Source: a virus (taxonomy: Duplodnaviria; Caudoviricetes). Taken from it: a DNA stretch of 35,709 nucleotides. The translations under genes were made by a program, and so were the position numbers. This document shows positions 1-35,709 of this stretch, piece after piece. Under the pieces are notes generated by a model that saw nothing but the letters and a program-made list of their open reading frames with translations, was not told the origin of the DNA and searched no databases. The first letter of the stretch is position 1. Every line of letters begins with the position of its first letter. The DNA is taken from positions 1 through 35,709 of the IMG/VR virus record IMGVR_UViG_3300010383_000020. One strand, 5' to 3'.

Positions 1-55
1 CCTGGACCCCGTCCGCGAAGAACTCGTCGGCCGACAGCGCGTGGGCCTCGGCGAC
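1..55. repeat. Terminal 55-bp direct repeat (assembly overlap of a circular molecule)
   Basis: CCTGGACCCC...CCTCGGCGAC at 1-55 is identical to 35655-35709. Confidence 0.97.
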
Positions 56-319
56 GACGGCGATCGCGTCGTACAGGGTGGACCCGGCCGGCGCCGATCC
101 CGCGATCGCGAGGAAGTCGTCGCCCGACACCTCGTAGGACCGCGTCGCGCCGGCGATCGGCCGCAGTCCGCCGGCGAAGGCGTCCGCGTCCCGCCAGCCC
201 GCGAAGTCGAGGCGGATCGCCTGGGCGACGGCCGAGATCACGATGACCGTGGCGCGCCAGTAGGAGGCCGCATAGGCGACGCCCGACCCGTCGGTGTAGC
301 TCGATTTGATGATGGCCAT
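1..319 (-). CDS. Hypothetical protein (107 aa) spanning the circular junction, stop at 35650-35652
   Basis: ATG 319: MAIIKSSYTDGSGVAYAASYWR...DEFFADGVQA*; TGATG coupling to the ORF starting at 35650; absent from the ORF track because it crosses the end. Confidence 0.8.
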   Translation of the reverse strand, partial: MAIIKSSYTDGSGVAYAASYWRATVIVISAVAQAIRLDFAGWRDADAFAGGLRPIAGATRSYEVSGDDFLAIAGSAPAGSTLYDAIAVVAEAHALSADEFFADGVQ

Positions 320-332
320 GTAAGCATCCCAC

Positions 333-881
333 TCACAACGAATGGAAGAACCGCCCGCCTTCGAGCGAGCCGGAATCGTAGCGGTCGAGGAACACGCAGT
401 TGAACCAGTTGCGCTGGGGGGAGGTCTTCGGCAGGTTGAGCGCGAGCCCGCCCCGGAACGCGACCCTGAGCCAGAACGGATTCGTCACGTACCGATTGCG
501 CGTGTACGTCGCGACGACCGACCCGCCGTCCAGGATTTGGATGGTTGACGTCTCGTTGTAGGTGACGTCCACGCAATAGACCGAGCAGACGTAGGCCGCC
601 AGGTCCGGGACCGTGATCGCGACCCCGATGTCGGTGTCGCCGTCGCGATCGTTGGCGAAGGCCGAGACCGACGACGAGCCGCCGTTGGGGGCGATGACGC
701 GCTCGGCCGACCCGCCGCCGACGTTGGCGGTGGCCCGATAGGTGCCGGTGAGGTCGATCGCGTAGCCGGCCGGCATGAGGCCCCACGACGCCTGCCCCGC
801 GACGACCCGGGCGAGGCCCCCGCAGCTCCCACGCCAGTCCCCTTTGGACACCGTGTCCAGCCCGTGCAGTACGGCCGCCAT
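333..881 (-). CDS. Putative tail-associated beta-rich protein
   Basis: ATG 881 (MAAVLHGLDTVSKGDWRG...), 182 aa, in the late operon after the collagen-like gene. Confidence 0.65.
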   Translation of the reverse strand: MAAVLHGLDTVSKGDWRGSCGGLARVVAGQASWGLMPAGYAIDLTGTYRATANVGGGSAERVIAPNGGSSSVSAFANDRDGDTDIGVAITVPDLAAYVCSVYCVDVTYNETSTIQILDGGSVVATYTRNRYVTNPFWLRVAFRGGLALNLPKTSPQRNWFNCVFLDRYDSGSLEGGRFFHSL

Positions 882-895
882 GTCCGATGCCTCGC

Positions 896-2011
896 TTATG
901 ACAGGTAGAGGACGACGAGCACGTCTTGGACGCCGGTCCCGGCGGCCGTGCAATCGACGGTATAGACGTCGTTCTCGGCGACCGACGTGGTCGTCGGGAC
1001 GAAGGTCTGGACCGTCGTGGTCGACGCGGCCACGGCCGGATTCGCCGCGAAGATCGACGCGCCGTTGCGGTTGATGCGGAGCGTGAAGCCGCCGGAACCG
1101 CCGTTGGTGGACGCCTGGATCTTGACCTTGGAGATCGCCCCGGCCGCCCCGGCGATCCGCCCCGAACGGGTTAGGTTGGTCCCTGCGGCGAGGTCCGCCA
1201 GCCGGGCGAGTTGGAACGTCATCGCCCCGCCGCCGCCGCCTCCGCCCGCCGGGTCCTGCCACGAGGCCGCGTAATCGGCCCCGCTCGTCTTGGTCAGGAC
1301 CTGGCCGGTCGTCCCCCCGGTCGGCACGCCGACGCCGGGATCGCCTTGATCGCCCTTGGGGCCCGCGTCACCCGCGGGGCCTTGCGGCCCGTCGTCCCCG
1401 GGGTCCCCTTTGGGCCCCGGCTCGCCTTGCGGGCCCACGTCGCCGGTGTCGCCTTTGGGGCCCTGGACGCCCTGGATGCCCTGCAAGCCCTGCAAGCCCT
1501 GGGGGCCTTGGTTGCCCGGGTCGCCCTTGTCGCCCTTCGGCCCGGTCGGGCCCGGCTCGCCCTGGGGGCCTTGCTCGCCGGCGTCGCCTTTGGGGCCTTG
1601 CTCCCCCTGAGGCCCGACGTCGCCCGCGTCGCCCTTCGGGCCGGGCTCCCCTTGCGGGCCCGGAGTCATCGCGCGGGCCCACAGCTCCTCGACGTCGCGG
1701 CCCACCGGGACGCACGCGACCACGTCCCCCGCCTCGACGCCGAACGGCTCGGACCCGACGTCGGGTCCATCGACGGTCAGCACGTTGGACGACCGGCCGA
1801 CCACGATCAAGACGCCCCGGCGCGTCGCCCCGGCCGAGTCCCAGACCGAAAGCCGGAGCTTGGCGTCCGGCCCCGGGCTCCCGAACTTGGCCGCGTCGCC
1901 CGGCCGGATGTAGATTTCTCCGCCCCCGGCCTCCATCGGGGCCGTCGCGACCGACTCGGCGAGATCCGGACATATGTACGGCATTTGGTGCTGTGTCCTT
2001 CTGGATGTCAT
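896..2011 (-). CDS. Collagen-like tail fibre/decoration protein
   Basis: ATG 2011 overlapping upstream stop (ATGA); 36 Gly-X-Y triplets followed by [17 protein letters not shown], typical of phage fibres. Confidence 0.85.
1337..1660 (-). repeat. Collagen Gly-X-Y coding repeat (36 triplets)
   Basis: [15 protein letters not shown]...GPKGDQGDP. Confidence 0.95.
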
Positions 2012-2352
2012 CCGCGGGGGCCGAGGCACGAGGCGCAGTCGTCGAGCCTGGCGTCCCGGCCGAGGTGATGGCACTTGTGGGAGCCGTCGCAGCCGCAATC
2101 GGGGGGGCCGGCGTACCAGCAGTCCAGCCGCCCCAGCCAGAGGGCGCGGCGGACCTCGGCCCCGAAGATCGGCGACGGCCGGGGCGGCGGGGGCGGGGCC
2201 GGGGCGAGCGGGCCGGGAAGGGATGCCGCCCGAACGGCCGCGACCTGGGACGGCTCGCCCCCGGACGCCAGGTCGCAAAGGACGCCGTAGGACGGATCGA
2301 CCTGGGCCCGGCACGGCCCGTCCGTCACCGGGCAGTGCTCGCAGCGGCCCAT
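2008..2352 (-). CDS. Small Cys-rich hypothetical protein
   Basis: ATG 2352 coupled to upstream stop; CEHC, DCGC, CASC motifs, Pro-rich linker. Confidence 0.7.
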
Positions 2353-3254
2353 CACAGCTCCATCAGCGTCAGCGACGCGAACAGGTTTTGGGTCGTCGCC
2401 GGGGGCGTCGACCCCCAGGGGTAGCGGCTCTCCCAGGTCGACAGCGGCCAGGTCGCCGTGAGCACGAACGGGTTGCAACTGACGACGGTCACGGCCGCGA
2501 CGTGGGGGGCGAGCGTCGTCGTGCAGTCCTCGGTGTCGACCCAATTGCGGGCCCAGACCTCAGGCGTGCCGACGACCGGCCCCGTGCAACTCTGGTACGT
2601 CATCGGGTCGATGCGGTTGTGGCCCCGCTTGTCGAACGCCGCATGGGCGACGGACCAGACGTTCGTGTTCGAGTTGTAGGAGACGAAGATCCGGCACAGC
2701 CGCCGGCCCGTCGTGATCTCCGGGAAGTCCAGATAGGAGCACGTCCCGCCGCTCCCGTTGGAGACGGTCTTCTCCACCAGCGCGGCCGGGCCGACCGGGA
2801 TCGGATCGGAGAGGACGCACGCGACCGACGAGCATCCGACGAAGTCCCAGGATTGGCCGCCCGACGTCGTCGCCCGGATCGGCCCCCGGGGGATGGGGGA
2901 TCGGGACCCGGGCGGACAGACGTTGCCGTAGCAGCAGGTGTACCCCGTCGCCGCCGCCAGCTGGACGACGTTCGTCAGCGACGACGAGACCGAGACCGTC
3001 GCCCCGTACGTCGCGAACCGGGCGTGCGGGGCCGGGACCCGGACGTATCGCGAGCCGCCGGACGCGAGATAGACGACCGCGATCCCGCTCGAATTGGCGA
3101 TCGCCGACCCGAGGAGGGTCGTCATCGACGAGTTCGAATAGACCTCGACGAGGGCCCCGGGGACGGGCTCGTTCGAACAGCCGCGCACCAGGAATGTGAA
3201 GGGCGTGCCGGTCGGCCCGCAGCAGCAGCGATTGACGGCGAAGCGCGTTTGCAT
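2352..3254 (-). CDS. Cys-rich minor tail protein with Ig/carboxypeptidase-regulatory-like N-terminal domain
   Basis: NRCCCG N-terminus, [10 protein letters not shown]...ANSSG pattern, Ser/Thr/Cys-rich. Confidence 0.7.
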
Positions 3255-3263
3255 GCGATGATG

Positions 3264-3620
3264 TCACGGGCAGGGGGCGAGGGCGACCCACCAGGCCGCG
3301 TCGACCCACACGAGCAGGACGACGGCGTTGACGGGAATCGACGCGCCCGGGTACATGTTCTTCACGTCGACGGGGGCCCCGGCGGACGCCCCGGCCCGAT
3401 AGACCTGGACCTTGCCGGCCCCCGGGGCGGTCCAGGGCGACGAGGACGAGCCGGCCGTCACCGCGACCGTCACCCGGCCCCATGCGAAGGGGCACGCGGC
3501 GGTGTCCCCCTTGACCGGCCGGCCCCGGGACGCCGCCGGCGTGCCCAGCGTCAGCCGCGTCGCGTCGATCACCTTGCGGCCCGTCCGTTCGTCGAAGGCC
3601 ACGGCCCGATTCGGTCCCAT
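3264..3620 (-). CDS. Minor tail protein (hypothetical)
   Basis: 118 aa, tight spacing within the tail operon. Confidence 0.7.
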   Translation of the reverse strand: MGPNRAVAFDERTGRKVIDATRLTLGTPAASRGRPVKGDTAACPFAWGRVTVAVTAGSSSSPWTAPGAGKVQVYRAGASAGAPVDVKNMYPGASIPVNAVVLLVWVDAAWWVALAPCP

Positions 3621-3623
3621 GCG

Positions 3624-4562
3624 TCACCCGAAGAGGTTGGGGGGGAAGTTGAAGGCCTCGAAGTCGGCCGTCTTGTAGAGGTTGAACGACAGGTAGACGG
3701 GGGCCGATGCGACGTCCCACGTCCCGTCGGCCCGGAGCGGGACCGGCTCGGTGACCGGCTGCATGTCCTGGTCGTAGATCTTCACGAGCTTCGTGCCGAC
3801 CAGCTGCATCTTGCCGGCGTTGAGGACCGCCACGGCCCAGCCGGGGAAGACCTTGTCCGAGCCCGCGACGACCGGCGGCCGGAAGCCGAACACGTACGTC
3901 GTCCGGTGCAGGAGCCCCCAATCCCCGTCCGTGAACGGCTCGGATTCGATGCTCATGCAGCGGACCGACTCGGCGGGCCAGCCGTACCACTCGGCGTCGT
4001 TGAGGCGGTCCTTGTAGCCGATCGCCGTCGCGGGGTCGAAGCTCTGCTCGACGCGGACCACGGTGGCCGTCAGGACCGATTCGGGGATCGTCAACGGTGG
4101 GTCGAACGGCTGGCCGGCCGCGTTCAGGATCGGTGCGCCGTCCCGGTCCCGCATGCAGGCCAACTCCCGCTCCGTGGTGCCCCATCGGACGTCGGGCCGG
4201 GCCATCCAGGGCGCCATGATCCAATTGGCGAGCCCGGGCCCCTGCGCGGGCCCGTCCGTCGAGACGTCCCGCGAGCCGTATTCCAGCGTCACCGCGAACC
4301 GCAGGCCGCTCGGGTCGTCGCGGCGGATGCGGACGCGCTGGAGGTAGGACCCGAAGTCGGTCTCGGTGGGGGCGTCGAACGGGTAGCGGTAGGGCGACCC
4401 GGCGAGGAACCCCGCCGCCGCGAGATAGTCCCGGATGGCCGCCGGCCCGTCGCCGGGCCCGTCGACCACGGCGACGCACTCGACGACGTAGGACCGGCCG
4501 GACAGGTCGGCGACGTGCTCGATCGCCCCGTCTTTCTTCGGCGCGATGCTCTTGAGGCCCAT
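3624..4562 (-). CDS. Putative distal tail/tail-tip hub protein
   Basis: 312 aa immediately downstream of the tape measure gene. Confidence 0.65.
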   Translation of the reverse strand: MGLKSIAPKKDGAIEHVADLSGRSYVVECVAVVDGPGDGPAAIRDYLAAAGFLAGSPYRYPFDAPTETDFGSYLQRVRIRRDDPSGLRFAVTLEYGSRDVSTDGPAQGPGLANWIMAPWMARPDVRWGTTERELACMRDRDGAPILNAAGQPFDPPLTIPESVLTATVVRVEQSFDPATAIGYKDRLNDAEWYGWPAESVRCMSIESEPFTDGDWGLLHRTTYVFGFRPPVVAGSDKVFPGWAVAVLNAGKMQLVGTKLVKIYDQDMQPVTEPVPLRADGTWDVASAPVYLSFNLYKTADFEAFNFPPNLFG

Positions 4563-4572
4563 GGCGCTCCGC

Positions 4573-6822
4573 TCACATGGTCATGACGTTGATGAACGGG
4601 ACCCCCGGGCCGAGGTTGGACCGGATCGCCTGCAAGGTCTCGCGGCCCACCTGCACGAGTTCCGCCGTGTTGACGGCCGTCCGCTTCGCCGCCGCCGCCT
4701 GCTCGTTCCGGAGCAGGCCGAACGCGTGGTTGGCCTCGACGGACGCCGCCTCCTTCGAGCCCAACGTGTAGGCCCCGGAGAAGCCCCCTTGCTTCCGCTC
4801 GGCCTTGTAGGGGGCCCCGACGTTCTTGGGGTTGGCCGCGAAGTCGAGGGCCCCCATCGCCTCCTTGGCCGCCTTGCCGACGTCTTCCAGGCCCTTCACC
4901 ATCGCCTCGCGGATCAGGTCCGCGAGCCGTTCGCCGGTCCCCACCCACTCGGACGCCGACCGCTCCCATTCCTTGGCCTCGCGGCGGAACCCCTTCGCCT
5001 TGGCCGCGTTGACGAGGATGGGCCCGATCAGCTTGTCGCCGGAGAGGCCGACCTTGTTCATCCCCTCGCCGATGACGTTGTAGAGGCCCGAGAGGGCGTC
5101 GAGGCTCCCGGCCGCGAAGCGGTAGACCTTCGCCATCGCGGCCTCGACGGCCCCGCCGACGAAGGCCCAGGCCTTGGCGAGCACGACGACGCCGGCCGTC
5201 ACCGCCTGGACGCCCCACCCGGCCTTGCCCGCCGCCTCCGAGGTCACCCCGAACCAGCCGAAGACGGCCTCGGAATTGGCCTCCCAGGCGGTCTTGAGCG
5301 CGTGGAGCCCGACGTTGATCCCGCCCAGCAGCTCGCCGAACGCGGGGGCGACCGACGTCCCGATCGCGACCGTGAGCGCGTCCAGGCGGCCCCAGAACTC
5401 GGCGATCCGGGCCGCCGGCCCGTCGGACTCGCGGGACAACGCCCCCATGTCCTTGGTGAGCCCCTGGACGATCAGGGCCATCCGGGCCTGCACCTTCTGC
5501 GTCTGCGAGAGCTCCTTCCCGACCTTGGCGATGCCCTTCTGGTAGGCGTAGAGCTTGACCGTGTCCTCGTCGATCAGGATGCCGAGCGACTTCAGCGGCT
5601 CGGCCTCCCCCGACAGGCCGGACATGATCTTCTGGAGGCTCGTCGCGAAGGGGAGGTCGCGGCGGGCGGACAGGTCGGCCGCCAGCTTCGAGAAGTTGGC
5701 CGCGAGCTTCGCCGCGTCCCGCTCCGCGTAGCCGACGCCCTGGAGGAGCGCCCCGAGCGACGACGCCCCGTCCAGGAACTCCCTCTGCTGGGTGCCGTAG
5801 GCCCGCGACATGGCGGCGGACGCCTTCAGGACGCCGCCCGCGTACTGGCCGAACTGGTCGCGGGTTTTATTGAACGTCTCGTTCAGGTGCGCGGCGTGCG
5901 AGGCCGCCTTGACCAGGAACGTCGCCACGCCGGCCGCCGCCAGGCCGCCCACGAGGGCGAGCCCCGAGCCGACAGAAACGAGCGTCGAGGCGAGCGAAGT
6001 GAAGACGCTCACGAGCCCGGAGACGGCCGTGGCCACGACGTTCCAGCCGACCTTGAGGAAGGCGACGCCGACGCCGACGACGCCCCGGGCGACGTTCAAG
6101 GCGCCCGCCGCGAGGCCTCGGAGGCCGTCCCCCATCGTCAGGAGCGGGATGCCGGCCCGCTTGGCGTGATACCAGGCCTCGGCCAGGTTCGTCGCCCGGT
6201 CGGCCGTCCCCCGGGCCGCGTCGCGGGCCCGCCAGAGGTGCTGGACGACCTTCGCCGCGTTGGGGGCGAAGTCCCGGAACGCCGTCGACGTGCGGACGAC
6301 GGACGACCCGAGGCCGACGACGCCCTCGACGCTCCGGGCCGCCGAGAAGACGAGGCCGGGGAGCTTCTGCTCCGCGACGACGGCCGCCTTGGCCCCCAGC
6401 TGGGCCAGCTCGGCGAGGAACAGCTTGAAACGCCACTTCTCGGACGCCTCGCGGCCCGCCTTGATCGAGGCCGCCGTGCGGTCGATCTTCGCCCGGAGCC
6501 GGTCGGCCGCCTCGCCGCCCCCCATGAAGGCGAGCTTCAGCCGGTCGAACGTGTTGCGGGCGCCGACGCCCGCCCGGTGCAGGTCGCCCACGCCGAGGGT
6601 CGCCCTGCCGAGCGACGTGGCCGCCCCCATCCCGTCGAGGACGCGGCGGACGGATTGCAGGTGGCCGGACGACGACCCCAGACCCGCGAAGGCCTTGTCG
6701 ATCTTGGGGCCGATGGACCCCGCCCAATCGTCGGCGAGGCGGGTCGTCCGGGCGAGGCCGGCCCGGAACCCCGACACGTCGGCCCCGACCCGGACCACGA
6801 TCCGCGACAACGGACCGGGCAT
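4573..6822 (-). CDS. Tail tape measure protein
   Basis: ATG 6822 (MPGPLSRIVVRVGADVSGF), ~749 aa Ala/Gly-rich; LAADLSA...SGLSGEAEPLKSLGI TMP motif. Confidence 0.9.
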   Translation of the reverse strand: MPGPLSRIVVRVGADVSGFRAGLARTTRLADDWAGSIGPKIDKAFAGLGSSSGHLQSVRRVLDGMGAATSLGRATLGVGDLHRAGVGARNTFDRLKLAFMGGGEAADRLRAKIDRTAASIKAGREASEKWRFKLFLAELAQLGAKAAVVAEQKLPGLVFSAARSVEGVVGLGSSVVRTSTAFRDFAPNAAKVVQHLWRARDAARGTADRATNLAEAWYHAKRAGIPLLTMGDGLRGLAAGALNVARGVVGVGVAFLKVGWNVVATAVSGLVSVFTSLASTLVSVGSGLALVGGLAAAGVATFLVKAASHAAHLNETFNKTRDQFGQYAGGVLKASAAMSRAYGTQQREFLDGASSLGALLQGVGYAERDAAKLAANFSKLAADLSARRDLPFATSLQKIMSGLSGEAEPLKSLGILIDEDTVKLYAYQKGIAKVGKELSQTQKVQARMALIVQGLTKDMGALSRESDGPAARIAEFWGRLDALTVAIGTSVAPAFGELLGGINVGLHALKTAWEANSEAVFGWFGVTSEAAGKAGWGVQAVTAGVVVLAKAWAFVGGAVEAAMAKVYRFAAGSLDALSGLYNVIGEGMNKVGLSGDKLIGPILVNAAKAKGFRREAKEWERSASEWVGTGERLADLIREAMVKGLEDVGKAAKEAMGALDFAANPKNVGAPYKAERKQGGFSGAYTLGSKEAASVEANHAFGLLRNEQAAAAKRTAVNTAELVQVGRETLQAIRSNLGPGVPFINVMTM

Positions 6823-6824
6823 GA

Positions 6825-7226
6825 TCACCCCTTTCCGGCCGCCGAGGCGATGCCGGCGCCGATCAGGAATTCCATGTGGCGGACGGCCGCCGGCGCGCAG
6901 GCGTCGAAGGCCGTCGTCATGAAGAACGTGGGCGGGACGGTCGCCGTCCCGTAGTGGACGAACGCCGGGTAGAAATCCCCGGCGAACGGCTCGGAGAAGA
7001 ACCCGACGAGGAAGCCGGACCCGTCGGGCGCCGGCCGGGCCTCGACGTGGTCCCGCATGAAGCCGGTGTCGACCAGCCCGAGTTGCGCGACCGTCGACCG
7101 GATCGACGCCCGGACCTCCTCGGCCGCCTCGCGGGCCGCCGCCAGGCCGGCCGCCGACGCGGCGGCGGAAAGGGCCCGGCACTTCCGCCGGAGTTCCGGC
7201 AGGCCCAGGACGACGGTCTTAGCCAT
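6825..7226 (-). CDS. HK97 gp10-like tail-completion protein
   Basis: VLGLPEL...VDTGFMRDH...FYPAFVHYGT...PTFFMTTAFD pattern. Confidence 0.8.
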   Translation of the reverse strand: MAKTVVLGLPELRRKCRALSAAASAAGLAAAREAAEEVRASIRSTVAQLGLVDTGFMRDHVEARPAPDGSGFLVGFFSEPFAGDFYPAFVHYGTATVPPTFFMTTAFDACAPAAVRHMEFLIGAGIASAAGKG

Positions 7227-7856
7227 CGCGGACCCCGAACCCCCGCAGGATGCGGGCCTCCGACTCCTCGGCCGTCTCCTCGACCTCGACGGCCCGGGCC
7301 GGCTTCATCAGGTAGTCGTCGAACTTCGGCCCGTCGCCGGACCACGCCGAGGAGACCGCGTGGGCCACGATCGCCGCGTCCGCGTGGGCGTCCGGCAGCG
7401 GCTCGACGTAGAGGTGGTAGGCCATCCAGAGGGAAAGCTCCGAGGACGGGGCCGCCGCCACTTCGTAGAAGAACTTGCCGAGCCGCAGGGCGACCCGGCA
7501 GGCCCAGGCCTCGGCCGCGTTCCCGCTCAGCCTTTTCCCAGGTGGGCGACCGCCTCGTCGGTCATCGCGTTGACCCGGTTGGCCGCCTCGCCCAGCCTCG
7601 TCACCACGGCCGCCGAGAGGCCGAGGATCGCCGGGACGTCGTCGGGCGTGAACAGCGGCGACCCGTCGTCCGCGACGGCCGAGGCCGCCACCAGCCGGGC
7701 CAGGAACTCGGCCGGGGGCCGGCCGTCGGCCGCCTCCTCGAAGGCGATCCGCTCGCCGACGGTCAGCTCGCGGACCGTGACCTCGCCCCGGCCCGGGATC
7801 TCGACGGTTTCGGTCCGGAGCGGGGCGACGACGGCGAAGAACTTCTCTCGGTTCAT
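7219..7856 (-). CDS. Tail assembly chaperone, -1 frameshift-extended form (lambda gpGT-like)
   Basis: -1 frame from G GGA AAA reads GKRLSGNAAEAWACRVALRLGKFFYEV into the 7219-7461 ORF (SSELSLWMAY). Confidence 0.85.
7527..7856 (-). CDS. Tail assembly chaperone (gpG-like)
   Basis: VEIPGRGEVTVRELTVGER...DDGSPLFT; follows the tail tube gene; ends LGKG*. Confidence 0.85.
   Translation of the reverse strand: MNREKFFAVVAPLRTETVEIPGRGEVTVRELTVGERIAFEEAADGRPPAEFLARLVAASAVADDGSPLFTPDDVPAILGLSAAVVTRLGEAANRVNAMTDEAVAHLGKG
7533..7539 (-). other. Programmed -1 frameshift slippery site GGGAAAA
   Basis: CTG GGA AAA GGC TGA fits X XXY YYZ just before the chaperone stop. Confidence 0.85.
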
Positions 7857-7863
7857 GCGGGCC

Positions 7864-8301
7864 TCAGCTGATGGTCGCGTAGACGGGGACGCCGGTGACC
7901 TTGACCACCACGGACGACGTGACGGCCTCGCCGCGCCGGTTGCAGTTGGGGTTCCATTGCTTGGCGTAGCCGGCCCAGGTGATCGTCTTGCCGGACGGCA
8001 GGGTGATCTGCCACTTGTGGACGGTGCGGGCCGCCGGGAGCCCCCGCAGGAAGCCGTGGACGGCGTCGGCGGGGTCGTATTCGACCTCGACGGTCACCTC
8101 GCCGCCGTCGTACATGCCGGGGAGGAATTCCTTCCCGTCCGACGCGTAGTTGGTGACCTCGACGTCGTCCACCTGCTCGTTCGGCGGGACGATGTTCTTG
8201 ATGCCGGGGACGTCCGTGAACGTCTCCGTGCCCTCGTGGCCGACCGGCTCCTGATCGACGCCGAGCGTGATCCCGTTGTTGATGTATGGCGCGTAAGGCA
8301 C
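7864..8301 (-). CDS. Major tail tube protein
   Basis: VEVTNYASDGKEFLPGMYDGGEVTVEVEYDP...VKVTGVP, siphovirus tube pattern. Confidence 0.85.
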   Translation of the reverse strand: MPYAPYINNGITLGVDQEPVGHEGTETFTDVPGIKNIVPPNEQVDDVEVTNYASDGKEFLPGMYDGGEVTVEVEYDPADAVHGFLRGLPAARTVHKWQITLPSGKTITWAGYAKQWNPNCNRRGEAVTSSVVVKVTGVPVYATIS

Positions 8302-8310
8302 GTTAGGCCC

Positions 8311-8799
8311 TCATGTGACGCGATGGACGATTCGGAGGTCCAGGACGACCCGGAACATGCACGGGTCCTGGGCCGCCCCGGGACGCTCCGGCAGGTCGAG
8401 TTCATTGACGAGTTCGCAGTCTTCGATGCACACCGCCCCGACCCACCCCGAGAAGTCGACCAGCCGCGACCGGCAGGCCCGGGCCGCCAGGGCGGCCGCC
8501 GCCTGCGTCTCGGCCCAGGCGTTCACCTGGACGCGGGTCGACGCCCAGGCGGCGCCGCGATAATTCCGCTCCTCGGAGGACGACGCGACCATGAAGGCCA
8601 CCGCCGGATACTCCGGGGCGAACGGCAGGGCGCCGGGCCAGATGCGGCCCCCCACCGTCGCGGCGAGGGCCGGGGACGTCGAGAGCAGGCGATAGACCGC
8701 CTGCCGGAGCGTGGCGGGCTGGGGGGCGGCGGGGCCGCCGCCCCCGCCCAGGGAGCCCCAGGGGCGGAGGGAGCCCCAGGGCTTCAGGCTTCCCCACAT
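8311..8799 (-). CDS. Tail terminator (DUF3168-like) with N-terminal WGSL repeats
   Basis: LAATVGGRIWP...YPAV...RVQVNAWA pattern; directly upstream of the tube gene. Confidence 0.8.
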   Translation of the reverse strand: MWGSLKPWGSLRPWGSLGGGGGPAAPQPATLRQAVYRLLSTSPALAATVGGRIWPGALPFAPEYPAVAFMVASSSEERNYRGAAWASTRVQVNAWAETQAAAALAARACRSRLVDFSGWVGAVCIEDCELVNELDLPERPGAAQDPCMFRVVLDLRIVHRVT

Positions 8800-8809
8800 G
8801 GCGACGTCC

Positions 8810-9151
8810 TCATCGGGGCTTGCTCGTCGCGGCGACCACGAGCCAGGCGTTGCGTCGCTCGACGTTCACGACGCCGGTGACGTACAGGTATTGGGGCGGA
8901 GACGTCCCGAGCAGCCGGAACCGGCCCGAATGCTCGACGTCGGGCCGCCAGCGGATCGTGACCCGGTGCAGGCCCTCGGCCGCGTTCCCGCCGGCGTAAT
9001 AGACCTCCTTGGCCGAGAGGGCCCGGACGGCCGCGAACCCCTCCCAGACCGTCGACCAGTCGCGGACCTCCTGGCCGTCCAGGTCGCGGCCCACGACGAC
9101 CTTGGCCTCGTACGCGACCTTCGTGCGGAGTTCGCCGGGGTCGATTTTCAT
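8810..9151 (-). CDS. Head closure / head-tail adaptor (SPP1 gp16-like)
   Basis: ATG 9151 MKIDPGELRTKV...HRVTIRWRPDV. Confidence 0.85.
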   Translation of the reverse strand: MKIDPGELRTKVAYEAKVVVGRDLDGQEVRDWSTVWEGFAAVRALSAKEVYYAGGNAAEGLHRVTIRWRPDVEHSGRFRLLGTSPPQYLYVTGVVNVERRNAWLVVAATSKPR

Positions 9152-9675
9152 GCGGGGGGAAGCTCCCCGCCCCAGGAGAGGGAGGCCGCGAGGCTGGCGA
9201 CGTGGGGCGGGACGTCGTCCGGCGCCGAGCGGTTGTCCCAGGCCCACGCCAGCAGGGCCCGGATGGCGGTCCGGGCCGTCGCGGGGACGGCCTCGGGGGC
9301 GTCGCCGTAGCCGGCCCGATAGGTGATGACGGCGGTCCGGCCCGGGCTCCCCAGCGAGTAGCGGGACTCTCCGACGGCCGCCAGGGCCCCGACGTCCTCG
9401 ACCGGCTCGCCGTCGATCTCGACCGATTCGAGGGCCTGGACCGGGGCCCGCAAGAGCCGGACGACGCCCGACGCGGGTATCACGCGCGTCTCGCGGAGCG
9501 TCTGAGTCAAAAACGCCCGGGCCGTCCGCCGCTCCAGGACCTCGCGGCACGACTGGATCAGGTCCGCAACGTCGTCGTCCTGATCCGTCAGGTCCTGCCA
9601 GAGGTTGAGCCAGCGCTTGCCTTGCTCCAGGCTCAGCGGCTCGACGGCCGGGGGCGTCAGGGTTTCGAGCTTCAA
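9148..9675 (-). CDS. Head-tail connector (HK97 gp6-like)
   Basis: TTG 9675; PPAVEPLSLEQGK...ITYRAGYG...WDNRS. Confidence 0.85.
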   Translation of the reverse strand: MKLETLTPPAVEPLSLEQGKRWLNLWQDLTDQDDDVADLIQSCREVLERRTARAFLTQTLRETRVIPASGVVRLLRAPVQALESVEIDGEPVEDVGALAAVGESRYSLGSPGRTAVITYRAGYGDAPEAVPATARTAIRALLAWAWDNRSAPDDVPPHVASLAASLSWGGELPPA

Positions 9676-9914
9676 GGGCCGCTCCGGCTGTAGGAACCGC
9701 AGCAGCAGCCGCGACGGACGTGGTCGCGCCAGCAGCTGCACCGATAGGGGGGCGGGGCCGGGGACGCCCGGCCGAGGGGCGGTTGCGGCGGGGCGGGCCG
9801 CCGTCGCCCGGCGGGCTCGGGGCCGCTGACGCCGGCTTCCGGGGCCGAGCCCCCGCCGCTGTATGACAGGCGGACGCACAGGCCCGCCGCGAATCCGAGG
9901 ACGAACGCGAGCAT
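9672..9914 (-). CDS. Small membrane-anchored Cys-rich hypothetical protein
   Basis: GAGGAGG SD, hydrophobic N-terminus, CSCW...GCCCG; stop overlaps the connector start. Confidence 0.55.
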   Translation of the reverse strand: MLAFVLGFAAGLCVRLSYSGGGSAPEAGVSGPEPAGRRRPAPPQPPLGRASPAPPPYRCSCWRDHVRRGCCCGSYSRSGP

Positions 9915-9980
9915 CAGGTGCCCTCCTCGACGACCGGGCGAGGCCCCCGAGGGAGCCCCGCCCCGCCGACGTCGGCCGGA

Positions 9981-11282
9981 TCAGGCGGTGACGACGCCCT
10001 TGGCGATCGTGAACGCCTTGGGCTGGAGGACGTGGAAATCCATGTCCTGGAAGACCCGGACCTCGCGGCCGCCCGCGTCGTCGATCTCGCCGAAGACGAC
10101 GTCCAGGCCCGAGAACAGCGAGACGGCCGACTCGCCCCACACGCCATAGGCGATGTGCGAGGTGTTGGCCGACGATCCGGTCGTCACGTTGCCCGGGACG
10201 TGGTCCGTGGTCGCCACCGGGCGGCCGACGATCTTCTCGGAACCGGGATCGTACAGGTAGACGGGATATCCCGTCTCGGCCGGGGTGGCTTCGAGCTTCG
10301 AGGTCACCTTGGAGTTGGTGAGGAACGAAGCCGGGCCGGCCGCGTTGCTGCCGACGACCGGGGCGATCATGGCGAGCAGCTTGTTGCGGTCGAGCGCCGA
10401 CCCGTTCGTGCCGAGGCTCACCTCGTTGATGCCGTCGCTGGCGTTGGTGAGGGCGAAGAAGCCCTTAGGGGCGCCGCCGCTTCCCGGCCCGGTGAAGGCC
10501 CCGATCTGGATGCGGGCCGCGACCGCCTTGAGCAGGTAGTTCATGAGCCACGCCTCGGCGTCGATCGAGGCCGAGATCATCATCATGCGGGTGACGCGCC
10601 CCTTGGCGGCGGCGGTGTGCAGCGCGAAGCTGACCGCGTCGAGGGCCGGCGACCCGTCGGCCGGGGCGACGTCCTCGCCGACGAAATAGGACGTCGCAGA
10701 CGTCGACCGGGGGAGCTTGAAGGGCCCGTCGGCCGGCAGGACGGAGACGCCCAGCCGGGGGAGGACCATTTGGGCCATCAGCGCGTCGATGAGCGGCATC
10801 CGGACGACCTCGGCGATCGCCCCGGCACCGGTCGTCGTGGTGACCGCCGCCCGCGTCAGGAACTCGGCGTCGAGCGGGATGACGACGCCGCGAGTGGTCA
10901 GGCCGGACGCGGCCCGGATCTTCACCAGCTCCTGGTGTTCCTCGGCCTCGATGCCGTCGAGGGTGCCGAGGTAGGCCCCGCGAAGGGCCTTCGCCGGGTT
11001 GTACTGGTGCCGCTTGTTCGCGGGGTCCTGGTGCGGGAGCGTGATCGGCTTGGACCGCCGGTCGCTCCGCTCGGACCGCCGCTTCTCGATGTCGGCGACC
11101 TTCGCGGCCCGCAGCTCGCCCGCGTCGAGGGCCTTTTCGGCCTTCTCGACGGCCTCGGCCGCGTCGTCGAGGGCCTTCGTCTGGTCGTCCGTCGGGGCCT
11201 CGGCCGCCTCAACGGCGCCCTTGGCGTCGGTGAAGCGCGTGTAAGCCTCGTCGAGCGCCGCCTTCAGCGTGGTGAGATCCAT
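9981..11282 (-). CDS. Major capsid protein, HK97 fold, with N-terminal delta/scaffold region
   Basis: Coiled N-terminus; YFVGE, GPGSGGAPKG, IVGRPV, YGVW motifs; follows the protease. Confidence 0.92.
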   Translation of the reverse strand: MDLTTLKAALDEAYTRFTDAKGAVEAAEAPTDDQTKALDDAAEAVEKAEKALDAGELRAAKVADIEKRRSERSDRRSKPITLPHQDPANKRHQYNPAKALRGAYLGTLDGIEAEEHQELVKIRAASGLTTRGVVIPLDAEFLTRAAVTTTTGAGAIAEVVRMPLIDALMAQMVLPRLGVSVLPADGPFKLPRSTSATSYFVGEDVAPADGSPALDAVSFALHTAAAKGRVTRMMMISASIDAEAWLMNYLLKAVAARIQIGAFTGPGSGGAPKGFFALTNASDGINEVSLGTNGSALDRNKLLAMIAPVVGSNAAGPASFLTNSKVTSKLEATPAETGYPVYLYDPGSEKIVGRPVATTDHVPGNVTTGSSANTSHIAYGVWGESAVSLFSGLDVVFGEIDDAGGREVRVFQDMDFHVLQPKAFTIAKGVVTA

Positions 11283-11288
11283 AAAACC

Positions 11289-11933
11289 TCAGTTACCTTT
11301 CCGGGCCTTGCGGGCCGTTTCGATCCGGGTGAAGCGTTCCGAGCGGGCCGCCAGCCATGCGGCCTTCGAGGCCGCCCGGCATCGGGCCTCGACGTCGAGG
11401 CAGCGGGACTTGATCTCGACGGACGTGGTCGGGTAGGCGGGATAGGTCACCGCCGAGGCGTCGAACAGGTCGACGTCGCTGATGTCGGTCTCGTAGACCG
11501 TCCTGCCGCCCTCGGTGCGGGACCGCGACTCCTCGCCGCCCGGGCGGGGGCGGAAGGCGAATGAGCATTCGGATATGTTGCCGAGTCGCAGGTTTTCCGC
11601 CAGGTCCCGGGCCGCCTGCGTGTTGGGGAGCGCGACTTCGAAGTAGAGCCCTTCGGGGTCGTCTCGCAGGACCAACGTCCCGGCCTTGGTGCGTCCCAGG
11701 ATCAAGGTCGGGTTGTGGTCGATCAGGAATCGGACGTCCTGGCCGCCCTCGACGGCCTTGCGGCACGCCCCCCGCTTGATCGTCTCGACGAAGCGATAGT
11801 CCTCGGACTCGTAGAGGACCGTCGGCTCCTCGTAGCGGACCGCGTAGCCCGAGAGGACGACCGGCCCCCCGTCCGCCTCGGACCGCGTCCGATACCCGGC
11901 CTCGATCGTGCGTCTCAGGGTGTTAGCCGCCAT
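11289..11933 (-). CDS. HK97-family prohead protease
   Basis: GYAVRY, FLIDHN...LGRT, SFAF, SAVTYPAYPTT. Confidence 0.95.
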   Translation of the reverse strand: MAANTLRRTIEAGYRTRSEADGGPVVLSGYAVRYEEPTVLYESEDYRFVETIKRGACRKAVEGGQDVRFLIDHNPTLILGRTKAGTLVLRDDPEGLYFEVALPNTQAARDLAENLRLGNISECSFAFRPRPGGEESRSRTEGGRTVYETDISDVDLFDASAVTYPAYPTTSVEIKSRCLDVEARCRAASKAAWLAARSERFTRIETARKARKGN

Positions 11934-13158
11934 CCCCAGCCCCCTTCACGTCGGACATGTTCAGCTGGACGTAATGCTTGTCGCCGCCCTCGTAAGCCTC
12001 TTCGCCTTCCGCGAGGGCCCAGCGATTGCCGGTGATGACGCCCCGGTCGAACATGGCCGAGAAACGGGCCGTCCGGGCCGCCGAATCCATCTTCAAGAAT
12101 GAGTTCAAGTCATGTTTGAACGCGTAGCCGGCCCGCTGTTCCTTGTCCGTCAAGAGCTTGAGATTCAGCATTTGCTCGACGGTCTGGGCGATGGGGCCGA
12201 TGGTCGTGGAGAGATAGACCAACGTCTCGTGCTCGACGGTCGAATAGTTGTAGCCGTCCAGTTCGGCCACGCGATTCGGGGGCGTCCCGGTGATGCGGCA
12301 CGCCTCGTAGATCGCGAACTTGCGGCTTTCGAGCAGCTGGGATTGCGCGGGGTTGACGCTGATCTGCTGGTACTTCGCGTCCGGGGGGAGGACGGCCGTC
12401 GAGCCGGCCGCCTCGTCGCCCTCGGTCATCTTCTTCCAGTCCTCCAGCAGCTCCTTGCGGGCCTCGGGCGTGTAAGACGGGCTCGTCTGGAGGACCCCGC
12501 TCGACTTCGCCCCGCCCCGCATGAAGGCCGCCGCGTGCGACTCCAGGACGGCCGACAGGCCGAGCGACTGCCGGCAGAGCCGGACGCCCGAATAGCCGTA
12601 CAGGCCGTCGAACGACGGGCCGGAGACGTGGACGACCTTCTCGGCCGGCAGCGTCTCGCCGCCGTTGCGGTAGACCAGCCGCCCATTCTCGTAGTCGGGC
12701 CACGTCTCCCGGGGGTCGAGGAGCACCAGGGCGAGCCGCCCGTCCTCGTAGCGGACGATTTCGAGGTAGGTGTTCCCGTAGAGCAGCCGATGGACCGTCA
12801 TGGCGGTTTGGAATTGGGCGGGCGTCGACTGGCCGTCCGGCGATCGCGTGAACAGCGAATAGGCCGCATGGTCCCGGGCCGGGACGTCGCCCTTGTCGGT
12901 GCGGCGGACGAGCGTTATGGGTATCTGGCCGTAATCGCCGGCCTGGACGCGGACGCAGGCCCAGAACGCCGAGATGGTCAACGCGTTGTCCGGCGTGATC
13001 GCGACGCCGCTCGCGTTGGCGCCCGCCAGGTTCGCCCGGGCGGACATGATCCGCGACTCCCACCGGCCGGCGGGCGACGCGGATGCGGGCGCCGCCCGCT
13101 CGCGATACCGCCCGGGGCGGGGCTTCTTCTTCAGCACCACGGTCCCCCCGTTCGTCAC
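11923..13158 (-). CDS. HK97-family portal protein
   Basis: GTG 13158 coupled to terL stop; AFWACV, LLYGNTY, DGLYGYS, SQLLESRKF..EACRITGTPP. Confidence 0.93.
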   Translation of the reverse strand: MTNGGTVVLKKKPRPGRYRERAAPASASPAGRWESRIMSARANLAGANASGVAITPDNALTISAFWACVRVQAGDYGQIPITLVRRTDKGDVPARDHAAYSLFTRSPDGQSTPAQFQTAMTVHRLLYGNTYLEIVRYEDGRLALVLLDPRETWPDYENGRLVYRNGGETLPAEKVVHVSGPSFDGLYGYSGVRLCRQSLGLSAVLESHAAAFMRGGAKSSGVLQTSPSYTPEARKELLEDWKKMTEGDEAAGSTAVLPPDAKYQQISVNPAQSQLLESRKFAIYEACRITGTPPNRVAELDGYNYSTVEHETLVYLSTTIGPIAQTVEQMLNLKLLTDKEQRAGYAFKHDLNSFLKMDSAARTARFSAMFDRGVITGNRWALAEGEEAYEGGDKHYVQLNMSDVKGAGDGG

Positions 13159-14825
13159 CAGATGATCCGCCCGCTCGTGATGGGCTTGGGCGCCTTCGCG
13201 TCCTCGACCATGCGGTCGATCAGGCCCGCGATCGCGTTGACCAGGGCCGCCGCCGGGTCGATCTTGTCGGCCGATCGGTCCCGGTCGATGCGGATGTTCC
13301 CGTAGGCGTCCTTGATCGTGACCGCGTTGGCGATCGCCCACGACAGGACCGGGTTCGGCCGGCCGTCGGGCGTCTTGTGCCTCAGCAGGCGGCCCGCCAC
13401 GAGCCGGTCGAGTTCCTTCGTCGCCCCGCCGAGGGCCCCGGTCGTCTGGTGGATGATCTTGTAAGGGATGCTCGACGCTTCGAGGCCGGCCGAGAACTTC
13501 CGGGCCCCGTAGAAGTCGCCGTACGCGCTCTTGAACTTCGTCGCCGCGAAGCGGTCGTGGGCGTGCCGCAGGACCCGGGCGTCGTCCAAGACGTCCTCGT
13601 CGACGAGTTCGATCCAGCCCTCTTCGGCCCACCGCATGTAGGAGACGCCGTCGCGGCGGGACCGCTCCTCGGCCGTCCGCCGGGGGAGCCACACCTTGCA
13701 AAAGACGTCGATCCCGTCCTTGAGCGTCCCGCAGACGTCGACCCACGCCGTCAGGTCCCGGACCGACGCCAGGTCCCACCCCGAATACCAGGGGTCGCCC
13801 GAGGCGACGATCTCCTCGGGGGTCCGTTGCGGGGGGCAGGCGTCCCACGCGAGGACGTCGATGAACTTCCGGGCCGGCTGGCCCCAGATGTTCAGCCGTC
13901 GCTGCTTCCAGTCCTCGAAGTCGCCGGGCGAGTTCTTGGCCTTCAGGTAGTCGGCCTTGAACGACTCGTAGGTGATCGTGTGGCCGAGCGAAGGGTTGTA
14001 CTTGTACCAATTCGACTCGTCGTGCGGGTCGACCTCGTCCGTATCCCGGGGGCCGTAGACCTTGCCGTAGAAGTGGACGTCGTCCCGGGCCTTCGGGTCG
14101 CCGTCCTCCTGGCGCCAGGCCCGTTGGACCTGCTCGAAGAGGACGGACGTCCGGTCGTGGCCGGCCGTCGAGATGGCCAGCTGGAGCGGCTGGGCCCGCG
14201 TCGCCCCCGCCCCGTTGAAGACCGTCCAGGCGTCGCGGCGCTTGCCCGTGAAGAGGTGCAGCTCGTCGAAGATGACCGCCGAGAGGTTGCCGCCGTCCTT
14301 GTTGTCGACCTCGGCCGAGCACACCTTCGCGTACCCGCCGGTCTTCTCGCACTCGATCGTGAGGTAATATTCCTTGCACTCGAACTCGTCTTCGATCCGG
14401 GGCGAGTGCTTGACGTGCTCGGCCGCCTCCGTGTGCAGGATGGACGCCTGCGTCCGGTCGACCGCGACGAGCCGGATGTCGGGCCGGGCCTCGCCGTCCA
14501 TCCGCAGGAGGTAGAGGATCAGGGCCGCGAGGAGCCCCGTCTTGCCGTTCTTCTTCGGGATGACGATGAGGACTTCGCGGAACCGCCGGACGCCCGTCTC
14601 GCCGTGGACCCACCCGAAGACTTGCCAGAGGACTTCCCGCTCCCAGTCCAGCAGCCGGAACGGCTTGCCGGCGAACGGGCCGGCCGTCAGGATCAGGTAC
14701 GATTCGATGAACTTGACGGGGCGGTTGGCCCGCTTGCGGTCGAACACGTAGCCCCGCCGCATCGCCTCGCGGTCGGTCTCGGTGCGGACCGGCTCGAAGT
14801 CCTCGATGCGGAGCGTCGAGTCCAT
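13155..14825 (-). CDS. terL: Terminase large subunit
   Basis: ATG 14825; Walker A IPKKNGKT, Walker B IFDELH, ISTAG, GWDLAS, KIDPAAA. Confidence 0.97.
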   Translation of the reverse strand: MDSTLRIEDFEPVRTETDREAMRRGYVFDRKRANRPVKFIESYLILTAGPFAGKPFRLLDWEREVLWQVFGWVHGETGVRRFREVLIVIPKKNGKTGLLAALILYLLRMDGEARPDIRLVAVDRTQASILHTEAAEHVKHSPRIEDEFECKEYYLTIECEKTGGYAKVCSAEVDNKDGGNLSAVIFDELHLFTGKRRDAWTVFNGAGATRAQPLQLAISTAGHDRTSVLFEQVQRAWRQEDGDPKARDDVHFYGKVYGPRDTDEVDPHDESNWYKYNPSLGHTITYESFKADYLKAKNSPGDFEDWKQRRLNIWGQPARKFIDVLAWDACPPQRTPEEIVASGDPWYSGWDLASVRDLTAWVDVCGTLKDGIDVFCKVWLPRRTAEERSRRDGVSYMRWAEEGWIELVDEDVLDDARVLRHAHDRFAATKFKSAYGDFYGARKFSAGLEASSIPYKIIHQTTGALGGATKELDRLVAGRLLRHKTPDGRPNPVLSWAIANAVTIKDAYGNIRIDRDRSADKIDPAAALVNAIAGLIDRMVEDAKAPKPITSGRIIW

Positions 14826-14827
14826 GC

Positions 14828-15253
14828 TTATTCGTCCATCTCGTCGTCGATCGACCTCTCCCGCGACTCGGCCTCGAGCCGCGTGATCCTCGCCCGGGCC
14901 GTCGGGCTCAGGCCGAGTTGGTCCGCGTAGCGGGCCAGCTCGCCGCACGCCGCCTGCTCGACGCCCAGCATGGGGTGGGCCTTCACGCCGCCGGTCGCCC
15001 CCTCGACGGTCCACTTCTCCTTCTGGAGGACCCGCCGGGCCTTCACGAGCCGCGAATAGGCCGAGCAGAGGCAGGTCAGGGTGACCCCGTCCACCGGGGC
15101 GAGGACGTTGTCGCTCAGCAGGGGCGACGCGAGGGCGTCCCACAGGGCGGACGCCACCTTGTCCCGGTTGACCGTGTAGGGCTTGGTCAGGACGACCGCC
15201 CCGCCGTCGAGCGTCAGAGGGGCCGGGGCCGTCGATCGTGATTCCGCCGCCAT
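14828..15253 (-). CDS. terS: Terminase small subunit (P27 family)
   Basis: LCSAYS...KAHPML...LGLSPTARARI. Confidence 0.9.
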   Translation of the reverse strand: MAAESRSTAPAPLTLDGGAVVLTKPYTVNRDKVASALWDALASPLLSDNVLAPVDGVTLTCLCSAYSRLVKARRVLQKEKWTVEGATGGVKAHPMLGVEQAACGELARYADQLGLSPTARARITRLEAESRERSIDDEMDE

Positions 15254-15567
15254 CGGCCTTGGTTCCTACCCATCGTGATCCGCGAATGGCACTCCTGGCA
15301 GATGGATTCCAGGTTCGCCAGGTCGAAAGCCAGGTCTTTCCGCTCCTCCAGGTCCACCTTGTGGTGGACCTGGGTGGCGGGCGTGTCGAGGCCCCGGGCC
15401 GCGCAGGGCTCGCACATCGGATCCAGCTGGAGCTTGTGGGCCCGGCACTTTCGCCAGGCCGCCCGCTTGTAGAAGAGTTCCCGCTCGCGGGCTTCGGGCG
15501 TCTGGGGGGGAGGGGGCGGCCGGTAGACGCCGACGTGGGAGGGGGGGCCGTCGCGGCGGACGTTCAT
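15214..15567 (-). CDS. Packaging-associated HNH endonuclease (HK97 gp74-like)
   Basis: FY..AAWRKCR, PMCEPC, VHHK, NLESICQECHSRIT. Confidence 0.92.
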   Translation of the reverse strand: MNVRRDGPPSHVGVYRPPPPPQTPEARERELFYKRAAWRKCRAHKLQLDPMCEPCAARGLDTPATQVHHKVDLEERKDLAFDLANLESICQECHSRITMGRNQGRWRRNHDRRPRPL

Positions 15568-15956
15568 CAGGCCGCGAAGCCGTACACGAGCCGGCCGACG
15601 TGGCGGACGCCCGGGGCCCGCTCGGGGAGCGGCACCTCCACCGGCGGGGAGCCGGCCGGGTCCGGCGAGAGGGGGACCGTCGAGACGGCGAGCGGCGACG
15701 CCACCAGCTCGTCGGCCGACAGCGCGTCCAGGTACTCCGAGCCCTCGGGGATCGCGTAGAGCCGCGCCTCGGAGGCCAGGACCTGCGTCTCGGCGTCCAC
15801 CGCCGGGTTCGCGAGGGTCAGCACGCCCGTCGCGGGGTCCCACTCGACGGTGGGGAGGACGTCGGCCTTGCCGACCGGGCCGGGGTCGACGGCGACGAGG
15901 TCGATCAGCGGGCCGAAGACGTAGCGGTATGACATGCAGGCTGCCTTATTGGTCAT
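15567..15956 (-). CDS. Hypothetical protein
   Basis: 129 aa acidic ORF coupled to the HNH gene. Confidence 0.65.
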   Translation of the reverse strand: MTNKAACMSYRYVFGPLIDLVAVDPGPVGKADVLPTVEWDPATGVLTLANPAVDAETQVLASEARLYAIPEGSEYLDALSADELVASPLAVSTVPLSPDPAGSPPVEVPLPERAPGVRHVGRLVYGFAA

Positions 15957-15996
15957 GGATCGGGGAGGAAGAACCAGGGGCCGAGGGCCCTGCGCC

Positions 15997-16308
15997 TCAC
16001 TTCGCGGCGGGCGGGGGCGCTTTTGGGCCGAAGGCGTCCGCGAGCCGGCCCTTGAAGGCCGCCGCCTCGAATTCCTTCATGGCGTCGAGCGCGGCCGCCG
16101 CCCCGGCGAGCCGGCCCTTGTCGACGATGCTCAGCAGCATCGCCGCGTCCGAGTTCGGGTCGGGGGCCGCCGGCCCGAGGATCGGGGCCGCCGACGCCCC
16201 GCGAAGCTTCACGATCGCGGCGAAGATCAGGACGCCGAGGAAGATCAGGACCGCGAACCCCACCAGGAGGCCGAGGCCCCCGTAAATCCAGGTACTCAAG
16301 CCGACCAT
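15997..16308 (-). CDS. Membrane protein (possible lysis function)
   Basis: ATG 16308; long hydrophobic N-terminus WIYGGLGLLVGFAVLIFLGVLIFAAIV. Confidence 0.7.
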   Translation of the reverse strand: MVGLSTWIYGGLGLLVGFAVLIFLGVLIFAAIVKLRGASAAPILGPAAPDPNSDAAMLLSIVDKGRLAGAAAALDAMKEFEAAAFKGRLADAFGPKAPPPAAK

Positions 16309-16958
16309 CAAGGCCCCCTTGCGCCGCGGATGATTCGATAGACCACGTAGCCCGCCATCGACAGCAGGAGGACGACGAACCCGAGCGCCAGGGCCGCGTA
16401 CGCCGCGATCGTCCCGAGGTCGAGGCCGGGCCCCTGGATCGCGGGCCATCGGAGGCGGTCGGCCTCGGCGTCGCCCGCGAGGACGGACTCGACCTCCCCC
16501 TTGACCGTCGCGTCGCTCGCCTGGACGCCCCGGCCGACGAGCCCTTCCATCAGGACCCCGTTCGCCCGGGGGTCGGTCGCGTCGATCGTCGAGCCCACGC
16601 CGGGCGCCTCGACCCGCCCTCCCCTCTGCTCGTCCCAGCGCCACACGAGGCGGCCGGACGCGTCCACGCGGCCCATGACGAGCACGTCGGACCCGTTCGC
16701 CCGGACCTTGTACCAGCCCGTGGGCGGGGCCGAGTCCTCGGCCGTCCGGGGCCCGACCCGGGGCGGGTGGCCGCCCCAATCCTGATCCTCGACGTGCCAC
16801 TGCGGGCCCGCCGCCCCGTCCCGCCAGACGAGCGGGACGAGCCCGCCGTTGACGGGCGTCTGGCGATGGAGGACGTCCCCCGCCCCGGTCCCGACGAAGG
16901 CCGCCAGCGCGACCGCGAACAATCCCAGCATCAAGGCCCCCAGGGTTCGAAGTTTCAC
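16308..16958 (-). CDS. Protein with N-terminal signal/anchor and C-terminal TM helix (possible lysis function)
   Basis: GTG 16958 (GTGA overlap); KLRTLGALMLGLFAVALAAF...; C-terminal IAAYAALALGFVVLLLSMAGYVVY. Confidence 0.7.
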   Translation of the reverse strand: MKLRTLGALMLGLFAVALAAFVGTGAGDVLHRQTPVNGGLVPLVWRDGAAGPQWHVEDQDWGGHPPRVGPRTAEDSAPPTGWYKVRANGSDVLVMGRVDASGRLVWRWDEQRGGRVEAPGVGSTIDATDPRANGVLMEGLVGRGVQASDATVKGEVESVLAGDAEADRLRWPAIQGPGLDLGTIAAYAALALGFVVLLLSMAGYVVYRIIRGARGP

Positions 16959-17704
16959 GCCGGGCGCCCCGCCTTCGAGGTTTCGAGGAGGAGGACCGTC
17001 CCGGCCGAGAGGATGGAGCAGGCCGCGAGGGCCGCCCCGGCCGCGAGGGGCGGCCCGGCGGCGCCGGCCGGGGCCCGATTCCACAGCAGGACGACGGCCC
17101 AGCCGATCCCGCCGTATCGCACGCGGGATTTCCACTCGGACGCGGGCATCCAGAAGTAGGCGTCCGGGAAGTTGTTGTCGACGACGCACGCCCACTCGTC
17201 GTCGAGGTGGATCGTCGTGACCATGTGGGCGATCCACTGCCACAGGTAGCGGCGGCCCGTGTTGTACGTGGTGGCGCAGGGGACGCCCTGCTCCGTGTAG
17301 TGGCGGACGACGGCCGCGACGGCCTCGACGTCGTCCTCGACCTGGAAATACGGCGTCCGCATGTCGACGTCGCGCACCAGGCCGGCGAACTTCCGCGAGT
17401 CGTAGCCGCCGGGCCGCTGTTTCGCGGTCCGCCACATGAGCGACCGCTTGCCGTCCCGCAGCTCGGGGACGTCCTGATAGACGCCGTCGAGCACGTTCGA
17501 CGAGATCACGCACAGGCCGGCCCCGTTGGACCCGCCTTCGTTCATGACGTGCATCGAGAGCGGGATGGGGGCGTTGGCCTTCACGCCCCGGAACTCGGGG
17601 ACGCTGGTTTCGAACTCGCGGCCTTCGAACAGGGCGAGGTCCGCGGAGGTCGGGGCCGTCCAGGCGCAGAGGCACGCGAGGACGGCGAGGGATCGCACGA
17701 TCAA
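16955..17704 (-). CDS. Secreted, C-terminally anchored papain-like (C39-like) cysteine peptidase, putative
   Basis: Signal peptide; GLCVISS (Cys), AHMVT (His), VVDNNFP (Asp/Asn); hydrophobic C-terminus. Confidence 0.6.
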   Translation of the reverse strand: MIVRSLAVLACLCAWTAPTSADLALFEGREFETSVPEFRGVKANAPIPLSMHVMNEGGSNGAGLCVISSNVLDGVYQDVPELRDGKRSLMWRTAKQRPGGYDSRKFAGLVRDVDMRTPYFQVEDDVEAVAAVVRHYTEQGVPCATTYNTGRRYLWQWIAHMVTTIHLDDEWACVVDNNFPDAYFWMPASEWKSRVRYGGIGWAVVLLWNRAPAGAAGPPLAAGAALAACSILSAGTVLLLETSKAGRPA

Positions 17705-17746
17705 GGGTCGCTCCGGGCGTGACGGCCCGGCGCCGACCCGGCCGTC

Positions 17747-18169
17747 CTACGCCCCGTCCGGGGGCGTCTCCGGCTCAGAGGGCGGGACGTCGGCCGGGCC
17801 GAGGTAGAGGGCGGGGTGGTCGTCGAGGCCCGACTTGTGGCAGACCGCGCAGCACAAGGTCGAGCCGGCCGGGATCGGGCCCCGGGGGTGGACGTCGTCG
17901 CAGGTCAGCAGCGCCAGGGGCGTCGTGCCGACCCCGAACGAGAGCAGCAGGGCCGGGGGGAAGTCCTCCCCGGGCCGGACGACCGGCGGCGGCCCCTCGC
18001 GTTCGATCGCCCCCGAGAGCGCGGCGTGGACCGTCGCCGCCGAGACGCCGCACTCGTCGGCGATCTCGGGGATGGTGAAGCCGAAGCGCCAGCAGGCGAG
18101 CCAGGTGGCCGCCGTATCGGCGTCGATCGCGGGGGTTCGCGCCTGCGTGACAGTCATGGCCCCCATCAT
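17747..18169 (-). CDS. HTH DNA-binding protein with Cys cluster, first gene of the late operon
   Basis: GFTIPEIADECGVSAATVHAAL; C..H...CCAVCH. Confidence 0.7.
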   Translation of the reverse strand: MMGAMTVTQARTPAIDADTAATWLACWRFGFTIPEIADECGVSAATVHAALSGAIEREGPPPVVRPGEDFPPALLLSFGVGTTPLALLTCDDVHPRGPIPAGSTLCCAVCHKSGLDDHPALYLGPADVPPSEPETPPDGA

Positions 18170-18265
18170 ACCAGCGTTTCGCCCCGCCCCCCTCGGCGGG
18201 AGCCCGAATCGGGGCGACCCACGGACGCAAGCCGTTGCCCGCGCCTGGGATCGAGATTCCGAAAA

Positions 18266-18294
18266 AGAATACTATGCTGACACGTTTACGTGAA
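18266..18294 (-). promoter_or_regulatory. Candidate sigma70 promoter of the late operon with overlapping palindrome
   Basis: Minus strand TTCACG-17 nt-TATTCT; palindrome CACGT-TT-ACGTG at 18281-18292. Confidence 0.5.
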
Positions 18295-18468
18295 TAAACC
18301 GGCCGCCGCCGATTTCGGGGGCAGAATTTGGGGTCCGGCGCGGTCATCGCAGCGCATGCGGGTCCCGCTTCGGTCCGCGATCGGCCGACCCCGCAACATT
18401 TTCGACCCCCCTCCCCTACCCCGTTCCGACCCGCCCCGAGTCGCCTCCGTCCCGACCCTCCAAGCCCC

Positions 18469-18683
18469 GAGTTGGAACAGTCGGAACCTTGGACCCTATT
18501 CTCGCCATTAATCAGCCCTTACGCGCGTTAGCTGCCGTTGATGGTCAGATTCTGTTCCAAGGTTCCAAGTCGCCTCGATCCGCCTCGCAACGTCTTGCGG
18601 CGTCACGGCTTGTGAGTTGGAACAGTTGGCCCAGAATCGCGGAACAGTGGAACGAAGAAAGTGCCGGTTTGTGCCGAACAGTG
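18469..18683. repeat. Cluster of GGAAC(AG) repeats in both orientations (candidate origin or packaging site)
   Basis: GAGTTGGAACAGT at 18469 and 18614; GGAACCTTGGA at 18483 and its inverse at 18556; CTGTTCCAA 18552; GGAACAGTGGAAC 18641; GAACAGTG 18676. Confidence 0.7.
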
Positions 18684-19047
18684 CGATTCGCTCGAATCGG
18701 GAGGCGTGCCCTCGGTTGATCGCTTGCCCAACCCCGCCCCGCAGTGTACAAGACTACTGTACAAACGCATCGTATTGACTGACGCGTTGCATGCGGCGCC
18801 GCCGGGCCCGGATCGACGCCGGAAGACGACCCGATGGGGAGCCCCAGGACGCGCCGCCGAAGGGCGGTCCGACGGATCACGCAGGCGGACGGCGAACGCT
18901 CGCCAGAGGGGCAGGCAGAGGCCCCGGCGACGAAGGTGGGACGGGATGGCGAGGCTGGCCTATCGAGGTGCTGGAGAGGAGGGATGAGGCGTGCTGGTAC
19001 ATTTTACGCAATCGTCACGCAATGCATATTCCGCATTGCCGCTACAC

Positions 19048-19404
19048 TCACTTCTTGCGACGGGGCTTCTTCGGCTGGGCTTTGCTATGGCTCGTCGCAT
19101 CCTCACGGGGAGCTTCCGCCTGGCTATACCGGGCTTCATCCTCTTCTCTCAGCCGTTTCCCCTCTTGGATCATCCCCAACTGGGCTTCGGGCGACTGCTC
19201 GATGAACCACCGGCACAGGTGGCCGATCATCGGGCCTCGCTCTAAGGCTCGCTTCTGCGGGACCTTCCATCTCATTTCATGGGCGATCGCACTGAGCTTT
19301 CCAGCCAGTTCGTCGCTCAGCTTGACCGAGCATGGAGTTTCGTGCCTCTTGACAGCCATCAACGGGACTCCAGGTGGATTCCACCTAACCTTCGGCTCGG
19401 CCAC
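19048..19404 (-). CDS. Putative repressor, ribbon-helix-helix-like (start may be the internal ATG near 19359)
   Basis: TPCSVKLSDELAGKLSAIA strand-helix pattern; divergent from the early operon; less GC-rich. Confidence 0.6.
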   Translation of the reverse strand: MAEPKVRWNPPGVPLMAVKRHETPCSVKLSDELAGKLSAIAHEMRWKVPQKRALERGPMIGHLCRWFIEQSPEAQLGMIQEGKRLREEDEARYSQAEAPREDATSHSKAQPKKPRRKK

Positions 19405-19414
19405 GAATCACAGT

Positions 19415-19545
19415 TTCGAACTTTCGAAGTTTTTATTGTGTCGCAATCGCTGAGACGCCATAGATTTCCGGCTCGCCTCAGCAATGCATTGACTAAGTCA
19501 ATGCTTCGAACTTTCAAACTTGTGATAGCATTGGTCGTGTCGCAA
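19415..19545. promoter_or_regulatory. Divergent switch region with operator-like repeats
   Basis: Palindrome GCATTGACT-A-AGTCAATGC 19486-19504; TTCGAACTTTC(G/A)AA at 19415 and 19505; GTGTCGCAA twice; extended -10 TGnTAGCAT 19523-19531. Confidence 0.7.
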
Positions 19546-19613
19546 GGGTCATTGAAGCGAACGCAACGGGTGACCGGCGACAGCAGAGTCTAGCATCCTC
19601 CGAGGCTTCATCC

Positions 19614-19931
19614 ATGACGAGAGCCGCCAATCCTTCTGCGAGGACGCAGAAGGCCCGTTCTTCGTCCGCGCAGGGACGTCAGCCGAAAGCCACCAAAGGC
19701 AAGGGCGGGAAGCGGCCTCTGCCTCCCGTCGAAGGGGGGAGGATCGCCAGGCTCTACATGCTGCCGAAGGTCATCGCCGACCTGATCCAAGCGGAGGCCG
19801 AAGCCACCGGGCGGCACGCCACCGAACTAGTCGAGAGCCGCCTAGCCCAATCATTCCGCCGGAGTCCCGGCCCGGCCGCCATCCAGGGAACCCGCGAGGC
19901 CGCCCGGGCCGTCCTCCAACTCTACGCCTGA
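19614..19931 (+). CDS. Arc/RHH-like regulator
   Basis: Basic N-terminus; RLYMLPKVIADLIQAEAEATGRHATELVESRLAQSF. Confidence 0.65.
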   Translation: MTRAANPSARTQKARSSSAQGRQPKATKGKGGKRPLPPVEGGRIARLYMLPKVIADLIQAEAEATGRHATELVESRLAQSFRRSPGPAAIQGTREAARAVLQLYA

Positions 19932-19971
19932 TCGCCACCCGATCCCGACCTAGCACAAGGGTCCACAGCCG

Positions 19972-20268
19972 ATGTCCAGCACCGAAACGCAAGCCGCCCC
20001 GAAGCGGCCCCGGGGAACGTCCGCGCCTCGCCGAGGGGGCCGCCGGCCCGTCTTCGCCGCCTCCACCGATGAGACCTTCGTCCGCGGCTACAAGCTGACG
20101 GGGTCCCTCATCAACGCGATCGTCTCCGAGGCCGAGGCGACCAACGAGGCCCTGTCCGACGTCGTCCAACGCCGCCTGGACCGCGACTACAAGGCCCACC
20201 CGCCGGGGGGCAAGCCGAAGGCCGCCCGCAAGCCCAAGGCGAAGGCCGCCGAGCCGTCCGCGAACTGA
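19972..20268 (+). CDS. Arc/RHH-like regulator (paralog of the upstream gene)
   Basis: RGYKLTGSLINAIVSEAEATNEALSDVVQRRLDRDY. Confidence 0.65.
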   Translation: MSSTETQAAPKRPRGTSAPRRGGRRPVFAASTDETFVRGYKLTGSLINAIVSEAEATNEALSDVVQRRLDRDYKAHPPGGKPKAARKPKAKAAEPSAN

Positions 20269-20310
20269 CCGACGACCCGCAGAGCGACCCACCGGAGAGG
20301 ACCGACGCCC

Positions 20311-20664
20311 ATGACCGCCCCCCTGACGGACGCCCGTCTCATGCAGCTGGCCGACGCCTTGCGGGGCGGCTGCCGGACCGCCGCCGGGACTTACGAGTCC
20401 CTGACCGGCGAGGCCCGGCCGGAATCCGAACTGGCCGAGGGCCTGCGGCTCGTCGGCCTCGTGCAGTGCGGCGAGTGCAGCTTCTGGGAGCACGCCCACG
20501 ACCTCGACGCCTCGGGCCACTGCCCCGATTGCAGCCTGGACCCGGACGCCTTCGAGGACGACGAACTCGACGACGAGGCCGACGACCTGCCCGCCTTCGC
20601 CCGGGCCTGGGACCCCGACGACGACGCGGAATACCCGCTCGCCGACCTCGGGGACGCCGACTGA
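20311..20664 (+). CDS. Zn-ribbon protein with highly acidic C-terminus
   Basis: CGECSFW...CPDC; D/E-rich tail. Confidence 0.7.
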   Translation: MTAPLTDARLMQLADALRGGCRTAAGTYESLTGEARPESELAEGLRLVGLVQCGECSFWEHAHDLDASGHCPDCSLDPDAFEDDELDDEADDLPAFARAWDPDDDAEYPLADLGDAD

Positions 20665-20735
20665 CGGCCGACCCGCCCGACGAACTGACCCCACCAGCCG
20701 GACGCCCCGGGCGTCCCCGACGAAGGTACGCACCC

Positions 20736-21080
20736 ATGATCATGTTCATCCTCATGCCCGAGACGTCGCAGCCCGACCCGCTCGAATATCTCCGACTCCT
20801 CGGCCGGGAGTTGCTGGCCGCCCCGATCCACCGCAGGGCGGGAGCCTTCCAGGATTATTGCTACGAAGCCTTCCGGGTCGGCCGTCGCATCGGGCAGGAC
20901 CTCAAGGCGCTCGCCTACGACCTCGCCCGCGACGGCCGGGGCGTCGGCCTCGATGCGCCCACCACCACGGCGACCGTCGTCGCGGCCTACCTGGCGACCC
21001 AGCCCACGCCCCCGGACGCCGACGCCCGCCCCGACACCGTGGTGACCGGCGGCCCCTCATCCCCGACCCGGGAACCATAG
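20736..21080 (+). CDS. Hypothetical protein
   Basis: ATG 20736, GC3-rich frame in the early operon. Confidence 0.6.
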   Translation: MIMFILMPETSQPDPLEYLRLLGRELLAAPIHRRAGAFQDYCYEAFRVGRRIGQDLKALAYDLARDGRGVGLDAPTTTATVVAAYLATQPTPPDADARPDTVVTGGPSSPTREP

Positions 21081-21082
21081 CC

Positions 21083-21277
21083 ATGCCGCTCGGACTCTGC
21101 GGCGACGACGCCCGCCGCTATCGCCGCGTCCTCGCGACCCGGGAATACCACCCCGCCTACTCGGCGTTGATGGATCTCATTGCCAGGTCGCAGCAGTACG
21201 GCCAACGCCGAAACGGCCCCGCCGAGAAGGCCCGGACCGCACCGATCGAAAGCCGCACCAGGAGCCCCGCACCGTGA
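21083..21277 (+). CDS. Hypothetical protein
   Basis: ATG 21083, GTGA overlap with the next gene. Confidence 0.5.
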   Translation: MPLGLCGDDARRYRRVLATREYHPAYSALMDLIARSQQYGQRRNGPAEKARTAPIESRTRSPAP

Positions 21278-21564
21278 GCCGCCGACCCGAAACCCTGACG
21301 CTGGGCCCCGCCGCCTACGCGGTCGCCCAGCCCCAAGCCGACCCGTCGGTCGGGGCGGATCTCGCGGTCCGCCGGGCCGTCGCCTCGCTCCCGCAACGCC
21401 ACCAGGCCGCCGTCGGGCTCCACTACGGGTTCGACGGCCCTCCCCTGCCGCTCGAAGGGGTCGCCGCGAGGCTCGACGCGCCGCCCGCGTCCGTCCGCGA
21501 ATGGCTCGACGAGGCGGCCCAGGTCCTACGCCGCAGCCTCGCCGACTACGAACCGAACAGCTGA
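21274..21564 (+). CDS. Sigma-70 region 4-like HTH protein
   Basis: LPQRHQAAVGLHYGFDGPPLPLEGVAARL...VREWLDEAAQVLRR. Confidence 0.8.
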   Translation: MSRRPETLTLGPAAYAVAQPQADPSVGADLAVRRAVASLPQRHQAAVGLHYGFDGPPLPLEGVAARLDAPPASVREWLDEAAQVLRRSLADYEPNS

Positions 21565-21588
21565 CCCCCGACCACGAGGAGAGCCGCC

Positions 21589-22440
21589 ATGATCACCCCG
21601 TCCGGCACCGCCGCCGTCGCCCAGACGCCCCCCGCCGCCGTCGTCGCCGAGAACGCCCCCGCGACCTCCCCCGCCGCCGCCGGGACGCCCGACGTCGAGG
21701 CCGCCTTCAAGGCCCTCGGGCTCACGCTCATCGGCAATTCGGTCGGCAATTACGGTCGCGGCAAGGCCTGCGTCATGAGCGCGGCCCGGGCCAAGTATCG
21801 CTTGAGCCTGGGGCTGGACCTGGGCCCGGCCGAAGACGAGCTCGAGTGCGCCTGCCCCATCGTCCGCCGCCTGGCCATCGGGCTCAACGACGGCCCGTGG
21901 TGGGCCGACGACGAGGAGCGGACGGCGGAATTGACGCCGCTCATCGACGTGGTCATCGGGACCCGCGACGACGCGGCGACGGAGCGGCGGGTCTATCTCG
22001 TCGCCGACCGGGCGGTTCGCGAGTTCGCCCCGATCGGGCTGGAGGCGGCCGGCTTGACCGAAGAGGCCGCGAGACTGCGGGCTTTGGCACCGATCGTAGA
22101 CAAGTCCACCGCGGCCGTCGCCTGTGAAGCCGCCTACGACGCCATCTCCCCCGCTCGCGCCCGCCACGACGCCGCCCACGCAGGCGACGCCGCCGCCGCC
22201 GCCTGGTACGCCGTCAGGTACACCAACGCCTCTACCTACTTCCCCGGCACCGCCGCCGACGAAACCGTCTACGCCATCACCTCCGCCGCCTACGCAGTCA
22301 AGGACGCCGCCGCCAGGGACGCCTTGGTTAAGGCCCGCCAGGCCCTTCGCCATCTGATCGACGACGTCATCGCGATCAAGGCCGACCCCGAGCCCGACGC
22401 CGCCGACGACGTCATCGCGACCGATCAGGCCGCGTCCTGA
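21589..22440 (+). CDS. Phage hypothetical protein (Ala-rich)
   Basis: ACVMSAA...CACPIVRRLAIGLND...IGTR; GAGGAG SD. Confidence 0.75.
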   Translation: MITPSGTAAVAQTPPAAVVAENAPATSPAAAGTPDVEAAFKALGLTLIGNSVGNYGRGKACVMSAARAKYRLSLGLDLGPAEDELECACPIVRRLAIGLNDGPWWADDEERTAELTPLIDVVIGTRDDAATERRVYLVADRAVREFAPIGLEAAGLTEEAARLRALAPIVDKSTAAVACEAAYDAISPARARHDAAHAGDAAAAAWYAVRYTNASTYFPGTAADETVYAITSAAYAVKDAAARDALVKARQALRHLIDDVIAIKADPEPDAADDVIATDQAAS

Positions 22441-22501
22441 CCCGCCCTCCCCCGGCACCGATCGACCCACGCACCCCGAGAGACCACGGAGAGCCGCCGC
22501 C

Positions 22502-22816
22502 ATGAGCCCCGCCCCCAAGACCGCCGCCGCCGAGCCCAAGGCCAAGAAGCCCCGCAAGCGCAAGGCTGACGCCGGCTCCCCGCCGCCGTCCGACGCGGCC
22601 AAGGTCGACAAGGCCGCCGACTTCGCCTGCATGACCGCGTTCGCCGCCGCCGCCCGCCTCAAAGACCCGACTACCGAGCCCGCCGCGATCGCCGAGGGCG
22701 TCGCCCTGGCCTCGCTCGCCCTCTGCCTGGCCGCCGGGACGCGAGGCGTGAGCGTCGATGAGATCGAGACCGCGATGGAGGCCCTCCACGCGAAGGCCGT
22801 GGCCTCCAAGCCCTGA
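22502..22816 (+). CDS. Hypothetical protein
   Basis: GGAG SD, 104 aa, basic N-terminus. Confidence 0.65.
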   Translation: MSPAPKTAAAEPKAKKPRKRKADAGSPPPSDAAKVDKAADFACMTAFAAAARLKDPTTEPAAIAEGVALASLALCLAAGTRGVSVDEIETAMEALHAKAVASKP

Positions 22817-22871
22817 CGCCCCTCCCCGGCCCGAGGACGACCCCGACCCAACCGCCACGAGGACGCCGACC

Positions 22872-23225
22872 GTGCCCCGAATCGAGAGCCGCACCGCCGC
22901 CCGCATGCGGCGAGCCTTCCAATCCGCCCTGGCCGCCCGGCTGGCCGAGGACGTCATGTTCGTCGTCGACGGGATCGCCGTCAGCTGGCCGGACGTCGGG
23001 TTCCAGGTCGAGACCGCCCCCGACGGCAACCCCGCGCTCTGCCGCATCCTCGTCTACACGCGGCCCGGCGACCGTCCGGTCGGGGTCGACGTCGAGGCGG
23101 GGACGATTCGCCGCGACGTCTGGAACGCGATCTACGCCGTTCTGCACGACGCGTTCCCGCCCGAGCCCACGCCCGAGCCGGTCTGGGTGGACCCGGACGT
23201 CATCCCCTTCGCCGCCCCGACCTGA
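22872..23225 (+). CDS. Hypothetical protein
   Basis: GTG 22872 after GAGGA. Confidence 0.6.
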   Translation: MPRIESRTAARMRRAFQSALAARLAEDVMFVVDGIAVSWPDVGFQVETAPDGNPALCRILVYTRPGDRPVGVDVEAGTIRRDVWNAIYAVLHDAFPPEPTPEPVWVDPDVIPFAAPT

Positions 23226-23288
23226 CCTGTCCCGACCTGACGCATCAACCGCCACGAAGCGAACCGAACTCGGAGAGACGTCGCACCA

Positions 23289-23714
23289 ATGAGCATCCTC
23301 AATGACCTGTATCCGTCGAAGTTCCTGTCCCCCGCCGACGTCAACGGCTCGCTCCGGCTGACGATCAGCGATTGGGAGGCCGGCAAGGTCGGTCAGGGCA
23401 AGGACGAGCGGGACCAGCTCGTCCTGTCGTTCTCGAACCACGACAAACAGTGGGGCCTGAACAAGACCAACGCCTTCGCCATCGGGGGCATCTACGGCGA
23501 GAACCCGAACGACTGGCAGGGCGAAGACGTCGTCGTCGTCTCGACCATCGGCCAGGGCCCGGACGGCCGCCCCCGCGACGTGCTCCGCGTCGACGAGAAG
23601 CGGACCCGCCAGCTCGTGCAGCAGAAGCTCAAGGCCAACCGCCCGCCCGCCGGCCCGCCGCCCCGCGAGCCCGGATCGGACGACGATCTCGGCTACGACG
23701 CCTCGGGGTACTGA
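23289..23714 (+). CDS. Putative phage ssDNA-binding protein
   Basis: PSKFL...LNKTNA..I..IYG...WQG family pattern; acidic/aromatic C-tail REPGSDDDLGY. Confidence 0.55.
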   Translation: MSILNDLYPSKFLSPADVNGSLRLTISDWEAGKVGQGKDERDQLVLSFSNHDKQWGLNKTNAFAIGGIYGENPNDWQGEDVVVVSTIGQGPDGRPRDVLRVDEKRTRQLVQQKLKANRPPAGPPPREPGSDDDLGYDASGY

Positions 23715-23983
23715 CGCCATGACCACGCCGCACGCCAGGGGGCCGCCCGTCGCGTCCCACGGGAACGCCCGAGTCAGTCGACGTCGCGACGATCAGGACC
23801 CCGCCTCGGCCGTTCGACCTTGACCCATCACGACCCCGACGCGAACCGCAGAAAGGCCGCACCGATGTAACGCCGGAACCGCGAGCACAACACGACTCCA
23901 AGGGCCGCCCGTCGTCGTGACTGGCGAATCGAGAGCGACGGCCGGCCCTCCCTCCCACCGCACCAGACGAGGACTCGACCCAC

Positions 23984-24448
23984 ATGGCCGCCGCCGCCGC
24001 GATGATCGCCCCGAAGCTCCCGCCCGCCGCCGACGCCCTCGTGGTGGACACGGCGCCCACCGGGAGCCGCGCCATCTGCGATCCGCCTCCGACCGACACC
24101 GACGAGGATTGGCTACTTTTCGTGCCCGAGTCGGCATTCGATGCGTTCAGCGGCCATCTCGACGCCGACGGGTGGGACGAGGCGAACGGGTCCGAGGTGG
24201 AGCCCATGACGGACGACGACCAGCGGGGAGGCTCCGAATTCACCTCGTTCGCCAAGCAATGCGGCGACCGCGTCGTGAACCTGATCGTGACCCGCAAGGG
24301 AGAGTTCTTCCGCCGCTTCGCCGCCGCCACGTCGGTCGCCCGCCGGCTCAACCTGCTGGACAAGTCCGACCGGATCGCCCTGTTCCAGGCGGTCCTCTAC
24401 GGCAACCCGGCGACGATGCGGGCCGAAGGGTCCCCCGCCGCCGTCTGA
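23984..24448 (+). CDS. Minimal Pol-beta-superfamily nucleotidyltransferase-like protein
   Basis: TGSRAI...TDTDEDW (GS + DxD) and later VNLIV strand. Confidence 0.6.
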   Translation: MAAAAAMIAPKLPPAADALVVDTAPTGSRAICDPPPTDTDEDWLLFVPESAFDAFSGHLDADGWDEANGSEVEPMTDDDQRGGSEFTSFAKQCGDRVVNLIVTRKGEFFRRFAAATSVARRLNLLDKSDRIALFQAVLYGNPATMRAEGSPAAV

Positions 24449-24485
24449 CCCGGCCGCCCCGCACTCCATCAACGCGAGCCAATCC

Positions 24486-27098
24486 GTGCCATCCCTATCC
24501 GACATCTACGGGCCCGGGGCCTCCAAAGGACCCGCCGCCCCCCGGCCCAAGTGCGAGACGCCCGACCGCATCGCGGCGTGGCTCAGGATGTTCGCCGCCG
24601 GGCCGATGATGGAGCTTCGCGCGCTCGGCCTCACCCCCGGCGGCCCCCGGACCGTGGTCGACCACTACCCGGCGACCCGCGAGGGCCTCCGCCGCATGGC
24701 CGAGGACGCCTGCAAATACTCGCCCAGGGCCGAGGGCGTCTACTTCGTCGTCAACCCGGTCCGCGACGACCTGCTGACGCCCGCCAAGGACGTCGACGTC
24801 CTCAAGCGGGCCTGGCTGTACGTCGACGTGGACCCGATCCGCCCCGTCGGCCCCGCGACCGACGCCGAGAAACAGTCCGCCTGGATCGTCGCCCAATCGC
24901 TCCGCGACGCCCTGTCCGCCCGCGGCTGGCCGGCCCCGATCGTCGTGGACAGCGGCAACGGCTACCACCTGTACTACCGCGTCGACCTCCCCGCCGAGGA
25001 CGGGGGGCTCGTCGCCCGCGTCCTCGCCCGCCTGGCCGCCGAATTCGACACGCCCGACGCCAAGGTCGACACGGTCGTGGCCAACGCGTCGCGCGTCGCC
25101 AAGGTCCCCGGGACGCTCGCCCGCAAGGGGGAGGAGTCGCCGGGCCGCCCCTATCGCGCCTCCTACGTCCTCGAAGCCTACGGGTCGATGGAGGTCGTCC
25201 CCGAGGCCCTGTTGCGGGACCTCGGGGGGGAGGAGCCCGCCCCGGCCCCCGAGCCGGCCGAAGCGGCCCCGAAGCGGCCCACCGGGACGCGCGTCCCCGG
25301 GGCCCCGACCGGCCCCCTGACCGTCGAGCAGCGGGCCGCCCTCTACCTCGCCAAGGTCGACCCCGCCGTGAGCGGCGAGGGGGGCCACAAGACCGCGTTC
25401 CGGGCCGCGATGGTCGGGCCCGCGTTCGACCTTCCCCAGGACGTCGCGGCCCGGCTGTTTGAGGAACTGTACAACCCGCGATGCGTCCCGCCGTGGTCGC
25501 CCCGCGAGGTCGCCCACAAGGTCGCCGAGGCGTACAAAGTCGAACAGCGGCGGGGGTGGCTGCTGGAGGCGTCCCGGCCGACGTCGGCCCCCTCCCCCGC
25601 CCCGGCCCCCGAGCCGACCGAACCGGCCCCGGTCGCGTCCTCGCCCGCCCAGCTCGCCGCCGCGACGCCGCCCGCGCCCGAACCCCTCGACGCCGTCCTC
25701 GCCCGGAAGATGCGGACCGACATGGGCAACGGCGAGCGCTTCGTCGCCCGCCACGGCCGGGACGTCCGCTACTGCAAGCCGTGGGGCGACTGGCTCGTCT
25801 GGGACGGCCGCCGCTACGCGCTCGACGAGACCAACGCCGTGCATCGGCTGGCCAAGGACACCGCCCGCCGCATCCTCGTCGAAGCGGCCACGATCGCCGA
25901 CGACGACGAGCGCAAGCGGCACGTCGAGCACGCCGTCAACACCCAGGGCAAGTCCCGCATCGACGCCATGACCGCGATGGCCGCCACCGAGCCGGGGATA
26001 CCGATCCTCCCCGGCGAGATGAACCAATGCGGCTGGCTGCTCAACTGCCTGAACGGGACCGTGGACCTGCGGACCGGCGAGCTCCGGCCCCACGACCGGG
26101 CGGACCTGCTCACGCAGCTCTGCGAGGTCGAGTTCGACCCGGACGCGAAATGCCCGCAGTGGGAAGCGACCCTCGACCTGTTCTTCGCCGGGGACAAGGC
26201 CCTCATCGCCTACTGGCAGCGCATCTGCGGATACGCGCTCGTCGGGCTCGTCCGCGACCACGTGATGCCGGTCGCCTACGGGGACGGGTCGAACGGCAAG
26301 AGCACGATCCTGGGGACCGTCCAGGACGTATTGGGGCCGTCCTATGCGATGAAGGCCCCGCCCGCGATGCTGATGGCCAAGACCCACGACAGCCACCCGA
26401 CCGACCGGGCGGACCTGTACGGGAAGCGGCTCGTCATCGCCATCGAGACCGAGGCCGGCCGACGCCTCGACGAGACGATGGTCAAGGAACTGACGGGCGG
26501 CGACCGCATCCGGGCCCGACGCATGCGGGAGAACTTCTGGGAGTTCTCGCCGTCGCACACGATCATCATGGCCACGAACCACAAGCCGGTCGTGAAGGGG
26601 ACGGACAACGGGGTCTGGCGCCGCCTGCGGCTGATCCCGTTCGCGGTCAAGGTCGAGGGCGAGACGGCCGACACGTCGATGCCCGAGAAGCTCCGGGCCG
26701 AGTTCCCCGGCATCCTCGCGTGGTGCGTCCGGGGCTGCCTCGCCTGGCAGGAGGTGGGCCTCAACGAGCCCGCCGTCGTGAAGCAGGCGACGGCCGCATA
26801 TCGCTCCGAGCAGGACGTCGTCGGCCTCTTCCTCGACGAGCGGGCCATCCTCTCGCCGGGACTCCGCACCCGATGCAACGCGTTCTTCGAAGCCTACAAG
26901 TCGTGGGCCGAGGCGGCGGGCGAGCGGCCCATGACCATGCGGGCGTTCGGGCAGGCCATGAAGGAACGCGGGATCGAGGTCAAGACCAGCAACGGCAAAT
27001 GGTATCTCGGCGTCGGCCTCAAAGTCGTCGACTCGTCGCCCTACGGCCGCGACGAGGAATGGGCCGACTCGGAAGCCGCGCTCGTCGCATACAGGTGA
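24486..27098 (+). CDS. Primase-helicase (AEP-like primase, D5_N, P4-family SF3 helicase)
   Basis: YVDVD, DSGNGYHLYY; TDMGNGERF; Walker A GDGSNGKST; KELTGGD, ATNHKP, GVWRR. Confidence 0.93.
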   Translation: MPSLSDIYGPGASKGPAAPRPKCETPDRIAAWLRMFAAGPMMELRALGLTPGGPRTVVDHYPATREGLRRMAEDACKYSPRAEGVYFVVNPVRDDLLTPAKDVDVLKRAWLYVDVDPIRPVGPATDAEKQSAWIVAQSLRDALSARGWPAPIVVDSGNGYHLYYRVDLPAEDGGLVARVLARLAAEFDTPDAKVDTVVANASRVAKVPGTLARKGEESPGRPYRASYVLEAYGSMEVVPEALLRDLGGEEPAPAPEPAEAAPKRPTGTRVPGAPTGPLTVEQRAALYLAKVDPAVSGEGGHKTAFRAAMVGPAFDLPQDVAARLFEELYNPRCVPPWSPREVAHKVAEAYKVEQRRGWLLEASRPTSAPSPAPAPEPTEPAPVASSPAQLAAATPPAPEPLDAVLARKMRTDMGNGERFVARHGRDVRYCKPWGDWLVWDGRRYALDETNAVHRLAKDTARRILVEAATIADDDERKRHVEHAVNTQGKSRIDAMTAMAATEPGIPILPGEMNQCGWLLNCLNGTVDLRTGELRPHDRADLLTQLCEVEFDPDAKCPQWEATLDLFFAGDKALIAYWQRICGYALVGLVRDHVMPVAYGDGSNGKSTILGTVQDVLGPSYAMKAPPAMLMAKTHDSHPTDRADLYGKRLVIAIETEAGRRLDETMVKELTGGDRIRARRMRENFWEFSPSHTIIMATNHKPVVKGTDNGVWRRLRLIPFAVKVEGETADTSMPEKLRAEFPGILAWCVRGCLAWQEVGLNEPAVVKQATAAYRSEQDVVGLFLDERAILSPGLRTRCNAFFEAYKSWAEAAGERPMTMRAFGQAMKERGIEVKTSNGKWYLGVGLKVVDSSPYGRDEEWADSEAALVAYR

Positions 27099-27104
27099 TA
27101 TCAC

Positions 27105-27461
27105 ATGACCGCACTTCAACGCGCCCCGTCCGCCGTCGTCGCCCGGAAGAACGGCGAGACGTCGACCCTGACGGACCAGCTCAAGGCCCTCGCCTCGACG
27201 CTCGTCCCCGGAGACGACGGGCGGGGCGCCACCGAGGCCGTCGCGGCGGGGGTCGACTGGACGGATTGGGACCTGATCGAAGAGGGCGTGGACGTGGAGG
27301 GGCTGCTACGCCGACCGGCCGGGCCGCTGAACTGGCGGGAGATGGACGACGCGGCCCGGGAGCATCACCGCCGCCTCTACGCCAAGTCGACGAAGCGCAA
27401 GGGGACCAAGGGCGGGACGCCGCTCCTGGACGGGGCGGGGAAGAGACCGGCTCGGAACTAG
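27105..27461 (+). CDS. Hypothetical protein
   Basis: 118 aa directly after the primase gene. Confidence 0.6.
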   Translation: MTALQRAPSAVVARKNGETSTLTDQLKALASTLVPGDDGRGATEAVAAGVDWTDWDLIEEGVDVEGLLRRPAGPLNWREMDDAAREHHRRLYAKSTKRKGTKGGTPLLDGAGKRPARN

Positions 27462-27493
27462 GACCACGAACCTTCATTCATCGAGACTTCAAC

Positions 27494-27937
27494 ATGCATC
27501 GCGTTTCCGGACTCACGCTCGCCATGCTTTCGTTCTCCCTCTGGTGCGTGTTCGCGGTCGGCCTGCTCGCGACCCGCTCCGACACATCGTTGTTCCCGAC
27601 GGCTGGCCCCCCGCCCGGCCCGGCGATGGGCTGCACGCACGACGTGAAACACTCGCTGCACATCCTCCACGAAGACTGGCATGGGGCCGTCGTCCAGGAC
27701 CACGAACGAACGTTCTTCGTGCCCGCCGAAGGCTGGGGCAATTACCCGCCAAAGTTGCAATCCACCATGAGGGTCCTCCGCGCCGAGAAGTTGGACGAAC
27801 AGGCCCGGCTCGACCTGTACCGGAAGTGCGAGCGCTTGCAGGCCGAGATGGCCGCCCACGAGGACGGGACGGCGGGCGCGTGCATCGGGAAGGCCCTCGA
27901 ACGCCTCTTCGGCTACAGCCAAAGGAAGCCCGAATGA
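27494..27937 (+). CDS. Hypothetical protein with N-terminal TM/signal
   Basis: ATG 27494 MHRVSGLTLAMLSFSLWCVFAVGLLA. Confidence 0.6.
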   Translation: MHRVSGLTLAMLSFSLWCVFAVGLLATRSDTSLFPTAGPPPGPAMGCTHDVKHSLHILHEDWHGAVVQDHERTFFVPAEGWGNYPPKLQSTMRVLRAEKLDEQARLDLYRKCERLQAEMAAHEDGTAGACIGKALERLFGYSQRKPE

Positions 27938-28278
27938 TGCGCAACTACTGGCCGCCGCCGACCCGGCGGAGACGCCCGGAAGACGACCCGCCGCCGTCGC
28001 CGGAGCATCTGGCGTACGTCGCCGGTCTCCGGCGAAAGGCGGCCGCATTCAACGCGAGCGACTTCGGCATGAAGCCTTGCCCGAGGTGCGGCGGGACCGA
28101 GGGCGTCGGGATCTCCCGGCCGCCCCGGACCCACAGGCGGGATTCGTTCCGTTTGAAGCAAGGCATCCACCCGGAATGCGGCTACGCCGGGCCGCGCGTC
28201 TACGGCGGGATCCAGGACGCCGTCAACGCGTGGAACGCCGTCGACCGCTCCCATCTACCCATCCAGGAACCATCATGA
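27934..28278 (+). CDS. Lar-like (restriction alleviation) Zn-finger protein
   Basis: KPCPRCGG...ECGYAGP...AVNAWN. Confidence 0.65.
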   Translation: MMRNYWPPPTRRRRPEDDPPPSPEHLAYVAGLRRKAAAFNASDFGMKPCPRCGGTEGVGISRPPRTHRRDSFRLKQGIHPECGYAGPRVYGGIQDAVNAWNAVDRSHLPIQEPS

Positions 28279-28550
28279 ACGCACGAGCCGAAGCGATCCG
28301 GGCCCAGGGCGAGGTCGACCACATCGTTGCGGCGGACGACTGCACCTGTCCCGAGTGCCCCGTCTGCAAGGTCCAAGGCGATCCCAAATGCAAGTCACGG
28401 TGCGTCGTCGAGGGGGTTGTCGCCGTGCTCGCCCAACTCGACAGGCTGGCCGAGGTGTGGGGCGACGAAGGCGTGTTTAGGCGGTGCCGCGACTCCCTGC
28501 GGGAGCTCACCGCGTTCGCCGCCTACCACGGCGGGGAGGCGACCCCGTGA
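28275..28550 (+). CDS. Cys-rich hypothetical protein
   Basis: ATG 28275; DCTCPECPVC...GDPKC. Confidence 0.6.
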   Translation: MNARAEAIRAQGEVDHIVAADDCTCPECPVCKVQGDPKCKSRCVVEGVVAVLAQLDRLAEVWGDEGVFRRCRDSLRELTAFAAYHGGEATP

Positions 28551-28759
28551 CCGTCGCCAGCTTCGGCCCCACCGCCCGCCGGCTCGCCCGCGAGGCGAGG
28601 GAGGCCGCGTCCACCGCCCGGGGGTCCGCCTTCATCCTCGAAGGCGGCGACCCCGATTCCGACGAAGCCCGGAGATTCCAGGACGCGGCCCGGCTGTTCG
28701 ATCAGGCCGCCGCCGCCCTGGCGACCCACCGAGAGAGGACCACCGTTGGCCAAAGGTAG
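28547..28759 (+). CDS. Hypothetical protein
   Basis: GTG 28547 after GGAGG, GTGA overlap. Confidence 0.5.
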   Translation: MTVASFGPTARRLAREAREAASTARGSAFILEGGDPDSDEARRFQDAARLFDQAAAALATHRERTTVGQR

Positions 28760-29492
28760 AGCGTTCGCCAAGCCCCTCGCCGTCAAGCGCACCGAGTTCG
28801 CGGGGGTCCTGTACGACTCGAAGGCGGAAGCCCAGCGGGCCGCCGCCCTCGCCCAGCTGCGGGACGCCGGCCTCGTCAAAGCCGTCTTCCGGCAGGTCAA
28901 GGCGGACGTCGGCGAGGCCGGGATCGACAAGCCGTATCGGATCGACTTCCTGGTGATCGCCCTGGACGCCGAGGGCGGCATCGAGGCGTGGGCCGAGGAC
29001 GTCAAGGGAGCCGACTCGCCGACGTTCCGGCGCCACGTCAAGCAATGGGAGCGGCGGGGCGGCATCCCGCTCCGCGTCTATCGCCGTGGGAAGCTGGCCG
29101 AGACGATCCCCGGCGGCCGGCGATACCACGAACCCGTCTGGAACGGGACCGTCGTCGACGGCATCGACTACGGGTCCAAGTACCGGGCCCAGATCGCCGA
29201 GGGGCTGTCCCAGCGGCGCATCTACGGTTCCGTCGCCGCGTGGTTCCGGGGCGTCGCCACGGGCGTCGAGGCCCTGCCCCAGGCCGCGTTCCTCGTCATC
29301 CCCTCGGGCGACCCGATGGCCGCGATCGTCACCGAATACGGCGAGCCCGAAGCCTGGATCGCCACCCCGGGGGGCGTGCTCCCCTCCTCGGCCGTCGACG
29401 CCTGGCGGGCGTCCGGCCCGGTCACCCTCTGCGTCCACGATTCGACCGCCCACAACGTCCGATGGCGCGTCCGCCCGGAGTCCTGGAAATGA
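28746..29492 (+). CDS. DUF1064-like PD-(D/E)XK nuclease with an extra C-terminal domain
   Basis: YDSKAEAQR...YRIDF...EDVKG. Confidence 0.75.
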   Translation: MAKGRAFAKPLAVKRTEFAGVLYDSKAEAQRAAALAQLRDAGLVKAVFRQVKADVGEAGIDKPYRIDFLVIALDAEGGIEAWAEDVKGADSPTFRRHVKQWERRGGIPLRVYRRGKLAETIPGGRRYHEPVWNGTVVDGIDYGSKYRAQIAEGLSQRRIYGSVAAWFRGVATGVEALPQAAFLVIPSGDPMAAIVTEYGEPEAWIATPGGVLPSSAVDAWRASGPVTLCVHDSTAHNVRWRVRPESWK

Positions 29493-29710
29493 CCCCGCTG
29501 ATCCTCGCATTCCTACTCGGCTTCTGGACCCTGCCTCTCGTCTTCGTCGCGTGGCGAGCCAAAGTCGAACTGCCGGAGTACTGGGCCAAGCGGCGATACG
29601 ATGGCGACGCCTGGCCCGAGTCCGCCGCCGTCGTCATCGTCGCCGTCGCCCTCGTGACCCTCGCCGCCCCCTACTTCATGTGCCGAGCCGCCCGCGCCGC
29701 ATTCTCATGA
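29489..29710 (+). CDS. Small two-TM membrane protein
   Basis: ATG 29489; two hydrophobic segments. Confidence 0.6.
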   Translation: MTPLILAFLLGFWTLPLVFVAWRAKVELPEYWAKRRYDGDAWPESAAVVIVAVALVTLAAPYFMCRAARAAFS

Positions 29711-29737
29711 GCCGCCCACGCCCCGGCCCCTCCCCCG

Positions 29738-29762
29738 CCCCGCCCTTCCGGCGGGGTTTTTT
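29738..29762 (+). terminator. Intrinsic terminator ending the early operon
   Basis: CCCCGCC-CTTCC-GGCGGGG followed by TTTTTT. Confidence 0.85.
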
Positions 29763-29770
29763 GTTGCGCC

Positions 29771-29799
29771 TTGATTGCTACACACCTTTTGAGTAGCCT
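29771..29799 (+). promoter_or_regulatory. Sigma70 promoter of the plasmid-maintenance operon with inverted repeat
   Basis: TTGATT-17 nt-TAGCCT; GCTAC...GTAGC inverted repeat 29777-29797. Confidence 0.65.
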
Positions 29800-29843
29800 G
29801 GATCCGTCCGACTGAACCGCACCAAGAATCGGAGGGTGGGGCC

Positions 29844-30047
29844 GTGGCCAAGACCGCGAAGAACGCATCCGGGGAAGCCGTCCAGGTCGCACGCCGGAAC
29901 GTGTTCCTCGACGCCCCGACCGAAGACGTGATCGCCCGCGTGATCGCCGAGGTCCGGGGCGTGGACAACCGATCGGCCGCGATTCGCTGGATGGCGGGCC
30001 CGGCCCTCGCGGAACTGGACCGGATCAAGGGGAGGTCGAACGCGTGA
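29844..30047 (+). CDS. CopG/RHH-like regulator
   Basis: RRNVFLD...NRSAAIRWM; GGAGG SD; upstream of rep. Confidence 0.7.
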   Translation: MAKTAKNASGEAVQVARRNVFLDAPTEDVIARVIAEVRGVDNRSAAIRWMAGPALAELDRIKGRSNA

Positions 30048-30141
30048 GTGTGCGCGCGCGTCACACTGGACAACAGTGAGCGGGCGCGGGAAGATGGGTC
30101 GCCCCAGGCGCAAACCTCGGGCCAAACGTTCGAAATGAAAA

Positions 30142-30173
30142 GACCCCGCCGGAGGGCCAACTCCAGCGGGGTC
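30142..30173 (-). terminator. Hairpin in the rep leader (candidate terminator of an antisense RNA)
   Basis: GACCCCGC/GCGGGGTC stem with inner GGAG/CTCC; T-run follows on the minus strand. Confidence 0.5.
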
Positions 30174-30197
30174 GAAAAAGCTTCTGAGGTAGAAGCC

Positions 30198-31067
30198 ATG
30201 ATCGCGCTATGCGCCGAGAAAGTCAAGCCCGCTTTCCCAATCCCATTCCAATTCCGGGCCGAGCCCGTCGGGCTCCGGGAATCCCGGAAGGTCAGCGGGT
30301 CCGCCGTCGCGCTGTTCACCGCGATCCTCGACGACGCCAAGCGTCGGGGCTGGCGATGCCGTCTCAGCAACGCCGCGCTCGCCGAGCGGATCGGCCGGAC
30401 GACGATGACCGTCAAGCGTCTCCTCGCCGAGCTTGAAGCGGCCGACATGGTGGCCCGGGACATGATCGCCGGGGGCCGCGTCCGCCTCGCGATCGTCGTG
30501 ACCTGGGAGGGGGTGGAACATTCCCGCTCCACCGACGTCCGTCCAGTGGAACATCCCCGATCCGGGGGTGGAACATCCCCGACCCAGGGGGTGGAACATT
30601 CCCGTTCCACGATTCAGAGCGTCCCACAGACTCAGATTCAAACCGCCCCGATCCTCCCCCCTCTCGGAGAAGACCCGGAGAGCCAGGTCCCCGACGGGCC
30701 GACGGCCGCGAGGATGCTCCGGGCGATGATCGCCAAGGGACGCGAGCCGGCCGCCCCGGCCGTCGCCACGGCCCCCCCCGCCCCGCCCCCGACGCCGGCC
30801 CCGAAGCCCTCGCCCGCGAAGGCCGCCCCCGTGCCCGAGGACGAAGCGAGGCGGGCCGTCGCGCGGATGGCCGGGGGGGTCTTCAAGGACGCCAGGCGGG
30901 CCGCGTGGGGGCCGCCGCCGGGCCGCCGCCGGATGACGCCCGCCGAGCTTCAAAGGCAGCTGGCCGAGGTCCGCAGGAAGTACGGGTCCTCCTCTCGACG
31001 AATCGCTCAACCGGCCGAGCCGTCGCGCCGATCTATCACCGACGTGGGCGGCGCGTACAGCCGCTAA
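30198..31067 (+). CDS. HTH replication initiator (Rep), putative
   Basis: ATG 30198 after GAGG; wHTH pattern LSNAALAERIGRTTMTVKRLLAELEAADMV; internal iterons; upstream of parAB. Confidence 0.75.
   Translation: MIALCAEKVKPAFPIPFQFRAEPVGLRESRKVSGSAVALFTAILDDAKRRGWRCRLSNAALAERIGRTTMTVKRLLAELEAADMVARDMIAGGRVRLAIVVTWEGVEHSRSTDVRPVEHPRSGGGTSPTQGVEHSRSTIQSVPQTQIQTAPILPPLGEDPESQVPDGPTAARMLRAMIAKGREPAAPAVATAPPAPPPTPAPKPSPAKAAPVPEDEARRAVARMAGGVFKDARRAAWGPPPGRRRMTPAELQRQLAEVRRKYGSSSRRIAQPAEPSRRSITDVGGAYSR
30513..30610 (+). repeat. Four iterons GTGGAACAT(T/C)CCCG inside rep (candidate plasmid origin)
   Basis: Starts 30513, 30546, 30568, 30591 (spacings 33, 22, 23). Confidence 0.85.
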
Positions 31068-31125
31068 ACACGGGTCGGGCCGTCGAGGCCGACCCGGCCC
31101 CCGAACCGGCTGTTTAGCGGCTCAA
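31056..31125. promoter_or_regulatory. Candidate parS: two KorB-operator-like palindromes around a hairpin
   Basis: TACAGCCGCTAAA 31056-31068 and TTTAGCGGCTCAA 31113-31125 versus RK2 OB TTTAGCSGCTAAA. Confidence 0.65.
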
Positions 31126-31152
31126 CTGGTCGCCGAACGGAGGGCGTCGAAC

Positions 31153-31971
31153 GTGATAGTCGTGACTTTGCTGAACCAGAAAGGCGGGGTCGGTAAGACG
31201 TCCTGCACCCACCATCTGTCCGGGGCCCTCGCGGCTTCGGGGAGGCGGGTCCTGATCGTCGACGCCGACCCGCAAGCCAGCCTCACGCAAGGCTGGTGGG
31301 GCCCCGAGGGCCTGGACGCCTTCGCCCCCTCGGAGACCGTGGCCGCGATCCTCGATGGGTCGCTCCCCTCGCCGTCGCGGCTCATCCGCCCGACCGGCCT
31401 GGACGGGCTCGCCATCGTCCCGGGGTCCGAGGCCGCCGCCAGCTTCAACACGCCCGATCCGCATTCGGTCGAACGCGAGCGGCGGGAGTCCATCCGCGAG
31501 TTCCTGGCCGAGGTCCGGGACGACTTCGACGTCACCCTGATCGACTGCCCCCCGAACCTCTACCTATGTTCCTTCGCGGCCCTGGCCGCGTCCGATTACA
31601 TGGTCGTCCCGGTCCAGCCGGAAGACTACGGGGCGCAGGGGATCGCCGCCGTCCATCGGTCCCTCGGGCTGGTCCAGAGCTTCGGGCATCCCGTGCGGCT
31701 TCTCGGCTACCTGCTGACGATGGTCCAGCCTCGCCGGGCCTTGCACCAGGTCTATGAGGCCAACCTCCGGAACGCCTACGGCTCGCAGGTCTTCGAAGCC
31801 CGCTTTCCCGATCTCCCAGACTATCCCGAGTCCATCGCCGCGCGGATGACCATCGGCCAGTACAAGCCGAAGGGGGCCGCGTCGAAGCATGTGAAGGCGA
31901 TCGCCGCCGAACTCATGGAGCGGATCGCGTCGGCGGAGCAGGGGGCTTGCGAAGAGGGGGTGGCCGCGTGA
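31153..31971 (+). CDS. parA: ParA/Soj partition ATPase
   Basis: NQKGGVGKT, VDADPQASLT, IDCPP. Confidence 0.97.
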   Translation: MIVVTLLNQKGGVGKTSCTHHLSGALAASGRRVLIVDADPQASLTQGWWGPEGLDAFAPSETVAAILDGSLPSPSRLIRPTGLDGLAIVPGSEAAASFNTPDPHSVERERRESIREFLAEVRDDFDVTLIDCPPNLYLCSFAALAASDYMVVPVQPEDYGAQGIAAVHRSLGLVQSFGHPVRLLGYLLTMVQPRRALHQVYEANLRNAYGSQVFEARFPDLPDYPESIAARMTIGQYKPKGAASKHVKAIAAELMERIASAEQGACEEGVAA

Positions 31972-32876
31972 GCAAGTTCGACAGGCTTCAAGCGTTCGCC
32001 GGGAACATCAACGCGTCCATCGGCAACCGGCCGGGGGCCCCCGGCCCGAGCGTCGCCCCGGCGGCGGTCCCCGCGAAGGAAGTGGGCGTCTCGCGCTCGC
32101 GGGACGCGATGGAGATCGAAGTGGAGCGGATCATCCCCGACCCCCACCAGCCCCGGAAAGAGTTCGAAGAAGAGCCCCTCGCGCGGCTCGCCGAATCCTT
32201 GAAGGGTAGGGGGCAACTCCAGCCGATCCAGGTCCGATGGAGCGCGGAAGCCGAGCGTTATATCGTCCTGACGGGCGAGCGTCGGTGGCGGGCGGCCCAG
32301 CTCGCGGGCCTCGCCAAGCTCCGATGCATCGTCCGCCCGGACGACGCCGACGCGTCCGACCGGCTCGTCGACCAGCTCGTCGAGAACTGCCTGCGCGAAG
32401 ACCTGACGCCGATGGAGCAGGCGAGGGCCTATCGGACGCTGATGGACGCCAAGGGATGGTCCGTCCGCCAGTTGGCCGAGGAACTGGCCATCTCCCCCGG
32501 CCGCGTGTCCCAGATGACCGCGTTGCTCTCGCTCCCCGAGCCGGTGCAGGCCCGGGTCGATCAGGGCGAATTGTCTTCGACCGCCGCCTATGAAATCTCG
32601 CGGCTCGACGACCCGGCCGCGCAAATCCGCCTCGCGGAGACGGCCGCCGAACAGAAGCTCACACGCGAGGACGTCGCCAAGCAAACCCGCCGGCCGCCGT
32701 CGAAGCGGAAGGCGTCCGCGAAGCTTCCCACGACGGCCGTTTTGCGGCTAAACGGATGCCGCATCGAGATCACCCGCAAGACGGGACTCGACCCGGCCGT
32801 CGTCTACGCCGCGTTGCTGGAGGCCGCCGAGAAGTATCGGCCGGAGCCGCTTTCGGCCGAGCAAGAGGCCGCCTGA
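31968..32876 (+). CDS. parB: ParB/Spo0J partition protein
   Basis: GTG 31968; QPRKEF, GQLQPI, GERRWRAA, ENCLREDL, HTH. Confidence 0.96.
   Translation: MSKFDRLQAFAGNINASIGNRPGAPGPSVAPAAVPAKEVGVSRSRDAMEIEVERIIPDPHQPRKEFEEEPLARLAESLKGRGQLQPIQVRWSAEAERYIVLTGERRWRAAQLAGLAKLRCIVRPDDADASDRLVDQLVENCLREDLTPMEQARAYRTLMDAKGWSVRQLAEELAISPGRVSQMTALLSLPEPVQARVDQGELSSTAAYEISRLDDPAAQIRLAETAAEQKLTREDVAKQTRRPPSKRKASAKLPTTAVLRLNGCRIEITRKTGLDPAVVYAALLEAAEKYRPEPLSAEQEAA
32740..32752. promoter_or_regulatory. Third parS-like palindrome inside parB
   Basis: TTTTGCGGCTAAA, one mismatch to TTTAGCGGCTAAA. Confidence 0.5.
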
Positions 32877-32900
32877 AGTATTCGCCCGAAAGGAGTCGAT

Positions 32901-33245
32901 ATGCCCCGGAAAGAGCCTCGCCCGCCTCGTCGCGAGATGTGGCCGCCGCGTCTTGAAACGGACCTGCTCCTCGTCTTCAAGGACGGCCCGAATCACGGGC
33001 TCATCCTTTCGGGCGAGGCGGTCTTGACGCTGCTGAACATCTCCGACAACGGCTATCTCCCGCCCATCGGGCACCGGGGCGTGATGAGGCCCGCGTGGTT
33101 CCAGTTCGGCGAACGCGAGTCGAGCCCTGAACGCGTGGCCGCCGCCTGGGAGCGGATCGGCCAGCCGGATCCTCCCAAGGTCGTGTATGAGGTCGAGTCG
33201 ACCGAGGACGACATCATCGTTTTCGCCTACAAGGGAGAGGCTTGA
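32901..33245 (+). CDS. Hypothetical protein
   Basis: AAGGAG SD, 114 aa. Confidence 0.65.
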   Translation: MPRKEPRPPRREMWPPRLETDLLLVFKDGPNHGLILSGEAVLTLLNISDNGYLPPIGHRGVMRPAWFQFGERESSPERVAAAWERIGQPDPPKVVYEVESTEDDIIVFAYKGEA

Positions 33246-33267
33246 CCGGGCTGCCTGAAACTCGAAA

Positions 33268-33300
33268 CGGCCCCGGCCCCGAAACACGGGGACGGGGCCG
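33268..33300. terminator. GC hairpin after the par operon
   Basis: CGGCCCCG/CGGGGCCG outer stem with inner CCCCG/CGGGG; no clear U-tract. Confidence 0.45.
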
Positions 33301-33575
33301 AGACGGACGGAGCAATTGGTAAAATCGGCCGCGCAGGAGAAATGCGCCTATCGTTACGATCTGCACAGCCAAAAAATCGCCGGACGGCCTAAACCGAATC
33401 CGCAACAGGGGCGATGTTGGTAAAGTAAGAGGTATGCCTCACACCCATATGACTCTGGCAACCCCGGCCTGACTGGACCTGCCCAGCGATCGCAGAATCT
33501 CGCCAGTTCTCGGCCCGGCACGATTGACCGCACGGACGAACATCAATTCGACGGACGCAGGCGAGGTTCCGGCCG

Positions 33576-34136
33576 ATGAGCGCTACATCCACCGAAGAGC
33601 AGGGGTGGCCCCCTTTCACCTATCAGGGGGCCACCTACGATCTTGCCCACCTTGAACCCTTCCCCCTCCTGTACACCACCTCGACGGATGGCGTCGAACT
33701 GACGCGGAACATCCTGGTCGAATTCACGGACCACTGTTTTACGGACAAGTTCGGCGACGGCGACGATCCGGATTTGCTCTACGTGGCGCGCGAGGGCAGG
33801 AAAGAGGGGAGCCGGTTCTGTTTCGACAGGTACAAGCTCTCGCTGACCCTCAGCGGGCACTTGAAGGCGATGGTGGACGGGAATGTCTACCAAGTCGAAT
33901 CCGACAGATACGCCGTCTTCCGAGACATCGTGCACGGCGGAAAGCAGGGGTTTTACGCCATCTACTTCACGATGGACAGGTGGTCGCGAGGCTACCACTT
34001 GAAGATGCGGGTACGAAGCGCGTTCGCCCGTCCGGACCGCCCGTACGACTACGGGAAAGTCCGCTTCAAGAATCTGGTCGACCTCAGGCTAAAAGGCGTT
34101 CACCCGAAGAAGATCCAAAGCCGGAAGCGGCGATGA
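33576..34136 (+). CDS. Accessory protein, putative BECR/RelE-like RNase toxin
   Basis: Less GC-rich, aromatic-rich: YDLAHL, FTDHCFT, RFCFDRYKLS, C-terminal MRVRSAF strand; fold call is inference. Confidence 0.55.
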   Translation: MSATSTEEQGWPPFTYQGATYDLAHLEPFPLLYTTSTDGVELTRNILVEFTDHCFTDKFGDGDDPDLLYVAREGRKEGSRFCFDRYKLSLTLSGHLKAMVDGNVYQVESDRYAVFRDIVHGGKQGFYAIYFTMDRWSRGYHLKMRVRSAFARPDRPYDYGKVRFKNLVDLRLKGVHPKKIQSRKRR

Positions 34137-34144
34137 CTTCGGGC

Positions 34145-34172
34145 AAAAAAAATAGGCCCCGAAGGGCCTATT
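34145..34172 (-). terminator. Intrinsic terminator on the minus strand
   Basis: AATAGGCCC-UUCG-GGGCCTATT running into a T-tract (A8 on plus, 34145-34152). Confidence 0.85.
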
Positions 34173-34437
34173 GAACGCTCCGTGGAGCGTCATGGGGCGA
34201 ACCTCTTCACCCGCCTCGCGGCAGGGTATCCGACCCGTTCGGGTCGAACTCGGCTTTGGGGCCGAGCGGGGCTGGCTATGCTCACGCCCTTATGTCCAGC
34301 GCTGTGGGCATCTTAACCCTGATAGGGTCGCCTGGGAAGTCCCAAGCCGGCCCTTTTCTTCCGTATTAAGGTCGTCGTTCGGGGCGAGACTCCTTTAATC
34401 ACCATACGAACGGCGGAAGAAATCCCGAACTCCCACC
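34145..34437 (-). ncRNA. Candidate highly structured ncRNA (~290 nt)
   Basis: At least 7 contiguous hairpins, possible pseudoknot, own terminator, CATAAT -10 at 34444-34449 (minus); no credible ORF. Confidence 0.6.
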
Positions 34438-34543
34438 AAGGAGATTATGGTTCCGTTTTCGCCGTCTGGACTTCGGTCGAGGCGGTTTGAATGACGTGAT
34501 TCGCGGCGGCGGATCACAAGCCCGCATGCAGAAAAGGAGTTCG

Positions 34544-34574
34544 GTCGCCCCCTTTCGGGGGCGTGGATTGAAAC
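34544..34574 (+). CRISPR. Solitary type I-C-like CRISPR repeat (no array, no cas genes)
   Basis: GTCGCCCCCTTTCGGGGGCGTGGATTGAAAC: GTCGC start, 7-bp stem, GTGGATTGAAAC end. Confidence 0.85.
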
Positions 34575-34602
34575 CACGGACATAATATCCCTTATCGGAC
34601 GC
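34575..34602 (-). other. XerC/XerD dif-like recombination site
   Basis: Minus strand GCGTCCGATAA-GGGATA-TTATGTCCGTG versus E. coli dif GGTGCGCATAA-TGTATA-TTATGTTAAAT; outer XerD arm degenerate. Confidence 0.7.
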
Positions 34603-34607
34603 GGGAA

Positions 34608-34976
34608 TCAGCCGGGCAGGGGGGCGACCCCGGGCCCGATGTTCGCCAGCTCGCAGTGCGAGTAGACGTAGAAGACGCCCCCGAGCGACCCGTCCGGCTT
34701 GAGGAATCGCACGGTCGCCGCCGTCGCCGGGTCGGCCGCGACCGCCTCGGGGATCGCGAACGCCTGGCAACCCGGCGAGGCGATCCCGAGGGGCGTCTCT
34801 CCCCGCCGGGCGTGGCGGGTGGCGTCGAAGACGGTCGACCATGCGCCGGTCGCGTGGTCGAAGTAGCGGGCCGCCGCGAGCGACCCGTCCGGGCGGACCG
34901 TCGAGCGGTGATACACGATCGCCAGGGGCGATTCCGAGGCGGCCCACAACGCGCGGGAAGAATAGCGGACGCTCAA
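34608..34976 (-). CDS. Hypothetical protein, last gene of the late operon
   Basis: TTG 34976 after AAAGGAG, TTGA overlap; PDGSL occurs twice. Confidence 0.65.
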   Translation of the reverse strand: MSVRYSSRALWAASESPLAIVYHRSTVRPDGSLAAARYFDHATGAWSTVFDATRHARRGETPLGIASPGCQAFAIPEAVAADPATAATVRFLKPDGSLGGVFYVYSHCELANIGPGVAPLPG

Positions 34977-35650
34977 GCGCAGGCTCCTTTGATCAGCAGT
35001 TCGCGGCGATCGCCCGCCGCCGTCGCGAGCCTCGCCCGGCGGGCGAGCCGCCACCCCCTCTCCCTCTCCGCGTCGTAGGCCCGGGGCGGGGTCCGCCCCG
35101 CCGGCCGGACGCGGACGCGGGGCTCGGCGTGGCCCCGCCTGGCGACCTTGCGGCCGAAGTCCTCGGCGTAGTCGGCCCCGAGCCGAGCGGCGACCGCCCC
35201 CCGGGCCTCGGCCGTTCGGCGCAGGGCCCAATGGACCCCCCGGCCGGCCGCCGCCCCCAGCTCGGCCGCCGTCGAGCCGTCGCGATACGCGCCGACCAAC
35301 AGCGCCGTGTCGAGCGGGCCCAGCGACTCGACGGCGAGGCGGACGTCGAGGGCTTCGGACGGGTCGAGGGCGGGCCGGTCGGCCCGCCACGCCGCCGCCT
35401 CCATCGCCGCCGCCTCGCGGGCCCGCTCGGCCGTCGCCCGGGCCCACGCGTCGGCGAACGCCTGCCGCGCGACGGAGACGACCAGCCCGGGCCCCGCCGG
35501 CCGGCCGCCGAGGCGTCGATGGAGCGACAACGCCGCCTCTTGCGCCAGGTCGTCCGCCTCGCACAGCGGGTCGCGGGGCCGGGCCCGGGCGAACGCCCCC
35601 GCCATGCGGCGGACGAGCCGCCGGCCCTCGTCGGACGCCGGGTCGATCAT
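34973..35650 (-). CDS. ECF/sigma70-like protein (regions 2 and 4)
   Basis: EADDLAQEAALSL (region 2); LGPLDTALLVGAYRDGSTAAELGAAAG (region 4). Confidence 0.65.
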   Translation of the reverse strand: MIDPASDEGRRLVRRMAGAFARARPRDPLCEADDLAQEAALSLHRRLGGRPAGPGLVVSVARQAFADAWARATAERAREAAAMEAAAWRADRPALDPSEALDVRLAVESLGPLDTALLVGAYRDGSTAAELGAAAGRGVHWALRRTAEARGAVAARLGADYAEDFGRKVARRGHAEPRVRVRPAGRTPPRAYDAERERGWRLARRARLATAAGDRRELLIKGACA

Positions 35651-35654
35651 CAGG

Positions 35655-35709
35655 CCTGGACCCCGTCCGCGAAGAACTCGTCGGCCGACAGCGCGTGGGC
35701 CTCGGCGAC
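35655..35709. repeat. Terminal 55-bp direct repeat (copy of 1-55)
   Basis: Identical to bases 1-55. Confidence 0.97.

Follow-up and report, generated by a model that had tools for sequence, protein, structure and literature searches.

Do a 186-codon gene near the right end of a virus record and the densely structured DNA beyond its stop codon encode a protein and an RNA that work together, and if so, as what kind of pair? The original prediction proposed a type III-like toxin-antitoxin (TA) or defence pair. The window, that is, the whole stretch of 35,709 nucleotides that was analysed, is a whole virus record (IMGVR_UViG_3300010383_000020) with direct terminal repeats.

The yjaZ-family gene and its carrier

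The relevant genes of the window are listed below.

33576 to 34136, plus strand: yjaZ/htrC-family gene, 186 aa, predicted BECR-fold ribonuclease
30048 to 32876, plus strand: winged-helix replication initiator, ParA and ParB (Pfam, PHROGs)
896 to 15843, minus strand, and 24486 to 32876, plus strand: siphophage-type head and tail genes, primase, initiator, ParA and ParB

The window protein had been called an orphan, but it is a member of the YjaZ/HtrC family (PF27200, NF007263), with a match over the protein length. In a profile search it matches NF007263 at residues 8-151 (E 1.9e-9), below the equivalog cutoff, and is therefore a family member rather than the ortholog of the K-12 protein. Its assignment to PF27200 is precomputed, and Atlas (0.97, TM 0.82) also places it in the family. 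Searches of the Pfam copy, PADLOC, PHROGs and PDB sequences returned no match for it. No YjaZ homologs were found in INPHARED phages or, with one peptide pattern, in IMG/VR.

Conserved residues of the family are H25, H53, T56, R85, S89, Y127 and S148-A149, and the C-terminus is basic. Among 121 sequences H53 is invariant, and H25, R85, S89, Y127 and S148 are each present in at least 90%. For the protein, which had been described as RNase-like, the top structural neighbours are BECR-fold RNases (RelE/ParE/HigB/BrnT, colicin D, PBECR4 and MuF-C), but their scores are low and Foldseek against PDB gave no match at E 0.001. These comparisons weakly support a RelE/colicin-D-type (BECR) nuclease fold for YjaZ. 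We infer a nuclease activity, with H53, R85, Y127 and S148 as the putative pocket.

The other window genes encode terminase, portal, protease, capsid, head-tail and tail proteins, a D5-type primase and a Holliday junction resolvase. No integrase was found among the window ORFs scanned, with Pfam and PHROGs among the profile searches. The replication initiator together with ParA and ParB, the terminal repeats and this lack of an integrase match make a phage-plasmid the likely carrier of the locus, with a planctomycete as likely host. The family Isosphaeraceae is the likely host family, because the window protein is closest by identity to the homolog L085 (39%) and a nearby repeat matches the CRISPR arrays of such genomes. 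The yjaZ/RNA locus sits directly downstream of parAB and, as the original prediction had noted for the ORF, in less GC-rich DNA (59-60% vs about 70%). Upstream of the yjaZ promoter region there is a long GC-rich inverted repeat, GGCCCCGGCCCCG...CGGGGACGGGGCC (33266-33300), possibly the terminator of the parAB unit.

The CRISPR repeat lies at 34544-34574 on the plus strand, as one copy in the phage, and resembles the type I-C-like array repeats of three Isosphaeraceae/Planctomycetota genomes. It is a candidate RNA anti-CRISPR (Racr) of the solitary-repeat kind described in the available text of PMC10651486. The phage was searched for a target of the repeat flanks and none was found; a CreTA-like link to yjaZ was therefore rejected.

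A conserved RNA convergent with yjaZ

The RNA gene and its signals are as follows.

34144 to 34305, minus strand: conserved non-coding RNA element that runs convergent to yjaZ for about 160 nt; its predicted role is that of antitoxin (alignment A3, pair counts, model R1)
34310 to 34338, minus strand: predicted sigma-70 promoter, -35 TTCCCA at 34338-34333, spacer of 17 nt, -10 TAAGAT at 34315-34310 (score 8/12, below the cutoff of one of the scans)
34144 to 34172, minus strand: intrinsic terminator, 9-bp stem at 34151-34172, cUUCGg loop, U-tract at 34152-34145
34306 to 34449: additional hairpins and CATAAT box of the original prediction, not conserved and not counted as RNA

Dense structure is indeed present beyond the stop codon. 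Region 34137-34450 folds better than shuffles (z -4.8 on minus, -4.3 on plus), and the predicted helices at 34175-34190, 34213-34222, 34231-34246, 34249-34266 and 34271-34300 are all in place. The minus-strand terminator also has the 9-bp stem, cUUCGg loop and T-tract ascribed to it, with a spacing of 8 nt, not 9, from the stop to the A-tract. The proposed length of about 290 nt was not borne out: conservation is limited to 34144-34305, and the covariance model R1, which has the window in its training set, scores 129.9 bits at 34144-34306. Region 34306-34470 had no real match in any of the other fetched loci (one 14-nt match, E 0.73) and folds only marginally (z -1.9 and -1.3). The lengths of 48 distinct RNA copies are mostly 148-165 nt. 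Among sequencing runs, none of RNA was listed as containing the window element, and one DNA run with a small share covers two 151-nt pieces; this speaks neither for nor against expression.

The strand, left partly unsettled because some G-U pairs favoured plus, is settled as minus by the promoters and terminators of the relatives. In the 45 nt upstream, a promoter score of at least 9/12 was reached in 34 of the 48 distinct copies on the RNA strand vs 0/48 on the opposite strand, and the -10 box ends 5-6 nt from the extracted RNA start in 45/48. At least five U follow the terminator on the RNA strand in 21/23 subfamily loci vs 0/23 on the yjaZ strand. The window promoter is weaker than the TTGAC-17-TATAAT found at the matching place in relatives. 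It also lies 2-3 nt closer to the RNA than theirs, so the RNA start is predicted at 34305-34303.

The likely promoter is that at 34310-34338 rather than the CATAAT box; the box is the other strand of the start region of a 15-codon ORF. This ORF, read from the sequence, starts at 34447 behind an AAGGAG ribosome-binding site (34438-34494, plus strand). A longer transcript starting at the CATAAT box in the phage is unsupported. E. coli SroH, the RNA convergent with K-12 yjaZ, has about 30 extra 5' nt relative to its plasmid relatives, so some 5' extension of the window RNA would be possible, though unsupported.

The secondary structure was tested on the MAFFT alignment A3 of 35 sequences, which was not fitted to any structure. 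Its elements are given below.

34271 to 34300, minus strand: helix P1, 34300-34296 with 34275-34271, enclosing a conserved 20-nt loop (100% of cells paired)
34195 to 34289, minus strand: a long-range pseudoknot is predicted between GGGCG 34289-34285, which lies inside the P1 loop, and CGCCC 34199-34195 (97% of cells paired)
34202 to 34270, minus strand: P2, 34270-34268 with 34205-34202, bulged A, closes a four-way junction
34267 to 34248, 34247 to 34230 and 34227 to 34209, minus strand: junction hairpins P3, P4 and P5
34174 to 34191, minus strand: P6, a variable-length hairpin (5/6 pairs with compensatory change)

In the model consisting of P1, the pseudoknot, P2 with the four-way junction (P3-P5), P6 and the terminator, 95.9% of cells are paired. 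Compensatory change is seen in 28 of 44 pairs, a result reached by 0/500 shuffles, with slid controls at 26-47%. Such change is most extensive in the junction hairpins (P3 7/7, P4 6/7, P5 4/4 pairs, P5 being partly affected by alignment register). Two of the three P2 pairs are compensatory, by one event each, and P1 covaries at one pair, the outer one, which is G-C in 20 and A-U in 15 of the 35 sequences. The pseudoknot shows no compensatory change within the subfamily; its pairing sequences differ between subfamilies.

This long-range pseudoknot is likely, and is other than the one first proposed. That H-type pseudoknot has 8 pairs on the plus strand only (4 on minus) and overlaps the predicted -10 box, and the equivalent plus-strand run is at most 5 in 48 homologs. 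An alternative core from RNAalifold (9-13 with 109-113; 18-20 with 37-39) pairs equally well, but it omits the 7:36 pair that covaries in 15/35 sequences and breaks in L026. On these alignment counts we prefer the model with P1, P2 and the pseudoknot. A 108-nt minimal RNA, without P3-P5 as separate arms, lies beside a full-length yjaZ match in L087 (1485-1592), which suggests a working core made up of P1, P2 and the pseudoknot.

Rfam gave no gathering-level match in the window; the weak matches are terminator-like or fall on the CRISPR repeat. The element is a new, covarying RNA family that Rfam 15 does not contain and that has many sister RNAs of divergent sequence.

Gene-RNA pairing and the wider family

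A peptide-pattern scan of metagenomes yielded 55 loci, of which 41 (L003-L043) form the closest subfamily. The model built from 35 copies matches 41/41 subfamily loci (two cut by contig ends), a count that includes 23 loci of the training set and many contigs from related samples; it matches none of the 14 more distant loci, nor E. coli. Pairing was also examined in reverse. A 21-letter DNA pattern from the RNA gave 56 GTDB matches; 18 were put to the covariance model, 17 are full copies, and the other 38 lack the second motif. Of the 17 RNA copies found by DNA pattern alone, 15 have yjaZ upstream on the other strand, and yjaZ was found within 1.5 kb of 0/39 remaining pattern matches. The two exceptions are L091, whose genome holds a broken yjaZ, and L101, whose genome has no yjaZ match. 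An RNA present without an intact toxin fits the expectation for an antitoxin. In L101 the RNA copy (1373-1537, minus strand) lies behind a gene that by eye looks ImmA/IrrE-type.

Named hosts include Planctomycetota, Chloroflexi, Proteobacteria and others. The RNA remains intact when 733-993 bp from yjaZ (L018 and L014). The intervening DNA holds a GyrI-like gene in L018 (3047-3779) and a GNAT gene in L014 (3035-4027); in L012 a short inverted-repeat element is inserted there (about 1275-1370). This intergenic gap may be a hot spot for insertions. Pairing of the RNA with its own mRNA start is no better than with those of others (-45.1 against -45.1 kcal/mol, 20 loci). Among 101 of 152 neighbour ORFs scanned there was no recurring adjacent protein partner. 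ParA adjoins yjaZ/RNA in 6/29 subfamily loci. In the RNA-bearing plasmid loci L123, L125 and L126 the gene upstream of yjaZ encodes a helix-turn-helix regulator and runs up to or into the yjaZ start.

In E. coli K-12, the 161-nt sRNA SroH (b4691, RF00372) lies on the strand opposite to yjaZ (htrC, b3989) and ends 2 bp from the yjaZ stop codon. A promoter scan placed TTGTAA-17-TATGAT at the matching position, with the start predicted 165 nt from the stop. RF00372 also matches beside yjaZ on a Klebsiella ColE1-type plasmid; of 10 loci scanned only L002 and L135 matched. RF00372 had no match in the window and model R1 none in SroH, sequence similarity being absent. The available texts of the papers cited here report that SroH receives poly(A) tails and builds up in a pcnB mutant, in which poly(A) polymerase is missing (PMC5389530), that an sroH deletion is viable in E. 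coli MG1655 (a secondary citation, PMC13572404), that SroH bound kbl mRNA in vitro (PMC6172242), that sroH is patchily lost (PMC3318445), that htrC is ColE1 cargo (PMC5864857), and that a yjaZ deletion was used only as a marker (PMC4666387).

Spread of the family is patchy and on mobile elements. The yjaZ-sroH islet is present in 3741/5426 E. coli genomes, and sampled genomes have YjaZ homologs in 5/400, 4/401 and 1/301 cases (centres included), or about 1%. YjaZ homologs occur on 592 plasmids (records), 372 of them from Klebsiella. On an Enterobacter IncFII plasmid (L141) and similar Klebsiella plasmids, a YjaZ homolog and convergent RNA have restriction genes as neighbours, together with recombinase and methyltransferase genes; many of the matches on Klebsiella plasmids share the same score.

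Distant loci have a hairpin of other sequence near the stop, with at least five antisense U in 18/26 (two more were missed by the script). In the window and 33 distant loci the promoter match is better on the antisense strand in 29/34, worse in 3 and tied in 2. An AAGAGG-like motif recurs in distant loci. By eye, the distant RNAs share the order P1, P2, multiloop and a segment complementary to the P1 loop, which differs between subfamilies. E. coli yjaZ-sroH shows the same P1/P2/pseudoknot order by eye, with compensatory P2 changes in the Klebsiella and Serratia plasmid copies. A loose topology descriptor gave no separation (antisense mean 19.0, sense 18.9, shuffles 18.6). Automatic anchors gave p 0.039 with several anchors misplaced. 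Hand-placed anchors scored at least 4 in 27/29 loci vs about 50% of non-cognate pairs (p 1.4e-4, 19 subfamily representatives), a test biased by the fact that pairings were already known when the anchors were placed. Omitted from it were seven copies that are near-duplicates or belong to the same family, three loci truncated at contig ends, and L137 and L138. These last two, on Vibrio plasmids, have YjaZ homologs and no recognisable convergent RNA, which counts against a shared topology; the L138 homolog is unannotated, with a profile match only to position 155. With these qualifications, the distant convergent RNAs, SroH included, apparently share the topology of the window RNA. The type of RNA tracks the protein clade, a pattern that shows co-inheritance and nothing more.

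Mechanism and comparison with known systems

We favour, with a probability of about 0.6, the reading that yjaZ and its RNA are a type III-like TA pair that would stabilise the ParAB phage-plasmid. From the original prediction of such a pair, the strict gene-RNA pairing and the structured, non-repetitive, convergent RNA stand, while the RNA length, the pseudoknot and the orphan status do not; the TA function itself is a matter of interpretation. In this scheme the RNA would be transcribed from a predicted promoter of its own, would adopt the pseudoknotted four-way junction of the model above and would inhibit the putative BECR-fold ribonuclease by binding to it. Loss of the element would stop the RNA supply and free the nuclease (addiction), and a shut-off of host transcription by another phage would free it as well (abortive infection). 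Toxicity, direct binding and an RNA decay faster than that of the protein are what we infer for this scheme. Counted in its favour are the pairing, the conserved fold, the own promoter, the RNA outlasting broken genes, the separation by 733-993 bp, the mRNA-start pairing without cognate advantage, the recurring protein partner that was not found, the adjoining ParA, the plasmid spread, and SroH expression with accumulation when poly(A) polymerase is missing. Counted against it are the viable sroH deletion, the SroH-kbl binding, a possible read-through of the RNA gene by yjaZ mRNA, and the weak fold scores. The viable deletion could be explained by the missing H25 and S89 in the SroH clade, or by a barely expressed yjaZ.

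Three other readings were weighed. Rather than being a simple inhibitor, the RNA could belong to an active YjaZ ribonucleoprotein and act there as cofactor, sensor or guide; such a complex might be switched on, for example, by a phage protein or RNA. The fold exceeds ToxI repeats in size and complexity, and its fixed core is surrounded by hairpins that vary, which would suit such a role, as would the viable sroH deletion and the defence genes near some loci (Shedu for L128, restriction genes for L141 and L126). However, variation was seen in the hairpin arms and in no segment that resembles a guide, and RNA copies outlive broken genes; we regard this reading as unlikely. Quite unlikely is a type I-like cis-antisense action: the yjaZ transcript would extend past the terminator, which works in one direction only, and would be degraded once the convergent RNA had paired with its 3' UTR. 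The U-tract is absent from the yjaZ strand in 23/23 subfamily loci, and the tail-to-tail layout with its own promoter is that of many type I systems. Yet invariant loop and junction bases and a kept four-way fold would be needless for pure antisense, the RNA is still present where inserted genes put 733-993 bp between it and yjaZ, and pairing with the mRNA start gives no cognate advantage.

We consider it very unlikely that YjaZ is no toxin and that its RNA, like SroH in current descriptions, acts in trans as an sRNA and merely shares the islet. The weak fold scores agree with this idea, as do the SroH-kbl binding and an envelope-stress phenotype in the available text on SroH. Against it, the gene-RNA pair stays tail to tail in loci whose proteins share 25-40% identity, in many phyla and unrelated neighbourhoods, and RNA types follow protein clades, though this last point speaks for co-inheritance only.

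The type III-like reading would make the gene-RNA pair an overlooked TA family, which we consider likely. More tentatively, and somewhat short of an even chance, YjaZ and its convergent RNAs may constitute a widespread, unrecognised protein-RNA TA/defence class, with K-12 yjaZ-sroH and hundreds of plasmid copies, including those of Klebsiella, as members; a BECR nuclease would then be held by a separately transcribed, pseudoknotted multi-way-junction RNA acting as substrate mimic. If this is true, RNA-antitoxin systems gain a BECR toxin fold and a convergent, single-unit layout with its own promoter; two long-unexplained E. coli K-12 genes, yjaZ/htrC and sroH, gain a directly testable function; and several hundred plasmids (592 records, 372 Klebsiella) would carry an unannotated maintenance module. 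Whatever the mechanism, a new RNA family is defined. No paper pairing YjaZ with an RNA, or with SroH, was found in the literature searched, a scope that leaves out most subscription journals and bioRxiv supplements. The terms yjaZ and sroH are absent from the available text of PMC12804078 and 10.64898/2026.09.22.753630.

The closest counterpart, E. coli yjaZ-SroH, shares the protein family, an opposite-strand RNA of about 160 nt near the stop and the promoter place; it differs in that its RNA has no sequence similarity to the window RNA and its clade of proteins lacks H25 and S89. Like ToxIN/AbiQ, CptIN and TenpIN, which are found on plasmids and phages, the window locus combines a gene for a predicted ribonuclease with an adjacent RNA that has a predicted pseudoknot. 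The toxin fold of ToxIN, CptIN and TenpIN is MazF/Kid-like. As predicted, the layout of the window locus is unlike theirs, with a single unit, downstream, on the opposite strand and with its own promoter, beside a BECR-like predicted fold. Type III antitoxins are described, in the available texts, as tandem repeats co-transcribed upstream and cut by the toxin (PMC13682666; 10.1101/2025.04.15.648962). Neither the protein nor its alignment showed ToxN/CptN/TenpN homology in Pfam, NCBIfam, PADLOC or PDB sequences.

In AbiF-AbiFr/RCd22 and AvcID, a structured and less repetitive RNA restrains a protein toxin by binding it directly, much as is proposed for the window locus. They differ in the protein, AvcD being reported in the text available as a dCMP deaminase, and in layout, the window RNA being convergent and downstream whereas that of AbiF is upstream. 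According to the accessible parts of PMC12737573 and 10.1101/2025.04.15.648962, AbiF is a HEPN protein with an upstream RNA, and RCd22 is upstream and co-transcribed. The window has no Abi_2/HEPN family match and no abiF RNA motif.

For BECR toxins (RelE/ParE/HigB/BrnT etc.), the partners known to us are proteins. YjaZ has a conserved His ahead of the predicted core helix and a Ser/Thr in the last strand, which would be consistent with the BECR pocket described in the available text of 10.64898/2026.08.28.747851; the available main text of that paper has no mention of ncRNA or an RNA antitoxin. No conserved adjacent protein antitoxin, as in type II systems, was found among the 101 of 152 neighbour ORFs scanned, an upstream HTH gene being present in some loci only. 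The window locus falls outside ToxIN/CptIN/TenpIN and AbiF, and its sequence signals show the general type III arrangement, a dedicated non-coding RNA gene linked to the putative toxin gene. It likely works like the type III/AbiF RNA-antitoxin systems, of which it is probably a new variant.

Follow-up and report, generated by a model that had tools for sequence, protein, structure and literature searches.

The window analysed here is a single viral contig of 35,709 nt whose ends share a 55-nt direct terminal repeat, and whose completeness CheckV nevertheless estimates at 66%. We scanned its 78 open reading frames with Pfam and PHROGs. Genes for an HK97-type head, a tail and a terminase lie on the minus strand. 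The plus strand encodes a primase as well as a Rep-like helix-turn-helix (HTH) protein, ParA and ParB, the last three forming a plasmid-type maintenance module (30048..32876, plus strand). Three further ORFs gave weak sigma-70 region or HTH matches (34973-35650, which belongs to the last minus-strand operon, 21274-21564 and 17747-18169). None of the 78 ORFs belongs to a cas family, and six-frame searches that detected their positive controls gave no match in the contig to Cas1, Cas5d or Cas7, in agreement with an earlier sequence-only reading of this DNA, which had seen no cas gene. Searches of the same kind found no tyrosine integrase or recombinase, serine recombinase or resolvase in the element. 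The top plasmid matches of ParA (48-51%) are plasmids of Singulisphaera, Isosphaeraceae EP7 and SH-PL62, and those ParB matches that bear names come from Paludisphaera/Isosphaeraceae. Since the ParA/ParB matches point to this family, we infer that the element is a phage-plasmid with an Isosphaeraceae host. Four of four Isosphaeraceae genomes described in PMC5352709 carry 1-5 CRISPR loci, their subtype not being given; our literature search on Planctomycetes with type I-C systems returned nothing relevant. Among viral contigs the terminase query found no close relatives, and the ParB alignment recovered two distant phages. No RNA run was listed among the sequencing runs that hold the element. 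One DNA sequencing run contained contigs resembling the rep/par genes and 34680-34989; it left 33056-34679 uncovered and is hence uninformative on the CRISPR repeat.

This repeat, a solitary type I-C unit of 31 nt, lies at 34544..34574 on the plus strand and was recognized by its fold, its likeness to array repeats and its presence in a published table of solitary repeat units (SRUs). An intact 7-bp stem (34546-34552/34557-34563) closes a 4-nt loop, with a folding energy of the hairpin of -15.5 kcal/mol, and the repeat ends in an 11-nt tail (34564-34574), which corresponds to the 5' handle that Cas5c/Cas5d leave according to bioRxiv 2024.12.27.630466. The single 31-nt repeat with intact hairpin and canonical 3' end that had been read from the letters was thus recovered, and both the processing stem and the handle, which an RNA anti-CRISPR (Racr) should retain, are undamaged. 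Identity is 28/31 to the repeat that an array in L248 contains in 31 copies, and 93.8% to a database repeat in the published table, where SRUs are expected to reach at least 90% to a known CRISPR repeat. The claim that there is no second copy also held, as the second-best 31-nt match within the window reaches only 20/31. Partial copies within 100 nt on either side were not significant (p 0.08 and 0.13). We also looked for a second repeat or mini-array and found none; a nearby UUCG hairpin resembles a decayed repeat at p 0.08 only. The unit is intergenic, is not accompanied by another repeat, whole or partial, within 100 bp, and passed the SRUFinder filter per the published table. The mobile element on which it resides has no cas genes, as far as a contig of 66% estimated completeness tells.

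A chance origin of the word was ruled out, since no repeat-shaped word arose when the window was simulated 300 times with a second-order Markov model; the 12-nt tail alone, allowing two mismatches, is not significant, while the whole 31-nt word is. The repeat is also the top Rfam match in 33200-34700 (CRISPR-DR9, E 0.021, below gathering), and at the gathering score Rfam has no match in the window. The loop sequence occurs in none of the other viral repeats. An identical sequence at 34543-34574 is listed as an I-C SRU in supplement file 3 of PMC10651486 (row 1830 of 2,194). The proposal that the repeat is a candidate Racr is therefore sound as far as it goes, but it is already catalogued as such and is not a new discovery, and its status is that of a candidate only.

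The first base 3' of the repeat is the start of a 28-bp dif-type site with an 11-6-11 layout (34575..34602), so that the two features abut with zero gap. With a profile built from 62 fetched sites, this site ranks top in the window at 27.0 bits against 10.2 for the next, and the closest of the sites in related replicons is that of Paludisphaera borealis pPALBO1 (24/28 identical). The runner-up (18255-18282, minus strand, 10.2 bits), intergenic between the late and early gene blocks, is probably a chance match or an operator. The same 11-nt right arm is found in pSINAC02 and in 57 viral loci with a GC content of 0.28-0.69; in these 57 viral contigs (L006-L062) one 11-nt arm of the dif-type site is invariant, being fixed by the search pattern. 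Of these 57, the 19 records of high GC content contained no close ParA. We also scanned eight related replicons, five in full (pSINAC02, pPL62-3, pPL17-1, G022 and G023) and three in part (the first 50 kb each of pSINAC01 and pEP7_02, and 3 kb of pPALBO1). Seven of these carry a dif-type site, four of the seven having been in the profile training set, and pPL17-1 has none; the site of G022 is degenerate, and the profile scan gave one strong site for each dif-bearing replicon. The window's site likewise combines the 28-bp layout and the conserved inner arm bases with a single strong copy. Since a circular replicon without its own recombinase must resolve its dimers, 34575-34602 is likely the replicon's own XerCD dimer-resolution (dif) site. 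This function is deduced from likeness, because Kono et al. 2011 (PMC3025954) could not predict a dif in the Planctomycetes; Isosphaeraceae plasmids do carry dif-type sites, although none had been predicted for the phylum.

The sequence-only reading had taken the dif-like site for the spacer part of a processed RNA. This is literally true of its position, whereas the site is best read as the replicon's DNA site and not as a guide, because related replicons carry one without any repeat. We infer that this sequence has a role of its own as DNA and that, as RNA, it would be non-targeting filler. The idea that the unit is a one-repeat mini-array, whose processed RNA would direct the host Cascade to the dif sites of rival plasmids or phages, appears unlikely to us. 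A 28-bp dif does fit one spacer length, the triplet 5' of the element's own dif is the end of the repeat and not a PAM, and dif-type sites are common in viruses. However, dif is most variable just where the seed lies, and the RNA would thus serve poorly as a guide against other replicons: the best seed match among 72 site rows is 5/7, the three rows preceded by TTC match 3-4/7 of the seed, and no near-perfect target exists among 72,556 plasmids.

Upstream of the repeat, the stretch 34428..34455 (minus strand) may be a decayed, inverted second dif half-site, in which one arm and the core resemble the pPALBO1 site. Its inverted similarity to the downstream 40 nt (p about 0.0025) is suggestive, and its arm alone ranks second, but the case is weak: the whole site scores 1.3 bits (rank 9) and sits in AT-richer DNA, which favours such words. 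Apart from 34575-34602, this half-site is the only trace of the paired inverted pdif sites of a dif module. A possible second dif 120 nt upstream would suit the proposal that the repeat and dif together let a phage without an integrase enter and leave host CRISPR arrays. The absence of a tyrosine or serine recombinase agrees with this, and a repeat has served as attachment site before, in phiAP1.1, which has its own integrase (bioRxiv 2020.10.09.333658). On the other hand, ParA, ParB and Rep already account for maintenance, the second site is as poor as its 1.3 bits, and no integrated copy was seen. XerCD, moreover, needs a dif partner and not a repeat. We consider such an attachment aid improbable; like the guide, it is a weak reading.

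Further upstream, at 33576..34136 (plus strand), lies a gene of the YjaZ family (PF27200) with a weak resemblance to the BECR/RelE-like fold. Its match to NF007263 (E 1.9e-9) is below the cut-off, and it is 29% to E. coli YjaZ (E 1e-13); 372 relatives were found. Immediately behind it, a predicted SroH-like antisense RNA (34143..34338, minus strand) would converge on yjaZ, as judged from its fold (z -4.21), a terminator at 34172-34151, a promoter-like site at 34338-34310 (by eye) and the same yjaZ plus convergent RNA layout in E. coli K-12. The likeness to the SroH sequence is weak and the Rfam SroH model gave no match for this RNA. The pair (33576-34338) is thus arranged like yjaZ-sroH of E. 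coli, here in a phage-plasmid that is likely from a Planctomycete; literature searches on yjaZ/sroH offered nothing relevant. Because YjaZ weakly resembles RelE/MuF-C nucleases in structure, it may be toxin-like, and a type III-like toxin-antitoxin pair is possible.

A toxin-like gene 400 nt upstream of the repeat recalls CreTA, and I-C crlRNAs are known (bioRxiv 2024.12.27.630466). The sequence-only reading had accordingly suggested that the repeat couples the toxin-like module to the host Cascade, that is, that a CreA/crlRNA-like RNA represses the yjaZ promoter. This did not withstand examination. Of the 902 TTC sites in the window (both strands), none has a long seed match, the best reaching 9/15 scored positions and the best ones lying far from yjaZ; exact matches to the yjaZ module do not exceed 8 nt. 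There is hence no PAM-flanked partial match to a promoter in cis, and no linkage to a cas operon, inside which the crlRNAs described in bioRxiv 2024.12.27.630466 sit. Because no TTC-PAM target exists, and yjaZ has its own SroH-like RNA, which faces away from the CRISPR repeat, the CreTA-type reading, also weak, is already largely refuted, and we think its chance of being correct is very small.

Two hairpins precede the repeat. The 9-bp hairpin at 34496..34517 contains a G-U pair, and the earlier suggestion that it favours the plus strand is borne out by folding energies of -14.9 kcal/mol on the plus and -7.9 kcal/mol on the minus strand. The second, at 34461..34486, has a C(UUCG)G loop and folds at -17.6 (z -3.45) on the plus strand against -8.5 (z -1.41) on the minus strand; it could be part of the same RNA as the repeat, or a weak terminator. 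The 121 nt that end at the repeat have a folding z of -2.50 on the plus and -0.55 on the minus strand. These two plus-biased hairpins fit a plus-strand transcript. No sigma-70-type promoter was called in 33200-34800, the scan being limited to sites of this type, and, by eye, the first hairpin may stop transcription before the repeat. Downstream, the minus-strand gene block ends in a 122-aa ORF without family match (34608..34976), whose stop is separated from the dif site by 5 nt.

We favour the reading that the repeat was captured at dif and acts as a Racr-type decoy if the plus strand is transcribed, with a probability of about 0.45. Recombination with a host array probably placed the repeat at the dif of the phage-plasmid. 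A plus-strand RNA, if made, would be cut by the host Cas5d, and the cut pieces would tie up host Cas proteins as an RNA anti-CRISPR decoy. The perfect stem with its 11-nt handle and the likeness to array and database repeats given above support a decoy, as do the plus-strand folding bias, the CRISPR loci of Isosphaeraceae genomes and the finding, in PMC10651486, that RacrIC1 and a non-targeting crRNA both reduce interference. Against it stand the lack of a sigma-70-type promoter call, of an acr or defence match and of conservation among the distant relatives, the first hairpin as a possible terminator, the loop sequence that no other viral repeat shares, and the absence of a leader motif or flanking duplication as a trace of capture. 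None of the 30 and 11 small ORFs scanned matched acr or defence families; an acr neighbour is frequent but not obligatory in Racr, and unfamiliar small ORFs may escape detection.

Nearly as likely is a neutral scar: the repeat would have been left by a one-off recombination between array and dif, and would now be silent or serve as an end-of-block hairpin. We find it a tenable though somewhat less probable history that a host array holding a dif-derived spacer recombined with the dif of the replicon. The zero-gap junction agrees with this, arrays do acquire dif spacers, the repeat is missing from all relatives examined, and other lone repeats beside dif are degenerate (22/30 and 25/31 to array repeats). 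On the minus strand, the repeat hairpin reads as a GNRA-type loop 45 nt past the stop of the last gene. However, neither strand of this hairpin drew a terminator call, the handle and stem are undamaged, the two upstream hairpins favour a plus-strand RNA, and the window has no leader and no target duplication (p 0.77).

These last two traces were sought separately. Flanks matching the leader of a host array had been named as grounds against the earlier reading, and no I-C leader match was found: the motif about 177 nt upstream that is present in L065 and L001 is absent in the window. The earlier reading is thus not refuted on this ground, and leader capture was rejected. Spacer-length flanking duplication was likewise rejected for the window (p 0.77); one of 33 solitary units showed it at p<0.01. 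Elsewhere, the solitary repeat of L239 lies between imperfect copies of a 33-nt, spacer-length sequence, with weaker cases in L284, L261 and L258; an element that had entered an array and left it again would be expected to show such a duplication.

To return to capture at dif, on which the decoy reading draws, we scanned for repeat ends with a dif core behind them, once in metagenomes (10 loci) and once in genomes (5 loci). The 15 loci comprise three arrays that contain dif-derived spacers, five lone repeat-like words and seven that look like chance. The three arrays, all among the 10 metagenome matches, are L065 (1208-1237), L068 (2587-2616) and L069 (1224-1252), and the spacer of L065 is leader-proximal, beside cas1/cas2. 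In the two I-C arrays the dif-derived spacer begins 5 nt into the site, directly behind the position at which many viral sites have a TTN triplet, so that the repeat end plus spacer rebuild a full-length dif-like site. The five lone words lie 2-9 nt before a dif-type site, on the minus strand, and are of different types: L063 and L067 (1654-1690 in both) are the same 2.6-kb circular contig, L066 (422-463) is a metagenome contig, and L073 (5001-5044) and L077 (5001-5042) are MAGs. The L063 word is 22/30 to the L069 repeat and the L066 word 25/31 to an I-C repeat. In L073, a Caldilineaceae genome, the hairpin is intact with a weak Rfam CRISPR match, the repeat is single, and the adjoining site is the only palindromic dif-type site of the genome; in L077 only the 3' end of the repeat is present. 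As the scan pattern had a fixed orientation and no control pattern was run on those collections, enrichment of repeats at dif is not proved by these counts.

Besides the window, three or four unrelated replicons thus have a lone repeat next to dif, and arrays contain dif-derived spacers, which hints at an XerCD-linked capture route. dif regions are spacer-acquisition hotspots (PMC8860600), and phages are able to acquire repeat-spacer units (bioRxiv 2020.10.09.333658). It is conceivable, though we hold it rather doubtful, that dif is a doorway for CRISPR repeats into mobile elements, seeding new RNA anti-CRISPRs. An array would first take up dif sequence as a spacer. It would then be joined to the replicon at dif, either by XerCD or by homologous recombination, and resolution would leave one repeat fused to the dif of the replicon; the window's phage-plasmid, L063/L067, L066 and L073 would be products of this route. 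In the literature searched, which left subscription papers mostly outside, we found no description of repeats fused to dif, and this junction is the only fresh element of the solitary repeat.

The junction is not a conserved viral feature, because relatives lack the repeat and the other viral repeats lack dif, a statement limited by the fact that all relatives found are distant. The I-C repeat is absent from two of two related phages and six of six related plasmid stretches (ParA 46-51% where measured). As absence from related elements had been named as a point against the earlier reading, this result counts against it, with the distance of the relatives in mind. In 72 dif rows, a loose match to the repeat end was found within 300 nt in four (L289 once, L058 three times), and by eye none of these contains the repeat stem. 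Conversely, none of 52 other viral loci of the 31-nt I-C shape, 36 of them single by our filter, has a dif core within 300 nt. A viral family with repeat plus dif was also sought, by a loose scan (120 of about 720 loci) and a tighter one (18 loci), and both gave chance-looking matches only. In Chloroflexota, the combination was found in one of 151 family genomes, the already-known L073, and not in the 150 other members; none of 401 genomes of the phylum had it under a pattern whose gap limit is too short even for the known case.

As a Racr candidate, the unit adds little, being one among 2,103 viral SRUs already tabulated. Its value is modest: it offers an I-C candidate that can be tested, in a phage-plasmid likely to come from a Planctomycete, and the way it is joined to dif suggests an origin for solitary repeats, a question left open in the available part of PMC10651486. 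If it is true that dif-derived spacers make arrays XerCD substrates, arrays could also be lost, and repeats passed from one replicon to another, by this route. We further observed that in eight of 33 distinct solitary I-C units, the window among the 33, a ribosome-binding site and start codon follow within 60 nt 3' (L239, L240, L243, L245, L252, L260, L265 and L267), as if such repeats were mRNA processing sites in a 5' leader. In one of these viral contigs (L265, which is L001 1501-1531), a complete I-C leader motif precedes a single repeat and then a gene start.

Finally, we compared the locus with known systems. With E. coli yjaZ-sroH it shares a YjaZ homologue whose gene is directly followed by a structured RNA that converges on it, has a terminator and is about as long, but it differs in the weak sequence likeness of this RNA, the missing Rfam SroH match and the phage-plasmid setting. 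The I-C crlRNAs and CreTA (bioRxiv 2024.12.27.630466) likewise combine a single repeat, a spacer-like stretch, a downstream hairpin and a toxin-like gene nearby; they have, however, a 16-bp PAM-flanked match and lie in cas operons, and the window's unit does neither. The phage phiAP1.1 (bioRxiv 2020.10.09.333658) also carries a repeat sequence and could take up repeat-spacer units, yet it integrates into CRISPR repeats, whereas our element has no integrase and relies on plasmid-type maintenance. The 11-6-11 layout is that of dif/pdif sites (Kono et al. 2011, PMC3025954), and the dif of Geobacter bemidjiensis matches the window's site at 20/28 (minus strand, counted by eye); without a clear second site, this is not a typical dif module. 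The closest parallel to the unit as a whole is with RacrIC1 and the viral SRUs (Camara-Wilpert et al. 2023, PMC10651486), with which it shares a single intergenic I-C repeat on a mobile element that lacks cas genes. That study listed 2,103 viral SRUs, confirmed nine candidates and allowed for other functions. RacrIC1 was experimentally tested and shares a transcript with acrIC5, which it follows by 11 nt, while the window's repeat is a candidate only, has no acr match beside it and abuts a dif-type site, in contrast to the 52 other viral I-C-shaped loci, none of which has a dif core within 300 nt.
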